NCBI GenBank assembly: GCA_964523525.1
Contig: CAZFYO010000001.1
Span: 65,068 to 129,067 of the forward strand
Length of the DNA stretch: 64,000 nt
Direction of reading: 5' to 3'
From: an uncultured Elusimicrobia bacterium
GTDB taxonomy: Bacteria; Elusimicrobiota; Elusimicrobia; 2-02-FULL-39-32
A program made the translations under genes and the position numbers. The notes beneath the pieces were generated by a model, which was not told where the DNA came from, made no database searches, and was given only the letters and a program-made list of their open reading frames with translations. This document shows positions 1 through 64,000 of the stretch, piece after piece; within the stretch, counting starts at the first letter, position 1, and the number at the start of each line of letters is the position of its first letter.

Positions 1-343
1 TGCAGAGGTGGCCGATGCCTTCCTTGGAGCCGATCAGGCAAAGCGCTTCCTTGTTCGGGTCGATGTTCACGCCGAAACGGCTGTCCATCCATTCGGCCAC
101 GGCCTGGCGGAACTTGGGCATGCCCTTGGCCTGCGGGTAGCGGTGCGTTTTGGGATGGTCGCGCACCGTCTCGATGAGCCTCTCCACGATGTGCGGCGGC
201 GTGGGAAGGTCGGGGTTGCCCATGCCGAGGTCAATGACGTCCAGTTTTTTGGCGAAAGCTTCCAGCTTCAGGGCCGCGATGCGGGACAAAAAGTAGGGGG
301 GAAGCGACGACAGCTTTTTGGAATATTCGATGGTTTTCTTCAT
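1..343 (-). CDS. Class I/II PLP-dependent aminotransferase, N-terminal part (gene continues past the window start)
   Basis: Absent from the ORF track because it is open at the window edge. My reverse-strand translation from the ATG at 343-341 reads MKKTIEYSKKLSSLPPYFLSRIAALKLEAFAKKLDVIDLGMGNPDLPTPPHIVE..., which carries the DLGxGxPD motif of AspC/AlaT/DapL-type aminotransferases. The + ORF 8..364 is its antisense shadow. Confidence 0.8.
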   Translation of the reverse strand, partial: MKKTIEYSKKLSSLPPYFLSRIAALKLEAFAKKLDVIDLGMGNPDLPTPPHIVERLIETVRDHPKTHRYPQAKGMPKFRQAVAEWMDSRFGVNIDPNKEALCLIGSKEGIGHLC

Positions 344-370
344 GGCCGCCTGGAAAAATGTTAAATCTGG

Positions 371-673
371 TTAAAAAATCTTCGGAGCTTCTTCGCGGTC
401 CCGGACAATCCATTCCGGAAGGCGCCTGGCGTATTCCCAGCAGAGAAATCCGATGCCCGCGCAGGCCAGGCCGAAAGCCGTCTCAAAACCGCTCCAGCGG
501 AGCCACTGCGCCTGCGTTACGAACTGCCAGCGTTCCAGCGAATAGTAATTGGCTTCCGGCTCGCCGGCAAAAGCGTGGTACAGCCCCAACGCGGTCATCA
601 GGCAGCCCCACACCATGAATATCCAGCCCGCGATTTGAACCAACCCGCGGATCTTGATCTTTTCGGTCGGCAT
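371..673 (-). CDS. Small hypothetical membrane protein
   Basis: 100-aa ORF with two hydrophobic segments (GLVQIAGWIFMVWGCLMTALGLY and TAFGLACAGIGFLCW). It abuts the HU gene (1-nt overlap at 673). No family recognised. Confidence 0.5.
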   Translation of the reverse strand: MPTEKIKIRGLVQIAGWIFMVWGCLMTALGLYHAFAGEPEANYYSLERWQFVTQAQWLRWSGFETAFGLACAGIGFLCWEYARRLPEWIVRDREEAPKIF

Positions 674-963
674 TACGCCTGCGGCTCTTGCGATTTGACG
701 AGCTGCTTGAACGAGAGGCTGGGCTTGAACGAGATTTTTTTGCCCGCGGGGAGCTGGACCGTCTCTCCGGTCTGGAGATTGCGCGCGGGTTTGGCTTTGC
801 GCGCCTTGATGCGGAAGGTCCCGAGCCCCGTCAGCGTCACCTTGTCGCCCGTCTGGATGGATTCGCCGATCGTCTTCACAAGCGATTTGATCACGCGCTT
901 CGCCACTTCATGCTTCACGCGCGACTTTTCCGCCACTTTGGATATGAGTTCGTCTTTTTTCAT
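673..963 (-). CDS. hup: HU/IHF-family DNA-binding protein
   Basis: 96 aa. MKKDELISKVAEK...VTLTGLGTFRIKARKAKPARNLQTGETVQLPAGKKISFKPS is the classic HU beta-arm signature. Confidence 0.9.
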   Translation of the reverse strand: MKKDELISKVAEKSRVKHEVAKRVIKSLVKTIGESIQTGDKVTLTGLGTFRIKARKAKPARNLQTGETVQLPAGKKISFKPSLSFKQLVKSQEPQA

Positions 964-1637
964 GGTTTGTTCCCTGCCTGGTAATTGCTCATGTATGGCA
1001 ATTTCCCTGCGACGGCTTTGATCTGGTCCATGGCGCTCAGCAGTTCGGCGGTGGAGTCCCAGGTGCCTTCGGTCAGGGCTTTTCGGGTCTGGTCGGGCAT
1101 TTCAATGTTGAACGTGAAGTCGCCGCAGCTGGCGGTTTTCTTGACCAAATCAATCTTGATGGCGGAAGAGGGACTTTCCTTGACGAGACTCATCAGGCTT
1201 TCGATGTTCTCGTGGCTCGCGGCCATGATCGGCAGGCCGATCGCGGTGCAGTTATCGTGAAAAATTTCGGCGAAGGATTCTCCGATGATGGCGCGGATGC
1301 CCCAGCGGTAGAGCGATTGCGGCGCATGCTCGCGGCTTGAGCCGCATCCGAAGTTGCGGTTCACGATGAGCACCGTGCCTCCCTTGAACTTGGGGTTATT
1401 AAAGGAATGGTCCTTTTTGACGCCGTTCTCGCCGAAGCGCGCGTCATAAAAGGCGTATTGCCCCAGATCGTCGAAAGTGATGCATTTCATAAAGCGCGCC
1501 GGGATGATGCGGTCCGTGTCGATATCGTTGCCGGGCACGGGCACGCCTCGCCCTTCCACCGAGCGGATTTTCATCTCGTCCAGCGCTGACTTTGCTGCAG
1601 GGTGCTGATCGGCAGGCTTTTTTAATTTAGTTTTCAT
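960..1637 (-). CDS. leuD: 3-isopropylmalate dehydratase small subunit
   Basis: Contains DIDTDRIIPARF and NFGCGSSREHAPQ motifs. I start it at the internal ATG (MKTKLKKPAD..., 1637) because the ORF extension to 1694 reads into the palindromic spacer element. Confidence 0.9.
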   Translation of the reverse strand: MKTKLKKPADQHPAAKSALDEMKIRSVEGRGVPVPGNDIDTDRIIPARFMKCITFDDLGQYAFYDARFGENGVKKDHSFNNPKFKGGTVLIVNRNFGCGSSREHAPQSLYRWGIRAIIGESFAEIFHDNCTAIGLPIMAASHENIESLMSLVKESPSSAIKIDLVKKTASCGDFTFNIEMPDQTRKALTEGTWDSTAELLSAMDQIKAVAGKLPYMSNYQAGNKP

Positions 1638-1652
1638 GTTATGAAGAGGGAT

Positions 1653-1801
1653 TGATGTGAAAAATTTCAAAAGCGTCAGTGCGCTGGCGACCACCTAAAG
1701 GTGGCCTCGCTTCCAAAAAGATTAAGGAGGCGAGGTGTGCGCGCGAAGCGCACTGCCGGAGCGAGCCCGCTGGGCTCGCGCTTTTGAAATTTTTTACATC
1801 A
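1653..1801. repeat. Nested-palindrome element bounded by 23-bp inverted repeats in the leuC-leuD spacer
   Basis: Arms TGATGTGAAAAATTTCAAAAGCG (1653-1675) and CGCTTTTGAAATTTTTTACATCA (1779-1801) are complementary at 22 of 23 positions. Inner pairings: CAGTGCGCT 1677-1685 with AGCGCACTG 1747-1755; CCACC-TAAA-GGTGG 1691-1704; a 10-bp stem 1705-1714 with 1726-1735; GCGAGCCC-GCT-GGGCTCGC 1761-1779. Confidence 0.75.
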
Positions 1802-1823
1802 GTCCCGATTAGAATGTATGACA

Positions 1824-3227
<1,404 letters not shown>

Positions 3228-3228
3228 A

Positions 3229-3280
3229 AGAAAAAGGTCTGGTACCGTTCCTTAATTGTGTTCATAGGAAAACGGTGCCA
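3229..3280 (-). terminator. Putative intrinsic terminator after sdhB
   Basis: On the minus strand, GGCACCGTTTTCC (3280-3268) pairs with GGAACGGTACC (3251-3241) and is followed by AGACCTTTTTCTT. It lies between the sdhB stop (3318) and the leuC start (3227). Confidence 0.5.
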
Positions 3281-3317
3281 ATGTTCGCAAGCGCAATTTG
3301 ATTTCATATTTATCTTC

Positions 3318-4016
3318 CTAAATCTTTTCGTACAACAGTTTGCGTTTCACGTCGCCGATGGCGCCCGTTACGTCGATATCTTTCGGGCAGGCGTCGGAAC
3401 AGTTGAAGACGGTGCGGCAGCGCCACACGCCTTCGCGCCCGTTCAGCGTTTCAAGGCGCTCTTCGGAGCCCTTGTCGCGCGAGTCAAAAATAAAGCGATG
3501 CGCCTGAACGATAGCCGCGGGCCCGACGTAGTTGGGGTCGGACCAGAACGAGGGGCAGGACGTGGTGCAGCAGGCGCAGAGGATGCACTTCGTCGTGTCG
3601 TCAAAGCGGGCGCGCTCTTTGGGCGACTGCAGGCGCTCCTTTTCCGGAGCTCCTTCGTCGTTGATCAAATAGGGTTTGATGGAGCGGTACTTTTCAAAAA
3701 ACGGGTCCATGTCCACGACCAAATCTTTCTTAATCTTAAAGCCCATCATGGGCTCGATCACGATCGGCTGCTTCAAGCTCTTGATGAGCACTTTGCAGGC
3801 CAGGCGGTTCTGCCCGTTGATGCGCATGCCGTCCGAACCGCAGACGCCGTGGGCGCAAGATTTGCGCAGCGTTAACGTGCCGTCAAAGTCGTCTTTGACC
3901 GCCAAAATGGCGTCCAGGACGCGGTCCGTGGGCTCGGCTTCCACCGTAAAATCCTGATAATAAGGGACCTTGTCCTTATCCGGATTATAGCGTTGAATTT
4001 TCAGCGCGACTTTCAT
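3318..4016 (-). CDS. sdhB: Succinate dehydrogenase/fumarate reductase iron-sulfur subunit
   Basis: Three Cys clusters are present (CAHGVCGSDGMRINGQNRLAC, CILCACCTTSCP, CRTVFNCSDACPK). Overlaps the sdhA stop by 1 nt. Confidence 0.92.
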   Translation of the reverse strand: MKVALKIQRYNPDKDKVPYYQDFTVEAEPTDRVLDAILAVKDDFDGTLTLRKSCAHGVCGSDGMRINGQNRLACKVLIKSLKQPIVIEPMMGFKIKKDLVVDMDPFFEKYRSIKPYLINDEGAPEKERLQSPKERARFDDTTKCILCACCTTSCPSFWSDPNYVGPAAIVQAHRFIFDSRDKGSEERLETLNGREGVWRCRTVFNCSDACPKDIDVTGAIGDVKRKLLYEKI

Positions 4017-5758
4017 TAATATTTTCGTTCCTGCGGGGTAAATTTCCCCAAAACAACGGGTTTATAGGATAATTTTACACCTTTATCCGACAGGGTCGCA
4101 AGAGTATGCTTGAGCCAGGAGGCATCGTCCCTCTTTTGATAATCGTCGCGGGCATGCGCCCCGCGCGACTCCGTGCGGGCAATGGCGCTGGCGACCGTGA
4201 CTTCGGAGAGGTCGAGCAGGTTACCCAACTCCATGGCTTCCAACAAATCCGAGTTGAAAACAGAGCTCTTATCTGAGACCCCCACATTGAGATATCGCTT
4301 CCTGAGGGTCTGGATTTCAGTGAGGCACTCGCGCATTTCCTTGTCGATCCGGAAGACGCCGCACTTGTCCATCATGACTTCCTGCATCTGTTTGCGCAGC
4401 GGGCCGACTTTCTCGGTGCCCGAACCGTTCATTAACTTGGCGATCTGCGCCACCACAAATTTTTCCGGTTCGGCGGGGAGCGGGGCGAAATCGTTCGCCC
4501 GGCAGTACTTTGCCATCGATAAACCGGCGCGGCGACCGAAGACCAGGATGTCCACCAGCGAATTGGTCCCGAGCCGATTGCCTCCATGGACCGAGACGCA
4601 GGCCACTTCGCCCGCGGCGTAAAATCCTTTGAACGGCGTGTTTTTATCGTCGTAAACCACTTCCGAATCCTTGTTGGTCGGAATGCCGCCCATGGCGTAA
4701 TGCGCCGTGGGCTGGATGGGAATCAAATCTTTCTTGGGCTCGAGGCCCATGTAGGTGCGGACGAAATCGGCGATGTCGGGCAGCTTTTTCTCGATGACGT
4801 CGGCGTCGAGATGCGTTAAATCCAAATGCACGTAATCTTTGCCGTCGATGCCGTTGCCGGCCCGCACTTCCGTGTGGATGCAGCGGGACACGATGTCGCG
4901 CGGCGCCAAATCTTTAATAGTCGGAGCGTAACGTTCCATGAACCGTTCGCCCGTCCGGTTGCGCAAAATGCCGCCTTCGCCGCGGCAGGCTTCGGAAAGC
5001 AGGATGCCCATCTTGTAGATGCCGGTCGGATGGAACTGGAAGAACTCCATGTCTTCGAGCGGAATTCCGTGGCGGAGCGCGATGGCCATGCCGTCGCCGG
5101 TGAGCGCATGGGCGTTGGACGTGATCTTGAACATCCGGCCCGATCCGCCCGTGGCGAACAGCACCGACTTCGCGTGGAAAATGTGGATGTCGCCCGTCGC
5201 GACAGCGATGGCGACGACGCCGCGGCAAACGTGATTTTCTTCGATCAGGTCCACGACGTGGAACTCGTCAAAGAACTTCACTTCATTTTTGATGCACTGC
5301 TGGTAGAGCGTCTGCAAAATCATGTGGCCCGTGCGGTCCGCGGCGAAGCAGGAGCGCTGTACCGGCCCCTTGCCGTGGTCGCGAGTGTGGCCGCCGAAGC
5401 GCCGCTGGTCGATCTTGCCGTCTTCGGTGCGGTTGAACGGCAGGCCGAGATGTTCGAGCTCGTAAACCGTGGTAACGGCTTCGTTGCACAGCACTTCCAC
5501 CGCGTCCTGATCGGCCAGATAGTCCGATCCCTTTACGGTGTCGTACATGTGCCATTCGGGATGATCTTCCTCGCGGTTGGCTAACGCCGCGCCAATGCCG
5601 CCCTGCGCGGCACCCGTATGGGAACGCGTGGGATAAAGTTTGGAAAGGACCGCGGTCTGGACCTGAGCCTGGGAGAGCGCTAACGCGGCATAAAGCCCCG
5701 CTCCGCCTCCGCCGACGACGATCGCTTCGTATTTGTGATAGATGGGCGCTTTGCTCAT
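4016..5758 (-). CDS. sdhA: Succinate dehydrogenase/fumarate reductase flavoprotein subunit
   Basis: 580 aa. FAD-binding VVGGGGAGLYAAL, the covalent-FAD histidine context RSHTGAAQGGI, and HPTG and RGEGG motifs. Confidence 0.95.
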   Translation of the reverse strand: MSKAPIYHKYEAIVVGGGGAGLYAALALSQAQVQTAVLSKLYPTRSHTGAAQGGIGAALANREEDHPEWHMYDTVKGSDYLADQDAVEVLCNEAVTTVYELEHLGLPFNRTEDGKIDQRRFGGHTRDHGKGPVQRSCFAADRTGHMILQTLYQQCIKNEVKFFDEFHVVDLIEENHVCRGVVAIAVATGDIHIFHAKSVLFATGGSGRMFKITSNAHALTGDGMAIALRHGIPLEDMEFFQFHPTGIYKMGILLSEACRGEGGILRNRTGERFMERYAPTIKDLAPRDIVSRCIHTEVRAGNGIDGKDYVHLDLTHLDADVIEKKLPDIADFVRTYMGLEPKKDLIPIQPTAHYAMGGIPTNKDSEVVYDDKNTPFKGFYAAGEVACVSVHGGNRLGTNSLVDILVFGRRAGLSMAKYCRANDFAPLPAEPEKFVVAQIAKLMNGSGTEKVGPLRKQMQEVMMDKCGVFRIDKEMRECLTEIQTLRKRYLNVGVSDKSSVFNSDLLEAMELGNLLDLSEVTVASAIARTESRGAHARDDYQKRDDASWLKHTLATLSDKGVKLSYKPVVLGKFTPQERKY

Positions 5759-5780
5759 GGGAGTTATTCTGAGGTCATCC

Positions 5781-6173
5781 TTACTGCGGCTGGAACGTTA
5801 CGATCACCATCAGTCCGATGACGGTGAAGACGAATCCGAGGACGTAGAGTAGAGCCAAAGCGAGGGTCCGAATGCCTCCGGGACGCAGATAATCGTCGAT
5901 GATGACGCGCAGGCCGTTCAATCCGTGAAGCAGGGCCAGCAGGAGCAGGAGCGCGTCATAGATCCGCCAGAAGGGAGTGGACCAGCGTTCCGCCACAAAC
6001 CAGTAATCGATCACGTCAATGCTGTTGATGATGTGCATGATCACCATATGCCCGACCGCGAGGAACAGGAGCGCCACGCCCGAAATACGCATGAAAAACC
6101 AGGCGAAAAGCTCGAAATTGTTATCGGTGGGGGCGGGACGGCCGCGGCGGAAATCTGTGGGCTGAGCGGGCAT
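5781..6173 (-). CDS. sdhD: Succinate dehydrogenase membrane anchor subunit (SdhD-like)
   Basis: 130 aa with three hydrophobic helices, positioned between sdhC and sdhA. Assigned by context and topology. Confidence 0.7.
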   Translation of the reverse strand: MPAQPTDFRRGRPAPTDNNFELFAWFFMRISGVALLFLAVGHMVIMHIINSIDVIDYWFVAERWSTPFWRIYDALLLLLALLHGLNGLRVIIDDYLRPGGIRTLALALLYVLGFVFTVIGLMVIVTFQPQ

Positions 6174-6174
6174 A

Positions 6175-6522
6175 TTAATGTTGGAACAGCATGATGTAGG
6201 TGACGGGACCCATGCAGCCGAGGGTCAGGGCAGCCACTGCCCACATCATTTCCTTATGGTATTTCGTGCCGTTTGGCCAAAAGTCCACCAGGATGATCCG
6301 GACGCCGTTGAACGAGTGATAAAGGACCGCGCCAAAAAGGCCCACTTCAGCGAACTTAAAAACAGGATTGCGGAACATTTCGATCACGCGGTTGTAGGCA
6401 TCCGGTCCCCAGCCTACCAGCATGGTATCCAGGATATGGATGAATAAAAACAGCAGGACGCCCACGCCGGTCAGGCGATGGAAAATCCAGGACCATTGTC
6501 CCTCTTTACCGCGGTACATCAT
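6175..6522 (-). CDS. sdhC: Succinate dehydrogenase cytochrome b subunit (SdhC-like)
   Basis: 115 aa with three hydrophobic helices and the conserved HRLTGVG and SFNGVR contexts. First gene of the sdh cluster. Confidence 0.75.
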   Translation of the reverse strand: MMYRGKEGQWSWIFHRLTGVGVLLFLFIHILDTMLVGWGPDAYNRVIEMFRNPVFKFAEVGLFGAVLYHSFNGVRIILVDFWPNGTKYHKEMMWAVAALTLGCMGPVTYIMLFQH

Positions 6523-6572
6523 GATATGTTTTTTGCCTCAGGGTGATATTGAGTTGAAAAATGATACCAAAA

Positions 6573-8102
6573 CTAAAATGGATAATCAATTCCGACGAAA
6601 AGCGCGGTGCCCTCGTCGCTGAAGCCGAGGTCGATCACCCCCACGACGTTAGGACGCACGACCGAACGAAACCCGACCCCGCCGACGTGATGCAGCTCCG
6701 AGAGCATGAATTGATCGTTCTCGCTGAACACGTCGCCGGCTTCGTAGAATGGAGTCACCTCAAAGTCGACGTTCACGTTGAACGCTTTCAGCGTATAGAA
6801 CCGGATGCGCTCTTCCAGGTGGAAGCTGGCCTTCTTGCGGTCCACAAAGCGCGCGTCGCCGAACCCGCGGAGCGAGTCCTTGCCGCCCAGGAGAGATTGC
6901 TCGTAGAAAGGAACGTTGAATCCGTCGATCCCTTCGCCCATCAGCCGCCAGCCCGTGACGAGTCGGTTGTTGACCGCGGGGTAAAATCCGCGCAGTTCCG
7001 CTCCGCTTCGGACGTATTTGCTGTCGCCGCCCATATAGCGGCCTGCGTTCTCCACGAATGCGCTGATGTAATGCCCCCGCACCGGAGCGATGGGCAGGTC
7101 GCGCGAGTCGTAAGACAGCGTGATGCGCTGGGCGGACGTGTCCAGGGTCTGGTCCACGCCCGGCGAAAGTGGCCGCAGCGATGAGATTCTGGGAAGGCCG
7201 TCAAGCGGGCCGTCCACGGCGATGGCCCGGCGAATGCGGTGCGATAAGATCGCGCGGAGGTTTCCGAGAAAGTTGACGCCGGTGTGGACCTGCAGGTGAT
7301 TGTCGCGCAGGGTATAGGTGGCCTGGTCGCTTTCCTGCGAGTTCCGGCCGATCCCGTAAAAGCGGTTCGACCCTTCGAATTGATGATTGAAGTCGAACTT
7401 GAAATAGAACCAGTCCGCGAAAAACCGGGGGTCTTCGTAGCGCAGGGTCGCGCGCCGGTTGGTCTCAAGCGCATAGGAGCCCAGGGCGAAAAGCTGCGCC
7501 CCCGGCCGGGGATACCAGTAATAGCGCAGCGTGGTCGTCATCCTGAAAATCTTGTTGTACGTGATGGACGGCGCGAAGATGTGCCGTACCGCCTCCTGCT
7601 TGTCAACGAACAAAAACACTGGAAGCAAGCCGACCGTCAATCCCGAGTTGGGGTCGGAGGATGGCGCGGGCAGGTAAACCCGCGTTTTTCCCGGCGAGGC
7701 GGCGATCATCACGTTGATAAGGCCCTGCAGCATCCGGCCTCCGAGCGAATGCGCGCCCTTTACGGCGACCTTGGTTTCTTCGACAGCCACGTGCGCCGTT
7801 TTTGAAACCGCGTCGTGCATTTCTTCTTCGATCTTCTGGATTTTGGGCGGCATTTTGGCTCGGGCCCGTTCGCGAAGATTTTGCTTCGGCCTGGCATTCG
7901 CCGGGGGAGCCGCCGCCGGCGAGGACGCCGGGATCGCCAGCGTGGCGGTGGAGCCCGAAACAGACTGCGCTCCCGGCGATTCGGTCTGGCTGTCCGGCGC
8001 CGCCGCGGAAAGTTTTTCCGCTGCGCCGCACAGAATCGCGCCGGCGATCCATAATGAGCCGATGGGAATTATCAGCCTCGTTTTTTTGAAGGGCGTCTTC
8101 AT
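6573..8102 (-). CDS. Omp85/surface-antigen (D15) family outer-membrane beta-barrel, no recognisable POTRA region
   Basis: Starts at MKTPFKKTRLIIPIGSLWIAGAILCGA (signal peptide). That ATG overlaps the upstream stop as ATGA (8099-8102). Long alternating beta-strand region ending ...ALFVGIDYPF (C-terminal Phe). An Ala/Pro/Ser-rich linker follows the signal peptide. The ORF extension to 8354 is rejected. Confidence 0.8.
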   Translation of the reverse strand: MKTPFKKTRLIIPIGSLWIAGAILCGAAEKLSAAAPDSQTESPGAQSVSGSTATLAIPASSPAAAPPANARPKQNLRERARAKMPPKIQKIEEEMHDAVSKTAHVAVEETKVAVKGAHSLGGRMLQGLINVMIAASPGKTRVYLPAPSSDPNSGLTVGLLPVFLFVDKQEAVRHIFAPSITYNKIFRMTTTLRYYWYPRPGAQLFALGSYALETNRRATLRYEDPRFFADWFYFKFDFNHQFEGSNRFYGIGRNSQESDQATYTLRDNHLQVHTGVNFLGNLRAILSHRIRRAIAVDGPLDGLPRISSLRPLSPGVDQTLDTSAQRITLSYDSRDLPIAPVRGHYISAFVENAGRYMGGDSKYVRSGAELRGFYPAVNNRLVTGWRLMGEGIDGFNVPFYEQSLLGGKDSLRGFGDARFVDRKKASFHLEERIRFYTLKAFNVNVDFEVTPFYEAGDVFSENDQFMLSELHHVGGVGFRSVVRPNVVGVIDLGFSDEGTALFVGIDYPF

Positions 8103-9115
8103 GCTTTTGCCGCCGGGGACTGCGTGGAGGCGCTCACGGTTTCGGCCGCGAAGAGCGCCAGGCCCAGAAAGACCCAGAAAATTTCGGCGAGGCGGCGCAG
8201 GATGGCAACGGAAAGTCCCGCGGGTTCGGAGAGGTTGAGGATCGTAAAAGTGAGCACCATGGTTCCTTCCTGGGTGCCGGCCTTCCAGGGAACGAAAAAG
8301 AAAAATGAACTGAGCAGCATGGAGAGCGTGGCAATCAGCACGGGCACGATCCAATGTTCCTGCATGTTGAGGAGATCCAGCGCGATCCAGATGAAAAGCA
8401 TCGTCTCGGCCCAGCCGAGCGCGCAGAGCAGGATCGCCGAGAAAATCCGTTTCGGCTTTGAGCGGTACGTTTCGATGATGTGTTCGTCCAGCCGCGCGAC
8501 GCGCGCAACCTGGTTCGAGACCCAGTCGCGCTCGGCTTCGATCTTTTCGAGCAGCCAGGAGACGATCCGGAAAAATCCGAAGCGCTGCAGCCGCGAGAAC
8601 GACACCAGCAGTATGCCGAAAGCGGCGAGTCCCAGTCCCACCCGGGCCTTCAGCTGGCTATCCACGTCGGTGTTGAAGAAGGTCACCAGAAATCCCGCCG
8701 CGACCGCGAGCCAGAACCCGAAGAGGTTGCAGAATTTCAGCACCACCACCGACGCCGCCGACGCCGCGAGGTTGGTTTTCTCGCGGATCGAAAAGGCTTT
8801 GAGCGGCTCGCCGCCGACGCGCGTGAGCGTGATGTAGTTCAGAGAGTCTCCCTGCAGAGTGGCGCGGAACAATTTCCACAAACCGATCTCCCGGCCTTCC
8901 TTGGCGAGAATAAAGCGCCAGGCCAGCGTGTCCATCAGATAAGGAATGCTGGACAGCATCACCAGGAGGATGAATCCCCAGCCGACCTGGTGCAGGTTTT
9001 GGCCGACGCGGGAGGGGCCGAGGCGGTAGATCATCCAGCCCACGATGCCCAGGCCGAAAATCCCGAAGGCCCTCTCGAATTTGAGGATCAGTTCGTCCGA
9101 AAAGTTCAGTTTCAC
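8099..9115 (-). CDS. Polytopic membrane protein, flippase-like/lysyl-PG-synthase TM-region-like (UPF0104-type)
   Basis: 338 aa with about 8 hydrophobic helices. The N-terminal pattern (...GLGIVGWMIYRLGPSRVGQNLHQVGWGFILLVMLSS...DTLAWRFIL) resembles that family by eye. Translationally coupled to the Omp85 gene. Confidence 0.6.
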   Translation of the reverse strand: MKLNFSDELILKFERAFGIFGLGIVGWMIYRLGPSRVGQNLHQVGWGFILLVMLSSIPYLMDTLAWRFILAKEGREIGLWKLFRATLQGDSLNYITLTRVGGEPLKAFSIREKTNLAASAASVVVLKFCNLFGFWLAVAAGFLVTFFNTDVDSQLKARVGLGLAAFGILLVSFSRLQRFGFFRIVSWLLEKIEAERDWVSNQVARVARLDEHIIETYRSKPKRIFSAILLCALGWAETMLFIWIALDLLNMQEHWIVPVLIATLSMLLSSFFFFVPWKAGTQEGTMVLTFTILNLSEPAGLSVAILRRLAEIFWVFLGLALFAAETVSASTQSPAAKA

Positions 9116-9117
9116 GT

Positions 9118-10227
9118 TTATTTTCTTGCGATAGAGAGCAGCAGCAGCGTGTCGATCACGCCCCAGATGAGCCAGAGCGCGAAGATGATGTCCAGCAGTA
9201 TGAAAAAATTGGTCGACAGAAATTCCCGGGCCTGGTTATAGGTCTCCTCGATGCGGGACAGCTTGATGTCCACCGTTTTGTAAAGCTCGTCGATGTTGAA
9301 CGCCTTGGCGACGTCCTTGTAGATCGTGCGCAGGTGCCAGTCGGAATCCACCTTGGGGATGTTCGTCGAAACGTTGTAAAGAGAATCCACGATGGATATC
9401 TTGTCCTTGCCGAAAGCGATGGCTTCCGAGGAAAACTTCTGATAGTTGGACGGAAAATTCCAGAACTTGTAATAAGGCGGCAGGTTTTCCAGCAGTTTCT
9501 GTGCGCTGTCCGTCTCGCTGTTCAGCACGAAGTGGTACGACTTCAGGCTCCAATACTGCGCGTACGTGAGGGCGATCAGGTCGAGGATGGTTTCGTATTC
9601 GGAGGAAGAGATCACGGCGCCGAAGCGTTTCAGCAAAATAATCTGGTTTTCGTAGTATCCGAAGTTGCCGAGCGGTTCGCGCTGGAAAACAAAGTCGGAC
9701 AGCATGTCAAAGTTCGGCTCGCCGGCCACGACGCCGTACAGCGCCTTGTAGTTTTTACGGATGAACGCGTCTGCGTTCTGGACGTCGTCCGGATCGATGA
9801 TGAAAACGGGAAAAATATCGGACTCTTCGAGGCGCATATCGTAGCGGTGGATGGCGAACGCCTGCGCCCGGGCGGCCAGCTCGATCACCCGGGACTGGCA
9901 CCATTCCAGGATCGCGGATTTGCCGACCATCATTTTTTCGGTGTTGCAGGAAATGTCGGCGCATTCGGCGACGTCCAGGTCCGCGGTGAACTTGATCTGG
10001 ATGATGCCGGTGCCGAAGCGGTAGAGGTGCGACTCGGTCTGGGCCCCCGAGAACTCCCGGCCCCCCAGCGAAAGCGCCGGCAGGTCGTGCGTGGAGATCT
10101 CGTGGACGATGCTCTGCGTCCCCTCGCTCGTGAAATCGAGCTCGAGGCCGAGGTCGAAGGGGAAAAGCAGGACCACGTGGGTCTGCATGTTCCGCTTCTC
10201 GTGCGTTTTTTCTTTCGCGTGAGTCAT
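9118..10227 (-). CDS. Hypothetical protein with a C-terminal transmembrane helix
   Basis: 369-aa ORF with normal coding composition and a single C-terminal TM (NFFILLDIIFALWLIWGVIDTLLLLS). No confident family assignment. Confidence 0.55.
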   Translation of the reverse strand: MTHAKEKTHEKRNMQTHVVLLFPFDLGLELDFTSEGTQSIVHEISTHDLPALSLGGREFSGAQTESHLYRFGTGIIQIKFTADLDVAECADISCNTEKMMVGKSAILEWCQSRVIELAARAQAFAIHRYDMRLEESDIFPVFIIDPDDVQNADAFIRKNYKALYGVVAGEPNFDMLSDFVFQREPLGNFGYYENQIILLKRFGAVISSSEYETILDLIALTYAQYWSLKSYHFVLNSETDSAQKLLENLPPYYKFWNFPSNYQKFSSEAIAFGKDKISIVDSLYNVSTNIPKVDSDWHLRTIYKDVAKAFNIDELYKTVDIKLSRIEETYNQAREFLSTNFFILLDIIFALWLIWGVIDTLLLLSIARK

Positions 10228-10244
10228 TTCGGTCCGGTTCGGGA

Positions 10245-10589
10245 TCAGGTCCTGTTTACCAGAAAAATCATCGCTTCCTTCAGCCGCGCGCGGTGCGGCC
10301 CGTCATCCAGCAGGATTTCCACGCGCGGGTAATGCCCTCCGCTTCGCACCCCCGACACTTTCGCCGGGACGTCGCTGAACTGGTGTAGCTGTTCGATCGC
10401 AAACGTGAGGAAGACCCGCTCTTCGGGCACGAGCGTGAAGTAGGTTTCCAATTCTACAGAATCCTGCGAAATTTTAGAAATGCGGCCCCAGCCTTCGGGC
10501 GGACTCTGTTGGGCGAAGCGCAGGCCGCAGGGTATATCGGCCGCGACGGGATAATGCTGGACGGGTGTTTTGACGGGTTCGCTGCTCAT
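10245..10589 (-). CDS. Small hypothetical protein, possibly a degenerate PilZ-like beta-barrel
   Basis: 114 aa. GRISKISQDSVELET resembles the PilZ D/NxSxxG strand, but no RxxxR motif is visible. 4-nt overlap with the upstream gene. Confidence 0.4.
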   Translation of the reverse strand: MSSEPVKTPVQHYPVAADIPCGLRFAQQSPPEGWGRISKISQDSVELETYFTLVPEERVFLTFAIEQLHQFSDVPAKVSGVRSGGHYPRVEILLDDGPHRARLKEAMIFLVNRT

Positions 10590-11776
10590 GGGCCTTCTGG
10601 GATCGCCTCGCGCACGATGGCCGGAGGCTTTTCCGCCACGGTCCAGAAACGCTCGCCGTCGAACGCCGCCCCGACCCGCCTGGACCGGGTTTCGCCCATC
10701 GCCACGTATTTTTCCACGGTCAGCGACTGGGCTTTGAAGCCGTGCCTCAGCATCCGGTTCTGTCCGCCCTCGACGCTCCAGAGCGACGAGCCGTCCCAGA
10801 AAAGCGCCAGCGGCATACCGGGATAGTTAAACTCCGCTTCCACGGTCAACGCCTTATCCATCGCGTGGCGGTAGACCTTGCGCGTTCCGGAATCCGCGCT
10901 CCATAAATTTTTGCCGTCGAACACCATTCCGGCCGGATTGTTGCCGGGACCGCGCGCCGACTGCACGAGCTTCAGTTTTGTTCCGACCTCATACTTTCTC
11001 ATGTGATGAGCGGCCGACAATATCCACAGAAAATTCCCTTCCCATGTGATCGCCACCGGCTGGAGATCGGCGAGATGATAGACCGACTGCATGACGAAAC
11101 CTTCCGGCTGCGGGTCGTGTTTGTAAATGGATTGGGCGTACCAGTCGGCGATCCAGAAATACCGCCCCTGCAGGGCGATGGCCGAGGGGTGCGTGTAGGG
11201 AAGGGGGAACTGTTTTTCCGAGCGGTATTCGTCGCGCGCGGCTTTTTCGCGCGCTTTCATATCCATGCGGTATTTGACGGTTCCGCCGCCCGCGGCAAGA
11301 AATGCGAACATAACGGCGCTGATGATGAAATTCTTCTTTTTCCAGAAAGGGGATTTGGGCGGGAAGCGCACCGGCTCGGATTCCGCGCGCTCAATACCGC
11401 GCCGGAATATTTTTTCGAGATCGGATTCGAGTATCGACGGCTGGGCGCATTCCCAGGCGCCCGCGTTCATCAGTTCCAGCGCGCGGGCCATCGAATGTTT
11501 ATCGAGACCCACGATCGCGGCGGGCCTGGGGCCTGAACCGGAAGCGGACTTTAAGGCAGACTCAGATTTTGCCAATCCGGACAGAATTTCTTCAGCGGTC
11601 TTGCCGCCGTACTTTTCGGCGAGGATCAGGAGGTGGGTCTTTTCCTGCGCCAGCGTTTCGGCGAGCTTCGCGGAGTCGGGGCAGGGCTGAGATTTAATTC
11701 CGAGGGATTCCAGGACGGACGCGGCGGCGCTTTTAAGTTCACCTTCCGGAAGGAGCAGGACGGCGCGGCGCGGCAT
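10586..11776 (-). CDS. Receiver-like N-domain / TM / beta-propeller-repeat protein
   Basis: 396 aa. The N-terminal ~120 aa has a CheY-like alternation but reads VLLLPEG and HLLILAEKYGG where acidic residues are expected. One TM (FIISAVMFAFLAAGGG). Then five repeats of a hydrophobic-W...Y/R-H/E pattern (FWIADWYAQSIYKH, FLWILSAAHHMRKYE, NLWSADSGTRKVYRH, SLWSVEGGQNRMLRH, RFWTVAEKPPAIVRE). Confidence 0.6.
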   Translation of the reverse strand: MPRRAVLLLPEGELKSAAASVLESLGIKSQPCPDSAKLAETLAQEKTHLLILAEKYGGKTAEEILSGLAKSESALKSASGSGPRPAAIVGLDKHSMARALELMNAGAWECAQPSILESDLEKIFRRGIERAESEPVRFPPKSPFWKKKNFIISAVMFAFLAAGGGTVKYRMDMKAREKAARDEYRSEKQFPLPYTHPSAIALQGRYFWIADWYAQSIYKHDPQPEGFVMQSVYHLADLQPVAITWEGNFLWILSAAHHMRKYEVGTKLKLVQSARGPGNNPAGMVFDGKNLWSADSGTRKVYRHAMDKALTVEAEFNYPGMPLALFWDGSSLWSVEGGQNRMLRHGFKAQSLTVEKYVAMGETRSRRVGAAFDGERFWTVAEKPPAIVREAIPEGP

Positions 11777-13056
11777 CAGGGAGTGTCAAGCGAAACCGAT
11801 TCGTAGACGGGAAACCTGGCGAGGAACTTCGCGCCCGCGCCTTCCGCGGGCTCGATCGTCAACTCGCCGCCCATGAGAGCGATCCAGCGGAGCGCCTTGC
11901 TGAGTCCGAGCCCGGCCCGTCCCTTGCGCGTCGAAAAAAACGGCTGAAAAATTTTTTCGTGCAGGTGCTCGGGGATCCCGGGGCCGTTATCGGAAACGCT
12001 GAACCCCACCCAGGCTCCGCCCGGGTCCTTTTCCGTCTTGAGGCGCAGTTCGCGGGCTCCGCCGTCCGCCGCGTTCGCCGCCATTTCCTGAATTGCCAGG
12101 CCCAGGAGGTTCTCGTCCAGCATCACGGGCGCCGTCGCGCCTAAATCTTTTTGAACGTCCAGTTTGGACTGCTGGATCCACGCTTCGGAGGCGGCGAGCC
12201 AATGCTCGAGCGCGGCGCCGACGGTGACTTTTTCGGCTTTCAGCTCGGGCTGATGGTTCAGCTCCGCGAAACTTTGCAATCCCTCCTCCAGCTTTTCGAT
12301 GGCGCGCGATTTTTCGCTCAAAACCTGCGTGATGAACTCCGTATCATTTTGCTGCGGCAGCTTCCGGCTGCGCTCTTTAAGCAGCTGCGCGGTTCCGCCC
12401 AATCCGCCGATCTGGTTCTGGATGAACCCGGCGAGTCCGTTCATCAGCAGGCGCTCTTCGCTCACGATCAGCTGTTTTTGCCGGGCCATCAGGCGGTAGA
12501 GCTCCGCGAAGAGCCGCTCTTTGACTTCCGACTTGTCTGCGCTGGATTTTTCGCGCATCATCACGACGGTTTCGGCCCAGTCCTGGACGTGTTTTTTGAA
12601 ATCGTTGTCGACGCTATCCATTTCGCGCTTCAAAATCTCGCGGCGCTGTTCCAGGGTTTCCACGTTCCAGACCCACTGCCCGCGGAGCCGCGCCTGGTCC
12701 CCGCGCAGCTGCGAGGAGCGCTTCTCGAGACGCTCCACCTCTTCGTTCAGCTCCAAAATTTTGCGGTTGGCGGATTCGGCCGCGACTTTCGCCTCGAGGT
12801 TTTCGCGCTTCAGGCCGGCCACCTCGCGCTCCAGGTCGGCCAGGCGGAACTTGGCTTCCTCTCCGGAAATGTTGGACAGCCGTTTCAGAATGCTGATTTC
12901 ATCTTCGTAAACCTGTTTCTGTTTCTCGAGGCCGCGCTCCTCTTCCGCCACGCGCGCCTGCAGCTCCTCGAGCGTCTTCAGCCGATTTTCGTCGGAGATG
13001 TGGCTGCGCAGCTCGGCGAAGAGCTGGAATATCGCTTTGCCTTTCGGCCGCGTCAC
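11776..13056 (-). CDS. Soluble coiled-coil protein with a histidine-kinase-type ATPase domain; H-box histidine apparently missing
   Basis: 426 aa, GTG start overlapping the upstream stop (GTGA). About 200 aa of heptad-like E/K/R/L sequence. C-terminal HATPase_c motifs are present (N-box EMAANAADGG, G1 SDNGPGIP, G2 GRAGLGLS). The segment where the H-box should lie reads LAGFIQNQIGGLGGTAQLL, with no His. Confidence 0.75.
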   Translation of the reverse strand: MTRPKGKAIFQLFAELRSHISDENRLKTLEELQARVAEEERGLEKQKQVYEDEISILKRLSNISGEEAKFRLADLEREVAGLKRENLEAKVAAESANRKILELNEEVERLEKRSSQLRGDQARLRGQWVWNVETLEQRREILKREMDSVDNDFKKHVQDWAETVVMMREKSSADKSEVKERLFAELYRLMARQKQLIVSEERLLMNGLAGFIQNQIGGLGGTAQLLKERSRKLPQQNDTEFITQVLSEKSRAIEKLEEGLQSFAELNHQPELKAEKVTVGAALEHWLAASEAWIQQSKLDVQKDLGATAPVMLDENLLGLAIQEMAANAADGGARELRLKTEKDPGGAWVGFSVSDNGPGIPEHLHEKIFQPFFSTRKGRAGLGLSKALRWIALMGGELTIEPAEGAGAKFLARFPVYESVSLDTP

Positions 13057-14504
13057 GGGATCACCAGCTCTTCGTTCTCTTTGGGCACGCCGCGGATGAT
13101 CTTGGCCTCGTTAACGTCGTAAATCACCTGCCATTGGTTGGGGTCGCCGTAATATTTCTGCGCGATGCCCCGCAGGGTATCGCCCGGCGCGACGCGGTGT
13201 TTGCGCACGTCGCCCGAGAACGGCGGCCGCGTTTCGACTTTTGGGTTCGCCCGCTCTTCCTTTCGGGTAAGCTTGGCTTTCTGCTCCTGCAGTTTTTTCA
13301 GCTCTTCTTCGCTCTTTTTCAGTTCTTCTTCCCGGTCTTCAATCGTGTTCTCAAGCTCCTGAAGCTCCTTCATCGCCTTTTCGCGCTTTTCGCGCGCGAG
13401 TTCCAGGTCCGACTGCATGGCTTCGTACAATTCTTTCGATTCGCGGATCGATGTTTTCAAAGTATCGTGTTTCGATTCGAGGTTCGTGACCTTGTTTTCA
13501 ACCTCGTCCGCTTTTTCGAGACGCTCCTGGTAAAAATATTGCGCGAGCAATGGCGTTCCGAAACGGTACGTCACCGCCACGAGCACCCGGTCGTTGGGTT
13601 TGGACATTTTTTCGACCTGGAAACCGTAGCCGATGTCGAGCTGGACGGGCGGCAGCACCGCGCCCAGGCCGATGGTGAGCTGGCGCGCCTGGTCGGCGGC
13701 CTTGGTGGAGCCCAGCCGGAGCAGGAGGAGCCGGCGGAAGAACGCGATCTCCAGGCCCGGCTGAAAACTGCCGACGCCGTTTTCCACCACGAAATCGAGG
13801 GAAAGCGTGGACTGCGGATTTTTCCAGGCCGCGCCGAACCGATAGAGGACGGGCGACGATATGGACTTCATGTTCATCTCCTGGATCGCAATGGCCGTGG
13901 ACCATCCACTGGTGAGAGGCATCTCGCCTTCGTTGAATTTGTAGAGGAAGCCCAAGTCGATGCCCGCGCCGAAACCGCCGTTATCGCCGCCGCGGTCGCG
14001 CATCCGGAACGTGAGGCCCGTGCTCAGGTTCTGCAGCTCTTTTAAGATTCTCGTTCCCGCGGGCAGCACGTCCATGATGTTCGTTCCGAACGAGGCGCCG
14101 AACGTCGTGTAGGTTGCCTCGCCCTCGCGCCCGGTGCGGTGCAGCATCATGCCGGCGGTCCCGTATTTCCAGTAGGGTCTGTACGCTTCCAGGGGAAGGA
14201 CGCCGGCCACGTGGATTTCGCTCTGCGGAAAGGGATATTCGGAGTAGGATCGCCCGGCCAGGCCCGCCACTTCAATGTGTTTCACGTTGCCGAGTCCCGC
14301 GGGATTAAAGAACATCGCGTTGTAATCGTTGCCCACCGCGGAAAAACCGTTGCCCATGGCGAAAGCACGTGCGGATTCGGGCCGCGGGCTCACGGCTTGC
14401 GAATCATAAGGGAGAAAAATGGCGGAAGCCAGGCCGAGGGCGGCCCATAAAACCCGTCCCCGGATGAATCGGCTCGAAGAAATTTCAGCGATGTGAGTTT
14501 TCAA
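13053..14504 (-). CDS. PorV-like outer-membrane beta-barrel fused to a coiled coil and a C-terminal LysM domain
   Basis: 483 aa with a signal peptide (VLWAALGLASAIFLPYDSQA). Carries the N-terminal motif ARAFAMGNGFSAVGNDYNAMFFNPAGLG shared with three other barrels in this window. The barrel ends ...VAVTYRF. An ~90-aa E/K-rich coiled coil follows, then LysM-like HRVAPGDTLRGIAQKYYGDPNQWQVIYDVN. TTG start. Confidence 0.7.
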   Translation of the reverse strand: MKTHIAEISSSRFIRGRVLWAALGLASAIFLPYDSQAVSPRPESARAFAMGNGFSAVGNDYNAMFFNPAGLGNVKHIEVAGLAGRSYSEYPFPQSEIHVAGVLPLEAYRPYWKYGTAGMMLHRTGREGEATYTTFGASFGTNIMDVLPAGTRILKELQNLSTGLTFRMRDRGGDNGGFGAGIDLGFLYKFNEGEMPLTSGWSTAIAIQEMNMKSISSPVLYRFGAAWKNPQSTLSLDFVVENGVGSFQPGLEIAFFRRLLLLRLGSTKAADQARQLTIGLGAVLPPVQLDIGYGFQVEKMSKPNDRVLVAVTYRFGTPLLAQYFYQERLEKADEVENKVTNLESKHDTLKTSIRESKELYEAMQSDLELAREKREKAMKELQELENTIEDREEELKKSEEELKKLQEQKAKLTRKEERANPKVETRPPFSGDVRKHRVAPGDTLRGIAQKYYGDPNQWQVIYDVNEAKIIRGVPKENEELVIP

Positions 14505-14513
14505 TACATTTTT

Positions 14514-14541
14514 ATTCTATCACAATCCAAAAAAAGGTCAA
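14514..14541 (-). promoter_or_regulatory. Candidate sigma70-type promoter for the minus-strand envelope operon
   Basis: The minus strand reads TTGACC (14541-14536), a 16-nt spacer, then TGATAGAAT (extended -10, hexamer 14519-14514). Caveat: it sits only about 10 nt upstream of the TTG start at 14504, implying an almost leaderless mRNA, so either the start or the promoter call may be wrong. Confidence 0.35.
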
Positions 14542-14604
14542 AGCTTCGCGCGGGGGCGCGCCAAAATGCCGCCCCGGATTATTTTGTACAATCACGAAAT
14601 CCAA

Positions 14605-15120
14605 ATGAAAAAACAGGCCGCCTTCATCGCTTTGGGGAGCAATCAGGGAAACCGGCTGGCCAACCTGCGCCGCTCCTTGGTTTTATTAAGGAAGGATGGG
14701 GCCATCGGTCCTTTGCGGCAATCCAAAGTCTATGAGACGTCACCGCTGGGGCCGCGACAGAGGGATTTTCTGAACGCCGTGGTCCGGATGGAAACCGTTT
14801 TAGGTCCCGAAGCCCTGCTGGGCCGGCTTAAAAAGATCGAGGGCGTTTTGGGCCGGAAAAGCGCCCGCAAAAGGAAAAAGTGGGGCCCGCGGCCCATCGA
14901 TCTCGACATTCTATTCATCGGGAAATTGCGGATGAAATCGCGCCGTTTGACGGTTCCTCACCCGCGCTATTCGGACCGGAAGTTCGTGCTTCGGCCCCTG
15001 GCGGACATCGCGCCGCGCCTCAAGCCGCCCGGCTCATACCGCACCATCCGCCAAATCCTTTCTTCATTGACAGACGGGGGCCAAAAAGTTAAACTTTTCA
15101 GAGGAAAAATCCTTCCATGA
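14605..15120 (+). CDS. folK: 2-amino-4-hydroxy-6-hydroxymethyldihydropteridine diphosphokinase
   Basis: MKKQAAFIALGSNQGNRLANL... plus RKKWGPRPIDLDIL and LTVPHPR motifs typical of HPPK. Internal ATG at 14605 chosen over the ORF start at 14566. Confidence 0.85.
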   Translation: MKKQAAFIALGSNQGNRLANLRRSLVLLRKDGAIGPLRQSKVYETSPLGPRQRDFLNAVVRMETVLGPEALLGRLKKIEGVLGRKSARKRKKWGPRPIDLDILFIGKLRMKSRRLTVPHPRYSDRKFVLRPLADIAPRLKPPGSYRTIRQILSSLTDGGQKVKLFRGKILP

Positions 15121-15136
15121 CCCACGGGCGAACATC

Positions 15137-15970
15137 ATGAATAAAATAACCATCACCACGCTATCCGATATGAAAAAAAAGGGCGAAAAGATCACCGCCC
15201 TCACCGCCTATGACGCCGCCACCGCCAAAATTTTGAATGAATGCGCCGTAGAAATCGCGCTGGTCGGCGACTCGGTCGGCAACGTCAAACTCGGTTACGA
15301 AAACACGGTCCCCGTGACCATGGACGAGATGCTGCATCATGTAAAGGCGGCGAAACGCGGCAACAGCGCGGCTCTTCTGGTCGCGGATATGCCGTATCTT
15401 TCCTATCAGCTTTCCGCGAATGACGCTAAAATTAACGCCGGCCGGTTGATCAAGGAAGGCGGCGCGGAAGCCGTGAAGCTCGAAGGCGGCATCGAAGTGG
15501 CGCAGACCATCAAGGCTTTGGTGGACATCAACATTCCGGTGATGGGCCATCTGGGGCTGACGCCGCAGGCCATCTACAAGATGGGCGGCTACAAGATGCA
15601 GGGAAAATCCGAAGCCTCGCGCGAGAAGATGGTCACGGACGCGAAAGTGCTGGAAGGCGCGGGCGTGTTCGCCATCGTGCTCGAATGCATCCCGTCCGAT
15701 CTTGCTAAGGAGATCACCCGCAAAGTTTCCGTTCCCACGATCGGCATCGGCGCGGGGCCCCATTGCGACGGCCAGGTGCTCGTTACCGACGATCTGCTTG
15801 GCCTCACCGAAGATCCCGTTCCCAAATTTGTGAAGCGCTACGCGAACCTGCGCGACGAGATCAAAACCGCCGTGAAAAAATTTCAGGATGAAGTCCGGTC
15901 CCAGAAGTACCCGTCCGATCAGCCGCAAAAAGCGCCCGAATCATCGCCGTCAAAATCTCCGCGCTTTTAA
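15137..15970 (+). CDS. panB: 3-methyl-2-oxobutanoate hydroxymethyltransferase
   Basis: 277 aa. KITALTAYDAATAKIL, VGDSVGNV and VKLEGG motifs. Confidence 0.95.
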   Translation: MNKITITTLSDMKKKGEKITALTAYDAATAKILNECAVEIALVGDSVGNVKLGYENTVPVTMDEMLHHVKAAKRGNSAALLVADMPYLSYQLSANDAKINAGRLIKEGGAEAVKLEGGIEVAQTIKALVDINIPVMGHLGLTPQAIYKMGGYKMQGKSEASREKMVTDAKVLEGAGVFAIVLECIPSDLAKEITRKVSVPTIGIGAGPHCDGQVLVTDDLLGLTEDPVPKFVKRYANLRDEIKTAVKKFQDEVRSQKYPSDQPQKAPESSPSKSPRF

Positions 15971-15984
15971 GCACCCGCGTCCCG

Positions 15985-16854
15985 ATGATCCTGGCCATCC
16001 CGCTGATTCTCATCGCCATCGCTCTGGCGTGGGGTTGGTTTTCGTCCGGCATCATCATCCGCCAGCCGCGCCTCGCCAACGAGTTCAATCCGAAATCCTT
16101 CGGTTACGCTTACGAAACGTTTAAGGTCCTGACGGCCGATAAAGTCGAGCTGGTGGGATGGTTCGTGCCGGCGAAGTCACCTTCAAAATCCACGATCATC
16201 ATCAACCATGGCTGGGGCGCCAACCGCAGCGATATCCTGGGGACCTCCATATTCCTCGCGGGGAAATACAATCTGGTCTACTACGACTTCCGCAACCACG
16301 GCAATTCGGGCGGCAGCCAGACGTCGCTCGGCCGGCTCGAAGTCACGGATTTTTTGACTATCATTCAGTACGTGAAGAGCCAGAAAAAGGAGTTCTCCGA
16401 AAAGCTGGCGGTCCTCGGATTTTCTTTGGGGGGCGCGGTGGCGATCACGGGGGCCGCTCTCAATCCGGAAGTTATGGCCGTCGCGGCGGAAAGTCCGTTC
16501 GCTTCTTACAAGGAAGTTGTGTACCGTTACGGCACGAAGTTTTTTTACGCGCCGCGCTTCATGATTCCCATCACTTTGTTTTTCGCGCAGCATCGCCTCG
16601 GTTTCGACCCGGACGAATATTCACCGTTGCACCACGTTTCCAGGCTGGGCTCGCGCCCGCTCTTCATTATTCAGGGCGGTTCGGATGAGCGAATGCCCGT
16701 CAGCGAGGGTCAGCGCCTGATGGATCTGGCCCCGGGGCCCAAGGAGCTTTGGGTCGTGGGCGAGGCTGGCCACATTGGCGCAAAAGAGGTCAATCCGGCG
16801 GAATACGAGAGGCGGGTTTTGGAGTTTTTTGACAAGGCGCTCGGGTCCAAGTGA
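15985..16854 (+). CDS. Alpha/beta-fold hydrolase with an N-terminal membrane anchor
   Basis: 289 aa. N-terminal TM, nucleophile elbow GFSLGG, and later acid/His contexts (GGSDERMP, GEAGHIG). Confidence 0.8.
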   Translation: MILAIPLILIAIALAWGWFSSGIIIRQPRLANEFNPKSFGYAYETFKVLTADKVELVGWFVPAKSPSKSTIIINHGWGANRSDILGTSIFLAGKYNLVYYDFRNHGNSGGSQTSLGRLEVTDFLTIIQYVKSQKKEFSEKLAVLGFSLGGAVAITGAALNPEVMAVAAESPFASYKEVVYRYGTKFFYAPRFMIPITLFFAQHRLGFDPDEYSPLHHVSRLGSRPLFIIQGGSDERMPVSEGQRLMDLAPGPKELWVVGEAGHIGAKEVNPAEYERRVLEFFDKALGSK

Positions 16855-17159
16855 TCTACGTCTGCGAGGCGGATTTAAGGGAAGGGGAACTGCGCGGCCT
16901 CAAAGTCGAAGGCCAATGGCTGCTGGTCGCGCTCCACAAAAACATCTATTACCTGCTGGATGCCGCCTGCGCCCATTCGGGGTATCCCCTGCACGACTCC
17001 AAGCGGTTGAACGCGGAGGGAGTCATCACCTGCCCGCTGCATTACGCGCAGTTTGATTGCATGACTGGAAAGGTGGTGTCAGATCCCGCGATTTGCGACA
17101 ATCAACCGACGTTCAAGGTGGAAGTGAAAGAAGGGAAGGTTTACTGGATTAACGGCTAA
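16851..17159 (+). CDS. Rieske [2Fe-2S] domain protein
   Basis: 102 aa. CAHSGYPL...CPLHYAQFD matches the CxH...CxxH Rieske ligand pattern. GTG start overlapping the upstream stop (GTGA). Confidence 0.75.
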   Translation: MIYVCEADLREGELRGLKVEGQWLLVALHKNIYYLLDAACAHSGYPLHDSKRLNAEGVITCPLHYAQFDCMTGKVVSDPAICDNQPTFKVEVKEGKVYWING

Positions 17160-17718
17160 ACTCGGCGGAGTCGTCGGGGTCGATGCCGGCATTTTCGGTG
17201 GACCCTGCGACTTTGTAGGTGTCCAAAGTGGTGACGGGTTTCCCTCCGTTCAGGTTCTTGTAGTAATCCTCGAGTTCCTTGTAGCTCCCCAGAAAAAACT
17301 GCCTCCAGGCGCGAAACGTCATGGATTCCACGCCCAGCTCCTGCTTCGACCGCTTCATGCGGATCTTGCAGAGGAAGTGCCCGCCCTGTTTCATGGCTTC
17401 GGCCAGCGCCTTTTCGATGAAGGGCGTCATGTCGTCCATGATGGGGTCCGTCGCCTCCCGCCGGACGACGATGGTCGCGATGGGTTCCACGTGCGCCTTC
17501 ACGCTGTAGAAGCCCTGCCAGGCCTTCCACTGGTACGGCGCGAAGAGTTTTCGCTCGCAGCGCTCCGTCACGATCACGCTCGCGGTGTCCGTGACCGCCT
17601 CGTACTTCTGCTGAAGCCCGAAGGTGTCCACTTCCACCGTGATCGCCCGCGCAGGTCGCGCTCCGATCGAGCAGAAAATTAAAAAAACAGCTGCCGCCGG
17701 CAGAAATTTTCGAATCAC
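17149..17718 (-). CDS. Hypothetical secreted protein
   Basis: The ORF extends to 17781, but a GTG at 17718 gives a signal-like N-terminus (VIRKFLPAAAVFLIFCSIGARPARA) and avoids a 40-nt overlap with the upstream gene. The start is uncertain. Confidence 0.5.
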   Translation of the reverse strand: MIRKFLPAAAVFLIFCSIGARPARAITVEVDTFGLQQKYEAVTDTASVIVTERCERKLFAPYQWKAWQGFYSVKAHVEPIATIVVRREATDPIMDDMTPFIEKALAEAMKQGGHFLCKIRMKRSKQELGVESMTFRAWRQFFLGSYKELEDYYKNLNGGKPVTTLDTYKVAGSTENAGIDPDDSAEFSR

Positions 17719-17741
17719 GCGTCCGATTATATCATTTCGCG

Positions 17742-17996
17742 CTAATAACCCTTTTGCTTCAGCCAGTAAAGAAGCGCGCACATCCCGGCAAAAATGCCCA
17801 GCATCCAGGCCCAGTCATCGATGAAATAAGGATAAACCATCATGATGATTCCGAAAATCAGGAAAATGGGCCGCGAGCGTTTGCGGCCGTATCGAAAAAA
17901 TACAAATCCCGCGCCGCTGACCATCATGGAGCCCACCAGACCGCCGAAGCTGAAATTCATATTGATGGATTCCATTGTAGAAAAACTCAAGGCCAA
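17742..17996 (-). CDS. Small hypothetical membrane protein
   Basis: 84 aa with two or three hydrophobic helices. No family recognised. Confidence 0.45.
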   Translation of the reverse strand: MALSFSTMESINMNFSFGGLVGSMMVSGAGFVFFRYGRKRSRPIFLIFGIIMMVYPYFIDDWAWMLGIFAGMCALLYWLKQKGY

Positions 17997-18099
17997 ATAC
18001 CCGCTTTATGCTCTCGCCGGGGGGAGTCTTTCTCCTTGCCTACCGATTGCAAAATTGCTACCATATTGCGAGTTTATCGACGGTATTTGACAGATTTAT

Positions 18100-18178
18100 G
18101 GCGCCATCGTCTAGCCTGGTTTAGGACGCCGCCCTCTCAAGGCGGAGATCACGGGTTCAAATCCCGTTGGCGCTACCA
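18100..18178 (+). tRNA. tRNA-Glu (anticodon CTC), CCA encoded
   Basis: Hand-folded cloverleaf. Acceptor GGCGCCA pairs with TGGCGCT (G1:U72 wobble). Anticodon arm is CCGCC-CTCTCAA-GGCGG, giving anticodon CTC. T arm is ACGGG-TTCAAAT-CCCGT. Discriminator A is followed by CCA. The D arm GTCTAGCCTGGTTTAGGAC resembles tRNA-Glu. Confidence 0.9.
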
Positions 18179-18214
18179 TATGAGAAGTAAATTTTGGGGG
18201 AAAAGGATTTTTTC

Positions 18215-20731
18215 ATGGCGAAAAAAGACGACGACCAGCTGAAACTGCAGATGAACCCTTCCGAACGGGTGGTGCCGCGCAACGTCGAAGACGAGATGCG
18301 CACCTCCTACATCGATTACTCGATGTCGGTCATTGTCGGCCGCGCGCTGCCTGACGTGCGCGACGGTTTGAAACCCGTTCACCGCCGCATCCTCTACGCC
18401 ATGGACGAGATGGGCTTGGCCCACAACAAACCATATAAGAAATCCGCCCGAGTGGTCGGTGACGTTCTCGGTAAATACCACCCGCACGGCGACACCGCGG
18501 TTTACGACGCGTTGGTCCGTATGATCCAGGACTTCTCGCTGCGCGCTCCGCTCGGCGACGGCCAGGGGAACTTCGGTTCCATCGACGGCGACCGTCCGGC
18601 CGCCATGCGTTACACCGAAGTGCGCCTCGCCGCCATTGCGCGCGAAATGCTCGACGATATCGAAAAGGAAACCGTCGACTTCGTCCCCAACTACGACGGC
18701 TCGCTGCAGGAACCGTCCGTCCTCCCCGCGAAACTTCCCAATTTGCTCATCAACGGCTCTTCCGGCATCGCCGTCGGCATGGCCACCAACATTCCGCCGC
18801 ACAACCTCGTCGAAGTCTGCGACGCGGTCATCGCCTATATCAACGACGAAAACATTACGGCTCCCGATCTTTTGAAGATCGTGAAGGGCCCCGATTTCCC
18901 GACGGCCGGCATCATCACCGGCAAGCAGGGCATCAAGGATTATTTTGAGACGGGACGCGGCTCGGTCCGCATCCGCGCCAAGGCCGACATCGAAGATATC
19001 CGCGGCGGCCGCCAGGCTGTCGTCGTTACGGAGCTTCCGTATCAGGTCAACAAGGCGACACTGCAGGAAACCATCGCCGAGCTCGTGCGCGATAAAAAGA
19101 TCACTGACATTTCGGATATTCGCGACGAGTCGTCCCGCGAGGGCATCCGCGTCGTCATCGAGATCAAGCGCGACGGCAACGCCAACATCGTTTTGAACCA
19201 GCTCTACAAGATGACGCAGATGGAAGTCTCCTTCGGCATCATCATGCTGGCCATCGTCGACGGCAGGCCGAAGATCCTGCCCTTCAAGGAAGTGCTCGTC
19301 CAGTACGTCAAGCACCGCCGCGAAGTCATCGTCCGGCGCACCAAGTTTGAATTAAAGAAAGCCGAAGACCGCGCCCACATCCTCGAGGGCTTGAAAATCG
19401 CCCTTGACAACCTGGACAAGATCGTCAAGCTCATCCGCGAATCGAAAGACGTGGACGTGGCCCGCGCGAAACTGATGGAAAAGTTCGGCCTCTCGCGCAT
19501 CCAGGCGCAGGCCATCCTCGACATGCGGCTCCACCAGCTCACCGGCCTCGAGCGCAAGAAGATCGAGGACGAATACCTCGAGCTCATCAAGCTCATCGCG
19601 AAATTAAAGGCCATCCTTGCCGACTCCAAGAAAGTTCTTGATATCATCGCGAACGAATTGAAGGAAATTAAGGAGAAGTACGGCGACGAGCGACGCACCA
19701 AGATCACCGCGCAGTCGGCGGAGTTCTCCATCGAAGATTTGATCGACGACGAAGAAGTGGTTGTGACCTTCTCTCACTCGGGTTACGTCAAGCGCATGCC
19801 CGTCGACACCTATAAGGCGCAGAAGCGCGGCGGCAAGGGCATCACGGGGATGACCACGAAAGAGGACGATTACGTCGAGCAGCTGTTCATCACAAACACG
19901 CACGCCTATCTGCTCCTCTTCACGAACCGCGGCCGCCTCTACTGGCTGCGGGTTTTCGAGATTCCCGACGCGGGACGCACCGCCCGCGGCAAGGCGATCG
20001 TCAATTTTGTGCAGCTGGGCACGGAAGAGAAAATCACTTCCGCCATTCCCATCGCCACCTTCGAAGAAAAGAAGGGCGAGGAAACCTATCTGTTGATGGC
20101 CACGCGCAACGGAACCATCAAGCGCGCGCTCCTTTCCGAATACGCCAACATCCGCACCAGCGGCGTCTACGCGATCACGCTCGACGAAGGCAACGTGCTC
20201 GTCGACGTGAAGCACACCGACGGCAAACAGCAGGTCATCATGGGCACCAAGGACGGCATGGCCATCCGGTTTGACGAAGAGCAGATCCGCGTCGTCGGCC
20301 GCACCGGCAAGGGCGTGCGCGGCATCAAGCTCGATGCCGGCGACCAGGTTATCGGCATGGAAGTGGCTCCGTCCAACTCCAAGGCGTCGTTGCTCACGGT
20401 CTGCGAAAACGGCCACGGCAAGCGCACCGACCTTTCCGAATACCGCGACCAAACGCGCGCCGGCAAGGGCGTCATTACGATCAAGACGTCGGAGCGCAAC
20501 GGTTCTGTCATCGGCGTCAAGCTCGTCACCAACGAGAACGACGTGATGGTCATGACCACCAAGGGCATGACGGTCCGCCTCCCGTGCAAAGATATCCGCG
20601 TGATTTCCCGCAACACCCAGGGCGTGCGGCTCGTCCGGCTTGAAGAAGGCGACAAGATCGCCGCGGTCACCCCCGTCGTCAAGGACGAGGGCGCCGACGA
20701 AGCCTCGAACGGCGAACTTCCCAAAGCATAG
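18215..20731 (+). CDS. gyrA: DNA gyrase subunit A
   Basis: Carries [32 protein letters not shown], the active-site context AAMRYTE, and a C-terminal beta-pinwheel repeat region. ATG at 18215 preferred over the upstream TTG at 18194. Confidence 0.97.
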
Positions 20732-20801
20732 GCTTAAACCCATCAGGAAAAGCTGCCCGTTGATCCGCTTCCAGTCATGAAGCCGGGGTCTTCCTGTTAT
20801 T

Positions 20802-21110
20802 ATGGACATGCACAAGGCTGAATCCGAATGGTCGAACCCGAATAATTGGAGGTTCGGCATCTATCGCTCGAAGCTCGATTTTCGGGTTATTGTCCCAAAG
20901 CAAAATAAGTATGGCGGGTGGACCATCAACTTCGGGCATCCCCGCGGACTTCTCGTTCTAATCGGCATGATCGGAATCGTCGTGGTTCCGGCGTTCCTGC
21001 TGATTCAATACGGCCGCCCAACTCCCTTCAAAATGATAGTTCTCACCTGCGCTTCCATCCTGGTTCTCATGAGCGTCTGCATATGGGAAACCAACCGGTA
21101 CAAAGAATAG
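20802..21110 (+). CDS. Small hypothetical membrane protein
   Basis: 102 aa with two hydrophobic helices (LLVLIGMIGIVVVPAFLLI and MIVLTCASILVLMSVCIW). Confidence 0.5.
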   Translation: MDMHKAESEWSNPNNWRFGIYRSKLDFRVIVPKQNKYGGWTINFGHPRGLLVLIGMIGIVVVPAFLLIQYGRPTPFKMIVLTCASILVLMSVCIWETNRYKE

Positions 21111-21124
21111 AGCGTTCCTGATCT

Positions 21125-21913
21125 ATGCGTGTTAAGTGGAGCCAGAATTTTCTGTACGATGCCAACATCGCGGGGCGGTGCGTGAAGGCGCTGGAGCTCG
21201 ACCACGCCGACGAGGCCCTGGAAATCGGCCCCGGCCGCGGCGTTTTGACCTCGAAACTGGTCCAGCAGGCGGGCAAGCTGGTCGCCGTGGAAATCGACCC
21301 TTTGCTCGCCGCAAACCTCCGGTCCAAATTTTCTTCCTGGCCTGATTTTACCGTCATCAACGACGATTTTTTGAACGTGGATTTGGAGACTCTGGGATTC
21401 ACCCGCGATAAAGTCCGGGTGATTGGAAATCTGCCCTACGCGGTCGTTTCGCCGATCATCCAGAAAGTGCTGGCCTGGCGGCGGTGGGAGCGCGCCGTCT
21501 TCATGGTTCAGCGGGAGGTCGCGGAGCGGATGCTGGCCGCGCCCGGCGGAAAAACGTATGGAATCTTGTCGATTGCCGTTCAGTCGCAATGCGTCGCCCG
21601 GAGGCTTTTTCACGTGCCGAGAGGCTGTTTCCGGCCCGCACCGAACGTGGAGTCTACGGTCATCGCTTTGAAGCCTCTGCCGGCGCCGCTGTTCGATCCC
21701 CAGCGCGAGGCGGAATTTTTTAAGGTCGTCAAAGGGGCTTTTGCTCACCGGCGGAAAACGCTGCTGAATTCGCTTGAATACGCGCTTGAGTTGCCTCAGG
21801 CCGAACTGGCCGCCGCCATCGAGGGAGCAAAATTGTCGTCGAAGGCGCGCGCTGAAACGCTGTCGATCGACGATTTCAACCGTCTGTCGCAGGTTCTGTA
21901 TGGTGGGCGCTGA
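21125..21913 (+). CDS. rsmA: 16S rRNA (adenine1518/1519-N6)-dimethyltransferase
   Basis: WSQNFLYD..., SAM motif EIGPGRGVLT, and GNLPYAV. Confidence 0.9.
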   Translation: MRVKWSQNFLYDANIAGRCVKALELDHADEALEIGPGRGVLTSKLVQQAGKLVAVEIDPLLAANLRSKFSSWPDFTVINDDFLNVDLETLGFTRDKVRVIGNLPYAVVSPIIQKVLAWRRWERAVFMVQREVAERMLAAPGGKTYGILSIAVQSQCVARRLFHVPRGCFRPAPNVESTVIALKPLPAPLFDPQREAEFFKVVKGAFAHRRKTLLNSLEYALELPQAELAAAIEGAKLSSKARAETLSIDDFNRLSQVLYGGR

Positions 21914-21914
21914 A

Positions 21915-22709
21915 ATGGGCGGCAAAAGACCTCTTTCCGGCGTTCGCGTGGTCGTCACGCGCGCGCGCGATCAGGCTTCCGGCTTCGCGAATCTTTTGCG
22001 GGGGTCCGGAGCGAAAGTCCTGGTCTGCCCGACGATAAAGATCATCCCTCCGCGCAGTTTCGCTCCGCTCGACCGCGCGATCCGCAATCTGGAAGCCTAC
22101 GATTGGCTGATTTTTACGAGCGTGAACGGCGTCGAAACGTTCGGCCGGCGCTTGAGGGCGTTAAAGCGCAAAGTTTCCGGTTTAAGAACCGGTTTGAGGA
22201 CCTGCGCGATCGGGCCGGCGACGGCGGAACGGATGCGCGCCTATAAAATTCCCGTCGGCAAAGTTTCGAAGGAATACGTCGCCGAATCCGTGCTGGACGC
22301 GCTTAAAAGCGTGAAGGGGCGGCGCATTCTGATCCCGCGCGCGGCGGTGGCGCGAGACGTGCTGCCGGTAACGCTGCGGAAGCGCGGCGCCAGAGTCGAT
22401 GTGGTCGAAGCCTATCGAACAAAGCCCGATCCGTCGGGGCTGCCGCAGCTCAAGGCTTGGCTCAAAAAGTCCGGTGTGGACTGCGTGACCTTCACTTCTT
22501 CGTCGACGGCAAAGAATTTTTTCGCGCTCCTGGGCACGCAGGGGCAAAAACTGCTGCGCGACCCGCGCATTAAAGCCGCCTCGATCGGCCCCGTCACGAC
22601 CGCGACGCTGAAAGCCGAGGGCTGGCCGCCGCGCATCGTCGCCGCGAAGCCCACGACCCGGCATCTGGCCGCCGCGATTCAACGGGCTTTTCGCAGTTGG
22701 CAGAAATAG
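21915..22709 (+). CDS. hemD: Uroporphyrinogen-III synthase
   Basis: MGGKRPLSGVRVVVTRARDQASGFANLLRGSGAKVLVCPTIKI..., with a two-lobe repeat pattern (WLIFTSVNGV and CVTFTSSSTA). ATG at 21915 sits just after the rsmA stop; the alternative ATG at 21900 would overlap it. Confidence 0.8.
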   Translation: MGGKRPLSGVRVVVTRARDQASGFANLLRGSGAKVLVCPTIKIIPPRSFAPLDRAIRNLEAYDWLIFTSVNGVETFGRRLRALKRKVSGLRTGLRTCAIGPATAERMRAYKIPVGKVSKEYVAESVLDALKSVKGRRILIPRAAVARDVLPVTLRKRGARVDVVEAYRTKPDPSGLPQLKAWLKKSGVDCVTFTSSSTAKNFFALLGTQGQKLLRDPRIKAASIGPVTTATLKAEGWPPRIVAAKPTTRHLAAAIQRAFRSWQK

Positions 22710-22741
22710 CGAGTTCGAATAACAGATAAAGGAGCAGCATC

Positions 22742-23557
22742 ATGAAACCACCCGCAACGCCCGCAAATCTCCGTCGAGTCCTGCTCGCCTGCCTCCGCGA
22801 AAGCGGCAGCATCCTCAAGAGGGGCTTCCGAACCACGTCGTTCAAGATCCACATGAAAGGCCCCGTGAATCCCGTCACGGATATCGATTTCGCCGCCGAG
22901 AAGAAGATTTTTTCGATCCTCAAAATGAACTTTCCGGACCACGGAATCCTGAGCGAAGAGTCGCCGCCCCAAAAAGGGCGGTCCGAATACCGCTGGATCA
23001 TCGACCCCCTGGATGGCACCATCAATTTTGCCCACGGCCTGCCGATGTCGTCGGTTTCCATCGGCCTGGAAAAGGGCGGGAAGATGCTGATGGGCGGCAT
23101 TTACAACCCGATGCTGGGCGAGCTCTTTTTGGGCGAGCGGGGAAAGGGCGCAACGTTGAACGGTCAAAGGATCCGCGTTTCAAAACAGACGAAGCTCATC
23201 AGCAGCCTGCTCGTGACCGGGTTCCCTTATGACCGCCAGAAGCATGGCCAATACTATCTGAAATTTGTGGGGGCGATGCTGAAGCATTGCATGGGCCTCC
23301 GCCGGCTGGGTTCGGCGGCGCTCGATCTGGCTTATGTGGCCTGCGGCCGGTTTGAAGCCTTTTGGGAGTTCAACCTCCAGCCCTGGGACGTGGCGGCCGG
23401 CATGCTGATTGTGGAAGAGGCTGGGGGAAAGGTGACCGATATGCGTGGTAATTTAATTGCTAGCGGAAAGTCGACCGAACTCCTATCGTCCAATGGGGGG
23501 GTCCATGCCCAGATTTTGGCAAAATTCCGCCCCTGGTTAAAAAAATATAATAGCTGA
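22742..23557 (+). CDS. suhB: Inositol monophosphatase family protein
   Basis: EESPP..., WIIDPLDGTINFAHGLP and WDVAAG motifs. Confidence 0.85.
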   Translation: MKPPATPANLRRVLLACLRESGSILKRGFRTTSFKIHMKGPVNPVTDIDFAAEKKIFSILKMNFPDHGILSEESPPQKGRSEYRWIIDPLDGTINFAHGLPMSSVSIGLEKGGKMLMGGIYNPMLGELFLGERGKGATLNGQRIRVSKQTKLISSLLVTGFPYDRQKHGQYYLKFVGAMLKHCMGLRRLGSAALDLAYVACGRFEAFWEFNLQPWDVAAGMLIVEEAGGKVTDMRGNLIASGKSTELLSSNGGVHAQILAKFRPWLKKYNS

Positions 23558-23558
23558 T

Positions 23559-23581
23559 AAATCATATCAAATATATGATTT
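23559..23581. repeat. AT-only 9-bp inverted repeat immediately after the suhB stop
   Basis: AAATCATAT (23559-23567), loop CAAAT, ATATGATTT (23573-23581). It could be a weak terminator or a protein-binding site. Confidence 0.4.
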
Positions 23582-23615
23582 TCCGAAAAATGTAACCCTG
23601 TGCCGGTAGGGGGGG

Positions 23616-23644
23616 TTGACAAAAGGGGGCATCCCTGTTAAAGT
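23616..23644 (+). promoter_or_regulatory. Near-consensus sigma70-type promoter
   Basis: TTGACA (23616-23621), a 17-nt spacer, then TAAAGT (23639-23644), in a region with no credible ORF. Confidence 0.5.
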
Positions 23645-23650
23645 TGCTAA

Positions 23651-23768
23651 GTCTGAAGGAACTGCAGATTCCTCCAGATAAAGTTCGGGGGCTTTCAATC
23701 TTCTTGCATTGGTTTGGCGTTTCTTCGGGAAGCCACTGAACTTGTACAGTTCGAGTGGTTTTTTTTAT
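23651..23768 (+). ncRNA. Candidate small RNA (~120 nt) bounded by a promoter and an intrinsic terminator
   Basis: Lies downstream of the promoter above. Contains a cUUCGg-type hairpin (TTTC-TTCG-GGAA, 23720-23731). Ends in the hairpin CCACTGAAC / GTTCGAGTGG (23733-23758) followed by a run of eight T, then ATTTT (23759-23770). The family is not recognised. Confidence 0.4.
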
Positions 23769-23775
23769 TTTGGAG

Positions 23776-24167
23776 GAGGAACTGAAAGCCCCGCCCCCAA
23801 AGACCCTCGAAGAAGCGAATAAGGCAGCGAAAAGCAGCGACGCTCTTTCACTGACTCGATAAAGGCAAATCCCTTCCCGCCCCAGCAGTTTGGCGGGATG
23901 GCACCTCTCGGAAATTCGTAAGGGGGGTGACGGGAAACCGTGAGACGCAAAGCCCCTGCTCAAGAAGCAGGGCCCCGGCACGAGGCCGGGGTACGGGACT
24001 AACCTCCGCAAACACGTCGCGGGGTAAGTTGGCTGGGTTGCCGAAGTACATGATCCCTCTCGCAAGAAGGGTGTCCAAGGGCGGCAGGCCCAAGGACGAC
24101 CGCTCGTACGCGATGGACTGATACCCAAGCAACCGACTCCCGTAGTTCCAGTGAGTTGGTTTTTTTA
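23776..24167 (+). ncRNA. Candidate ~390-nt structured RNA or leader upstream of the 24197 operon; possible c-di-GMP-I (GEMM-I)-like core
   Basis: No credible ORF. Has GNRA-capped hairpins (ACGG-GAAA-CCGT 23930-23941; a GCAA-capped hairpin at 24055-24071). Has GC-rich hairpins (CCCTGCT-CAAGAA-GCAGGG 23954-23972; CCCCGGC-ACGAG-GCCGGGG 23973-23991). The 11-mer GACGCAAAGCC (23944-23954) matches, as I recall it, the conserved GEMM-I core, and GCGGGGT lies at 24019-24025. Ends with a weak hairpin plus a T-run (24160-24167) 30 nt before the ATG. Confidence 0.35.
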
Positions 24168-24196
24168 TTGCTCAAGGCGACTAAAAAAGGGGAGAT

Positions 24197-24592
24197 ATGA
24201 ACAAGAAGACGAGCCATCGTTGGATTGTACTATTCGCCGCCGTCTTATCGACGGGGTTCCTTTTTGCCGTGGGGGAAACGCCCACCCTCATCGATGAGGT
24301 CGTGAACTACCCCAATCCCTTTGACAGCCGCCGCGAGGACACCACGGTTTCCTATCGCCTCATCCAGGATCTGCCGGTCCGGGTCCGGATCTACGATTTG
24401 TTCGGCTACCAGGTCCGCGAACTGTACTTCCATTCGGGCTCTATCGGCGGGCAGACCGGCATCAATACGTTCCGCTGGGACGGGACCGACAGCGCGGGCC
24501 AGAAGGTATCCAAGGGCGGCTATATCTGCATGATCACGGTGGAAGGCGACCAGCCCACCCGCTCGATCCGTAAGATAGGAGTGGTCCATTAA
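24197..24592 (+). CDS. Small secreted protein consisting of a signal peptide plus one FlgD-Ig/T9SS-CTD-like beta-sandwich
   Basis: 131 aa with a signal peptide (WIVLFAAVLSTGFLFAVG). NYPNPFDS...VRVRIYDLFGYQVREL...FRWDGTDSAGQKVSKGGYICMITVEG matches the FlgD-Ig / Por-secretion-tail pattern. Good RBS (AAAGGGGAG). Confidence 0.7.
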   Translation: MNKKTSHRWIVLFAAVLSTGFLFAVGETPTLIDEVVNYPNPFDSRREDTTVSYRLIQDLPVRVRIYDLFGYQVRELYFHSGSIGGQTGINTFRWDGTDSAGQKVSKGGYICMITVEGDQPTRSIRKIGVVH

Positions 24593-24603
24593 GTAACCGA
24601 TTT

Positions 24604-26220
24604 ATGGCGAACCTGAAACGCAGCCATCGCCGCGCGAAAGTCCAGGGCCTGATCAAGGTCCTGCACGGCGCTTTGCTGTCGACGGCGGTCCTGGCTTCCA
24701 CCGTTTTCGCCGCGGGCGATACGGGCGGCCAGGTCGCGCAGTTCATGTCCTTCGGAGCGGGCGCTCGCTCGCTCTCCATGGGCCGCGCGTTCTTCGCGGT
24801 TTCCGATGACGCTTCAAGCGTTTACTCCAACCCGGCCGGCATGACCCAGCTTGAAAAGAAGGAGATCGGCTTCATGCAGGCGACCGTGGGCCTCGATTCC
24901 CAGCTGACCACCATGAACTACGTCCACCCTTCCAAGAAGGGCTGGGTCTGGGGCATCAACATGACCCAGATGAAGACGGGCGGGTTCGAGAAAGTGACGG
25001 TTAAGAGGAACAGCGCAGGAGAAATTTCGGAGCTCAAGAAGGGGGGCGATTTTTCGGACAGCAGCACGGGCTACATCTTCGGGTTCGGTAAAAAGGTGCT
25101 GAACACCCTGGCCGTGGGCATGTCGATCAAGCAGATTTCCCGGCAGCTGGACGATTCCGCCGATTCCGTCATCACCGCGGACGCCGCGGCGCTGTCCTAT
25201 CCCATGACCGACAATGCCAACTACCGCCTGGCGTTCGGCATCCAGAACATCTTCGCGATCCAGTCCGGCGATACCGATGACAAACTCCCGCTTTTGATCA
25301 AGGTCGGCAATTCCTATAAAGGCTTGAAAGACCGGATGCTGCTGGCGTTCGATATCACGCAGAACTTTACCCGGAACGTGACGGAGTGGAACATGGGCGC
25401 GGAATACTGGGTCTGGAAATACGTGGTGCTGCGGGCCGGCGTGGAAGGCAACCCCGGTTTGCGCCAGTCGAGCTTCGGACTGGGACTCCGCGTCAAAGGC
25501 GTGAACCTGGACATCGCGCAGGGCCTCACCGATTTGGGCGTTTCGTCCCGCATGGGCGCGTCCTGGAAGTTCGGCAAGTCGGTCATCGCGAAACGCGAAG
25601 ATACCGCCCGCCGGCTGATCCAGGAAGGCATCGCGGCGTACCAGCAGGGCAACTACGTGCTGGCGCTGGACCGGTTGAACCGTTCGCTTGATCTCGACCC
25701 GACCAACAACGATATCCGCACCCTGGTGGCGCGGCTCTCCGCCGTCGTGACGACGATGCCGTCGGCCGCCGGCGACAACGAAGTGGCCGGCATCATCCGC
25801 AAATCCATCCAGGATTACCTGAAAGGCGACAACAAGTCCGCCATCAATTCTCTGCGCTACGCTTATCTCGAAAAAGACCCGACCAACGAGAAGCTGCTCC
25901 AGGTGCTGAACAAGATCGAGAAGGAAGCCCGCGAGAAGATCACCGAGCGCGCCGATCAGAAGAAGAAAGGCTTCTCCTACATCGACCAGAAACTCTACGA
26001 CGCCCTGCAATCGATTTACGACGCGAAGTACGACAAGGCCATCATCCTCCTGCAGGAAGTGCTGGATCTGGACCCGCAGAACATCGAGGCCATGAAGCGT
26101 TTGGGATCGGCATTCTTCCTGATCGAACAAAAGGCCCAGGCCAAGGAAGTCTGGTCGCGCGCCATGGAGCTGGACCCCTCGGATCAAGTTATACAACAGT
26201 ACTTGAATCAGATCCCTTAG
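24604..26220 (+). CDS. PorV-like outer-membrane beta-barrel with a C-terminal TPR extension
   Basis: 538 aa with a signal peptide. Carries the motif GAGARSLSMGRAFFAVSDDASSVYSNPAGM. The barrel ends ...RMGASWKF at about aa 325. About 200 aa of TPR-like repeats follow (GNYVLALDRLNRSLDLDPTN, KYDKAIILLQEVLDLDPQN, AQAKEVWSRAMELDPSD). Confidence 0.75.
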   Translation: MANLKRSHRRAKVQGLIKVLHGALLSTAVLASTVFAAGDTGGQVAQFMSFGAGARSLSMGRAFFAVSDDASSVYSNPAGMTQLEKKEIGFMQATVGLDSQLTTMNYVHPSKKGWVWGINMTQMKTGGFEKVTVKRNSAGEISELKKGGDFSDSSTGYIFGFGKKVLNTLAVGMSIKQISRQLDDSADSVITADAAALSYPMTDNANYRLAFGIQNIFAIQSGDTDDKLPLLIKVGNSYKGLKDRMLLAFDITQNFTRNVTEWNMGAEYWVWKYVVLRAGVEGNPGLRQSSFGLGLRVKGVNLDIAQGLTDLGVSSRMGASWKFGKSVIAKREDTARRLIQEGIAAYQQGNYVLALDRLNRSLDLDPTNNDIRTLVARLSAVVTTMPSAAGDNEVAGIIRKSIQDYLKGDNKSAINSLRYAYLEKDPTNEKLLQVLNKIEKEAREKITERADQKKKGFSYIDQKLYDALQSIYDAKYDKAIILLQEVLDLDPQNIEAMKRLGSAFFLIEQKAQAKEVWSRAMELDPSDQVIQQYLNQIP

Positions 26221-26271
26221 TCTGTTATATAGCGATCGGGGGATATACTTAAGGAAAGAAGAGGTACGACA

Positions 26272-28239
26272 TTGAATCACGCGGATCAAAATCGGGGGTC
26301 CTTGCGACTGGCCGATTTTTTTATTTTCGGGCGGATTTTCCTGCTCGCGGCCGCGCTCGTTTTTGCCTGCAAACCCATTTTTTCCGAGGACGCGCCGCCC
26401 AAGGAGCCGGGCGAGTCGGAGCTGATCGAGCGGCAGAGGATCATGGAGCGCGATCTCGAAGCGCGTATCCAAAACGTCCTGAACAAGACGCTCGGGCCCG
26501 ACCAGTCGGAAGTGAAGGTCAGCATCAATTTATCGGTGATGAAGGACGTCAAGAAGAAGTCCGGATCGGGACAGCAGAAAAAACAGAAAGAAGAAAATCC
26601 TCTGGGCGACACCAAATTTATCCTGCCGGGCGTGCCCGCGCCCAAGAACGTGGGCAAGGAAAAAGAGCCCGAGAACGTCACGAAGCAGCAGGCCGAACAG
26701 GAGCGCGAGCAGACGCAGATCAGCTTCAAGGTCATCACCTCGAAGCGCGAAGCCGTGGTCTTTTACAACGAGAAAATGAAAGCCAAGGAGGCGGAAGCCA
26801 AGCGCGCGGTGATGGCGCTGACCGACCTCAAGGACGAAGAGCTCAAGTTCATACCCGGCAAGTTCTTCACGTCGGTCTCGACGTACTGGGAAGAGTTCAT
26901 CAAGGACCCGAAGAACCTCATCTTTTCGGCCTTGCTTTTCCTCCTGCTCCTCCTCATCCTGTGGCTCTTCATCCCCCTCACCAGCTTTTTCAAGAATTAC
27001 ATTACGGCCATGAAAGAGAAGGCCGGGATCGAAGTGAAGATGGAATCGTCGAGCGAAGACGAGACCGATGCGAACAGAGACGGGCTCTCGCCCGAGGAGC
27101 TCGCAGAACGCGGGCTGCTGGGCGAAGACGGGAAGGAGGGTGAGGGAGAAATGGCGAAGAAATACGCACCGTTCGAATATATCACCGAGGAGAATTTGAA
27201 GCGCCTCCTGGGCGTGTTCCGCAAGGAGCCGCCGCAGGTCATCGCGCTTGTTCTCTCTTACCTGAAACAGGACCTCGTGAAGACCATCTATTCCGAGCTC
27301 CCCGTCGACCTCCAGGTGAAAGTCGCGGCCGAGGCCAGCGCCGTGCGCCAGGCGACCGAAGAACAGGTCCGCATGGTCGATGAAAACATCAAGGCCAAGA
27401 TTGATTTCGTGGTGGGCGGCGTGGACAACCTCATCAAAATTCTGGAAGAAGTGGATTACAAAATCCGCGACAACATCCTCGAATATTTGATGAACCACAA
27501 GCCGCAGCTTTACGAAAAAGTCCGGTCCAGCATTCTGCTGTTCGAAGATTTCGTGAAGTTCCCCGACCCCGCGGTGCAGACCATTTTGCGCGAGCTGAAA
27601 ACCGACCAGCTGGCGCGGTGCCTGCGGAACGCGAGTCCGGAGCTTCTGAACAAGTTCATGACCAACATGTCGCAGGGAGGCGCGGCGCTCCTGAAGGAAG
27701 AAATGGAGTTCGGCCGGCCCGTGAGCGACGATCAGATCGAGATGGACCGCCAATCGGTGATGAACAGCGTCAAGCAGATGGAAAGCGACGGAAAAGTCGC
27801 CATCCGCGAAAAGAAGAAGATTTCCGTCTTCGAATCGGAAGACGCGACGTCGCCTTTGACGCCCAGCATGCCGGACGAGTCCGGTTCGCGGCGCGGCGGC
27901 AAGGGCCCGGGACTGGGATTGCCGTCGGCGGCTCCCGCGCCGGGCGCCGGAGTTTCGGGCGCTGCCGGAGAAGCCGGGAACGAGGCCGCGTCCTATATTT
28001 CCTACGGCGAACAGCTCTACGCGGAAGAAAAGTTTGATGAAGCCCTGACGTACCTGCAGCACGGGGTCGAGCAGGACCCGAACAACGCGGCGGCTTATCA
28101 GACGATGGGCCACTGCTATTACAGCTTGAGCATGCCCACCGAGGCGCTGCAGTGCTACGAGTACGCGCTGTCGCTCGCGCCGGGCGACGAAACGCTCCGC
28201 CAGTGGGTGGAGCAGTTCAAGCAGAGCGTCGGAGCTTAA
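26272..28239 (+). CDS. Bitopic membrane protein: FliF/YscJ-like ring-building motif (periplasmic) + FliG middle and C-terminal domains (cytoplasmic) + TPR tail
   Basis: 655 aa, TTG start with RBS AAGGAAAGAAGAGG. TM1 is aa 16-35. The periplasmic segment IMERDLEARIQNVLNKTLGPDQSEVKVSINLS resembles the FliF segment ALEGELARTIETLGPVKSARVHLAMP. TM2 is aa 215-240. Aa ~298-512 align by eye to FliG: KEPPQVIALVLSYL vs EHPQIIATILVHL, and NMSQGGAALLKEEMEFGRPVSDDQIE...MESDGKVAI vs NMSQRAADILRDDLANRGPVRLSQVE...LAETGEMVI. TPR spans aa ~573-650. Confidence 0.8.
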   Translation: MNHADQNRGSLRLADFFIFGRIFLLAAALVFACKPIFSEDAPPKEPGESELIERQRIMERDLEARIQNVLNKTLGPDQSEVKVSINLSVMKDVKKKSGSGQQKKQKEENPLGDTKFILPGVPAPKNVGKEKEPENVTKQQAEQEREQTQISFKVITSKREAVVFYNEKMKAKEAEAKRAVMALTDLKDEELKFIPGKFFTSVSTYWEEFIKDPKNLIFSALLFLLLLLILWLFIPLTSFFKNYITAMKEKAGIEVKMESSSEDETDANRDGLSPEELAERGLLGEDGKEGEGEMAKKYAPFEYITEENLKRLLGVFRKEPPQVIALVLSYLKQDLVKTIYSELPVDLQVKVAAEASAVRQATEEQVRMVDENIKAKIDFVVGGVDNLIKILEEVDYKIRDNILEYLMNHKPQLYEKVRSSILLFEDFVKFPDPAVQTILRELKTDQLARCLRNASPELLNKFMTNMSQGGAALLKEEMEFGRPVSDDQIEMDRQSVMNSVKQMESDGKVAIREKKKISVFESEDATSPLTPSMPDESGSRRGGKGPGLGLPSAAPAPGAGVSGAAGEAGNEAASYISYGEQLYAEEKFDEALTYLQHGVEQDPNNAAAYQTMGHCYYSLSMPTEALQCYEYALSLAPGDETLRQWVEQFKQSVGA

Positions 28240-28248
28240 AGGATCGAC

Positions 28249-31200
28249 ATGGCGGACATCAGAGACAAGATCAAGACCTGGCTGAACAAGTCGCAGGATG
28301 AGGCGGCCGCCGCGCGTCCGCCCGCGTCCGGCCAGGCTCCGGGCCAGGCGCCCGCGCCGTCGTCCAAGACGCCCGAGGCGAAAGTTCCCGAACCGAAAGC
28401 CTCCGAACCGGAAGAGCCTCTGGATCTGACCGTGACCGAACCGAAAACCACGGAGCCCGGCAGCCGCCGCAACGCCGCGATGAGCCGCATGTCTTCCGCG
28501 GAAAAGGGAACCTATTTGCTGCAGGAACAGTCGGACGCGGAGAAAAAGCTGGCCGAGCTGACCCAGGAGCTGGGCGACGTCCGCAGAAAATTTCACGACG
28601 ATATCCGCAGGAAGGAAGAAGAGAAGATCAAACTTTTCGCGCACCTGGCCCAGGCGGACCAGAAGAGCCAGGCTTCCATCAGCCAGCAGCAGGCGGCCAT
28701 TGAAAAACTGCAGCGCGAAAGCCAGATGGAGATCGAGGCGCTCGAAAAACGGCTTCAGGAAGAAAGCCGCGAATGGGCCGGCGAGATCGAGGCCATCGAA
28801 AAGAACAAGGGCGAATATTCCGCTGCCGGGGACTTGAAGCGGCAGGAACTGGAAATGCAGGAAAAGCACCGCATCCAGGACCAGCAGAAGATTTTAGATC
28901 AGCTGGACGGCCAGATTGATATGGTCAGAAATAAAATTGAAGGCGAAAGAAAGAAATATGAGGAGCGCATCCGAGTGATCGAAAACGACAACCTTTCCAT
29001 CAAATCCCAGATCCAGCTCAAACAGGCGACCCAGCGGACGCACGAGCAGAAGCTGGTCGAGGAATTTTCGAGCGCCCAGACCGATTGGGAGGCCCGCATG
29101 AGGGCTCTGCAGTCCCAGATGCAGGCCGAAAAGCAGAAGTGGCAGGAGGCTCTGGGTCATAAGGAAGCCGAGTTCCGGGCCATCAAGTCCGAATTGGAAA
29201 AGAAAGATTCCGCCATGAAATTCGCCCTGAAGAGCAAAAAGGAAGACCTGCTTTCCGCGCTGGCGCGCGCCGAGGCGAAGCTCAAGAGCCTTTCCGATGA
29301 GGCCAGAAAAGAAAAGATCGAGTACGAAAAGGATTTGAAGTTCCGCACCGACGAAGCGGAGAAGCTGAAAGTCGAGCTGATGCTGCTCGATTCCCAGCTG
29401 AAAGTCGAAAGCGAAAAGGCCGAGTCCTCCATTTTATCCCTGCAGCAGGAAGCCAACAACAAGATCTCGTTCCTGGAAAGCAAAATCCAGGAGGAAAGCC
29501 GCATCGGCCAGAAGCAGGTGGAAGAAAAGAAACAAGAGATCGACAACCTGGCGCTCCAGTTCGGCATTAAAAAGAGCTCTCTCCAGGAAGAATTCTTGCA
29601 GAAGAAAGCCGATCTGGAAAAGCGCAAGAAAGAGCTTCAGGAAGAGCTCAAAAAAGCCATCCGCCTGCTCGAGAAGGAGCGGGAGGACCACCGCATCGAA
29701 GTCGCGGAGCGCGACGCGGTCATCGCCAAGATCAAGCAGGAAATGGGCAAGAGCTCGGACGAAATGGCGAAGAAGCGAGAAGAGTTTTTGGTGAGCATGG
29801 ACGCCCAAAAGCAGGAAATGGCGGCCAAAATATCCGCGCTGGAAGAGCGCGTCAAGATTGAGAAGCAGGGACTGAACGAGCTGCTGGGCCGGGAAAATCA
29901 AACCCTGATGGAAAAGAAGGCGATGCTTTCCAAGGAACAAGCGCAGGTCCAGCACGCGGTCAAAAAGCAGGAGGACGAGCTCCATTTTGAGATCACGCCC
30001 ATCAAGAACCAGATCATGGACCAGCGCAACCGCCTCGAGCAGGAGCGCGCGTCGCGCGAAAAGATTTTAGGCGCCAAGGACCAGATTATCCAGAACCTGC
30101 AAAAGCAGAAACAGACGCTTCAGGAAACGATTTTCAATTCGCTGAGCCAGCACCAGGGCCTGATAGATAAGGAAAAGGGCAAGGGCGCAGAAAAGATCGA
30201 CGAGCTGCATAAGAAGTGGGAAGTCGAGAAGAGCACTTTGGAGCAGGCGATCGCCAGCATCCGCCGGGAATACGAAAACGTGCAGAATGAAGTCGCGAAG
30301 CTCCCGCCCCAGGCGGAGTCGCAGCTGAACCTCTTCATGACCGCGCACAAGAAGGAGCTGGAGTCGCTCCAGCAGCTCCACCAGTCCGCCGTCAGCCAGC
30401 GGGACCAGGAAGAAAAACTCCATCAGAACAAGATGGCGCAGATGCAGGCGAGAGAAGACGAGCTCGCGAAAGAGCACCAGTCCCTGCAGAACAAATTTGA
30501 GGAAGCGCGACGCCGCCAGGAAGAGCAGATCGCCGAACTTCACAAGAGCCAGCAGAAACGCTCGCAGGATGCGGAGCTCGAAATCAAAAAGGCCCGCGAC
30601 GATTATCAGGCGCTCCTGAAATCGTCCGAGCAGGAATTGGAAACGCAGAAGAAATCCCTGGCCGATAAAAAAGCCGCTTTTGAAACCGACCGGCAGACCC
30701 TGGAGGCCGATTGGAACGAGAAAAAGAAAGGCCTTGAGTCCAAGATCACTGAAATCCGGGGCCAGTACGAGTCGCAGAAGGCGATCTGGCAGAAGGCCCT
30801 GGCCGACAGCACGGCTCACATCCGCGGCCTCGAACAGAAGCTCGAGCATCAGAAGAACGAACATCAACGCACTCTGGAAGCCCTCGAAGCCCGCAAAAAA
30901 GCCCAGGAATCAGATTTTGCCGCGAAAATGGAAGATCTCCGCCGCCAGAAAGCCGGGGCCGGTGATGAGCAATCCACGAAGCTCAAAGAAAAGAGCGACA
31001 ACATGGCCGCGCTGGACCGGGAGATTCAGGATTTCATTCAGCAGTCGCAGACCGATGCCGCGAACCGCAAGGCGGATATCGAGCGCCAGCAAAAAGAGTT
31101 GGAATCGCGCAAACAGGGTCTGCAGAAGGAGCTGGAGCTCGAAAGCAAACGTTCTCCGGAACTGCTGGAACAGAAAGACCGTCAGATTCAGTCTCTGAAG

Positions 31201-33231
31201 ACCGAGCTCTCCGATAACGAAACGCGATTTAAGAACGAGTGGGAAAGCATGGAGTCCGAGTTCGCGGCGTTCAACAAGACGTCGGCGGAAGCGATCAGGA
31301 CTCTGGAAAAAGAGCTGCAGGACGGAGGGGCCTCCTTCGAAAAAACCCTCGCTGAAAGGAATTTGCGGGTCCAGTCGCTGCAGGAAGAGAAGAATAAGGA
31401 AGAGGTCAAATCCAACCAGGTTTTGACCCAGCTCACCAACGAGCTGAACAAAATGAAGGCCGCTTACGAGCTCGAGATCAAGGATTTGGAAAAGAAGATC
31501 GCTCAGGAAAAGGCGCGGTTCGAACAGCAGTTCAAGGTGCGCGAAGTCGACGTCGAAGGCCTGCAGAAAACCCTCGCGCAGAAGAAGTCGCAGAGGGACG
31601 CGGCCGTGGAATCGCGCAGCAAGGAGATCGAGCAGGAAAAGCGCCGGCTGTCTCTTAGAAAGGACGATCTTTCCAAGCGGATCGCCGAAGACCGCCAGCT
31701 GGCGCAGAAAACCGTGCGCGCCCGCGAAGAAGAGATTTCCAAAATCCAGGCGGAAATCAGCGTTCATAAGGAAGAGTTCCACGCCCAGGAATCCAAATTT
31801 AAGGAACAGATCCTCCGGGAACGGTCCAAATACGAGGGCCGCATCAAGGACCTGACCAAGCATTACGAAAAAGACATCGACTCCCAAACCCGTACGCTTC
31901 AGGAAAAACAGAAGGAGCTGGAGAAACTCAATCTGCAGCTTGGCAACTGGAACGAGAATGCCCGCCTCGAGGACGAAAAGAGCCGCGAGCGCTGGGAAGA
32001 AGAACGGCTCGGCTTTGAAAAGGAAATTCAGGAGCTGGAGTATCAGCTGGCCCAAGAGCGGACGTCCATCGACGAGGCGACCGAGAAAAAATCCGAGGAG
32101 ATCAAGCGGCTCACCGCGGATCTGGCGCGGCTCCAGCAGACCTATTCGGTCCAGCTGGCCGAGTTGAAACGCGAGAAGGACAACGTCGCCAACGAGGAAA
32201 CGGAGTGGGAGAACAAACTTAAAGATGAGAAAGGGCGGCTGGCGGAAGAGGTCCGCGCGACCGAGCGCGAGCTCGAGCGGATCAAGGTCCAGCTGGCGCT
32301 CAAAGAAACCCAGGTGAACATCGAGAAGCAGAAGAAGGAGCGCGAGATCCGCTGGGCGAAGCGGCCGCTGGAGTTCAAGCTGCTCGAGTTGAAACGCAAG
32401 CAGGAAGAGAAGGAGCGCGAAGGCCGCCGCCGGTCCGAGCTCGTGGAAGCGGAGCGGAAACGCCTCGTGGCGGAAATCAAGCAGCTCGATGGGTTGATTC
32501 AGGACGAATCGAAAAAACGGGATTCCGTCCTTTCCGGATACAAAGACGAGGTGAAACACCGCATCCAGGGCCTGAGGGAGCAGGTGAAATCGGACAACAC
32601 CTCCCTCGTGCAGATGTTGTCGGCCCGCCGGGAAGAGCTGACCGGATTAAAAAACGCGTTGAAGAGCATGGACCAGGTTTTGAAGGAGTTTGAGGGAGCC
32701 AGCCAGCCCGTGCATTTCGCGGAACTGGAAGACGAGATCGCGCAGCTGGAACAGGAGCTGGCCGCGGCCGCCGAGAAAGGAAGCTCTGGATCCGCGCAGG
32801 CCGAGATCAAGGATTTCCAGCAGGAGATCAAAAACAAGAACAGGAATATATCTCAGGAGCGTTCCAAGTCGGAAAAAATTTTATCGAAGGTCAAAGGAGG
32901 GCTGGATCCCTTCTTCAAGGCGACCGACCAGTTGAGCCAGGACGCCGCGGCCGCGCGAGAGAAGTCGTCGAAAGCGAAGGCCCTGATGGAACAGGGCATG
33001 CGGGCGTTCGCGGAAGAGCGGCTGGCCGAAGCCCAGAATTATTTCCTGCAATCGATCGATCACGATTCCCGCAACGCGGTCTGTTATCAAATGCTGGGGC
33101 TCGCGTCCGAAAAGATGAAAGATATCGCGAAGGCGCGCGGTTATTTCAAGAAAGCGCTGGAGCTGGAGCCCGGAAACCAATTTCTCAAAAATCATCTGAG
33201 CCAAATGGATCAAAGTAACAAAGGAGCATGA
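28249..33231 (+). CDS. Giant (1660 aa) coiled-coil protein with a Pro/Ala-rich N-terminus and a C-terminal TPR module
   Basis: About 1450 aa of nearly uninterrupted E/K/Q/L/R heptad-like sequence. N-terminal PPASGQAPGQAPAPSSKTPEAKVPEPKASEPEEP. C-terminal AEAQNYFLQSIDHDSRNAVCYQMLGLASEKMKDIAKARGYFKKALELEPGN (TPR). Starts 9 nt after the upstream stop. Confidence 0.8.
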   Translation: MADIRDKIKTWLNKSQDEAAAARPPASGQAPGQAPAPSSKTPEAKVPEPKASEPEEPLDLTVTEPKTTEPGSRRNAAMSRMSSAEKGTYLLQEQSDAEKKLAELTQELGDVRRKFHDDIRRKEEEKIKLFAHLAQADQKSQASISQQQAAIEKLQRESQMEIEALEKRLQEESREWAGEIEAIEKNKGEYSAAGDLKRQELEMQEKHRIQDQQKILDQLDGQIDMVRNKIEGERKKYEERIRVIENDNLSIKSQIQLKQATQRTHEQKLVEEFSSAQTDWEARMRALQSQMQAEKQKWQEALGHKEAEFRAIKSELEKKDSAMKFALKSKKEDLLSALARAEAKLKSLSDEARKEKIEYEKDLKFRTDEAEKLKVELMLLDSQLKVESEKAESSILSLQQEANNKISFLESKIQEESRIGQKQVEEKKQEIDNLALQFGIKKSSLQEEFLQKKADLEKRKKELQEELKKAIRLLEKEREDHRIEVAERDAVIAKIKQEMGKSSDEMAKKREEFLVSMDAQKQEMAAKISALEERVKIEKQGLNELLGRENQTLMEKKAMLSKEQAQVQHAVKKQEDELHFEITPIKNQIMDQRNRLEQERASREKILGAKDQIIQNLQKQKQTLQETIFNSLSQHQGLIDKEKGKGAEKIDELHKKWEVEKSTLEQAIASIRREYENVQNEVAKLPPQAESQLNLFMTAHKKELESLQQLHQSAVSQRDQEEKLHQNKMAQMQAREDELAKEHQSLQNKFEEARRRQEEQIAELHKSQQKRSQDAELEIKKARDDYQALLKSSEQELETQKKSLADKKAAFETDRQTLEADWNEKKKGLESKITEIRGQYESQKAIWQKALADSTAHIRGLEQKLEHQKNEHQRTLEALEARKKAQESDFAAKMEDLRRQKAGAGDEQSTKLKEKSDNMAALDREIQDFIQQSQTDAANRKADIERQQKELESRKQGLQKELELESKRSPELLEQKDRQIQSLKTELSDNETRFKNEWESMESEFAAFNKTSAEAIRTLEKELQDGGASFEKTLAERNLRVQSLQEEKNKEEVKSNQVLTQLTNELNKMKAAYELEIKDLEKKIAQEKARFEQQFKVREVDVEGLQKTLAQKKSQRDAAVESRSKEIEQEKRRLSLRKDDLSKRIAEDRQLAQKTVRAREEEISKIQAEISVHKEEFHAQESKFKEQILRERSKYEGRIKDLTKHYEKDIDSQTRTLQEKQKELEKLNLQLGNWNENARLEDEKSRERWEEERLGFEKEIQELEYQLAQERTSIDEATEKKSEEIKRLTADLARLQQTYSVQLAELKREKDNVANEETEWENKLKDEKGRLAEEVRATERELERIKVQLALKETQVNIEKQKKEREIRWAKRPLEFKLLELKRKQEEKEREGRRRSELVEAERKRLVAEIKQLDGLIQDESKKRDSVLSGYKDEVKHRIQGLREQVKSDNTSLVQMLSARREELTGLKNALKSMDQVLKEFEGASQPVHFAELEDEIAQLEQELAAAAEKGSSGSAQAEIKDFQQEIKNKNRNISQERSKSEKILSKVKGGLDPFFKATDQLSQDAAAAREKSSKAKALMEQGMRAFAEERLAEAQNYFLQSIDHDSRNAVCYQMLGLASEKMKDIAKARGYFKKALELEPGNQFLKNHLSQMDQSNKGA

Positions 33232-35252
33232 CCATGCCAGAGCTGCCGCCCAAAAGAATTCCGCCCCCGTTAGGAGGCATGAAACCCCCTATGAAAGCGC
33301 CCGGCGCGCCGGGACTTCCCGGATTGCCGGGAGCGAAACCTCCCATGATGCCCGGCCAAACCCCAGCGCTCCCTGGGGCCAGACCCGGCATGCCCGGCCA
33401 GCATGGAATGCCCGCCGCGAACGCTCCTTCCAGCGCGGTCATTGAGGAACGGCTCAGGAAGATGGAAGAGCACGCGCGGGAAATCGAAGATTCGAAGAAA
33501 AAACTGGAAAAATCCCTCGCCGAGATGGAGATCAAGCTCAAGGACGAGAAGGAAAAAGCGCTCTCGCAGGCGATCAAGGCCCGCGAAGAGGAAGCCCTTT
33601 CCCTCAAGATGGAGCAGGCGCTCAAGGAAATGCAGGACAAGGCGCGCGTCGCGCGCCGCGAACAGGAAATGGAAGAGTCCCGCGCCCGCGCCGAGGAAAA
33701 GGCGAAAGACCTCGAACGCAGGCTGAACGAAGAGCGCGAAGCCTGGGTGATCAACCTGAAGAAGCAGATGGAGATGCGGGACCATGAAACCAAGCAGGTC
33801 GAAGGCCAGATCGAAAGCCGGTTTCACGATCTCGAAAGGCGCTGGCTCGAAGAACGGTCGGCGCTGATCCAGTCGCTCAAGTCCAAAGAGGACGAGACGC
33901 AGGATTTGAAGCAGCGGGCGGACCGCGCGGAGATCGAGCTCCACCGGATCCGGGAAGAGTCGATCAAGTCGGTCGAGCAGGAGCGCCGGAACCTGGCGTT
34001 CGAGTTCGAGTCCCGCAAGGACGAATTGCTGCGCGAGAGGGATTCTCTCGCCTCGGCGCTGGACCAGCGCGAAAACGAGCTGATGTCGCTCCGCGCCCAG
34101 CTGGCGATGGTGGATTCCCAGGTCCGCATGGCGCAGGAATCGGCGCAGAAGGGCCTGAACGAAAAGGAACGCGCCTGGCAGATGCAGATCGGAGAGATGG
34201 ACCGCGAATTCTTCCAGCTGAAACAGACGCGGGACCGCCTCGTTACCGAAAACGAAACTTTGAAGGGCGAGCTGCGCGACGTCCGCGAGCGCGCCGACGC
34301 CTTCCAGCAGAAGATGAATGAATTGCGCCTCGAAGCGGTCCGGAAAGGCGACGAATGCGAGGCTTTGTCCCGGGAGCTTTTCACGGAGCGCCAGACCTGG
34401 AGCGGCAAGATCGAGGAACGCATCCTGATGGAGCGCAACCTCCAGGAAACGCTGAACGCGCGCGAAAGCGAGCTGGGACGGCTGAAAAGCGTGTCCGCGG
34501 CGCTGGAATCGCGCCTCAAGGAGCAATTTGAGAAAGAGCGCAAGGAAGTCGAGCAGGCCAACCTGCGGTTACTGCGCGAAAAAGAGCAGAGCTACGCGGA
34601 TCTGAAAATGATCTCGGAGAGGGATAAGAGCATCATCCGCCTGGACCTTCAGGAAAAGATCGCGGAGCGCGAGCGGGAAATCGCGGCCTTAAAGCTCGAC
34701 TTCGCCCATATGCGGGCCGACTTGCTGAAACAATTCGACAAGGATAAGGAAGCCGCCCAGCACCAGTTCCAGCGGGAGTTCGGCGTGCGCGCCGACCTCA
34801 TGCAAAAGGAGCTGGACGAGGCGCACCGCGCCATGATGTCCGAGCTCGAGGCTTATGACGGAAAGATCAAGGCCGAGGAAGCGCGCCATCAAAAGGAAAT
34901 GCAGTCCAAAGAAGCTGAGGTTGTCCGGGCGGCCGAATCGGTCCGCCGGATGGAAGCCCTGGTTTCGGAGGAGCGCGAAGAGCTGGCCAGGGACCGGAGC
35001 GCCATGGAGCAGAAATTCTCCGAGGACGCGGCCCGGCTGCGCGAAAACTTTCAGAGCGAAAAAGAGCGGCTGGAACGTCAGTTGAGCGAAGCCGCCAGCG
35101 CGGCCGGAGACGACGGTTCGGGACTGTATTTCGAGCGGGAAAACAACGACCACCTGTCGCTCGGCCAGCTGATCTGGAAGTACCTGACGCGGACCGTGAT
35201 CGTTATTAATTTCAGGGGCGTTCCCCGCAAGTTCAGGAAGGTGCAGGAATGA
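33228..35252 (+). CDS. Proline/glycine-rich N-terminus + ~550-aa coiled-coil protein
   Basis: 674 aa. The ATG overlaps the upstream stop (ATGA); an alternative ATG at 33234 has better spacing from AAAGGAG. N-terminal PPKRIPPPLGGMKPPMKAPGAPGLPGLPGAKPPMMPGQTPALPGARPGMPGQHGMP, followed by E/R/K/L-rich coiled coil. Confidence 0.7.
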   Translation: MTMPELPPKRIPPPLGGMKPPMKAPGAPGLPGLPGAKPPMMPGQTPALPGARPGMPGQHGMPAANAPSSAVIEERLRKMEEHAREIEDSKKKLEKSLAEMEIKLKDEKEKALSQAIKAREEEALSLKMEQALKEMQDKARVARREQEMEESRARAEEKAKDLERRLNEEREAWVINLKKQMEMRDHETKQVEGQIESRFHDLERRWLEERSALIQSLKSKEDETQDLKQRADRAEIELHRIREESIKSVEQERRNLAFEFESRKDELLRERDSLASALDQRENELMSLRAQLAMVDSQVRMAQESAQKGLNEKERAWQMQIGEMDREFFQLKQTRDRLVTENETLKGELRDVRERADAFQQKMNELRLEAVRKGDECEALSRELFTERQTWSGKIEERILMERNLQETLNARESELGRLKSVSAALESRLKEQFEKERKEVEQANLRLLREKEQSYADLKMISERDKSIIRLDLQEKIAEREREIAALKLDFAHMRADLLKQFDKDKEAAQHQFQREFGVRADLMQKELDEAHRAMMSELEAYDGKIKAEEARHQKEMQSKEAEVVRAAESVRRMEALVSEEREELARDRSAMEQKFSEDAARLRENFQSEKERLERQLSEAASAAGDDGSGLYFERENNDHLSLGQLIWKYLTRTVIVINFRGVPRKFRKVQE

Positions 35253-35911
35253 ACGAAGAGCTCGCCAGGCTGGGAAAAAACTGGGAAGGGCGCATCAAGT
35301 CGATACAGAAAAACATCGCGGCGTCGGAAGCCCGCATGATGCCGGCGCCGATAACGGCTGCTCCCGCGCGATTTTCCGCGCCGGAAACCGGGTTGAAGTC
35401 GCAGTTCGAGGAACTTAAGCAGAGCCTCGCCGAGTTCGCCGCCGAATGGGGAAAGAACCGCCCGGCGGCCGCCTCTGTTTCGGGGCCCGATACCGCCCGC
35501 ATTGACGCGAGGCTCGGGGCGCTCGAGAAGCAGTGCGAAGATTTCAGAAACGCGCTTTCGGAAGTGCAGAAGATCGAATCGTTCATGAAGGACGCGCGCC
35601 AGAAGCAGTATGAGACGTTCGTCGAGGACCGCGGCAAGCTCCGCGTGGACTATCTGGATTTGAAGCAGGAAGTGACGCAGAAGCTGAAGATCATGCAGCT
35701 GCGCATCGAAGACCTCCTCGCGGCCAGCGCCGCGCAGTCGTTCAAAGCCGTGGACGCGCCCGAAGGCGAGGCGCACGACGTGTCCCATCTGAGCAGCATT
35801 GCGGGGACGGAGGAAAAAGGGTTCCTGCAGAGGCTGGCCGAATGGTGGAACGAGCCGGTCCTATCTTTCTCGAAAGACGAGCCGAAGGACGGTCCGACGG
35901 AAAATTCTTGA
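35249..35911 (+). CDS. Hypothetical helical protein, last gene of the coiled-coil operon
   Basis: 220 aa. ATGA overlap with the upstream gene. Predicted helical or coiled segments. No family recognised. Confidence 0.6.
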   Translation: MNEELARLGKNWEGRIKSIQKNIAASEARMMPAPITAAPARFSAPETGLKSQFEELKQSLAEFAAEWGKNRPAAASVSGPDTARIDARLGALEKQCEDFRNALSEVQKIESFMKDARQKQYETFVEDRGKLRVDYLDLKQEVTQKLKIMQLRIEDLLAASAAQSFKAVDAPEGEAHDVSHLSSIAGTEEKGFLQRLAEWWNEPVLSFSKDEPKDGPTENS

Positions 35912-35976
35912 CTCTCCGGCGCAAATGTGTTTCAATGAAACCTCTGATTTCCAACGCCGCATCCGGAGGTCGATAG

Positions 35977-36576
35977 ATGGGAGCAGATGTTCTAGTCCTC
36001 AACCGCAACTTTTACGCCGTCCACATCACCTCATGGCGGCGAGCCCTCTCCCTTCTGTATTTAGACCACGCCCGCGTCGTTGATCAGGAATATAAAACCT
36101 ACAGCTTTGCCGACTGGCGCGAACTCTCCCAGCTCGTCGACGACAATCCCGCCGGCTACGTTCGCACTCCTTCTTTCAAGATCGCCATCCCCGAAGTCAT
36201 CGCGCTCCGGATGTACGACGAGCTGCCCGTTTCCGAAGTCAAATTCACCCGGCGCAACATCTACGAGCACTACAGCTACATCTGCTGTTACTGCGGCAAG
36301 AAATTCGCCACGAACAATTTGAACCTGGAGCACATCATCCCGCGCTCGCGCGGCGGACAATCGACCTGGAGCAACGTCGTGACGTCCTGCATCGCCTGCA
36401 ACATCAAGAAGGGCAACAAGCTTCCCGAGGAAGCGGGCATGAAACTTTTGATCAAGCCCTCGAAGCCCAAGTGGCGCGGGGCGCAGTCGCTCATCCTGCA
36501 CGCTTCGTTCAAGGTGAAAGCCTCCTGGCAGCGCTTCGTGGACGCCGCCTACTGGAACACCGAGATCGAAGATTGA
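35977..36576 (+). CDS. HNH endonuclease family protein
   Basis: 199 aa. CCYCGKKFATNNLNLEHIIPRSRGGQSTWSNVVTSCIACNIKKGN is a complete HNH/Zn-finger motif. RBS GGAGG lies 7 nt upstream. Confidence 0.85.
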   Translation: MGADVLVLNRNFYAVHITSWRRALSLLYLDHARVVDQEYKTYSFADWRELSQLVDDNPAGYVRTPSFKIAIPEVIALRMYDELPVSEVKFTRRNIYEHYSYICCYCGKKFATNNLNLEHIIPRSRGGQSTWSNVVTSCIACNIKKGNKLPEEAGMKLLIKPSKPKWRGAQSLILHASFKVKASWQRFVDAAYWNTEIED

Positions 36577-36737
36577 CCTCCGAACCCGAACTCCAGCCCG
36601 ATTCCGAAGAAGCGGTCAAGGCGGCGCGCAAAAAAGCGTCGCAGGTCGGCCTTTTGCTGGGCGCTCTCACGCTGGTCCTCGGCTCGCTGGTCTGCCTCTT
36701 CTACCTGCTTTATTTCAAACCCTGGAAATTCCAGTAA
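36573..36737 (+). CDS. Possible 54-aa single-pass membrane peptide
   Basis: A TTG overlaps the HNH stop. The C-terminal TM reads VGLLLGALTLVLGSLVCLFYLLYF. The ORF-track version (36471..) overlaps HNH by about 100 nt and is unlikely as drawn. Weak call. Confidence 0.3.
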   Translation: MTSEPELQPDSEEAVKAARKKASQVGLLLGALTLVLGSLVCLFYLLYFKPWKFQ

Positions 36738-36771
36738 ATATCTGAAGATAATTATCTGAACGGAGGACTTT

Positions 36772-37086
36772 ATGTCAAATCCCGAATCGGGCCAGAAGGC
36801 GGGACAGATGCAGATCGAAATCGACGACGCGACGGCGCAGGGCGAGTACGCCAACCTCGCGCTGATCAGCCATTCCGAGACGGAGATGATCCTGGACTTC
36901 ATCTTTATCCAGCCGCAGGCCGCCAAAGCCAAGGTCCGGTCGCGCATCATCACCTCCCCATTGCACGCCAAGAAAGTCCTCCAGGCCCTCGAAGACAACA
37001 TCAAAAAGTATGAATCCCGATTCGGAAAGATTGAAACGGAAAACCCGCCCAGGACCGACGGCCCCAACATCGGTTTTTACCACTAG
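36772..37086 (+). CDS. DUF3467-like small protein
   Basis: 104 aa. GEYANLALISHSETEMILDFIFIQP...ARVRSRIITSPLHAKKVLQAL matches my recollection of the DUF3467 pattern. Confidence 0.65.
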   Translation: MSNPESGQKAGQMQIEIDDATAQGEYANLALISHSETEMILDFIFIQPQAAKAKVRSRIITSPLHAKKVLQALEDNIKKYESRFGKIETENPPRTDGPNIGFYH

Positions 37087-37116
37087 AACTTCAATCGTTC
37101 AAATTTAGGCGTTTCC

Positions 37117-38367
37117 ATGAGGATCGAGATTGTTTGCTTTGGCTCCGAGCTCCTGCTCGACAAGGTCAACACGAATTCGAACGCGATTGCGCAGAAACTG
37201 GAGTCGCTGGGTTTTGAAGTCCGCCAGGTTGTCACCGTCGGCGACGATCCTGCGGACGTAACGCAGGCCCTGCGCGAATCGCTCCGGCGCTCGGACGCGG
37301 TCCTCACCTGCGGCGGGCTCGGTCCTACGTTCGATGATCTCACCCGAGACTGCGCGTCTAAAGTCGTTAACCGCCCGCTCATCTACTCCAGATCCATCCA
37401 CGACCGCATCGCGGCCCGTTTCCGTTCCGTTCACCTTGCCATGCCCGCGGAAAACAAAAATCAGGCCTATCTCGTGCAGGGCGCAAAGGAAATCCCGAAC
37501 GCTTTCGGCACCGCCCCGGGCCAGATCATTGAATGGAAAGGTAAAAGCCTGATTCTGCTGCCGGGACCCGCCAAAGAATGCCTGCCGATGATGGATCAGG
37601 CGGTTCTTCCCTATTTCAGGCGGCGTTTTAAGGCGCAAATTTCAAAGCGGCTCATGCTGCACGTTTACGGGCATCCGGAATCGGCCATCGATGAATTGAT
37701 CCAGCCCGTGGTGGCGAAAATGTGGAAAGAAAAGGGCGCCGCGGCCGTCTTTGGCATTCTGGCGCACCGTTCCATTATCGACGTGAAGGCGACGGTGCGG
37801 GGCAAAAATCGCGCGGCGGTCGAAAAAATGGTCCGGCAGATTAAATCCGAGCTTCAATGGATTTTGGGAGAGAAGGTTTACGGGGAAGATGACGATACGC
37901 TGGAGTCCGTCGCGGGCGGCCTGTTAAAAGCGAGGCGGCAGACCCTGGCGACGGCGGAATCCTGCACGGGCGGGCGGATCGCCAACAAGATTACGGATAT
38001 CGCTGGAAGCTCCTCATATTTCATGGAAGGGGCCGTGACCTACTCCAACGCGAGCAAAATGCGGATCCTGGGCGTGAGAAAAGCGACTTTGGGCAAGTTT
38101 GGCGCGGTGAGCGAGGAATGCGCGGAAGAAATGGCGCGGGGAATCCGCGAGCGGGCAAAAGCGGATTGGGGTCTTTCCGTAACGGGCATCGCCGGGCCCG
38201 ACGGCGGCAGCCAAGCGAAACCCATCGGCACCGTTTATTTCGGGATTGCTTCGAAGCTCGGCGTAAAAACCGTCCGAAAGAATTTTTTTGGCACCCGGAC
38301 CGAGATCAAGGAAAAATCCGCGCTTTTCGCGCTCAACTTTCTTCGGCTGGAGTTATTGAAGAGGTAA
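37117..38367 (+). CDS. cinA: CinA family protein (MoCF-like domain + nicotinamide-nucleotide amidohydrolase PncC domain)
   Basis: 416 aa. MRIEIVCFGSELLLDKVNTNSNAIAQKL..., TCGGLGPTFDDLT, and C-terminal ESCTGG...GIAGP motifs. Confidence 0.9.
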   Translation: MRIEIVCFGSELLLDKVNTNSNAIAQKLESLGFEVRQVVTVGDDPADVTQALRESLRRSDAVLTCGGLGPTFDDLTRDCASKVVNRPLIYSRSIHDRIAARFRSVHLAMPAENKNQAYLVQGAKEIPNAFGTAPGQIIEWKGKSLILLPGPAKECLPMMDQAVLPYFRRRFKAQISKRLMLHVYGHPESAIDELIQPVVAKMWKEKGAAAVFGILAHRSIIDVKATVRGKNRAAVEKMVRQIKSELQWILGEKVYGEDDDTLESVAGGLLKARRQTLATAESCTGGRIANKITDIAGSSSYFMEGAVTYSNASKMRILGVRKATLGKFGAVSEECAEEMARGIRERAKADWGLSVTGIAGPDGGSQAKPIGTVYFGIASKLGVKTVRKNFFGTRTEIKEKSALFALNFLRLELLKR

Positions 38368-38389
38368 AACTTCCGAAACAGCTGGGATT

Positions 38390-41300
38390 TTAGACGATGA
38401 AGTACTTGGCTTCGGGGTGGTGGACGACGATGGCGGTGGTGGACTGTTCGGGCACTAAGTGAAACTCTTCCGTTAACTCAATTCCAATCTTCTCCGCCGG
38501 TAAAATTTTGAATAGCTTCGCCTGATCTTCCAGGTTGGGGCAGGCCGGGTAGCCGAAACTGTAGCGCGATCCCCGGTATTTTTGATGGAACAGCCCCTCG
38601 ATGTCCGCCGCATCCTCCTTGTCGAAGTCCCAATCCTTCCGGATCATCCGGTGCGTATATTCCGCCAGCGCCTCCGCCGACTCCACCGACATGCCGTGCA
38701 GGTATAAATAATCCGTATATTGGTTGGCCTTAAAGAGTTTCTGCTCGACTTCGCTCGCGCGCGGGCCCACCGTAACGGTTTGGAACGCGACCACGTCGAT
38801 CTGCTTGCTTTCAATCGGACGGAAAAAATCCGAAAGGCAGTGATAGGGCGGATTTTTCTGCCGCGGGAACGTAAAGCGGACGATTTCGGACTTCTGGTCC
38901 TCGCCCAGGATGATCAGGTCGTCGCCTTTTGAGACGCAGGGGAAATATCCGTAAAGAACCCGCGGCTCGATGATTTTTTCGCGGACGCAGCGCTCCTGCA
39001 TCTCCTTAAAAAGCGGTTCCACCTTCCCCTTAACAATCTTCTCGTACTCTTCTTTGGATAGACCTGCCTGCTTGAACTGCCATTGGCCCTTAAACAGCGC
39101 GGTTTTGTTGATATAAGGATAAACCTGTGCCGGCGTGATGTTTTTCAAAATCTTGTAGCCCCAGAACGGCGGTTTGGGGATTGGATTATCCATCGCGACG
39201 CCTGAACGCGAGGGAATCGGGCCCTTTTTGTGGCCATTGGCCAACGGCTGGACTTTGGGCCTTGCCTTGGGCGTTTCAAGCTCTTTCAGCTTTGCGGGGT
39301 CTTTCAGGCCTTCCATAACGTGCAGCGCCGAGAAAGCGTCCTGGCCGTAAAAAACCTTGCCGTCATAGACGCTGCGCAGGTCTTCTTCGACATATTTCCG
39401 GTTCAGCGCCGCCCCGCCGCAAATCACGGGGATTTTGAGGCCGCGTTTGTTCATTTCTTCCAAATCTTCTTTCATCACAAGCGTGGATTTCACGAGCAGT
39501 CCCGAAAGCCCGATGATGTCCGCCTTGTTTTCCTCGGTCGCGGCCAAAATATTCTCGATCGGTTGTTTGATGCCGAGATTAAACACCTTGTAGCCGTTAT
39601 TTGTCAGGATGATATCGACTAAATTTTTTCCGATGTCGTGTACATCGCCCTTTACGGTGGCCAGCACCATCCGGCCTTTCTCATTTCCTGAAACCTTTTC
39701 CATGTGCGGCTCGAGATAGGCCACGGCTTTTTTCATGACTTCGGCGGATTGCAGCACGAAAGGCAGCTGCATCTTGCCCGCGCCGAAAAGCTCGCCCACC
39801 ACTTTCATGCCGTCCATCAGAAAAGTATTGATGATGTCGAGCGCGCTGTGTTTCTTTAGAGCCTCGTCCAGCTCTTTTTCGAGCTGATCCCGGCTGCCAT
39901 CGATGATCTTGTGCTTGAGCGACTCCTCGACCGTATCGTACTGCTTCTTTTTCTCGACTTTCTTTTCGGTCCCGCCGCGCTTTTGGAAGTAAGCGATCAA
40001 GTCCTGCAGGGGATCGGACTTTTCCATTTCATTGAAGATCAGGCGGCGGCAGATTTCGCGCGCTTCTTCTTCGATCTTGAAAAGGGGAATGATCTTGGCG
40101 GCGTGAACAATCGCCGCATCGAGGCCGGCTTCGATCGCGTAATGCAGAAAAACGCTGTTTAGATAGGTGCGCGACTCGGGCGATAAGCCGAACGAGATGT
40201 TGCTGAGGCCCAGCACCGTGCGGACGCCGGGAATCTTCTGCTTGATGAGCCGGATGGCTTCAATCGTTTCGATGCCGGCGTTGCGGAACTCCGCATCGCC
40301 GCTGCCGAGCGTAAACGTTAACGTATCGAAGAAAATGTCTTCGGCGCGGATGCCGTACTTTGTGGTCGCTAAATCGTGGATGCGCTGGGCGATCTCAAAT
40401 TTTTTGTGGCGGTCTTTCGCCATTCCCTTTTCGTCGATGGTGAGCGCGATGAGCCCCGCGCCGTAGCGTTTCGCCATAGGGCAGACCTTCATCATGCGCT
40501 CTTCGCCGTCTTCGAGGTTGATCGAGTTGATGATCGCCTTGCCGCTGGTGCGCTTGAGCGCTTCTTCCAGCACCGGCGCTTCAGTGGAGTCGATCACGAG
40601 CGGCACCGTCACCTGCTGGTTCAGCCGCGTGATCACCTCGTTCATGTCGCGGACTTCGTTCCGCCCGACGTAAGCGGTGCAGACGTCCAGCATGTGCGAA
40701 CCCTCGGCGACCGATTCGCGCGCCATCGCCGTAATGCCGTCGTAATCTTCTTTCTCGAGCAGCTGCTTGAAAAGCCGGCTGCCGTTGGCGTTGGTGCGCT
40801 CGCCGATCAGGAGAGGCGGCGGCTCCTGGCGATACGTGACCGCGGAATAAAGGCTGGCGGCGCTCGGCTCGCGCTCAATTTTCCGCGCGAGAGGCTTTAA
40901 GCCCCCAACGCGCTTCGCCACCTCCGCCAAATGCTCCGGCGTCGTGCCGCAGCATCCGCCGACGATAGACACGCCAAACTCTTTCACGAAGCGCTCGTGG
41001 TAATCGGCCAATTCTTTGGGCGATAGCTTATAGACCGCGCGGCCGCCGACATTTTCGGGCAGACCCGCGTTGGGCTGGATGGAAACGGGAATGCGCGCGT
41101 GCTGGCAGAGGTAGCGGACGTTATCCACCATCTCGCGCGGGCCCGTGGCGCAGTTCATGCCGATGATGTCGATGGGCAGCATCTCGAGCGCGGTGAGCGC
41201 GGCGCCCGCTTCGCTGCCGAGCAGCATCGTTCCGGTCTGCTCGACGGTAATCTGCGTGATAATGGGAACGCGATAGCCGACTTTGGCCATCGTTTCGTTC

Positions 41301-41815
41301 GCGGCGATGACGGCAATTTTAATCTGGAGCAGATCCTGGCAGGTTTCGATCAGCAGAACGTCGGGCTTGCCCTGCAAAAGGCCCGTGAACTGTTCGCAAT
41401 AGAGCGCGTACATCTCGTCAAAGGAAATATGACCCAGCGTGGGGAGTTTGGTCGTGGGGCCGACGGAGCCGGCGACGAAACGGGGCTTGTCCGGCGTGGA
41501 ATACTTATCCGCGCATTTGCGCGCGAGCTCGACCGCCTTGCGGTTCAGCTCCAGCACCTTGTCGCCGATATCGTATTCGTTCAGCACCAGCCGGCTCGAG
41601 CCGAACGTGTTGCTTTCCAGCACGTCGCATCCGGCTTTCAGGAAACTTTCATGGACCGCCGCCACCGCTTCGGGTTTGGTCTCGATGAGATATTCGTTGC
41701 AGCCGTCCTTCCCGCCGAAATCGGAGGGTTTCAGGTTCATGTACTGCAGATTGGTTCCCATCGCCCCGTCGAAAATGAGGATTTTTTGCGAGACGGCTTT
41801 CAGAAAATCGCTCAT
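38390..41815 (-). CDS. metH: Cobalamin-dependent methionine synthase
   Basis: Starts at MSDFLKAVSQKILIFDGAMGT. Has homocysteine-binding, pterin-binding, B12-binding (GDVHDIGKN) and AdoMet-activation domains. The ATG at 41815 overlaps the aroD stop (ATGA). The ORF extension to 41938 is rejected. Confidence 0.95.
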   Translation of the reverse strand: MSDFLKAVSQKILIFDGAMGTNLQYMNLKPSDFGGKDGCNEYLIETKPEAVAAVHESFLKAGCDVLESNTFGSSRLVLNEYDIGDKVLELNRKAVELARKCADKYSTPDKPRFVAGSVGPTTKLPTLGHISFDEMYALYCEQFTGLLQGKPDVLLIETCQDLLQIKIAVIAANETMAKVGYRVPIITQITVEQTGTMLLGSEAGAALTALEMLPIDIIGMNCATGPREMVDNVRYLCQHARIPVSIQPNAGLPENVGGRAVYKLSPKELADYHERFVKEFGVSIVGGCCGTTPEHLAEVAKRVGGLKPLARKIEREPSAASLYSAVTYRQEPPPLLIGERTNANGSRLFKQLLEKEDYDGITAMARESVAEGSHMLDVCTAYVGRNEVRDMNEVITRLNQQVTVPLVIDSTEAPVLEEALKRTSGKAIINSINLEDGEERMMKVCPMAKRYGAGLIALTIDEKGMAKDRHKKFEIAQRIHDLATTKYGIRAEDIFFDTLTFTLGSGDAEFRNAGIETIEAIRLIKQKIPGVRTVLGLSNISFGLSPESRTYLNSVFLHYAIEAGLDAAIVHAAKIIPLFKIEEEAREICRRLIFNEMEKSDPLQDLIAYFQKRGGTEKKVEKKKQYDTVEESLKHKIIDGSRDQLEKELDEALKKHSALDIINTFLMDGMKVVGELFGAGKMQLPFVLQSAEVMKKAVAYLEPHMEKVSGNEKGRMVLATVKGDVHDIGKNLVDIILTNNGYKVFNLGIKQPIENILAATEENKADIIGLSGLLVKSTLVMKEDLEEMNKRGLKIPVICGGAALNRKYVEEDLRSVYDGKVFYGQDAFSALHVMEGLKDPAKLKELETPKARPKVQPLANGHKKGPIPSRSGVAMDNPIPKPPFWGYKILKNITPAQVYPYINKTALFKGQWQFKQAGLSKEEYEKIVKGKVEPLFKEMQERCVREKIIEPRVLYGYFPCVSKGDDLIILGEDQKSEIVRFTFPRQKNPPYHCLSDFFRPIESKQIDVVAFQTVTVGPRASEVEQKLFKANQYTDYLYLHGMSVESAEALAEYTHRMIRKDWDFDKEDAADIEGLFHQKYRGSRYSFGYPACPNLEDQAKLFKILPAEKIGIELTEEFHLVPEQSTTAIVVHHPEAKYFIV

Positions 41816-42585
41816 TTGGATTTTGAAATCTGTCCCGGCTGTAGTTTCCGATAAACCATCGCGAGGTCTTTCACCGGAACCTGGCCGGGAGCGGCGGAAC
41901 GGCCGATGAATCCGTAGGTCAGGCAAGACCCGAAGCAAAACCCGGCGAGACGCGAGACTTTTCCCTCGTCGCCCATCGCGATGAAGGATTTATGGATGGA
42001 ATCGGGCCTGAGACAGGCCAGCATGAAGCGCAGGACTCCGAGGCGATCCTTGGGCCGCGCGGCGATCTTCAAAATATCGCCCTTCAGCATTTTGAACTGG
42101 GCCGTGAGCTTGGCAATACGCCGATCGTTGGGAACGCCGGAGAAATCGTGATAGGAAAGCACCGTTTTAACGCGGGCCTTGCGGGCCGCGGCGCAGACTT
42201 TTCCCGCGATGCGGCTGTTCAGCTCCACATCCAGTAAATCGGCGAAAGGCAATGCTTGGAGATAGAGTTGGAGGCGCTCTGAATCGCCCAGCCGCGCGAA
42301 AACCTTTGGGCGCCCATTCGCAGGGCCCTGTTCGCGGGGATCCCGCACGGTAATTAAGATGGGTAAAGCCGCAGATTTGCGGATCTGGGACAGGATGGAA
42401 GCAAGCGCATCGCGCTGGCCGCGGCTGAAGCTATCAATACGGATTTCGAGAACGTCAGCCCCGTCTTTTTTGGCTTTTTTTGCTTGGGCGGGAAGATCAG
42501 AAGGGCCCAGAAGGGTCGCGACCACGCGCGGCCGTTGGGCGATGAGGCTTAAGATATCATTGTTTTGTCGGATCAGGCGTACCAT
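41812..42585 (-). CDS. aroD: Type I 3-dehydroquinate dehydratase
   Basis: 257 aa. VVATLLG...GADVLEIRIDSF and VLSYHDF contexts typical of type I DHQase. By-eye assignment. Confidence 0.7.
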   Translation of the reverse strand: MVRLIRQNNDILSLIAQRPRVVATLLGPSDLPAQAKKAKKDGADVLEIRIDSFSRGQRDALASILSQIRKSAALPILITVRDPREQGPANGRPKVFARLGDSERLQLYLQALPFADLLDVELNSRIAGKVCAAARKARVKTVLSYHDFSGVPNDRRIAKLTAQFKMLKGDILKIAARPKDRLGVLRFMLACLRPDSIHKSFIAMGDEGKVSRLAGFCFGSCLTYGFIGRSAAPGQVPVKDLAMVYRKLQPGQISKSK

Positions 42586-42606
42586 TCTATCAAATCCTGG
42601 CTTTCG

Positions 42607-43755
42607 TCAAATCTTCGCCGCGGTTTTCTTCGCCTGTTTTTCCTCGGCGCGCGCGTCATGCGCCGCCAGATATTCCTTTTTGAAGGCCTCGTAGCGGCCT
42701 TCAACGATGGCCTTGCGGGCTTCGCGGACGAGATTTAAGAGGACGTAAAGGTTGTGGATGCTCGCCAGCCGCATGCCGAGCATCTCGTGCTCGCGCAGGA
42801 GATGGTTGATGTAGGAGCGGCTGTACTTTTTGCAGACGGAACAGCCGCATTTTTCGTCGAGCGGGCGGTCGTCGGACTCCAGCTTCTGGCCGCGCATGTT
42901 GAAGCGTCCGTCGTGCGTGAAAATCGTGCCGTGGCGCGCGCATTGCGTGGGGAACGTGCTGTCAAAGACGTCGACGCCGAGCGCGACCGAGTCCAGCAGT
43001 TCGCGGATCGAGCCCACGCCCATGAGATAACGCGGTTTGTGCTTGGGCAGAAGGTGGGTCGACTCGGAAAGCAGGCGCATCATCTCTTCCTTGGTCTCGC
43101 CGATGGAAAGGCCGCCGATGCCGTAGCCGTCCGGGTCGAGCTTCTCCATCTGCTCGGTGCACCAGGCGCGGAGCTCGGAGTTGGTGCCGCCCTGCGTGAT
43201 GGCAAAAATCTGCGGCACGCCGATTTTGCGGCCGTATTCTACGCCGCGGCGCGCCCAATCGACGGAGCGCTGCGTCGCCTCTTTAACTTTGGCGGGCGTG
43301 GCGTCGTGCTTCGGGCAATCGTCCAGCAGCATGGCGACGTCCGCCCCGATCGCCTTGTGCATGTCCATGCAAACTTCGGGCGTATAAAGCCGGTTGGCGC
43401 CGTTGTAATAATCCTTGTAATGCAGGCCCTCATCGGAAATGCGGATATTGAAGCCGTCGCGGATGATCTGAAACCCGCCCGAATCGGTGATGATGGCGCC
43501 GTCCCAGCGCATGAAATTGTGCAGTCCGCCAACGCGCTTCAGGTTTTCCAGTCCCGGCCGCACGTAGAGATGCAAAGCGTTCGAAATAATCATTTCCGCG
43601 CCGATTTCGCGCAATTCTTCGACGGAAACCGTTTTCACGGAACCCTTGGTCGCGACCGGCATGAATGCGGGCGTGTGGATCTCGCCATGATTGGTCGTGA
43701 GAATCCCGGCGCGGGCTTCGGTGTTTTTATCTTGAGCGACAATTTTAAATGGCAT
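42607..43755 (-). CDS. tgt: Queuine tRNA-ribosyltransferase
   Basis: MPFKIVAQDKNTEARAGILTTNHGEIHTPAFMPVATKGSVK..., DSGGFQ, and the Zn site CGCSVCKKYSRSYINHL. The ORF extension to 43878 is rejected. Confidence 0.92.
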   Translation of the reverse strand: MPFKIVAQDKNTEARAGILTTNHGEIHTPAFMPVATKGSVKTVSVEELREIGAEMIISNALHLYVRPGLENLKRVGGLHNFMRWDGAIITDSGGFQIIRDGFNIRISDEGLHYKDYYNGANRLYTPEVCMDMHKAIGADVAMLLDDCPKHDATPAKVKEATQRSVDWARRGVEYGRKIGVPQIFAITQGGTNSELRAWCTEQMEKLDPDGYGIGGLSIGETKEEMMRLLSESTHLLPKHKPRYLMGVGSIRELLDSVALGVDVFDSTFPTQCARHGTIFTHDGRFNMRGQKLESDDRPLDEKCGCSVCKKYSRSYINHLLREHEMLGMRLASIHNLYVLLNLVREARKAIVEGRYEAFKKEYLAAHDARAEEKQAKKTAAKI

Positions 43756-43793
43756 AGGAATTAAAAGATGAAGATAGAGATTTAAAAAATAGA

Positions 43794-44849
43794 TTACCTG
43801 TAAATTAACATGCCGTCGCCCAAACTGAAGAAGCGGTAACGCTTTTCGATGGCTTCTTTGTAAGCATCCATCAGCCACTCTTTGCCGGCGAAAGCGCAGG
43901 CCAGCAGCAGCAAAGTGGATTCAGGCAGATGAAAATTTGTCAGAGCGCCCGCGTAGGGAAACGCGAAACGATGGCCGGGATAAATGTAGATATCGGTCCA
44001 GCCGGAGCCCACCGCCACGCGGCCATTTTGGGTGGCGCTCTCCAAAGTTCGGATGCTGGTGGTTCCGACCGCAAAGCAGCGGCGTCCCGCCTCAATCGCC
44101 GCGTTGATTTTAGCAGCCGTCTCAGGGGTCACGTCAAAATATTCGGGATGCATCTTCCATTCCTCGACGGTATCTACGCGGATCGGAGCGAACGTTCCGA
44201 TGCCGACATGCAGGGTCAAATATGCGAACTCGACGCCCTTATCTTCCAATTGTTTCATCAATTCGGGCGTGAAATGAAGGCCGGCTGTAGGGGCGGCCAA
44301 AGAACCCTGGATTTTGGAATAAACGGTTTGATAGCGGCTTTGGTCTTCCATCTTTTTCTTAATATAAGGAGGGATGGGAAGCTCGCCGGCGGCTTCAATC
44401 TGGTCGGGCCGGTCAAATTCGATTTTATATTGAGCGCCTTTGGTGTTTTCCACTACTTTGGCCTTCAGCTCGGCCCCGGATTTAGAACCATCGCCGGATG
44501 GGTTGATGGGGAATATCAGCGTCATGCCGGGTTTGATGTTGGAACCGCGAATCAAAGCGTCGCGCACCGGACTCGTATCCGAAGCGCTCCCGTTCAGCCG
44601 CGGCAAAACCAAACAGTCTACTTTCCCGCCGGTCTCTTTCTTGCCGATCAGCTTGGCCTTCGCCACCCGGGTGTTGTTAACAATCAGGAGGTCGCCCTTC
44701 CGGAAATAATCCGGCAGGTTTTTGATCTGGCGATGCTCGCGCGCGCCATCCGTCCCTAGAACCAAAAGTTTGGCGTCCTCGCGGTTGGGAAGTCCCTCTT
44801 GAGCGATCAGCTCCTTGGGCAGGGGATAGTCGAATTCCGATAACAGCAT
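43794..44849 (-). CDS. queA: S-adenosylmethionine:tRNA ribosyltransferase-isomerase
   Basis: MLLSEFDYPLPKELIAQ..., PPYIKK and VGTTSIRTLES motifs. An alternative ATG lies 18 nt upstream (44867). Confidence 0.9.
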   Translation of the reverse strand: MLLSEFDYPLPKELIAQEGLPNREDAKLLVLGTDGAREHRQIKNLPDYFRKGDLLIVNNTRVAKAKLIGKKETGGKVDCLVLPRLNGSASDTSPVRDALIRGSNIKPGMTLIFPINPSGDGSKSGAELKAKVVENTKGAQYKIEFDRPDQIEAAGELPIPPYIKKKMEDQSRYQTVYSKIQGSLAAPTAGLHFTPELMKQLEDKGVEFAYLTLHVGIGTFAPIRVDTVEEWKMHPEYFDVTPETAAKINAAIEAGRRCFAVGTTSIRTLESATQNGRVAVGSGWTDIYIYPGHRFAFPYAGALTNFHLPESTLLLLACAFAGKEWLMDAYKEAIEKRYRFFSLGDGMLIYR

Positions 44850-44888
44850 AGCGCGTAATTTTACCAAATTTGCGTCGAAGGCCCTAAA

Positions 44889-45581
44889 TTGCTATCTTTT
44901 GAATCTGTGAAAAAAGCCATCGTTTTGTTGTCCGGAGGGTTGGACTCCGCCACCGCCCTCTTCTGGGCAAAATCTAAAAAATACAAGGTTTTTGCGCTGA
45001 TGTTCGACTACGGCCAGCGCCACCGGCGGGAGCTTGAGAACGCGCAGAAACTCTGCCGGGCGACCCGCACGCCGTACCAAAAGGTCCGGTTCGCGCTCCC
45101 TTGGGGCGGAAGTTCGCTTACCAATAAGGAAGCGCGCCTGCCGGGAGGGCGCAACCCCAAGGCCATGGCGGCCGGGGGAATCCCGTCCACTTACGTTCCG
45201 GCGCGCAACACGATTTTTCTGAGCTTCGCTCTGTCCTACGCGGACGCGGCCGAAGCCGATGCGGTGGTCATCGGCGCCAACGCCATCGATTACAGCGGCT
45301 ATCCGGACTGCCGCCCGAACTATCTGAAAGCCATGGCCCGCGTGGCGAAGCTGGGCACCCGGCGGGGGGACAGCGGCAAACGAATCGAAATCCTGTCGCC
45401 GCTGGTGCGCCTGACCAAAGCCCAGATCATAAAACTGGGGCTAAAGCTCAAAGTGCCCTACAGCCTCACCTGGTCCTGTTATAAGGGAGTCCAAAAACCC
45501 TGCGGGCAATGTGATAGCTGCATTCTGCGGGCCAAGGGATTTGAACAAGCGGGTTTCATAGATCCGGCATTGAATCGCTAA
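44889..45581 (+). CDS. queC: 7-cyano-7-deazaguanine synthase
   Basis: AIVLLSGGLDSATAL and the C-terminal Zn motif CYKG...CGQCDSCILR. The ORF-track start is a TTG at 44889; a GTG at 44907 (VKKAIVLLSGG) is an equally plausible start. Confidence 0.9.
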   Translation: MLSFESVKKAIVLLSGGLDSATALFWAKSKKYKVFALMFDYGQRHRRELENAQKLCRATRTPYQKVRFALPWGGSSLTNKEARLPGGRNPKAMAAGGIPSTYVPARNTIFLSFALSYADAAEADAVVIGANAIDYSGYPDCRPNYLKAMARVAKLGTRRGDSGKRIEILSPLVRLTKAQIIKLGLKLKVPYSLTWSCYKGVQKPCGQCDSCILRAKGFEQAGFIDPALNR

Positions 45582-45613
45582 AATTTAAAGATAAATGATA
45601 AGGTGAGGATATT

Positions 45614-46006
45614 ATGAACGAGATAACGAAGATTGCGACGCGGGGACTGGACGCCAAATTACCGTCGATGGAAGCGTTTCCGACCCATTTCAAGGACTAC
45701 AAGATCATCCTGAGGGTTCCCGAATATACCTCCATGTGCCCCAAGACCGGACTGCCCGATTTCGGAAATATCACCCTCACCTACGTCCCCAACCGCCATT
45801 GCGTGGAACTGAAATCGTTCAAATATTACATCCACGCCTACCGGAACGTGGGGATTTTTTACGAGAACGCGGTGAACAAGATTTTGGCGGATTTCGTGAA
45901 GGCGATTAAGCCGAAGTGGGCCGTCATTCAGGGGGATTTTACGCCGAGAGGGGGCATCAGCACGACGATCGTGGCCCGCTTTGGCAAGCCGCCGAAAGAC
46001 GCGTAA
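45614..46006 (+). CDS. queF: NADPH-dependent 7-cyano-7-deazaguanine reductase (type I)
   Basis: 130 aa. EYTSMCPKTGLPDFGNITLTYVP and the SFKYYIHAYRN motif. Confidence 0.9.
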   Translation: MNEITKIATRGLDAKLPSMEAFPTHFKDYKIILRVPEYTSMCPKTGLPDFGNITLTYVPNRHCVELKSFKYYIHAYRNVGIFYENAVNKILADFVKAIKPKWAVIQGDFTPRGGISTTIVARFGKPPKDA

Positions 46007-46019
46007 GACTGAGAGGTTT

Positions 46020-46361
46020 TTAGAGGTACCGCAGGAACTTGTTGTTTTTGTCGACGAGAACGTTGGAAGGTTTGACGGGCTTGTCCGATAATTCGAACCC
46101 CATCACGATGATTTCTTCGCCCTTCTTGATCAGGTGGGCCGCCGCGCCGTTCATGCAGATCATGCCCGATCCGGGCTTTCCCAAAATAACGTAAGTTTCC
46201 AGCCGCGCGCCGGTCGTGTTGCTCGCGACCAGCACCTTTTCGCCCGGCAGGAATTTGGCCTTTTTCACCAAAAGCTCGTCGATGGTGATGCTCCCGACAT
46301 AATTGACGGAGGCGTCCGTAACGTTCGCTTTATGGATTTTTGATCTTAGAAACCAGCGCAT
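46020..46361 (-). CDS. panD: Aspartate 1-decarboxylase
   Basis: MRWFLRSKIHKANVTDASVNYVGSITIDE... contains the self-processing G-S site context. ATG at 46361 preferred over 46373. Confidence 0.9.
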   Translation of the reverse strand: MRWFLRSKIHKANVTDASVNYVGSITIDELLVKKAKFLPGEKVLVASNTTGARLETYVILGKPGSGMICMNGAAAHLIKKGEEIIVMGFELSDKPVKPSNVLVDKNNKFLRYL

Positions 46362-46496
46362 GTGAGACGGCATTTTACCTTTTTATACACATCCATACAA
46401 ATCTTATCTTTCGCCTTGAAAACCCCCAAAAGTCCTGCTATAAAGGAAGCGACTCAAAAAGCCGCGTTATTCAGCCAGTCTTCCATCGGGGGAAAA

Positions 46497-46961
46497 TTGA
46501 AGAAAAACGACAGAGTCTCACCGTCGAAAATCCGGGCGATCTGCAAGATCACCGGGGTTTCTCTCGTTTTTTTTGCCACTAACCTGAACCTGCTTTTCAG
46601 CGCCGAGCGCAAGGTCGCGAACCCCTCCAAATTTAAGGTCAATTATTCCCTGCAGAAATCGGGAGCTTCCGGCGGATCGGGGCCCAACGCTTTCGGCGCT
46701 CCGGGACTTTTCGGAGCCTCGGGCGTTTCGGGCGGATCGGCGGCCGCAGCCAGCATCGCGGTCAACATCCTCGACGAGCGGTTCTATCCCATCAAAGCCT
46801 TCGTCCTGCGGGACGTGACGGACACTTCCCGGGTCGAGTCCCTCTGGGACGGCCGCGACGTGTACGGCAAGGAATCTCCCGCCGGCAGATATTACGCCCA
46901 GCTTTCGATCGTGTATGGCGACGGCAGCCGCGAAACCAAGGTCTTCAAGTTCGTCAAATGA
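46497..46961 (+). CDS. Small secreted protein: signal/TM + Gly/Ser/Ala linker + FlgD-Ig-like domain
   Basis: TTG at 46497 preceded by GGGGGA. The ORF-track start at 46362 would overlap the divergent panD start. Hydrophobic ITGVSLVFFATNLNLLFS. Linker GASGGSGPNAFGAPGLFGASGVSGGSAAAA. C-terminal LWDGRDVYGKESPAGRYYAQLSIVYGDG matches the FlgD-Ig pattern. The stop overlaps the next ATG (ATGA). Confidence 0.6.
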   Translation: MKKNDRVSPSKIRAICKITGVSLVFFATNLNLLFSAERKVANPSKFKVNYSLQKSGASGGSGPNAFGAPGLFGASGVSGGSAAAASIAVNILDERFYPIKAFVLRDVTDTSRVESLWDGRDVYGKESPAGRYYAQLSIVYGDGSRETKVFKFVK

Positions 46962-49900
46962 TTTCCCCGATGAACCCCGCGCGCCGTTCCCTGACTTTTT
47001 CCTTCTCGCTCACCCTCGCCGTCCTGGGCTCCATCAGCGCCCTTTGGCAGAACGTTAACGCGGCGCCTCGCGTCGCCAGCACCATCCAGCTTTCGCAGAA
47101 CAGCGGGCTCGACCAGCCCATCCCCATGGCCGCCGCGTCGGACGGCACGCTCTACGTCGGCGGCTACTACAGCGGGACCGTGGTCAAAATCAATCCTTCG
47201 ACCAAGAAGGTCACGGCGCAGGCGGGCGGCATGCGTTATCCCGTCGATATCCGCCTCCACGACAACAAAGTTTATGTCAGCGCTCTGGACAGCGGCAACC
47301 AGGCGCAGATCATGGTCTTCGACCTCAACCTCAATTTCGTCAAAAGCATCGCCTCGCAGAACGGCTGGATCCACTCCTTCGTCATCGACTCGGACGCCGC
47401 GAAACTCTACTACGGCACCTGGGGCAAACTGCACGTCATCGATTTGAGCAACGATTCCCAGCGGCAGATCGCCGACCTGGGCAACTGGTTCTACGCGGTC
47501 TCGAGCATGAACCTCGACAAGGTCCGCAATAAGCTTTACCTCACGATCTACAACAGCGACCAGGCCACCGCCGAGATGGCGCACTTCGATTTAACCGGCG
47601 AAACGATCGGGACGCGGCTGGACATCGGCAAGAACCCCGTGGGCGTCGACAGCCGCTACGACAGCGACCGCGACGGCGACAAGCTTTTCATCACGCAGAT
47701 GTACAGCTCGAGCATTACGGTGGTGGACGTTTCGAACGACTCGGTCCAGCACCTGCCCAACATCTCCTGGCCCCAGCGGCTGATCGCGGACCGCGGCCGG
47801 CACAAACTTTACATCGTCGACAACTACACGGACAAGCTCCACATCCTGAACACGCAGACCCTGGCGCTGGAACACAGCATGACGCCGGGCGACGACCCTT
47901 CGGGCGTGGCCTTCGACGCCTCGCGCAACCGGATCTACACTTCCAACGTCTGGTCGCAGGACGTGAGCATCGTGGATTACAACAGCTTTGCTTTGATCGA
48001 GCGGATTTCTTTCGCGCCCGCGACACCTCTGGACGGCGAAATCGACGGCGGCGCCTTCTACCTTTCCAACGGACCCAACGGCGGCATCTACAAAATTGAT
48101 GCCGGCGACCACCGCATCCTCGAAAAGATCAATTTCTACGACTACATGCTGATGTCCGGGCTCTTCAACTTCCCGGCCGGCTTCTTAAACCTCTACGGCG
48201 GCGAGATGGAGCTTCCCGCCGCGGGCGGCGACCGCCGCGCCTACGCTTTGGACGAGTTCAACCAGGGGATCGCGGAATACAACCTGACGACTCATCGTTA
48301 CATCGGCAACATCCGACCCGACGGCATGCCGACTTCGCTGACGGTTTATAACGGCAAGCTTTACTTTCCTTATGTATCCAACTCAAATTTGTACCTGGGC
48401 ATTCATGACGGTTCGGCCATCACTTCCAAGCTGATCGGACCCAGCGACCGCGCTCAGGGCATCAAGATCAACCCGGCGACCGGCAAGTGCTATATCGCCG
48501 ACTACTCGAACCATAAGGTCGTGGTTTACGATTTGAGCACGTTCGCGGTGTTGCAGCGAATCGACGTGGGGGAATATCCCGCGAATATCGTCATCGATTC
48601 TGCTGTTAATCTGATTTACGTCACCAACTACGGCGGCAATTCCGTGACCGTGATCGATGGCGTCACGCACTCGGTGAAAGCGACGGTTCCCGTGGGCAAC
48701 GGGCCCTGGGGCATCGGCATCAACGCCGCCAAAAAACGGATTTACGTCGTGAACACGGATGATAACAGCCTGTCGGTGATCGACGCGCGGAACGTGCATT
48801 CGGTGATCGCGACGCTGCCCGTGGCGGGCGGCGCCAAGTTCTGCACCGTAGATACCGCGCGGCACCAGATTTTCGTGCCCGGCCAGACGGCCGGCGCGGT
48901 GACCGTGATCGAAGACGTCGCTGACGCGACTCCCCCCGTCTTCGATTGCCCCGCCGCCATACTTAAGGAAAACGTGGAGAGCGACTCCGTCGTGGTCAAT
49001 TTCAACACGCCGGCCGTGACGGACGACATGGATCCCAGCCCGACGATCACCCTGAGCCCCGCTTCGGGCAGCTCGTTCAATGTCGGCGTCACCACGGTCA
49101 CCGTCATCGCTCAGGATGCGGGCGGGAACATCGCACGCTGCGCCTTCACGGTCACCGTCAAAAAGAAGATTTGTCCCAGAAACGTCGGCGATCTGGCCGC
49201 CAATCCTATCGCGGGCCGCAAGATCGAGGTGAGCTGGTCGCCTTCCATCACGCCCGACATCAAGGAATACCGGATTTATATGGGCGAGGACAACGTGGAT
49301 TTCAATTCGCCTGCGGCCATCGTGCTGCCGACCGTCACGAGCTGGACCGCGCAGAACCTGCGCAGCGGCGGAACGTACAAATTTGTGGTACGCGCGATGC
49401 ACAAAGGCGGCTGCGAAGAAACCAACACGAACATCGTCGCCGCGACGGCTTTTGAGACGCCGCCCTGCCTGTCGGCCAGCATCAAGAGCCCCAAGAACGG
49501 GCAGAAAGTTTCGGGCGAACGCCTCACCGTGACGGCCGACATCCGCTGCGACAACTCCACCTCCGTAAAGTCCGTCCGTTTTGAATATCGCCGCGCCTGG
49601 GAAAACAGCTGGAAGAAAATCCCCGCCGCCAACTCCGAACATCCCAATCCCGATTTGCAGGCTCCCTACTTTGTCCATTGGAACGTGGAAGACCTGGCCA
49701 ACGGCGAGTATCTCGTCCGCTCGGTCGCGATCGACGCGCAGGGCAATGAAGATGACTGCCCTTCCTATGTCACCATCGTGGTGGACCATGCCGACCCCGA
49801 CTGCGAAGAGCGCCGGGACGACAACGGCAAGGTTGAAAAGATCGAGAAAATCGAAAACCAGAAAAAGAACACCGTGATCATCAGCGACGGTAAGATGTCC

Positions 49901-50581
49901 TGCCCGGCGGAAGTGCAGATCCCGGCGGGATGCCTCTCGAATGATGAAACGAAAGTCACCGTGAAGCTGAACCCGGACACTCCCAGGAGCGACCGCCTGA
50001 AAGCCGCGGGCAGCAGCATCGAGATCGAACTGCACAGCGGACAGAGCAATCTGGCCGGCGAAGCCACCCTGACGCTTCCTTACGTGGATGAGGACGACGA
50101 CGGGATCGTGGACGGCAAGAACATCCGCGCGCAAGATTTGGCCGTATTCTATTACAACCCCGCGCACCGCAAGTGGGACAAGATGAGCGGTTCCGTGAAT
50201 CGCAAAAATAAGACCGTGATTGCCCGCACCAGCCATTTCTCGCTTTTCGCCCTCTTCGACGCGCAGAGCGCGGCGGACGCCACGTTCACCCTGGGTGAAG
50301 CCTTCGCCTACCCGAACCCCGCGCGCGGCGGAAGGAACCCCATCCTCCATTTTGAGACGGGCGTCGCCGACGAGGTCACGATGCGGATCTACGACGCTTC
50401 GGGCGAGCTCAAACACACGATTTCTATGGGCAACTCGCCCACGGTCGTCAACGACAAATACGCCTACGAAGCCGTCTGGGACGTTTCGAACATCGCCAGC
50501 GGCGTCTACGTGGTGACTGCGACGGCCAAAAAAGACGGGCAAACGCTCCGCAAAAATTTCAAACTGGCCGTGGTGAAATAG
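46958..50581 (+). CDS. 1207-aa surface protein: YVTN-type beta-propeller repeats, HYR domain, Fn3/Ig-like modules, T9SS-type C-terminal sorting domain
   Basis: Signal peptide present. Repeated ...LYV/IYVTN...VxVID... units (e.g. NLIYVTNYGGNSVTVIDGVTHSVKATVPVGNGPWGIGI). HYR-like PPVFDCPAAILKENVESDSVVVNFNTPAVTDDMDPSP...GVTTVTVIAQDAGGNIARCAFTVTV. CTD reads FAYPNPARGG...VTMRIYDASGEL...ASGVYVVTATAKKDGQTLRKNFKLAVVK. Confidence 0.85.
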   Translation: MISPMNPARRSLTFSFSLTLAVLGSISALWQNVNAAPRVASTIQLSQNSGLDQPIPMAAASDGTLYVGGYYSGTVVKINPSTKKVTAQAGGMRYPVDIRLHDNKVYVSALDSGNQAQIMVFDLNLNFVKSIASQNGWIHSFVIDSDAAKLYYGTWGKLHVIDLSNDSQRQIADLGNWFYAVSSMNLDKVRNKLYLTIYNSDQATAEMAHFDLTGETIGTRLDIGKNPVGVDSRYDSDRDGDKLFITQMYSSSITVVDVSNDSVQHLPNISWPQRLIADRGRHKLYIVDNYTDKLHILNTQTLALEHSMTPGDDPSGVAFDASRNRIYTSNVWSQDVSIVDYNSFALIERISFAPATPLDGEIDGGAFYLSNGPNGGIYKIDAGDHRILEKINFYDYMLMSGLFNFPAGFLNLYGGEMELPAAGGDRRAYALDEFNQGIAEYNLTTHRYIGNIRPDGMPTSLTVYNGKLYFPYVSNSNLYLGIHDGSAITSKLIGPSDRAQGIKINPATGKCYIADYSNHKVVVYDLSTFAVLQRIDVGEYPANIVIDSAVNLIYVTNYGGNSVTVIDGVTHSVKATVPVGNGPWGIGINAAKKRIYVVNTDDNSLSVIDARNVHSVIATLPVAGGAKFCTVDTARHQIFVPGQTAGAVTVIEDVADATPPVFDCPAAILKENVESDSVVVNFNTPAVTDDMDPSPTITLSPASGSSFNVGVTTVTVIAQDAGGNIARCAFTVTVKKKICPRNVGDLAANPIAGRKIEVSWSPSITPDIKEYRIYMGEDNVDFNSPAAIVLPTVTSWTAQNLRSGGTYKFVVRAMHKGGCEETNTNIVAATAFETPPCLSASIKSPKNGQKVSGERLTVTADIRCDNSTSVKSVRFEYRRAWENSWKKIPAANSEHPNPDLQAPYFVHWNVEDLANGEYLVRSVAIDAQGNEDDCPSYVTIVVDHADPDCEERRDDNGKVEKIEKIENQKKNTVIISDGKMSCPAEVQIPAGCLSNDETKVTVKLNPDTPRSDRLKAAGSSIEIELHSGQSNLAGEATLTLPYVDEDDDGIVDGKNIRAQDLAVFYYNPAHRKWDKMSGSVNRKNKTVIARTSHFSLFALFDAQSAADATFTLGEAFAYPNPARGGRNPILHFETGVADEVTMRIYDASGELKHTISMGNSPTVVNDKYAYEAVWDVSNIASGVYVVTATAKKDGQTLRKNFKLAVVK

Positions 50582-50582
50582 G

Positions 50583-51596
50583 ATGACGCTGAACCGGCAC
50601 CTAAAAGCCTTCGGACTTTCGGTCGGGATCGCGGTTGGATCCTGGGCGCAGTCCTTCGCGGGCTCGGGCGCGGCTTTCCTTAAAATTCCCGTGGGCGCGC
50701 GCGCCGTCAGCATGGGCAACGCCTACACCGCCGCCGCCAATGACGTGACTTCGCTCCATTGGAACCCGGCGGGCCTTTCCCGCATGGGCCGCAAGGAGCT
50801 CAGCTTCATGCATGCGGAACTCTTCGCGGAACAGCGCTACGATTTCATCGGTTACGGCATGCCTCTGGGCGCGGGATCGCGCGAGGTCTCCGAGATCAAC
50901 GACGCGCCATTCCTGAGCGGCGACGCCAGGACGCGCACACCGTTTTCAAGCTCCTGGGCGATGGGATTCTCCGCGATTTACATGAGCCACGGCTCGCTCG
51001 AAGGACGCGACGAGGTAGGACGCAAGACCGGCGATTTCGGCGCGAGCGATTTCGCGTTCAGCCTCGGGCTCAGCCGCAAGGTCACCCAGCGCAGCTATTT
51101 CGGCGCAACGGTGAAGACGCTGCGCGAGTCTATCGGTTCAGAAAACGCTTCCGGTTTCGCCGCGGACCTGGGCTACATGACGCGCATGCCTCGCTTTTCT
51201 CTGGGACTTTCCGTGCTCAACCTCGGGCCCTCGCTCAAATTTGCCAGCGAAAAGTACGCGTTGCCGCTCACTCTCGCCACGGGCGCGGGCTACGCGATGG
51301 GCGGCGGGTTTATTCTTTCAGCCGACTACAAGCACCGGATGAACGACAACGTTTCGTCTCTCGGCGCGGGCGCGGAGTTCAACGTCATGAACAATTTTTC
51401 TCTCCGGGCCGGCTACATCAGCCAGCTCACGAACCTCAATAAATCGTCCGGCGGATCGAAGGGCCTCGCCGACCAGCTCACCGGTCTCGGCATGGGCTTC
51501 GGCTTCCGGGCCTTCAAGTCGCAGATCGACTACGCGCTCACCCCCATGGGCGAGCTCGGCCTCACGCAGCGCCTCTCCCTCACCGCCCGCTTCTAA
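50583..51596 (+). CDS. PorV-like outer-membrane beta-barrel
   Basis: 337 aa. Starts 1 nt after the CTD-protein stop. Has a signal peptide, the motif VGARAVSMGNAYTAAANDVTSLHWNPAGLS, and C-terminal ...QRLSLTARF. Confidence 0.8.
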   Translation: MTLNRHLKAFGLSVGIAVGSWAQSFAGSGAAFLKIPVGARAVSMGNAYTAAANDVTSLHWNPAGLSRMGRKELSFMHAELFAEQRYDFIGYGMPLGAGSREVSEINDAPFLSGDARTRTPFSSSWAMGFSAIYMSHGSLEGRDEVGRKTGDFGASDFAFSLGLSRKVTQRSYFGATVKTLRESIGSENASGFAADLGYMTRMPRFSLGLSVLNLGPSLKFASEKYALPLTLATGAGYAMGGGFILSADYKHRMNDNVSSLGAGAEFNVMNNFSLRAGYISQLTNLNKSSGGSKGLADQLTGLGMGFGFRAFKSQIDYALTPMGELGLTQRLSLTARF

Positions 51597-51900
51597 CCTC
51601 CCCCAGCATAATTGGATCCGTTTCTACAGTATGTGTAGGATAATTCTTTGTTAACCCCAACAATTGCGGCTTCGCGCGCTACAGCGGTTCATTGGGTGCC
51701 TCGATCGCGACAAAGCTGTTTACGTTCTCAGCGCCGAACGGCGTGTATGTGGACGCGGCGTCTCAGTCAAACTGGTATATCTCGAACCAAATAGTTTTTT
51801 AGAATGAAGCTAAGATTCAATTCACATCGGATTGAAAATAGTTAATTTTGATATACTCAAATCAGGCCGATTTAGAAAACTCACAAGAAGGAGACTTTGG

Positions 51901-52761
51901 ATGGGTGGAAAAATTAGGGGGCTTTTAACTTTAGGGCGCGAGAAATTTATTCCGCGTCCCTTTTTATTTTTAGGAGGCGACTTGAAACATTTTATTTTGG
52001 TGCTCTTAGGGGCATATACATTGATGCCAGGCATTGTTAAAGGGGTTGATATTTCTACCACAACCGCAAAGTTAGGGTGGGTAAGGTATGACGATAAAAT
52101 TGTTCTATATGATGCAAAGGGCAGCTCGATTAAAACTATAGAAACTAAAGAATATGATAAATCAGAAAAAGCAGAACATGGTGGTGGCGATGTTGTTGTT
52201 TATAGTTATCGAATTAGTGGTGATGTCTCCGAGTCTCATAAGTATGCATGGACCGTGACCGTAGAGGTAAATATGGTTGAAAGATGGCAGAAACAAATTT
52301 TTCGATACTTTGATGGTAGGGGGAATATGCTTTGGGAAAAAAATGGTGGGGCTCACGCCACAATTTCCGCCGATGGGGAAGTAGTACTATTATCTCATTG
52401 CGATCCCAATAGTTTAATGAATCTCACGGAGGGAAGCGAGGTGGCATATTGGGCAACGATATATTCAAGTAGTGGTGCTGAGTTGTGGAAATTTAGTGAA
52501 TTCTCTTTGAGGAATCCTGAAACAATATTTATTGAGAGAAACGGCCGATTTGGCTTTTTACGTAGTATGGTGCCAGAAAATAGAGTGATTTTTTTTGACA
52601 AACAAAAACAAAAAATATCTATATATAAAGGGTTTGGGAATGAAGTTTCAATAAATCATGAAGGATTCTTTTATGTTAAGAATCGAAAAAAAATCAGAGA
52701 CAAGTCAGGAAAAACTGTTCAAATAATTACCACTAAAGTTTTTGAGGGTAATTTTGACTAA
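51901..52761 (+). CDS. Hypothetical secreted protein (AT-rich block)
   Basis: ATG at 51901 with a strong RBS (AAGGAG, 7-nt spacer). Hydrophobic N-terminal segment HFILVLLGAYTLMPG. No family recognised. The ORF-track start at 51832 lacks an RBS. Confidence 0.55.
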   Translation: MGGKIRGLLTLGREKFIPRPFLFLGGDLKHFILVLLGAYTLMPGIVKGVDISTTTAKLGWVRYDDKIVLYDAKGSSIKTIETKEYDKSEKAEHGGGDVVVYSYRISGDVSESHKYAWTVTVEVNMVERWQKQIFRYFDGRGNMLWEKNGGAHATISADGEVVLLSHCDPNSLMNLTEGSEVAYWATIYSSSGAELWKFSEFSLRNPETIFIERNGRFGFLRSMVPENRVIFFDKQKQKISIYKGFGNEVSINHEGFFYVKNRKKIRDKSGKTVQIITTKVFEGNFD

Positions 52762-55700
52762 TAAATATTTGTTTTTCTTAGTTGTTCTAATTTCAAATAC
52801 GGCACTAGCTTACAGTTTAGACTCACCATTTCCTAACAGCCCAATAACCGATGACTTTGGTCCTAGAAGACTTGAAGGGGGGTTTAATTTTCATGGGGGT
52901 GTAGATTTTGGCGCTCCGTCTGGATCCTCGATCTATGTTGTTGAGTCGGGGACAATAACGGATATTACAGGATTCGGAAAGGATGCAAATGGAGGATATC
53001 GAATAAAGATAAAAGGTGACATTACAAACAGAAATATTTTTTATATGCATATGTTTACAGCTACGGGAACGGTTACACCTTCAAATCCTTTACGTCACGG
53101 AGACTTTCAAATTGAAAAATCAGGAGGATTGCTTAGAATACGTAGACTGTCCTTAAATGAGGTTTATGATGTTGACGACCATATCGATATGAACACTTTA
53201 ATTGGGCCTGTTGGAAATTCTGGCCAGGTGACGGGACCTCATTTGCACCTTCAAGTAGATGCGGGGACTGCTATCGATAACCCGTTTTTGTATGTAAATC
53301 ATCCGACCAGTGAGTTTTCTGTTACGATCAGTACTAACCTAGTTCATAAAACATCATATTCGCTTACTGATGCGCAGAAATTCAGTATACAGTTTGATAT
53401 TGACTCAAGTCCGGGTAATGACCTAGATGCTGTTAAGGTTCTAGTTGATAACAATGCACTATACTCACCGACCGATTCTTCGGGAACCTTTGCGTTTAAG
53501 TATGGTGGGAGACCTGGTGAATATCGAACATTAAGCTCTTCAATATCTGCTGGTGAGCTAGTAAATCTAAACTCCCAGCATCCATTTATGGGGATGTCTA
53601 ATTTTTCAGTCGTTGCGGTAGATAAAAATGTAAATCGGTTTACTTTGCGTGATGTTGACTTGTCAAGTTTTAGCTTATCAAACCACACTATTACGATATT
53701 GCCTTACAACGTTCTGGGCGTAGTTTCTGGGACAGCAACATACAATTTTTCGATATATGGCAATGAGTCTGATGAGGTTGTTGACAGTTCGGGAACAGCA
53801 AAACCAAATGGAAGCATTGTTTTAGACGGTTCAATTGGCATGAGCATTAATTGCTCATCTGCCGTATCATCGGTGCAGCTTGTCGGTGAAACAAATCAAG
53901 GGTTATTTTCTCAGACCACTCAGGCGACTTATTTTGGAGAATCATATTATGGGGTTCATTTTCCTACAAATACAGGCCAAACACTACCGCCAGGGACTTA
54001 CAGTATAAATTACGCGTGCGGATCGGAGAATAGAACATATAATTTCAGCGTTCAATCCCCAATTAGCACAAAAACAATAATATCTGGTTCAGGGGCGATG
54101 TCATTTGTTTCGAATATTCCCACATTTGTAGACGAATACTATTCTTCTCCGGATTTTTACATTGCGGGTTCGACATATATCAGAATATCGTATAGTTTTT
54201 TAACAACACGATTATCCAGTCCAACCCCAAATCCAAATAGTTGTGGTTTGTCTTGTTTTGGTGGAAGCACCAAGCCCAATGTTTACGTTAGACTATTTAA
54301 TTCTACATCGACAACATTGCCGCACTCCAGTTATTCCGATGCCCTAACGCAGTTTAATTGGTCAATCAAAAATATTAGCCCCTCTTCGTGCGCAGTGCCT
54401 GTAAACACGGAGATAATTCCCAACCCTGGGAATACCTATACTTGCACTGATGAGTATGAGTTTGCAAGTCCTGTCAATTTTATTGCCCGGCCATATTTTT
54501 TTCTAAGGGTTGAGGTTAACAATGGGGCATGCAGTGTTGTCCCACACGATTGTTCAATCGATCTTTCAAGTCCTGTGTGGACAACCGGAGTTTATTTAGG
54601 AGCAACGGCTATTACAGAAAATCATCGAATACTAATCGGCCCAAATGTAGGCGTTGGCACAGTAACCTCAATTACGCCTATAGGGCCTTATATTAGCATT
54701 ACACCTAGAGATGGTGTTAATTTGACATTTGCGCAGATTCAAAAAATTGGAATCACTAACGTAAACACGGGCACTTGGGCGAATATCATTGCGTGGATTA
54801 AGAGGTTATTGAATTTGGGTAGTAACGTGTACGAAATTTCGACAACAGCAGAATATTCTGGAGATATAACCCTGAAATTAAGATACGACCATACCCAAGT
54901 TTCCCCTTATGAGGAGCAATATCTAAGAATCGTTCAGTTCGATTCGGATGGAAATGCGGATGATATCACAGTTTCTATTGACACTGTCACAAAAGAAATA
55001 GTGGGTGTTACGACAGTTTTGGGCACATTTGGGATTGCTGTTCCGGAAGATTTAGGCCTACCCTCAGCCATTACTGACTTATCAATATCCCAGGTTACAA
55101 CAAGTAGCGTAACACTATGCTGGACCGCGCCTTCGGATGACGGCACGTTGGAATCAACGATCGCCTACGACCTGCGCTACGCCACTTTTCCCATCACGAC
55201 CTCCGATCAGTTTTTTGACGCAACGCCCGTGCCGGATATCTCGACCCCCAACACGCGCGGCACGCTCGAAACGTTTGTCGTTTCCGGGCTGGCGGGTTTA
55301 ACCACATACTATTTCGCTCTGATGTCCGCAGATGACGATGGTAATGTCGGTGCAGTGAGTAATAGCCCATCGACAAACACTCTTCTTGGTCCGCCACGGG
55401 CCTCAACAGGATTTTCTGGAACGGTACTGTCAACCATGGCGATCTTTTGGTCTTGGTCCGACAATTCCGGTACGGAAAGCGGATATCGCGTCGTGACTTC
55501 AAGCGGTGGTGTCATTTCGGGGGATCTCGCCGTCAATTCAACCATCTATGTGCAGTTGAATCTTTTGCCCAATGCGTCTCACCAAAACTATGTTCAGGCT
55601 TTTAATGCGGCAGGGGTGTCAAATTCAACAGAGTCGTTAAGCTGGACTCTCGCTAACCCTCCGACCGGAAGCGCATTGGTGGATGTGCAGGTGTCCAGTA

Positions 55701-57808
55701 TTTCCTTGACTTGGAACGCTAACAGTAATCCCGCCATTACGATTTATACTGTAGAAAGCTCTACCAACTCAGATTTTTCACTCGTCCAGGTCTCCACTGT
55801 TGCCGGAACGAGCTTCACCGGCCAAAATTTGATGGCCGACACCTCTTATTACTTGCGAGTTAAAGCTGAGAATGGAGCGGGTATATCCACGGTCTATGAC
55901 TCTACCCTTTCTACGCGCACAAGAGCATCAGGGGAAACCACGCCTCCGACTATAGCCATAAGTTCGCCTGTAGCTGGGAGCACTCTTGCCGCGATCGTAA
56001 CGTTATTCGGAACAGCCGCGGACAATGTAGCGCTGCTTAAAGTGGAAGTCCAAATTGATACCGGCTCATTCAATTTGGCCGTAGGCACATCAAACTGGAG
56101 CTACGTCTTCTATGCTACTGGGGTCGCGAACGGCACACACACCATTACGGCGCTCGCAACAGATGTAAATATGAATGTCCAATCCACATCGATGGTATAT
56201 ATGGTATTGAACGATACTCAGGCGCCCACGACCCCTACCGGTTTGGCGGCTACACCTGTTTCGGGCGCGCAAATCAATCTTTCCTGGAGCGCTTCGTCCG
56301 ACAATATCGCGGTTTCAGCGTACAAGGTCTTCAGAAATACGGTGCAAATCGCCACTTCTGCCCTTACATCCTATAACGACATGGGTTTATCGGCGCAAAC
56401 CACGTACACCTACACGGTGGCCGCTTTTGACGCCACTGGAAATGTTTCCTCGACCTCAACAGCCGTAACAACTACTACCTTGATTAGCAACGAAGTCGTC
56501 GCCGTCATCCGCGAGGATTGTTCAGGGTATTCAAACTGCTACAACTCGCTTAAGGATTGGGAATCGAACTACGGCGGCATCAGCTTCGGGACCTGCACTG
56601 TGGGAAGCCTGACCTGCGCCAAGAAGAGCGCCGTGGCTAAAATCGAGGGCAGTTGGGTGGACTCGGACACCCAGCCCGTGACGTTTAACGGGTGGAACAC
56701 CAGCACGACGTTTTACATCCGGATTTATACGTCCACGGAAGCCCGGCATAACGGCACCATCGGCACGGGCTATCGGATGGAAATGGACTATGAAACCCCG
56801 ATCACCATTCAAGAAAACTTTGTTAGCGTTGACGGCGTCTCTTTCCGGAAGGGAGGCAGCAATCCGGGGGAAATAGTGCTGGTTGACTACGAAACCGACG
56901 CCAATTCCCGCATCGAAGTCAAAAACTGCTATTTGAGGGGCGATTACAGCGGTTCCATCAGCGGCATATCCGTGAATGGCGGCAGCAGCAATCAAAAAAG
57001 AGTCTATTTGTGGAACAACATTCTGGAAAATTTCAAAGGCAGTTCCTGCCACGGCATCAAATGCGCGTTTGGTACCGTTCATGCCTATAACAACACGGTT
57101 GTTAATTCCGCCATCGGCATTCGGAGGACGGCCGGAACCCTGATCGCTAAAAACAACCTTTCCTACAACAACACCACCGACTATATGGGGACATTTTCCA
57201 GCTCCTCGACCCATAACCTTTCCAAGGACCAAACGGCGCCATCCACGAATACATATTTTCGGGGCGCGACCGTCTTATTCGTGAGCACAGCAAATAATTT
57301 CCACTTGGTCAGCACGGATACTGGCGCCGTGGACATGGGAACGGACCTGTTCCCTGAGTTCAGCAATGACATCGACGGGCATACTCGTTCCGGCTCCTGG
57401 GATATCGGCGCGGATGAGTATAATGGCGGAGGCGGTGGCGCTCCCGCATTCGGTCTGAACCAAATCCCTGTGGAAACGCCGCCTTTGGCGCCCTTTGTTG
57501 ATCCAACATTCAAATTGAACGAGGCTTACGCGTATCCCAATCCTGCTTACAACGGAAGCAGGCCTACCATTCACATCGAATGCGGCATCGCGGACTCGGT
57601 TGAAATCCGAATTTATGATGTTGCCGGAGAGCTCCTGCATGACAGGCGGATCGACGGCCCGCCCGTGATAATCAACAACATGTACGCTTACGAATACACT
57701 TGGGATTCAGGCGGACAGGCCAGCGGCGTCTATGTCTATGTCGTTCTCGCCAAAAAAGCGGGTGATAACCCTATTAAGATCATGAAGAAGTTGGCGCTGA
57801 TCAAATGA
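52742..57808 (+). CDS. 1688-aa secreted multidomain protein: N-terminal M23 metallopeptidase, unknown ~600-aa region, Fn3 and Ig-like repeats, right-handed beta-helix-like region, T9SS-type CTD
   Basis: Signal peptide YLFFLVVLISNTALA. M23 motifs FHGGVDF (HxxxD) and GPHLHLQV (HxH). Fn3-like units (e.g. PSAITDLSISQVTTSSVTLCWTAPSDDG...YYFALMSADDDGNVG and LAATPVSGAQINLSWSASSDNIAVSAYKVF). Repetitive N-x-hydrophobic turns (YNNTVVNSAIGIRR, KNNLSYNNT). CTD reads YAYPNPAYNGSRPTIHIECG...VEIRIYDVAGELL...ASGVYVYVVLAKK. The start codon is uncertain (TTG at 52742, 52754 or 52769). Confidence 0.8.
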   Translation: MRVILTNKYLFFLVVLISNTALAYSLDSPFPNSPITDDFGPRRLEGGFNFHGGVDFGAPSGSSIYVVESGTITDITGFGKDANGGYRIKIKGDITNRNIFYMHMFTATGTVTPSNPLRHGDFQIEKSGGLLRIRRLSLNEVYDVDDHIDMNTLIGPVGNSGQVTGPHLHLQVDAGTAIDNPFLYVNHPTSEFSVTISTNLVHKTSYSLTDAQKFSIQFDIDSSPGNDLDAVKVLVDNNALYSPTDSSGTFAFKYGGRPGEYRTLSSSISAGELVNLNSQHPFMGMSNFSVVAVDKNVNRFTLRDVDLSSFSLSNHTITILPYNVLGVVSGTATYNFSIYGNESDEVVDSSGTAKPNGSIVLDGSIGMSINCSSAVSSVQLVGETNQGLFSQTTQATYFGESYYGVHFPTNTGQTLPPGTYSINYACGSENRTYNFSVQSPISTKTIISGSGAMSFVSNIPTFVDEYYSSPDFYIAGSTYIRISYSFLTTRLSSPTPNPNSCGLSCFGGSTKPNVYVRLFNSTSTTLPHSSYSDALTQFNWSIKNISPSSCAVPVNTEIIPNPGNTYTCTDEYEFASPVNFIARPYFFLRVEVNNGACSVVPHDCSIDLSSPVWTTGVYLGATAITENHRILIGPNVGVGTVTSITPIGPYISITPRDGVNLTFAQIQKIGITNVNTGTWANIIAWIKRLLNLGSNVYEISTTAEYSGDITLKLRYDHTQVSPYEEQYLRIVQFDSDGNADDITVSIDTVTKEIVGVTTVLGTFGIAVPEDLGLPSAITDLSISQVTTSSVTLCWTAPSDDGTLESTIAYDLRYATFPITTSDQFFDATPVPDISTPNTRGTLETFVVSGLAGLTTYYFALMSADDDGNVGAVSNSPSTNTLLGPPRASTGFSGTVLSTMAIFWSWSDNSGTESGYRVVTSSGGVISGDLAVNSTIYVQLNLLPNASHQNYVQAFNAAGVSNSTESLSWTLANPPTGSALVDVQVSSISLTWNANSNPAITIYTVESSTNSDFSLVQVSTVAGTSFTGQNLMADTSYYLRVKAENGAGISTVYDSTLSTRTRASGETTPPTIAISSPVAGSTLAAIVTLFGTAADNVALLKVEVQIDTGSFNLAVGTSNWSYVFYATGVANGTHTITALATDVNMNVQSTSMVYMVLNDTQAPTTPTGLAATPVSGAQINLSWSASSDNIAVSAYKVFRNTVQIATSALTSYNDMGLSAQTTYTYTVAAFDATGNVSSTSTAVTTTTLISNEVVAVIREDCSGYSNCYNSLKDWESNYGGISFGTCTVGSLTCAKKSAVAKIEGSWVDSDTQPVTFNGWNTSTTFYIRIYTSTEARHNGTIGTGYRMEMDYETPITIQENFVSVDGVSFRKGGSNPGEIVLVDYETDANSRIEVKNCYLRGDYSGSISGISVNGGSSNQKRVYLWNNILENFKGSSCHGIKCAFGTVHAYNNTVVNSAIGIRRTAGTLIAKNNLSYNNTTDYMGTFSSSSTHNLSKDQTAPSTNTYFRGATVLFVSTANNFHLVSTDTGAVDMGTDLFPEFSNDIDGHTRSGSWDIGADEYNGGGGGAPAFGLNQIPVETPPLAPFVDPTFKLNEAYAYPNPAYNGSRPTIHIECGIADSVEIRIYDVAGELLHDRRIDGPPVIINNMYAYEYTWDSGGQASGVYVYVVLAKKAGDNPIKIMKKLALIK

Positions 57809-58764
57809 TGCCTATTAAACGCGGTATCGCGCTGTGTCTTGGACTGCTGATGGCGCCGGTTTGTCATCCAAGCAGGGCAGATGCGGCGGCCGGCGCGAGT
57901 TTCCTTAAGTTGGGCGTTGGCGCCCGGGCGGCTGGGCTTGGGTCGGCTTATACCGCCATTGCGGACGACGTCACCGCGCTTCACTGGAATCCCGCAGGCC
58001 TTTCCGGCATGACCAAACGCGAAGTTTCCGCCATGCATGCGGAGCTCTATGCCGAAACGCGCTACGATTTCATCGGATACGCTCACCCCACGTCCCTTCT
58101 GAATATGGGGATATCAGCCGTTTACCTCACCCAAGGGTCCATCGATGGAAGATCGGTCAGCGGCTCTAAGACGGGCGATTTCAGCGCCAACGATCTTCTT
58201 GTAACCCTAGGTGCCGGCAAAATGATGATCGGCAACGCGGCTGTGGGCGCCAACCTTAAACTGATCCAATCTCAAATTGCCGGATCCTCCGCCAGAGGGT
58301 TTGCGTTCGATCTGGGGACTTCGTTTAAGCCCGTTCTTCCCATGGTGGGAAGCAACATTAAATTGGGACTTGCCCTGCAGAACATTGGCCCGAGGATGAA
58401 CTTTTCCAATGAGTCTTACGATTTGCCTCTGACCGCCGCCGCCGGGCTCGGATATCAGCCGTTCAACTCACTTCTTTTATCCGTGGACGTGAAGCGGCAT
58501 ATTTATGAATCCCGGACGCTCCTCAGCATCGGCACGGAATTCAGTCCGTTATCATTGATTTCGCTCCGCGCAGGGTACATCAGCGGCGCAGGCAGCCGGT
58601 CCGATGTCCTCGAACGGTCGAATGTTCAGTCTCAACTGTCAGGGCTTTCAGGCCTTGGAATGGGCATGGGATTTAAGCTCGGTTGGGGAAGCCTGGACTA
58701 TGCCTTTACTCCCGCGGGAGAACTGGGCAATGTCCAGCGGATATCGCTTTCCATGAAATTTTAA
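57805..58764 (+). CDS. PorV-like outer-membrane beta-barrel
   Basis: 319 aa. The ATG overlaps the CTD-protein stop (ATGA). Motif VGARAAGLGSAYTAIADDVTALHWNPAGLS. Close paralog of 50583..51596 (MHAELYAETRYDFIGY vs MHAELFAEQRYDFIGY). C-terminal ...QRISLSMKF. Confidence 0.8.
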   Translation: MMPIKRGIALCLGLLMAPVCHPSRADAAAGASFLKLGVGARAAGLGSAYTAIADDVTALHWNPAGLSGMTKREVSAMHAELYAETRYDFIGYAHPTSLLNMGISAVYLTQGSIDGRSVSGSKTGDFSANDLLVTLGAGKMMIGNAAVGANLKLIQSQIAGSSARGFAFDLGTSFKPVLPMVGSNIKLGLALQNIGPRMNFSNESYDLPLTAAAGLGYQPFNSLLLSVDVKRHIYESRTLLSIGTEFSPLSLISLRAGYISGAGSRSDVLERSNVQSQLSGLSGLGMGMGFKLGWGSLDYAFTPAGELGNVQRISLSMKF

Positions 58765-58774
58765 GGAGCATCAG

Positions 58775-59110
58775 ATGAAATCGACCAGATTCACAGCGAT
58801 CATCATGGCATTGTTGTTCGGGTTTGCCGTTAATGTTTTTGCCAGAAAGGCCACCGCCGTCATGCGTTTCGTCAAAGTTATGGGAACGGTGCAATCCGTC
58901 AACAGTTCTCAAATGGTGATCACCGATTCGTCCAATAAATCCATCACGATCCCCCTGAATACCCAAACGAAAGTTGATAAAAGCGATGAATCCGCTCTCG
59001 CCTCGCAAATCCAGGTCGGCGACCGCGTCAGCGTCCGTTATGATGCCGCCACCAGGACTGCCGTCCGCATTGACATCCTCCAGCCTCTGAATACCGAAGT
59101 TAAGGAATAG
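58775..59110 (+). CDS. Small hypothetical secreted protein
   Basis: 111 aa with signal peptide FTAIIMALLFGFAVNVFA. No family recognised. Confidence 0.55.
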   Translation: MKSTRFTAIIMALLFGFAVNVFARKATAVMRFVKVMGTVQSVNSSQMVITDSSNKSITIPLNTQTKVDKSDESALASQIQVGDRVSVRYDAATRTAVRIDILQPLNTEVKE

Positions 59111-59137
59111 CAGATCAAACTGCCGCAGATCTCCGAA

Positions 59138-60280
59138 TTGTCTAATTCTCCACAGCCGCTCATCGGTCTGGCATTGATCCTCGGGCTGGCCTCGGCCCTC
59201 TATCTTCCCTCAATTTTCTTGCCGCACAACGAGTATGACGAAGTCATTTACGCGACGCTGGCGGAAAAGGTCGCGCACCGCTGGACGGACTATTCTCTCC
59301 AGGGCACTCCGGTTTTGGAAGAGCTGCCAAAAGTAACGTACGATCATCCCCTGTTTCACCGCCCGCCGCTGTTTGTCTATCTCTTATCCGTTTTCCGTTC
59401 ACTGCATCCGCTGGCCGGGGGACTTTTGCCGGCGCTCTGCGGTTTGGGCATCATCGCCTTCATATTTTTCCTGAAAAATCGAAGCGATAATCCCATGTCG
59501 GCTCTCATGGCCGCCGGCATCGCGGCCATCTCCCCGACGCTGATCTTCTGTTCAACCCGCATTTTGATGGACGTCCTTCTTGCTTTGGGTGTCTGCGCCG
59601 TGGTTTGGGCGGTGGCTAAAGCAACGGAAGATGAAAATCCGGCCGTTTTCGCCGCCGCCGGCCTATTCCTCGGCCTGGCGATCTTATCGAAAGAAACGGC
59701 CCTTCTGATCCTACCGGCTTGCGCCTATCAAACCTTCCGCGGAGGCATCACAAAAATCAAAATCAGGAATTTTTTGATATTTCTCGCCGCCGCGTTCGCG
59801 CTCTCCTTCCCCTGGTTTTATTATTTCAGGCAGGTGATGGGGACTTTCTTTCAGCAGGTGGGGAAAGCGGATTTGGACGCCAGCATCCAGATGTTTCCCT
59901 TCATGGCCCAGGTCGTGGGCCGGCCCTGGCATTTTTATTTTTCGCACGGAATCATGATCGCTCCCGTTTTTATATTCGGGTTTATCGAAATATATCGGAA
60001 AATCCGGGATAAAGAACCGCTGACTGAAATGATATGGGCGCTTTCCTATCTCTTGGGCCTGACGTTTTACAGCATGCTGGGGAACGGTTATCAGATGCGG
60101 TATGTCCTGCCCGCCGTTCCGGCGCTGAGCCTGCTGACGGCGGATGCTTTGCGGCGCGCCGGTCCCCGCGCGATTTGGGCTGCGGTCGCGCTCCTGTCCT
60201 ACGGATTGCTGAACGGCATTCTGAACGGCCTGCTTTTCAAGTCTCCCGAAGTTTATCCCGCCTTTGTTTTCTTCAGATAA
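59138..60280 (+). CDS. Polytopic membrane glycosyltransferase, GT39/ArnT/PMT-like
   Basis: 380 aa, TTG start, about 10 TM helices. An early periplasmic-loop acidic motif (HNEYDEVIYATLAEKV) as in the GT-C ArnT/PMT families. By-eye assignment. Confidence 0.6.
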   Translation: MSNSPQPLIGLALILGLASALYLPSIFLPHNEYDEVIYATLAEKVAHRWTDYSLQGTPVLEELPKVTYDHPLFHRPPLFVYLLSVFRSLHPLAGGLLPALCGLGIIAFIFFLKNRSDNPMSALMAAGIAAISPTLIFCSTRILMDVLLALGVCAVVWAVAKATEDENPAVFAAAGLFLGLAILSKETALLILPACAYQTFRGGITKIKIRNFLIFLAAAFALSFPWFYYFRQVMGTFFQQVGKADLDASIQMFPFMAQVVGRPWHFYFSHGIMIAPVFIFGFIEIYRKIRDKEPLTEMIWALSYLLGLTFYSMLGNGYQMRYVLPAVPALSLLTADALRRAGPRAIWAAVALLSYGLLNGILNGLLFKSPEVYPAFVFFR

Positions 60281-60287
60281 TCCCGGC

Positions 60288-62105
60288 ATGAATAATCCCG
60301 ACAACCGGACGGCGTTCCGGATCACCCCGGGCATTCTCGCGCTGTTGGCTCTCGCGGTATTCTTCGCGGCCTATTGGCCGGCCCTGCGGGGCGGCTTCAT
60401 ATGGGATGACGACCGCTATCTGACGCAGAACCCGCTCCTTTCCGATGCTCACGGCCTCTGGAAAATATGGTTCTCAAAAGAGACCGACCAATACTATCCG
60501 ATGGTTTTCACGTCCTTCTGGCTGGAAAAAAGCCTGTGGGGGTTAAATCCGTTGGGATACCATTTCGTGAATATCATTCTGCATGCGGCCAACGCCTGTC
60601 TGCTCGGCCTCATTTTGGCGCGGCTGAAACTGAAGAGCGCCTGGTTGATCGCAGGAATTTTCGCCCTGCATCCGGTTCACGTTGAGTCGGTTGCCTGGAT
60701 CACGGAAAGGAAAAACGTTTTATCCGGCTTCTTTTTCCTTTTATCGCTTTTGTCGTGGCTGAGGTACGAGGAAAAGGGAAAAATGTCCCGCTACGCGATG
60801 GCGCTCGCGGCGTTTGTGCTGGCACTATTCAGCAAAACGGTCGCCTGCTCCCTGCCCGTCGTCATTCTCTTGCTGCGCTGGATGCGCGGGGAAAAATGGA
60901 ATTGGAAAGTCGCGGTGGAGCTGGCACCCTTCTTTATCAGCGGCCTCGGGATGGGCCTTGTCACGGTCTTTCACGAGCGGGGCCACGTGGGCGCTTCGGG
61001 CGCGGAATGGAATTTTTCCATCGCCGAGCGGCTGATCCTGGCGGGCCGGATTCCCTGGTTCTATGTCTCGAAACTCGTCTTCCCGTTGGACCTGATGTTC
61101 ATCTACCCGCGCTGGAAACTCGATGCCGGACAAATCGCGCAATGGCTGCCGGCCGTGGGGCTGGTGGCTCTGTCCGCGGCGCTCTGGCTGAAGCGAAACG
61201 CAATCGGGCGCGCGCCTTTAGCCGCTCTGGTCGCGTTCATCGTGGTCCTGTTCCCCGCGCTCGGATTTTTTAACGTGTATCCCATGCGCTACTCGTTTGT
61301 TGCCGACCACTTCCAATATTTGGCGAGCATTGCTGCGCTCTGCCTCATTGTCGAGCCGCTTGCGTTGCGCTTCGCCGGGTCTGACGCGCCCTGGAGCCGG
61401 ACCGGAGAGCGAAGCATCATCAAAAAATCTGCCGCGATCGTCATTTTATGCCTGCTGGCGGCGCTGACCTGGAAGCAGGGATGGATTTACGCGAGCGAGA
61501 AAACCGTGTGGGAAGATACGGCGCAGAAAAATCCCGGCGCCATCATCGCTTACAACAACCTCGGCGCGATCTACATGCAGGAAGGGAATTTGCGCGGGGC
61601 CGAAGCGCTCTTCCGGCACATTACGAGCGTGATGCCGGACAACGCGGAGGCGCATCACAACCTCGGAGATGTTTATATTGGGCTGGGCGATCTCGATTCG
61701 GCGGCGGAGCACCTCCGGCAGTCGATGGCCCTGAACCCGGAGCTGTCAAAGCCGCATTTAACCCTGGGGCGGGTCCGGGCGATGCGCAAGGATTTTAAGG
61801 GCGCGGAGGAAGAGTTTCGGACCGCCCTGCGGCTTGAGCCCGGCAGCGCGGAGGCGATCTATAACCTCGGCCTGCTCTACTATCAAATGAAAAATTTTTC
61901 CCATGCCGAACTGTATTATTTGAAGGCGCTCGAAGCCAACCCTAATTTTCTATCCGCGCGGTTCAATCTGGGCGGTCTGTATTTCGAGCAAAAGAGCTAT
62001 CAAAAGGCGCTCACGCAGTTCACCCACGCGCTGGTGCTGGCGCCCCAAGACCCCCAGGTCGCGGCGGCCGTCATCAAAACCCAAGCCAAAATTTCAGGCG
62101 ATTAA
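60288..62105 (+). CDS. Polytopic membrane domain + C-terminal TPR repeats (TMTC/PMT_2-like protein O-mannosyltransferase architecture)
   Basis: ATG at 60288 (the TTG at 60264 would overlap the upstream gene). N-terminal GFIWDDDRYLTQNPLL motif followed by about 10 TM helices. At least five C-terminal TPRs (AYNNLGAIYMQEGNLRGAEALFRHI..., AHHNLGDVYIGLGDLDSAAEHL..., AIYNLGLLYYQMKNFSHAE...). Confidence 0.65.
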   Translation: MNNPDNRTAFRITPGILALLALAVFFAAYWPALRGGFIWDDDRYLTQNPLLSDAHGLWKIWFSKETDQYYPMVFTSFWLEKSLWGLNPLGYHFVNIILHAANACLLGLILARLKLKSAWLIAGIFALHPVHVESVAWITERKNVLSGFFFLLSLLSWLRYEEKGKMSRYAMALAAFVLALFSKTVACSLPVVILLLRWMRGEKWNWKVAVELAPFFISGLGMGLVTVFHERGHVGASGAEWNFSIAERLILAGRIPWFYVSKLVFPLDLMFIYPRWKLDAGQIAQWLPAVGLVALSAALWLKRNAIGRAPLAALVAFIVVLFPALGFFNVYPMRYSFVADHFQYLASIAALCLIVEPLALRFAGSDAPWSRTGERSIIKKSAAIVILCLLAALTWKQGWIYASEKTVWEDTAQKNPGAIIAYNNLGAIYMQEGNLRGAEALFRHITSVMPDNAEAHHNLGDVYIGLGDLDSAAEHLRQSMALNPELSKPHLTLGRVRAMRKDFKGAEEEFRTALRLEPGSAEAIYNLGLLYYQMKNFSHAELYYLKALEANPNFLSARFNLGGLYFEQKSYQKALTQFTHALVLAPQDPQVAAAVIKTQAKISGD

Positions 62106-62201
62106 ACCGAGAATCAGGCCCTCCGGATGTGGTAAAATACGTCAACCTGATACCCGGATTGAGGGTGACATTAGATTGATCGTTATCGGAGGCCGCTCCC
62201 C

Positions 62202-63263
62202 ATGCATTGGACCAACCTCGTAGAAAAAGCCATGAACAACGACCGCATTACCCGCTCGGATGCCGAGGAAGTCCTGAATTGCCCCGACGACTCCCTGCTT
62301 TCGCTGGTCGAAGCCACCTATAAGGTCCGCCGCAAATTTTTCGGCAAACGCGTCAAACTGAATTTCCTCCTCAACGCCAAATCCGGCCTCTGCCCCGAAG
62401 ACTGTTTTTACTGTTCCCAGTCCAAAGTGTCGGACGCGGCCATCGACAAATACCCCTTTCTTTCTGATAAAGAGATCATCGCGGCGGCCAAGCGGGCCGT
62501 TTCGGTGAAGGCCAAGCGGTTCTGCATGGTGAATTCGGGCCGCGGTCCCACGGACAATGAAATTTCCCTCATCTCGCTGGCGGTCAAGCACGTCAAGCAG
62601 GAGTTTCCGAACCTCGAAGTCTGCGTGTGCCTGGGCCTGCTCGCCCCGCACCAGGCGCAGGAGCTGAAGCGCGCCGGCGTCCACGCCTACAACCACAATC
62701 TGAACACGGTCGAGAACAAATATTCCGAGATCTGCACCACGCACACGTATCAGGACCGCGTCGACACCGTGCACGTCGCCAAAAGCGCCGGGCTCGAAGC
62801 CTGCAGCGGCGCGCTTTTCGGCATGGGCGAAAAAGACGAGGACATCATCCAGCTCGCTTTCACGTTCCGCCGCATCGGCGCCGAATCCATCCCGCTCAAC
62901 TTCCTGATTCCCATCGCTGGCACGCCGTTCGAAAAATTCCGCTTCATGAACCCGCGCAAGTGCCTGAAAATCCTCTGCCTCTTCCGCCTCGTGAACCCCA
63001 CGGCGGAAATCCGCATCGCCGGGGGCCGCGAAGTGAACCTCCGCTGGCTCCAGCCGCTGGGATTGTACGCGGCCAACTCGATCTTCATCGGCGATTATTT
63101 GACGACCAAGGGCCAGAAGCCCGAGGCCGACATCGCCATGATCGAAGACTTAGGGTTTGAGATCGAGGGCCACGACCCCGAGCTCGTGCCCGCGGGCGTC
63201 CCCGCGGCCAATCCCGGCAACGCCAATCCCGACCCCAAAGAGTTCGAAGTCAACCTAAACTAG
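62202..63263 (+). CDS. bioB: Biotin synthase
   Basis: Radical-SAM motif CPEDCFYCSQS, YNHNLNT, and an Ala/Pro/Asn-rich C-terminal tail. Confidence 0.9.
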   Translation: MHWTNLVEKAMNNDRITRSDAEEVLNCPDDSLLSLVEATYKVRRKFFGKRVKLNFLLNAKSGLCPEDCFYCSQSKVSDAAIDKYPFLSDKEIIAAAKRAVSVKAKRFCMVNSGRGPTDNEISLISLAVKHVKQEFPNLEVCVCLGLLAPHQAQELKRAGVHAYNHNLNTVENKYSEICTTHTYQDRVDTVHVAKSAGLEACSGALFGMGEKDEDIIQLAFTFRRIGAESIPLNFLIPIAGTPFEKFRFMNPRKCLKILCLFRLVNPTAEIRIAGGREVNLRWLQPLGLYAANSIFIGDYLTTKGQKPEADIAMIEDLGFEIEGHDPELVPAGVPAANPGNANPDPKEFEVNLN

Positions 63264-63269
63264 TCCCTC

Positions 63270-63662
63270 ATGGACGCCCTCACACGCGACAACGGCCGCC
63301 TGTTCTTCGTGCTGGGCTGCTTCTTCGCCTTCCTGGCAGTCGCCCTGGGCGCTTTCGCGGCCCACGCGCTCAAATCCCGCATCGCGCCCGACCTCCTCGC
63401 CATATTCGAAGTCGGCGTCCGCTATCACATGTACCACGCGCTGGCTTTGTTCGTGGTGGCGTTTGCATTCGCGCGCTGGCCGGGCGTCACTTTTTCCGTG
63501 CCGGGAATTCTCTTCACCGCCGGCATCGCACTGTTTTCCGGCAGCCTCTACGTTTTAAGCCTCACCGGCCTCCGCTGGCTGGGCGCCATCACTCCCGTCG
63601 GCGGACTCTGCTTCCTCCTCGGCTGGTTTTTTCTCGCGATCAAAGTTTGGCAGGCCCGATAA
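63270..63662 (+). CDS. DUF423 family membrane protein
   Basis: 130 aa with four TM helices and the GVRYHMYHALAL motif typical of DUF423/YgdD. Confidence 0.7.
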   Translation: MDALTRDNGRLFFVLGCFFAFLAVALGAFAAHALKSRIAPDLLAIFEVGVRYHMYHALALFVVAFAFARWPGVTFSVPGILFTAGIALFSGSLYVLSLTGLRWLGAITPVGGLCFLLGWFFLAIKVWQAR

Positions 63663-63671
63663 CCTCTCCTG

Positions 63672-64000
63672 ATGGAAATCCTTCGTCCCGTTGTCCTCGT
63701 CACCGGCGGATCGCGCGGCATCGGCCGGGCGATTGCCGTCGCGTTCGGCAAGCGGAAGTACCGCGTCGCAGTTAATTACTTTCAATCCGATGATCAGGCC
63801 CATTCGCTCGCCGACGAACTGCGCGATCTCGGCGCCGAAGCTCTGCTCGTAAAGGCCGATATCTCCAATTCCAAAAAAGTCGTCAACATGCTCCACGTGA
63901 TCGAAGAAAAGTGGGGCGCCATTGATCTGTTGATCAACAACGCCGGCGTGACGCGCGACCGCTCGATTTTGAAGATGACGGACGAGGAATGGCGCGAGCC
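63672..64000 (+). CDS. fabG: 3-oxoacyl-ACP reductase / short-chain dehydrogenase, N-terminal part (runs off the window end)
   Basis: Absent from the ORF track (no stop in the window). My translation reads MEILRPVVLVTGGSRGIGRAIAVAFGKRKYRVAVNY...LLINNAGVTRDRSILKMTDEEWRE, with the TGxxxGIG and NNAG SDR motifs. Confidence 0.85.
   Translation, partial: MEILRPVVLVTGGSRGIGRAIAVAFGKRKYRVAVNYFQSDDQAHSLADELRDLGAEALLVKADISNSKKVVNMLHVIEEKWGAIDLLINNAGVTRDRSILKMTDEEWRE

Follow-up and report, generated by a model that had tools for sequence, protein, structure and literature searches.

What role does a 1660-aa protein rich in E, K, Q, R and L play directly downstream of a FliG-like gene in an uncultured Elusimicrobia bacterium? 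The question arises from a 64,000-nucleotide stretch of its genome (the window), for which an initial annotation, made from the letters alone, had noted two adjacent coiled-coil proteins of 1660 and 674 aa. Both ORFs are real (Table 1). The larger product, P0001, contains 15.4% E, 12.6% K, 9.6% Q, 6.8% R and 9.9% L, and its helical rod measures ∼1460 residues (85 to about 1548), in agreement with the composition and the ∼1450 aa first estimated. The flanking Pro/Ala-rich N terminus and C-terminal TPR were also recognized correctly. All N-terminal indels of the rod family fall within the Pro/Ala-rich linker. In one relative (L039), the frame begins before the conserved start and carries extra hydrophobic residues there, most likely because the ORF was called too long. 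At its other end, P0001 has a two-repeat TPR tail: Pfam TPR_2 matches residues 1612-1643 (E 4.4e-6; 26.8 bits, cut-off 27), residues 1584-1655 match designed TPR chains in the PDB (E 2.6e-19), and tail-to-tail tblastn matches between the rod, barrel and FliF/FliG tails show 26-35% identity.

Table 1. Features of the rod locus (window positions)
Feature	Position	Strand	Basis or remark
131-aa secreted protein, little beyond a T9SS-type C-terminal sorting (FlgD_ig-like) domain	24197..24592	+	Pfam FlgD_ig E 7e-6
PorV/PorQ-family outer-membrane barrel, C-terminal TPR extension	24604..26220	+	NCBIfam PorV_fam 96 bits (cut-off 90); Pfam UPF0164 + TPR
Membrane FliF-like/FliG_M/FliG_C protein, C-terminal TPR tail	26272..28239	+	Pfam FliG_C 7.7e-28, FliG_M 7.3e-10, TPR
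Giant rod protein P0001, 1660 aa	28249..33231	+	ORF present as described
P0001 N-terminal basic-aromatic motif MADIRDKIKTWLNK	28249..28290	+	M-x-x-F-K-K in relatives (30 family N-termini listed)
P0001 Pro/Ala-rich linker, residues 15-84	28291..28500	+	Proline positions; length differs among relatives
Units 1-20, residues 85-1300	28501..32148	+	Single unbroken register; stack/column profile, leave-one-out block scores
Pro584, unit 9 column 11	29998..30000	+	P in 19/22 aligned members; unit and column unchanged in relatives
Gly828, unit 13 column 11	30730..30732	+	Pro/Gly in 71% of 17 short-class members
Pro970, unit 15 column 31, [W/Y/F]-P site	31156..31158	+	P in 21/22 aligned members; invariant in 8/8
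Window-clade-specific 4-residue deletion, approximate site	32122..32124	+	5/22 members; near residue 1292
Units 21-23, residues 1301-1483	32149..32697	+	Register shifted −4; block scores +29, +8, +20 at shift −4 only
Degenerate 24th unit and helix breaks, residues 1484-1573	32698..32967	+	Negative block scores; AF2 breaks 1485-87, 1510-13
P0001 TPR tail, residues 1574-1660	32968..33228	+	Homologous to tails of barrel and FliF/FliG protein
Second coiled-coil protein P0002, 674 aa	33228..35252	+	ORF present as described
P0002 Pro-rich head, conserved PPPLP-type motif PPKRIPPPLGG	33246..33278	+	PPPL(P)/polyproline in 5/6 orthologue heads; the called G177 frame begins further in
P0002 C-terminal motif, degenerate W-x-x-L-N-E-P-V-I-E-I	35169..35213	+	Orthologue comparison
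Third gene P0011, 220 aa, helical	35249..35911	+	No Pfam or NCBIfam match
P0011 C-terminal WWNEPV motif	35834-35869	+	Within third gene

The rod gene lies in a conserved module encoding, in order, a CTD-only secreted protein, a PorV/Q-like barrel-TPR protein, a FliF/FliG-TPR protein, the rod-TPR protein, a PPPLP-headed coiled-coil protein and a small helical protein. The first of these, which has NCBIfam matches to PorU/PorZ C-terminal regions and Por_Secre_tail, has a homologue upstream of the barrel in all seven relatives with flanking sequence; the barrel is 42-75% identical in L001-L004 and L012-L014, and orthologues of the FliF/FliG-TPR protein show YscJ_FliF_C matches. The FliF/FliG-TPR gene is directly upstream of the rod gene in 16 of the 17 genomes inspected, and rod orthologues are therefore not scattered without this neighbor. 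The second coiled-coil gene follows directly in 15/15 loci with downstream sequence. In the sole complete genome (G285), the rod gene adjoins the barrel gene, and about 443 kb separates them from the FliF/FliG orthologue, which is followed on its own strand, after about 0.5 kb, by a MotA-like gene. The FliG-like and giant genes, first described as translationally coupled, do not overlap: the stop codon of the former (TAA, 28237-28239) and the ATG of the latter (28249) are separated by a 9-nt spacer with AGGA. ATGA overlaps occur between the giant and second genes (33228-33231; a second ATG, at 33234, is better spaced) and between the second and third genes (35249-35252). Short contigs matching the operon at at least 99% identity, one of which crosses the FliG/rod junction, were found in four metatranscriptome runs of one study, which is a hint of operon expression, with DNA carry-over possible.

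The description of the rod as heptad-like did not survive analysis. Residues 85-1483 of P0001 have one coherent hydrophobic period of 3.59 residues (61/17), with a Fourier power of 12.98 compared with a shuffle maximum of 1.18 ± 0.22 (50 shuffles) and a harmonic at 2.26 (power 12.11), whereas a heptad peak at 3.50 is absent among the six strongest Fourier peaks. Autocorrelation is maximal at lags 61, 122, and 183, and helical phase is constant across 21-25 successive 61-residue blocks in 9/9 distinct orthologues tested. The unit consists of three hendecads and four heptads in the pattern 11-7-11-7-7-11-7 (17 turns), and P0001 contains 23 recognizable tandem units plus a degenerate 24th (spacings 61 × 20, then 57, unit 20 being shortened to 57 residues). 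Twelve of the 61 unit columns are at least 56% hydrophobic, with a spacing of 4/3/4/7; aromatic residues make up 42% of column 30, K/R 67% of column 37 and D/E 60% of column 38. Of the 17 seam positions in each unit, five carry mainly charged residues (K/R in columns 1, 37, and 51; E in columns 8 and 26). Repeat identity is 15.0% in register versus 7.6% out of register, and for every lag 61k (k = 1-16) the BLOSUM62 score lies between +0.26 and +0.44, versus about −0.5 at lag + 30; no 244-residue super-repeat is seen in the general sequence similarity of the rod. AF2 models of moderate confidence (pLDDT 73.6-75.9, pTM 0.32-0.38) contain helices at 1302-1484 (183 residues) and 696-903 (208 residues). 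The rod is a near-straight, amphipathic coiled-coil-type α-helix with a hydrophobic seam that repeats every 61 residues; its coherence, the Fourier contrast and these helices uphold the original call of coiled coil rather than disordered low complexity.

A period close to the 3.6 of an undistorted helix, together with a basic-aromatic N-terminal motif, could also describe a single straight helix that lies flat against the inner membrane in the manner of apolipoprotein- or perilipin-type 11-mers. We regard this as very improbable, because the hydrophobic stripe is narrow (by hand computation, the 13 main columns have phases within about 0.21 turn) and bordered by no less E than K/R, the 1464-residue rod has a net charge of −17, and the seam consists mainly of leucine and isoleucine, as it does in coiled coils. 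Self-association along the stripe would be expected, most simply as a parallel in-register dimer of ∼217 nm if fully extended (1460 residues × 0.1485 nm from helix geometry), close to the ∼200 nm originally calculated for a continuous coiled coil. In such a dimer, like charges would face each other at the five charged seam positions, which counts against it.

Rod length is nearly invariant across the phylum. Seven sequences of 1200 residues yield 1200 alignment columns with zero gaps at 18-35% identity, and about 1360 rod residues can be aligned with relatives that are 18-20% identical. Between reference residues 86 and 1444, a MAFFT alignment of 22 members shows length changes of just two kinds: an insertion of 244 residues (5/22), exactly four units of 61, and the 4-residue deletion (5/22). 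Rods come in 24-, 28- or 32-unit forms: the block spans 1464 (24 × 61) or 1708 (28 × 61) residues in the family, and 1952 (32 × 61) in one 2103-aa member. The 28- and 32-unit forms may stem from very few duplication events, in which case the "quantised" length would reflect history, not selection. The few prolines occupy fixed unit and column positions across relatives. The second coiled-coil protein serves as a within-operon control: it is anywhere from 656 to 1284 aa long in different relatives and lacks the 61-residue period, so that it is not giant in any constrained sense. P0002 has no match in Pfam, NCBIfam or PDB. Of this pair, only P0001 has a TPR tail; none is detected on P0002 by Pfam. 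A collagen-like G-X-Y run (GAPGLPGLPGAK, residues 26-37) is present as noted, but it comprises just four triplets and is not conserved among orthologues, making it an accident of the Pro/Gly-rich head.

The site of the 244-residue insertions suggested another geometry. They map to reference residues 794-824, beside Gly828, the geometric centre of the 24-unit rod (817-829), and they add an even number of units, as would be explained if each chain doubled back on itself midway, forming an intramolecular antiparallel coiled coil of ∼110 nm that brings the N-terminal motif and TPR tail together at one end. An apex at 829 would pair residue 85 with 1573, the start of the TPR tail; the Pro/Gly site at 828 is kept (Table 1), the seam pattern derived from the column profile is mirror-symmetric, and conservation is highest in the end units (1-6, 17-22) and lowest in the centre (10-14). 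The arms of SMC, MukB and Rad50 similarly have a conserved length and tolerate few indels; they are not known to have a strict short tandem repeat, unlike the rod, which in turn has no Pfam match to ABC ATPase head halves or a hinge. Folding back nevertheless appears unlikely. The deletion near residue 1292 is uncompensated on the opposite arm, the same Pro motif also lies off-centre in unit 9, and proline sites are asymmetric about the centre in 24- and 32-unit forms. Moreover, a search through every fold-back register for complementarity in core volume or charge gave no outlier (centre z −0.6 to +1.0; extremes ±3.5 among 433 registers), albeit with low power because it included only 15 sequences.

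Equal spacing could alternatively mean equal steps. The 24 units of 9 nm would then form a track or rack on which the FliF/FliG ring or its TPR tails dock, with a MotA/MotB-driven rotor moving along or moving the rod in gliding or surface transport involving the PorV-like barrel and CTD protein. Strict unit spacing, charged and aromatic residues conserved at particular columns, conserved gene linkage with a FliG torque-domain protein and with the barrel/CTD pair, and a genome (G000) with one MotA (264 aa)/MotB_plug pair and a single FliG_C (PF01706) match, namely the FliF/FliG-TPR protein, all fit such a device. However, orthologous units in the window clade are 34.6-38.1% identical versus 15.3-15.7% for paralogous units, which fits position-specific roles better than equivalent steps, the rod centre is poorly conserved, and motility, rotation and rod-ring contact are assumed parts of this model. 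We consider it distinctly unlikely, more so than folding back.

Near-straight non-heptad coiled coils are typical of exported fibres such as tetrabrachion, M proteins and Omp-alpha, and the module encodes an outer-membrane barrel and a FliF-like ring protein, so that a secreted periplasmic or surface fibre was also considered. This has very little probability in our view: no signal peptide is present at the 30 listed rod-family N termini, no FlhA export gate was found in the 96.6%-complete genome (G000), and in the FliF/FliG protein the TPR tail, which is similar to that of the rod, follows the cytoplasmic FliG domains. From the first two observations we infer that the rod is cytoplasmic.

Among known systems, the closest in kind are Scy and FilP of Streptomyces, DivIVA-related, intermediate-filament-like coiled-coil proteins; a 51-residue repeat was reportedly described for Scy by Walshaw et al. 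in 2010. Two papers describe Scy as a rod of >1000 residues with a long non-heptad, hendecad-containing coiled coil (PMC9858780) and FilP as self-assembling into striated filaments (PMC6599971), and to that extent these bacterial cytoplasmic rods resemble P0001. P0001, however, has no Pfam match to a DivIVA-type N-terminal domain, has a period of 3.59 with a 61-residue four-heptad/three-hendecad mix that is not hendecad-dominated, and belongs to a different phylum, where the rod has an exact phylum-wide length, a TPR tail and a FliF/FliG neighbor. AglZ of Myxococcus xanthus is a cytoplasmic gliding-motility coiled-coil protein of >1000 residues with an N-terminal receiver domain; the machine it works with spans the envelope, draws its power from a MotA/TolQ-family channel and has no known FliG. 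The rod would likewise be tied to an envelope machine, but it has no Response_reg match, and we know of no 61-residue unit or fixed length reported for AglZ. Tropomyosin and nebulin, the periodic rulers of muscle, resemble the rod in having a set number of equal quasi-repeats, considered to fit a partner lattice or to determine length; the rod is unrelated in sequence and organism and has no known partner lattice, and its unit (about 9.1 nm) matches, to our knowledge, no nameable bacterial filament repeat. The upstream gene, with FliF-like, FliG_M and FliG_C regions, and the MotA/MotB pair recall the flagellar rotor. Unlike rotors with a FliM/FliN C-ring, no FlhA was found, and the FliG-adjacent genes encode coiled-coil rods, not FliM/FliN-type proteins.

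The rod family was found in 31/401 genomes and 24/123 genera, only in Elusimicrobiota among those searched. FliG_C is present in 175/401 genomes, including all 31 with a rod, so not every such ring requires the rod. Rod-bearing bacteria have no flagellum, yet the rod gene is nearly always beside that of a flagellar-rotor-like membrane protein. Our literature searches found no paper describing this rod.

Taken together, these findings confirm what was initially observed and partly support how it was interpreted. P0001 belongs to a family of length-defined α-helical rods that had not been described before and is restricted to Elusimicrobiota. We somewhat favor, at little better than even chances for the explanation as a whole, that it acts as a cytoplasmic strut, ruler or scaffold of fixed length for an envelope machine of non-flagellar FliF/FliG type. 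The rod would dock to the ring, itself probably driven or held by the single MotA/MotB pair, through its conserved end units or TPR tail, while its N-terminal motif may bind membrane or a partner and the two downstream proteins may attach via their conserved terminal motifs. If this reading is true, the rod would be a fixed-length component of a FliF/FliG ring machine in bacteria without a flagellum.

As the initial annotation had it, two adjacent ORFs encode a 1660-aa rod protein (P0001) and a second coiled-coil protein of 674 aa (P0002). Both belong to a conserved module. A composition count shows P0001 to be rich in Glu, Lys, Gln, Arg, Leu and Ala, and its Pro/Ala-rich N-terminal segment corresponds to residues 15–84. 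Its TPR tail is recognized by Pfam, where TPR_2 scores 26.8 bits (cut-off 27) alongside four other TPR families, and by 14 matches to PDB consensus TPR chains (E 2.6e-19, over residues 1584–1655, to 3.9e-4). Other than TPR, P0001 has no match in Pfam, and none in NCBIfam. At the opposite end of the rod, most of 30 N-termini listed display a short basic-aromatic motif (M-x-x-F-K-K or F-K-x-W-L-x-K). An ATG at 33234, 8 nt past an AAGGAG, may be the true start of P0002.

Features of the module and its surroundings in the window
Feature	Coordinates	Strand	Description	Basis
Sigma-70-like site	23616–23644	+	TTGACA, 17 nt, TAAAGT, with TG; 10/12 matches; ~550 nt upstream of module gene 1; possible operon promoter	sequence
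Module gene 1			131-aa secreted protein, essentially a T9SS-type CTD	Pfam/NCBIfam
Module gene 2			PorV/PorQ-family barrel with TPR extension	NCBIfam, 96 bits (cut-off 90)
Module gene 3 (P0003)	26272–28239	+	membrane FliF-like/FliG_M/FliG_C protein with TPR tail	Pfam
P0003/P0001 junction	28237–39 and 28249	+	P0003 stop TAA (28237–39), then AGGA, then ATG (28249)	sequence
Module gene 4 (P0001)	28249–33231	+	rod with TPR tail, 1660 aa	
P0001/P0002 junction	33229–31 and 33228	+	TGA (33229–31) overlapping ATG (33228)	sequence
Module gene 5 (P0002)	33228–35252	+	second coiled-coil protein, 674 aa	
P0002/P0011 junction	35250–52 and 35249	+	TGA (35250–52) overlapping ATG (35249) of P0011	sequence
Module gene 6 (P0011)	35249–35911	+	third protein, 220 aa	
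HNH endonuclease ORF	35977–36576		directly after the module	HNH_5, E 5.7e-19
GC dip	52001–56000		GC 0.39–0.46 versus 0.53–0.61 elsewhere, within the surface-protein ORF; may be recently acquired or repetitive	
Surface-protein ORF	52742–57808		1688-aa fn3/Big_7/M23-like surface protein	
Barrel gene	57805–58764		UPF0164/PorV-like, follows the surface-protein ORF	

P0001 had been described as heptad-like, a description that has to be replaced. A Fourier transform of hydrophobic residues over positions 91–1560 gives one sharp peak at 3.59 residues with a power of 12.98 (maximum of 1.18 ± 0.22 in 50 shuffles), and 3.50 is not among the six strongest peaks. This period and the harmonics at 2.26, 5.55 and 3.21 equal 61/17, 61/27, 61/11 and 61/19, respectively, and autocorrelation is maximal at lags 61, 122 and 183. 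The protein shows the amphipathic periodicity of the coiled-coil class (3.5–3.67 over a long stretch), with a phase that is constant over 21–25 blocks, and it departs from the canonical heptad pattern of 3.50 with occasional stutters in that the register moves by +4 every 18–25 residues in a regular 61-residue cycle. The period is 3.585–3.590 in every family member measured. Since an undistorted helix has 3.63 residues per turn, as stated in an excerpt of PMC9858780, a period of 3.59 would leave only a weak left-handed supercoil in the rod helices.

Laying P0001 out as successive 61-residue rows that start at residue 85 stacks its hydrophobic residues in common columns (positions within the unit) with zero indels. 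In the column profile pooled from nine orthologues, the spacing along the seam is 4,3,4,4,3,4,3,4,4,3,4,3,4,3,4,4,3, and the unit, which comprises four heptads and three hendecads, runs 11-7-11-7-7-11-7. Hydrophobic residues make up 56–87% of each of twelve columns, and five seam positions are mainly charged, with K/R in columns 1, 37 (67%) and 51, and E in columns 8 and 26; column 30 is aromatic in 42% of cases, and column 38 is D/E in 60%. Identity between units is 15.0% in register versus 7.6% out of register, and BLOSUM62 scores per position are +0.26 to +0.44 at all lags 61k (k ≤ 16) versus about −0.5 at lag + 30. Tandem Repeats Finder detects no 183-nt repeat left in the DNA, which argues that the units are ancient, and these sequence comparisons indicate that the 61-residue unit is a real, ancient repeat. 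Charge autocorrelation peaks at lag 244 (z 6.1 versus 5.5 at lag 61). A super-repeat of 244 residues is nevertheless not claimed, because BLOSUM similarity is no higher there (0.402) than at lag 183 (0.412), and a local maximum occurs in just 7/15 sequences.

A 1200-residue rod profile, searched against 1.84 billion representative proteins, gave 762 matches at E ≤ 1e-3, of which 40 reached E ≤ 1e-30, the strong full-length matches forming two length classes of ~1605–1637 and ~1851–1860 aa. Four weaker giant matches that were checked, P0044, P0049, P0058 and P0062, differ in period (63 or 74, or nothing at 61) and served as negative controls. The last of these, an unrelated 2758-aa protein from the representative library, is another long, near-straight coiled coil; its strong non-heptad period is 3.605, at a power of 16.7, and it lacks the 61-residue repeat. 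All relatives of the rod are MAG or metagenome sequences; those that are named are assigned to Endomicrobiia or 'bacterium' and are annotated at source as 'hypothetical protein' or 'tetratricopeptide repeat protein'.

The length of long coiled coils usually drifts. In the rod, ~1360 residues are indel-free at 18–20% identity, and length changes solely by exactly four 61-residue units. Seven rod segments from seven genomes (18–35% identity) align without gaps in exactly 1200 columns. A MAFFT alignment of 22 members contains only two length events between reference residues 86 and 1444, a 244-residue insertion (18 + 115 + 111 columns) in the 5 long members and, in the window's clade (5 members), the loss of 4 residues near position 1292; here P0034 lacks about one N-terminal unit, and P0031 lacks the TPR tail. 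Block scoring identifies 24 consecutive in-register units in the rods of the distant orthologues from G177 (residues 43–1506), G065 and G285 (both 25–1488), and in P0001 20 units followed by 3 at register −4 plus a degenerate 24th. The spans of these blocks are 1464 (24 × 61) or 1708 (28 × 61) residues, and 1952 (32 × 61) in a 2103-aa protein from G169. As a same-operon control, the second coiled-coil protein varies from 656 to 1284 aa. We know of few clearer sequence signatures in bacteria of a molecular ruler or a strut of fixed geometry than this fixed rod length. The four-unit step may reflect selection, or else history, should the longer forms go back to very few insertions.

Fixed prolines occur in unit 9 column 11, unit 13 column 11 and unit 15 column 31, and often in unit 23 column 28. 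P584 of P0001 is one such site, that in unit 13 is Gly828 in P0001, and that in unit 15 is Pro970 in P0001 and Pro in 21/22 members. Because the sites are displaced by exactly four units in the 28-unit form and eight in the 32-unit form, the rod can be written as 499 + n × 244 + 142 + 485 + 94 residues, where n takes the values 1, 2 and 3. P0001 fits the proposed family, whose members have rods of 24, 28 or 32 in-register units, fixed proline sites and usually a TPR tail. Conservation is highest in the end units (1–6 and 17–22) and lowest in the centre (10–14). The 244-residue insertions sit at the geometric centre of the rod and, together with the even number of units that they add and the central Pro/Gly site, they would suit a hairpin folded back on itself like an SMC arm. 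Other observations speak against this hairpin, which we consider unlikely: the 4-residue deletion is uncompensated, the proline sites are asymmetric, and a register scan for core volume and charge complementarity, of low power with 15 sequences, gave no outlier.

Few Pro and Gly interrupt the rod, which has seven prolines between residues 85 and 1560, and AF2 models, as predicted structures, support its helicity but not one particular quaternary arrangement. For residues 1301–1660 (single sequence, pLDDT 75.9), AF2 predicts a single helix at 1302–1484, breaks at 1485–87 and 1510–13, another helix that ends at 1601 and, in the TPR tail, three short helices. For the central eight units (residues 585–1072, 7-row alignment, pLDDT 73.6, pTM 0.38), it predicts helices at 586–682, 696–903 and 916–1071, with breaks at the window-specific PP686/687 and G903/G905 and not at the conserved sites.

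Among known proteins, those nearest to the rod are FilP and Scy, the latter with a 51-residue repeat, AglZ, SMC arms, and periodic muscle rulers of the tropomyosin and nebulin type. Scy/FilP/DivIVA proteins have a DivIVA-like N-terminal domain and a hendecad-dominated rod with a period of about 3.64–3.67, whereas neither P0001 nor P0002 has a Pfam DivIVA match at E ≤ 0.01 and the rod family is at 3.585–3.590. AglZ has an N-terminal response-regulator receiver domain, whereas P0001 has no Response_reg match in Pfam. SMC/Rad50 proteins carry halves of an ABC ATPase head at both termini and a central hinge, unlike P0001, in which Pfam finds TPR only and NCBIfam nothing. None of Scy/FilP, AglZ, SMC arms and muscle rulers is known to have the 61-residue unit and fixed length of the rod. 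No description of a rod family with this unit was found in the full-text literature among the matches listed, and a protein-cluster similarity search with the rod returned TPR clusters only (best score 0.87, threshold 0.9). A link to magnetosomes was dropped, since the excerpt of PMC12748827 names Elusimicrobiota and coiled-coil proteins but deals with other proteins and genes. The rod family is newly recognized among bacterial coiled-coil rods, and the machine around it may be new in kind. With its period of 61/17, the unit is a new regular solution in the heptad/hendecad repertoire and a good subject for structural work on, and design of, coiled coils.

To map the distribution of the family, a profile of the first six units was searched against 401 sampled Elusimicrobiota genomes, a search in which not found does not equal absent. 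It detected the rod in 31/401 genomes, 23/293 high-quality genomes and 24/123 genera, and found no case of it among the genomes searched from four large families (0/118, 0/47, 0/48 and 0/89). Gene order was inspected in 17 genomes (the window, L001–L004, G177, G065, G285, G181 and L032–L039). The FliG-like neighbour seen in the window recurs, a FliF/FliG-TPR gene directly preceding the rod gene in 16 of the 17, and a P0002 orthologue lies immediately downstream at 15/15 loci with downstream sequence. The exception is the one-contig genome G285, where it is the barrel gene that precedes the rod and a FliF/FliG-TPR orthologue, at 39% identity, is ~443 kb off, with a MotA-like gene ~0.5 kb downstream of it on the same strand. 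An apparent FliG-like/rod fusion and split rod at locus L003 (10198–16732) is an artefact of the record, in which N runs are read as X. At the same locus, a 199-aa ORF (19490–20089) occupies the place equivalent to that of the HNH endonuclease ORF. In the G065 lineage, a sigma-54-dependent response regulator (Response_reg, Sigma54_activat, HTH_8; locus L013, 16706–18097) is encoded just upstream of the module and may control the operon.

FliG_C was found in 175/401 genomes, including all 31 that are rod-positive, so the rod accompanies one subfamily of a commoner ring protein. Most FliG_C-carrying Elusimicrobiota have it in FliF-FliG fusion-type frames of ~640–690 aa, often several per genome. 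Some (e.g. G123, G064, G104, G062 and G170) have it in frames of canonical FliG size (334–356 aa), and a few lineages may be truly flagellated. In the window's own genome, which is 96.6% complete, FlhA has no match, FliG_C occurs once (in the operon studied here), and there are six MotA/ExbB-family genes. Its only MotA (264 aa)/MotB_plug pair lies outside the window on contig C15, at about 36230–36907 (loci L021 and L031), and is the candidate stator if the FliF/FliG ring is powered. That a stator-driven ring uses the rod as its track or rack seems to us quite improbable.

Wastewater and sludge runs contain near-identical DNA; the small-share DNA runs X13–X20 are set aside as evidence of habitat. 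Short contigs at least 99% identical to the operon, from four metatranscriptome runs of one study, touch all module genes, and one (28205–28455) crosses the FliG/rod junction. They offer a weak hint that the module is expressed, weak because DNA carry-over is possible and contigs cannot show a transcript; stretches of the module without such contigs, e.g. 33262–34103, carry no weight.

P0002 begins, as annotated, with a Pro/Gly-rich head of ~68 residues. The collagen-like G-X-Y run reported there, GAPGLPGLPGAK, is present in the window and is not retained in orthologues, whereas a PPPLP-type motif at the extreme N terminus occurs in 5/6 of the heads seen. No family match for P0002 was found in Pfam or NCBIfam, and no match in the PDB. 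Its first coiled-coil stretch (~280 residues) is 33–40% identical across the phylum, and Fourier analysis, in which its strongest peak has a power of 2.5 (shuffle maximum 1.13 ± 0.25), reveals no 61-residue period. The P0002 C terminus carries the motif W-x-x-L-N-E-P-V-I-E-I, degenerate in the window (LIWKYLTRTVIVINF), and P0011 ends in a related WWNEPV, found at no other C terminus in the window's genome.

Upon the observed repeat architecture, conserved length, fixed proline sites and synteny, in the absence of a detectable flagellar export gate, we place a reading that we consider somewhat favoured. The rod would lie in the cytoplasm and pack through its narrow seam, the simplest arrangement being a parallel in-register dimer. 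If fully extended, at 0.1485 nm per residue, it would measure ~217 nm, and the longer forms 254 and 290 nm. On the FliF/FliG-TPR ring it would function as a scaffold, strut or ruler whose length is defined. The terminal motifs of P0002 and P0011 would provide docking elements, as would three homologous TPR tails, one on each of three successive layers of the envelope. It is very unlikely that the rod is instead an exported fibre, and equally so that it is a helix coating the membrane. Beyond the strut, ruler or scaffold that we favour, a more speculative and rather doubtful extension is that the rod, as a cytoplasmic element, sets length in an undescribed non-flagellar rotary machine of the envelope. 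In such a machine, a FliF/FliG ring powered by MotA/MotB would connect outward to the PorV-like barrel and the surface CTD protein, and inward to the rod of 217, 254 or 290 nm, whose 24, 28 or 32 units of 9 nm would serve as a ruler or as the teeth of a rack. If this is true, the machine's spacing or travel would be set by the length of the rod, which roughly equals the width of such very small cells. The near-obligate linkage of rod and FliF/FliG-TPR genes, in genomes with a stator pair and without a flagellar export gate, provides a concrete handle on the role of non-flagellar FliG rings.

What the first reader, a model, noticed from the sequence alone, without database searches (positions are those of the whole stretch)
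46497..58764. One-to-one gene pairing of T9SS-type CTD cargo proteins with private PorV-like barrels
Two giant proteins ending in a Por-secretion-tail-like CTD (46958-50581 and 52742-57808) are each followed immediately by a ~320-340-aa barrel gene, with a 1-nt gap at 50583 and an ATGA overlap at 57805. The barrels carry the motif GARAxxxGxAYTAxAxDVTxLHWNPAGLS. The same pairing occurs at 24197/24604, and a fourth barrel lies at 13053-14504. In the characterised Bacteroidota T9SS, a single PorV shuttles many CTD cargos, and its gene is not paired with individual cargo genes. Here the tight translational coupling suggests dedicated cargo/barrel pairs. That is closer to two-partner or autotransporter-like logic built from T9SS parts. 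No PorK/L/M/N, SprA/Sov or PorU candidates are visible in this window.
Basis: partly seen in the sequence, partly recalled or inferred. Interest (0 to 1): 0.7.

Follow-up and report, generated by a model that had tools for sequence, protein, structure and literature searches.

The report
Surface proteins paired with private PorV-like barrels
In this Elusimicrobiota genome fragment, every secreted protein carrying a type-IX-style C-terminal tag is encoded right next to its own PorV-like outer-membrane barrel; the pairing is conserved in many uncultured phyla and probably gives each cargo a dedicated carrier or anchor, in a phylum where no type IX secretion machine has been reported.

Summary
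Two large secreted proteins, 46958-50581 and 52742-57808, end in related type-A-like T9SS C-terminal domains (CTDs). Each is followed by a PorV/PorQ-family barrel gene, at a 1-nt gap and at an ATGA overlap. A third pair lies at 24197/24604. All three CTD-bearing ORFs in the window are paired.

The window is from Elusimicrobiota. In 80 related genome loci, 76 of 90 evaluable barrels have an adjacent same-strand CTD gene (odds ratio 99). From the cargo side, 48 of 67 close CTD relatives have a barrel within 1.2 kb, and 19 have none, so the pairing is strong but not absolute.

The barrel models as a plugged 14-strand FadL fold. Its best match among solved structures is F. johnsoniae PorV. I read it as a cognate carrier or anchor, not a private translocation pore. 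The closest precedents are type-B CTD with PorP/SprF, and PorZ with PorQ.

No T9SS core gene is in the window. Published surveys found none in the Elusimicrobia they examined.

The third pair belongs to a conserved Elusimicrobiota operon. In relatives this operon links giant CTD proteins (7,830-14,788 aa), a barrel-TPR fusion and a FliG-like protein to FlbD-MotA-MotB.

Verdict: new variant of a known kind. Interest 0.72.

The parts
46497..46961 (+). Small secreted protein (about 154 aa from the TTG at 46497). It has a Gly/Ser-rich linker and an Ig-like-looking C-terminus, and its stop overlaps the cargo1 start (ATGA). Function unknown; possibly the first gene of the operon.
   Evidence: Sequence read. 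No Pfam hit. Not detected by my CTD HMM. No relatives in the fetched loci.
46958..50581 (+). Cargo 1: a 1207-aa secreted protein with a signal peptide, YVTN/NHL beta-propeller repeats, HYR, fn3 and Big_7 domains, and a C-terminal T9SS type-A-like CTD (aa 1114-1207, nt 50297-50578).
   Evidence: TIGR04183 26.4 bits, cutoff 23; PF18962 23.1 bits, below its cutoff of 27. CTD HMM 71.5 bits.
50583..51596 (+). Barrel 1: a 337-aa PorV/PorQ-family outer-membrane beta-barrel with a signal peptide and the conserved N-terminal plug motif.
   Evidence: NF033709 151.8 bits (cutoff 90). PorQ model 111.7 bits and PorV model 59.9 bits, both below their equivalog cutoffs. Pfam UPF0164 31.3 bits (cutoff 21.4).
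51832..52761 (+). ORF of 309 aa with no family match, in the low-GC segment (0.35-0.41). It overlaps the cargo2 start by 20 nt.
   Evidence: No relatives in the fetched loci.
52742..57808 (+). Cargo 2: a 1688-aa secreted protein with a signal peptide, an N-terminal M23 peptidase domain (HGGVD and HLH motifs), three fn3 domains, a Big_7 domain, and a C-terminal CTD (aa 1594-1688, nt 57521-57805). GC jumps from about 0.40 to about 0.52 near 55.0 kb, so the gene looks chimeric.
   Evidence: CTD HMM 75.0 bits. AF2 model of the CTD has pLDDT 88.5 and is an 8-strand beta-sandwich.
57805..58764 (+). Barrel 2: a 319-aa PorV/PorQ-family barrel. It models as 14 strands with a plug region at residues 31-70.
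   Evidence: NF033709 163.3 bits. AF2 pLDDT 88.4. Best PDB fold matches are F. johnsoniae PorV 8gl6_F and 6h3i_F, TM-score 0.71-0.72. A profile of 32 barrels hits PorV 6h3i_F at E = 1.9e-23.
58775..59110 (+). Small secreted DUF5666 protein directly after barrel 2. It is conserved at the same position only in the closest relative (L163).
24197..24592 (+). CTD-only protein (131 aa: signal peptide plus CTD ending IRKIGVVH). In relatives the same CTD type ends proteins of 7,830-14,788 aa.
   Evidence: (FlgD_ig 26.4 bits).
24604..26220 (+). Barrel 3: a PorV/PorQ-family barrel fused to a C-terminal TPR domain (538 aa).
   Evidence: NF033709 96 bits. Barrel-TPR relatives appear.
26272..28239 (+). Membrane protein with FliG middle and C-terminal domains plus TPR (655 aa). 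It is a conserved neighbour of the barrel-TPR fusion in Elusimicrobiota.
28249..35252 (+). A 1660-aa coiled-coil protein ending in TPR, and a 674-aa protein with a Pro-rich start and a coiled coil. The 674-aa protein shares a conserved region with the 'Y' gene of related clusters.
13053..14504 (-). Distant PorV/FadL-like barrel fused to a coiled coil and a LysM domain (483 aa). It has no CTD partner.
   Evidence: NF033709 34.9 bits, below the cutoff of 90. Barrel HMM 45 bits. BLAST E about 1e-7 to other barrels.

Best explanation
Each barrel is a PorV/PorQ-family outer-membrane protein with a plugged 14-strand FadL fold. It is made together with the secreted protein encoded directly upstream. 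I propose that the cargo's C-terminal beta-sandwich domain docks non-covalently onto its cognate barrel, and that the barrel then carries the cargo and holds it on the cell surface. This is how PorP/SprF barrels hold type-B CTD adhesins, how PorQ holds PorZ and how PorV holds PorU. On this reading the barrel is a carrier or anchor, not the export pore, and passage across the outer membrane needs another channel that is not in this window. What is shown: the gene pairing, its conservation, the family and fold of both parts, their co-inheritance as a module with exchangeable passengers, and translational coupling. What is inferred: physical CTD-barrel binding, surface anchoring, and pair specificity. 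Barrels fused to TPR or LysM domains, and the operon linking a barrel-TPR fusion to a FliG-like protein and MotAB in relatives, suggest that some carriers are tied to the cell wall or to a proton-driven motor.
For: Family and fold: NF033709 is passed by all three barrels. AF2 model with pLDDT 88.4 and 14 strands. The best PDB matches are PorV 8gl6_F and 6h3i_F, then TodX and FadL. The barrel profile hits PorV at E = 1.9e-23, aligned through the plug motif. CTD: TIGR04183 is passed by cargo1, 18 of 39 partner proteins hit PF18962, and the CTD models as a beta-sandwich. Pairing: 3 of 3 in the window; 76 of 90 evaluable barrels have an adjacent CTD gene; odds ratio 99, p = 2e-57; 31 of 67 CTD-selected metagenome loci have a directly adjacent barrel and 17 more have one within 1.2 kb. 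Module behaviour: CTD and barrel similarities correlate (Mantel r = 0.73, 0 of 2000 permutations reach it). In four genome pairs with two modules each, CTDs match the CTD next to the orthologous barrel at 64-85% identity, against 42-59% for the CTD of the other, paralogous module in the same comparison. In 10 of 41 nearest-barrel comparisons the passengers are unrelated, including both window pairs. CTD-only partners of 99-147 aa exist, which fits a stable CTD-barrel complex. Precedents: PMC9143113, PMC12618676, PMC10202324 and PMC10994853 (the CTD binds the extracellular loops of the carrier).
Against: No binding was tested or modelled. The co-divergence is also what plain operon orthology would give. 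19 of 67 close CTD relatives have no barrel nearby, and their downstream genes are housekeeping, so a CTD of this type can work without a gene-linked barrel. The barrels are 319-337 aa, shorter than the 402-residue PorV chain of 6h3i_F, and the predicted inter-strand segments are mostly short; this may point to a different binding mode. The translocon is unidentified. Whether the CTD is kept or cleaved is unknown.
Confidence: 0.6

Rival explanations
1. This is a self-contained two-partner-like export system. Each barrel is the private translocation pore for the protein encoded upstream, and no other machinery is needed.
For: Tight one-to-one gene coupling. No T9SS core gene in the window. Published surveys found no T9SS in the Elusimicrobia they examined.
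Against: The barrel has 14 strands, and its conserved N-terminal segment aligns with the start of PorV; I read that segment as a lumen plug, from general knowledge of the FadL fold. It gave no Omp85, POTRA or autotransporter family match at E <= 0.01. Partners range from 99 aa to 14,788 aa. The targeting domain is C-terminal and Ig-like, not an N-terminal TPS domain. 28% of close CTD relatives have no nearby barrel.
Confidence: 0.08
2. This is an ordinary, complete T9SS encoded elsewhere in the genome (SprA/Sov, GldKLMN, PorU, a general PorV). The barrels here are extra specialised carriers for particular cargos, exactly as PorP/SprF are for type-B cargos in Flavobacterium.
For: CTD and barrel are homologous to T9SS parts. 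The same kind of pairing occurs in FCB-group MAGs, a group that does have T9SS. Unpaired CTD proteins exist. Only 64 kb of a 361,897-bp contig was visible.
Against: TXSScan found no T9SS outside Bacteroidetes and scored zero known secretion systems for both Elusimicrobia genomes it held. A motility-gene survey of Elusimicrobiota reported no Gld system apart from GldAFG in one genome. None of the 120 listed barrel relatives is named PorV or PorQ proper. No paper in the searched library links Elusimicrobia to T9SS in its own text.
Confidence: 0.22
3. The coupling is functional and does not involve CTD handling. The barrel is a FadL-type uptake channel for a hydrophobic or amphipathic product that the neighbouring surface enzyme or binder releases, a nutrient-capture pair loosely like SusC/SusD.
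For: The fold is FadL/TodX-like. Weak Toluene_X hits. In FCB-group loci the pair sits next to a TonB-dependent receptor. Some partners are glycoside hydrolases.
Against: The only element shared by all partners is the CTD; the passengers are unrelated. CTD-only partners have no enzyme or binding domain. The CTD and the barrel diverge together. The barrels are closer to PorV than to FadL in both sequence and structure.
Confidence: 0.1

Closest known systems
Type-B CTD cargo with PorP/SprF-like carrier barrels (Flavobacterium johnsoniae SprB/SprF; P. gingivalis PG1035/PorP)
   Same: Each cargo gene sits next to its own outer-membrane barrel gene. The barrel acts as a dedicated carrier and surface anchor through the cargo's retained CTD. 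Some cargos are orphans that share a carrier. Giant adhesins are among the cargos. Some carriers are tied to the cell wall (PorP-PorE). Sources: PMC12618676, PMC9143113.
   Different: The barrels here are PorV/PorQ family (NF033709), and no PorP/SprF model appeared among the hits at E <= 0.01. The window CTDs hit the type-A models TIGR04183/PF18962, although 11 of 39 partner proteins from related loci also hit CHU_C. The host is Elusimicrobiota, where no T9SS translocon or GldLM motor is known. The wall- or periplasm-binding part (TPR, LysM) is fused to the barrel rather than being a separate PorE.
PorV, the general type-A CTD carrier of the T9SS (PDB 6h3i and 8gl6, chain F)
   Same: Same family, fold and N-terminal plug motif. 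It is the best sequence and structure match among solved structures. PorV binds CTDs through its extracellular loops (PMC10994853). From my own knowledge, porU and porV are adjacent genes in P. gingivalis, and PorU keeps its CTD bound to PorV (PMC10202324).
   Different: The PorV equivalog model is far from met (59.9 and 54.5 bits, cutoff 250). There are several paralogues per genome, each beside a cargo gene, instead of one carrier for all type-A cargos. The barrels are shorter (319-337 aa, against 402 residues for the PorV chain of 6h3i_F). Docking on SprA cannot be assessed.
PorQ with PorZ in the T9SS attachment complex
   Same: A PorV-like barrel permanently holds one specific type-A CTD protein through its uncleaved CTD (PMC10202324, PMC10947112). 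The window barrels score higher on the PorQ model than on the PorV model (111.7 and 107.2 bits).
   Different: The scores are below the PorQ equivalog cutoff of 220. The partner proteins are not PorZ (only the CTD region matches). From my own knowledge, porQ and porZ are not adjacent genes in P. gingivalis.
Treponema UPF0164 / FadL-like outer-membrane proteins (Pfam PF03687)
   Same: The window barrels pass the Pfam UPF0164 gathering score (31.3 and 46.1 bits, cutoff 21.4).
   Different: The three Spirochaete relatives fetched have no adjacent CTD gene.
BamG with BamH of the Bacteroidota BAM complex
   Same: A FadL-homologous barrel binds an extracellular protein through its loops (PMC12578637). 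There is a weak BamG hit (18.7 bits).
   Different: The score is far below the cutoff of 250. There is no BAM context and no CTD involvement.

Membership tests
PorV/PorQ family (NCBIfam NF033709) | Whole-protein HMM score at or above the curated cutoff of 90 bits | tested here: met
   Barrel1 151.8, barrel2 163.3 and barrel3 96.0 bits. The 13053-14504 barrel scores only 34.9 bits and is not a member by this test.
PorV/PorQ family (NCBIfam NF033709) | FadL-type 14-strand beta-barrel with an N-terminal plug segment | tested here: met
   AF2 model with pLDDT 88.4, 14 strands and a confident N-terminal segment at residues 31-70. Foldseek's best PDB hits are PorV 8gl6_F and 6h3i_F (TM-score 0.71-0.72), then TodX and FadL.
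PorV proper (NF033710 equivalog) | Equivalog score at or above 250 bits | tested here: not met
   59.9 and 54.5 bits.
PorV proper (NF033710 equivalog) | A single general carrier for all type-A CTD cargos, whose gene is not tied to individual cargos | tested here: not met
   At least three paralogues lie within 64 kb, each directly after a CTD gene. 76 of 90 relatives have the same arrangement.
PorV proper (NF033710 equivalog) | Docks on the lateral opening of the SprA/Sov translocon | not testable with these tools
   No SprA candidate is in the window, and no complex prediction tool was available.
PorQ (NF033711 equivalog) | Equivalog score at or above 220 bits | tested here: not met
   111.7 and 107.2 bits.
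PorP/SprF type-B carriers | Match to a PorP/SprF family model | tested here: not met
   No PorP/SprF model appears among the Pfam or NCBIfam hits at E <= 0.01.
PorP/SprF type-B carriers | Carrier gene adjacent to its cognate CTD cargo gene | tested here: met
   This is a functional resemblance only, not membership.
T9SS type-A CTD (TIGR04183 / PF18962) | HMM score above the curated cutoff at the extreme C-terminus | tested here: inconclusive
   Cargo1 scores 26.4 bits on TIGR04183 (cutoff 23) but 23.1 bits on PF18962 (cutoff 27). Cargo2 has no hit at E <= 0.01 yet is 49% identical to cargo1's CTD. 18 of 39 partner proteins hit PF18962 and 11 hit CHU_C.
T9SS type-A CTD (TIGR04183 / PF18962) | Seven-stranded Ig-like beta-sandwich fold | tested here: inconclusive
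   The AF2 model (pLDDT 88.5) is an 8-strand sandwich. The PDB matches are generic Ig-like folds. PorU 6za2 is at ranks 9-10 (TM-score 0.65 for chain A, 19% identity); I take the matched part to be its CTD.
Canonical T9SS (whole system) | Presence of SprA/Sov, GldK/L/M/N (PorK-N) and PorU | tested here: inconclusive
   None among the window's proteins. The literature reports none in the Elusimicrobia genomes examined.
Two-partner secretion (T5bSS) | Omp85-type TpsB barrel with POTRA domains, and an N-terminal TPS domain in the cargo | tested here: not met
   The barrels gave no Omp85 or POTRA family match at E <= 0.01 and their fold is FadL/PorV-like. The shared cargo element is a C-terminal Ig-like domain.
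Autotransporter (T5aSS) | Passenger and 12-strand barrel in one polypeptide | tested here: not met
   The genes are separate and the barrel has 14 strands.

The most novel reading that the evidence does not exclude
Elusimicrobiota and neighbouring candidate phyla may run a surface-display or gliding-like system built from T9SS-type CTDs and PorV-like carriers but without the SprA/GldKLMN machine. In this reading, CTD-tagged proteins, including adhesin-sized giants of 8,000-15,000 aa, ride on cognate barrels. The barrel-TPR subtype would be coupled to the 'orphan' FliG-like/FlbD/MotAB motor whose role in these non-flagellated bacteria is described as enigmatic. CTD-carrier modules would then be older or more widespread than the Bacteroidota T9SS.
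Probability: 0.25. Interest if true: 0.9.

Novelty: new variant of a known kind. Interest (0 to 1): 0.72.

Why it matters
T9SS is treated as a system of the Bacteroidota and the wider FCB group, with one general carrier (PorV) for type-A signals. Here the same two parts, a CTD and a PorV-like barrel, form many gene-linked private pairs in Elusimicrobiota, Firestonebacteria, Desantisbacteria, FCPU426 and others. The published surveys I could read found no known secretion system in the two Elusimicrobia genomes they held.

If the carriers work without SprA and GldKLMN, three things follow. There is an undiscovered outer-membrane export route. It becomes possible to ask how carrier-CTD specificity is encoded. 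And there are many natural cognate pairs available for testing.

The linked operon (giant CTD protein, barrel-TPR, FliG-like protein, FlbD-MotAB) also offers a concrete and testable role for the unexplained fliG and motAB genes of non-flagellated Elusimicrobiota.

Tried and rejected
1. PorU-PorV explanation for the FCB-group pairs. The roughly 1,100-aa partners form one homologous cluster, but no PorU model appeared among their NCBIfam hits. They sit beside TonB-dependent receptors.

2. Walking along the window's own contig (361,897 bp) to look for T9SS core genes. One look-up found no record and the other returned only contigs of about 3 kb.

3. Getting a T9SS core query sequence (SprA, GldK-N, PorU) from the fetched loci. 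None was present, so no direct homology search for core genes in Elusimicrobiota could be run.

4. Profile-based locus scans with broad alignments failed for lack of conserved stretches. Narrower alignments worked.

5. A homology search with the 100-aa CTD returned a single hit because of the word index. That hit showed the same CTD-barrel-DUF5666 order as the window.

6. I suspected a FliF-like N-terminal part in the FliG-like protein. There was no FliF family hit even at E <= 1, so I dropped the idea.

7. Promoter and terminator scans of 46-59.5 kb gave fewer sites than shuffled sequence and are uninformative.

8. A fused-chain AlphaFold run of CTD plus barrel was not attempted. Chimeric sequences are not accepted, and the tool returns no interface measures.

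9. Chance adjacency is rejected.

10. A conserved third gene in the pairs is rejected. Apart from CTD proteins and barrels, no gene family recurs next to the Elusimicrobial pairs. The genes inserted between cargo and barrel are heterogeneous; by eye they include an IS200/RayT-like transposase, a four-helix-bundle protein and a small secreted protein (not checked against family libraries).

Full report
**Observation**

The ORF map matches the finding. Cargo1 is 46958-50581 (1207 aa). Barrel1 is 50583-51596 (337 aa) and starts 1 nt after cargo1's TAG stop. Cargo2 is 52742-57808 (1688 aa). Barrel2 is 57805-58764 (319 aa) and overlaps cargo2 by ATGA.

By inspection of the N-termini, all four proteins begin with a signal-peptide-like hydrophobic stretch.

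Cargo1 carries YVTN/NHL beta-propeller repeats and HYR, fn3 and Big_7 domains. Cargo2 carries an N-terminal M23 peptidase domain, three fn3 domains and a Big_7 domain.

The two C-terminal domains (CTDs) are 49% identical to each other. They share the motifs YPNPA, RIYD..GEL, SGVY and a basic C-terminus.

Cargo1's CTD passes TIGR04183 (26.4 bits, cutoff 23). Cargo2's CTD gets no library hit.

Both barrels pass the NCBIfam PorV/PorQ-family model (151.8 and 163.3 bits, cutoff 90) and Pfam UPF0164. They fall well short of the PorV, PorQ and 'PorV2' equivalog models.

The third pair is also real. 24197-24592 encodes a 131-aa protein that is only a signal peptide plus a CTD. After an 11-nt gap, 24604-26220 encodes a barrel (96 bits) fused to TPR repeats.

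The barrel at 13053-14504(-) is only a distant relative (34.9 bits). It is fused to a coiled coil and a LysM domain and has no CTD partner.

A CTD HMM seeded with the window's CTDs finds exactly three CTD ORFs in the window. Each sits directly upstream of a barrel.

**Source and surroundings**

Barrel relatives are named 'PorV/PorQ family protein' and come from Elusimicrobia/Elusimicrobiota MAGs. The window's contig is 361,897 bp.

The other window genes with family matches are mostly housekeeping: aconitase, succinate dehydrogenase, an Omp85-family protein, GyrA, HemD, MetH, Tgt, QueA/C/F, PanD and PMT-type glycosyltransferases. There is no match to any T9SS core component.

Unit 2 is compositionally foreign. 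GC is 0.35-0.41 from 51.5 to 55.0 kb, against 0.58-0.62 in unit 1. There is a jump inside cargo2 near 55.0 kb. This suggests that a passenger segment was grafted onto a CTD-barrel module.

**Conservation, from the barrel side**

A scan of one genome per species returned 80 loci. They come from Elusimicrobiota (including Endomicrobiales), Firestonebacteria, Desantisbacteria, Goldiibacteriota, FCPU426, Hydrogenedentota, Poribacteria, Calditrichota, Ignavibacteria, Marinimicrobia, Bacteroidota-labelled MAGs and Spirochaetes.

- Of 90 evaluable barrels, 69 have a same-strand gene ending in a CTD directly upstream, and 7 more have one only directly downstream.
- In Elusimicrobiota the figure is 32 of 37. 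In the three Spirochaete loci it is none.
- Genes immediately upstream of a barrel end in a CTD in 68 of 83 cases, against 28 of 639 for all other genes (odds ratio 99, p = 2e-57).

**Conservation, from the cargo side**

A metagenome scan with the window's CTD subtype gave 80 loci at 49-64% identity.

- Of 67 evaluable loci, 31 have a directly adjacent barrel, often with a 4-nt overlap.
- 17 more have a barrel within 1.2 kb, usually after one small inserted gene. By eye these include an IS200/RayT-like transposase, a four-helix-bundle protein and a small secreted protein.
- 19 have none. In those, the downstream genes are housekeeping genes or another cargo gene.
- 14 of the 19 unpaired cases come from four related samples with redundant contigs.

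So the pairing is a strong rule but not an absolute one.

**Module behaviour**

Partner proteins in Elusimicrobiota are very diverse. They include beta-propellers, fn3, TIG, PKD, CarboxypepD_reg, F5/8-type C, GH113, glucoamylase and beta-helix domains. No Peptidase_C25 appears among the 25 families listed of 63.

CTD similarity tracks barrel similarity (Mantel r = 0.73; 0 of 2000 permutations reach it).

In four genome pairs that each carry two modules, a CTD is 64-85% identical to the CTD attached to the orthologous barrel. It is only 42-59% identical to the CTD of the other, paralogous module. There is therefore no homogenisation of CTDs within a genome. This fits pair-specific recognition, but it is also what simple operon orthology would give.

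In 10 of 41 nearest-barrel comparisons the passengers are unrelated. This includes both window pairs. CTD plus barrel therefore behaves as a cassette with exchangeable passengers.

**What the barrel is**

The AF2 model of barrel2 (pLDDT 88.4) is a 14-strand barrel with a confident N-terminal segment that carries the conserved motif.

- Foldseek's best PDB hits are F. johnsoniae PorV in the translocon complexes 8gl6 and 6h3i (TM-score 0.71-0.72). TodX, FadL and BamG follow.
- A profile of 32 barrels hits PorV at E = 1.9e-23, aligned from the N-terminus through the plug motif.

A plugged 14-strand barrel cannot pass proteins of 1,200-14,000 aa. This argues against the two-partner or autotransporter reading.

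The CTD model (pLDDT 88.5) is an Ig-like sandwich. The PDB matches are generic Ig-like folds. PorU (6za2) appears among them at 19% identity; I take the matched part to be its CTD.

**Mechanism proposed**

[quoted passage not shown] Type-B CTD cargos use private PorP/SprF carriers that are genetically linked to them and anchor them on the surface (PMC12618676, PMC9143113). PorZ and PorU keep their CTDs bound to PorQ and PorV (PMC10202324).

The window's pairs fit this carrier-and-anchor logic. They use PorV/PorQ-family barrels and type-A-like CTDs. CTD-only partners and barrels fused to TPR or LysM domains echo the PorP-PorE link to the cell wall.

Binding, surface anchoring and pair specificity are inferred, not shown.

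**Is there a T9SS in this organism?**

This cannot be decided from 64 kb, and the source contig could not be reached. The indirect evidence is as follows.

- TXSScan found T9SS only in Bacteroidetes. It scored zero known secretion systems for Elusimicrobium minutum and for the TG1 endosymbiont Rs-D17.
- A survey of Elusimicrobiota motility genes reports no Gld system apart from GldAFG in one genome.
- No paper in the searched library links Elusimicrobia to T9SS in its own text.

**Linked operon**

The third pair is part of a conserved Elusimicrobiota cluster. The FliG-like+TPR protein (26272-28239) has more than 120 full-length relatives, and those that carry an organism name are from Elusimicrobia/Elusimicrobiota or unclassified bacteria.

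- In five contexts the gene order is: giant protein of 7,830-14,788 aa; barrel-TPR; FliG-like protein; coiled-coil protein X; Pro-rich coiled-coil protein Y; FlbD; MotA; MotB. In one of them (L169) an opposite-strand gene sits between the giant protein and the barrel.
- In the three checked (L165, L167, L168), the giant protein ends in the same CTD subtype as the window's 131-aa ORF...IRKIGV(I/V)H, with a close variant in L165.
- Protein Y shares a conserved region with window 33228-35252.
- The window and its syntenic relative L166 have a CTD-only gene in place of the giant, and no FlbD-MotAB in the cluster.
- Two other contexts have FliG-like, FlbD and MotA without a barrel; the next gene is MotB in one and MotB-like in the other.

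Uzun et al. (bioRxiv 10.1101/2022.07.08.499144) note that most free-living Elusimicrobiota lack flagellar structural genes yet carry numerous fliG, flbD and motAB genes whose role is unclear.

The layout resembles SprB/SprF plus a proton-driven motor in gliding Bacteroidota. This is only an analogy at present.

**Verdict**

The feature is a new variant of the known cognate carrier/CTD principle, in phyla outside the known range of T9SS. It comes with a plausible but untested link to an orphan FliG/MotAB motor.

Noticed in passing
window 24197-35911 (+); loci L165-L170: There is a conserved Elusimicrobiota operon: a CTD protein (giant, 7,830-14,788 aa, or CTD-only), a PorV-like barrel fused to TPR, a FliG-like+TPR membrane protein, two coiled-coil proteins and, in most relatives, FlbD-MotA-MotB. 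It may explain the 'enigmatic' fliG and motAB genes of non-flagellated Elusimicrobiota.
   Followed up: partly
window 51500-55000: GC drops sharply to 0.35-0.41, against about 0.60 in the neighbouring unit. The low-GC stretch covers ORF 51832-52761 and the N-terminal M23-peptidase part of cargo2. GC jumps inside the gene near 55.0 kb, which suggests a horizontally acquired or chimeric passenger.
   Followed up: partly
L045:3812-10927, L075:3155-10936, L062:7207-10993, L069:3935-7727: In Calditrichota, Ignavibacteria and Bacteroidota-labelled MAGs, a PorV/PorQ-family barrel that is neither PorV nor PorQ proper sits in a conserved trio. The other two genes are a SusC-like TonB-dependent receptor and a CTD protein of about 1,100 aa with no family match (no PorU model among its hits).
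   Followed up: partly
window 13053-14504 (-): A distant PorV/FadL-like barrel is fused to a long coiled coil and a C-terminal LysM domain. It could be an outer-membrane-to-peptidoglycan tether. A gene with a histidine-kinase-type ATPase domain lies directly downstream (11776-13056).
   Followed up: no
window 58775-59110; L163:1500-1877: A small secreted DUF5666 protein follows barrel 2. It is conserved at the same position (52% identity) only in the closest relative.
   Followed up: yes
L095:2872-3549, L086:6311-7000, L105:4998-5393: Small genes have inserted exactly between a CTD cargo gene and the next gene. By eye they look like IS200/RayT-like transposases and a four-helix-bundle protein; they were not checked against family libraries. 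In L105 the next gene is the barrel; in L086 and L095 it is a second cargo gene (followed by a weak barrel in L095). The junction tolerates insertions.
   Followed up: partly
window 46497-46961: A 154-aa secreted ORF overlaps the cargo1 start by ATGA. It has a Gly/Ser-rich linker and a C-terminal segment that looks Ig/FlgD-like. It has no family match and no relatives in the fetched loci.
   Followed up: partly
window 35977-36576: An HNH endonuclease gene lies between the FliG-like cluster and cinA. It is conserved at the same position in the syntenic relative L166.
   Followed up: no
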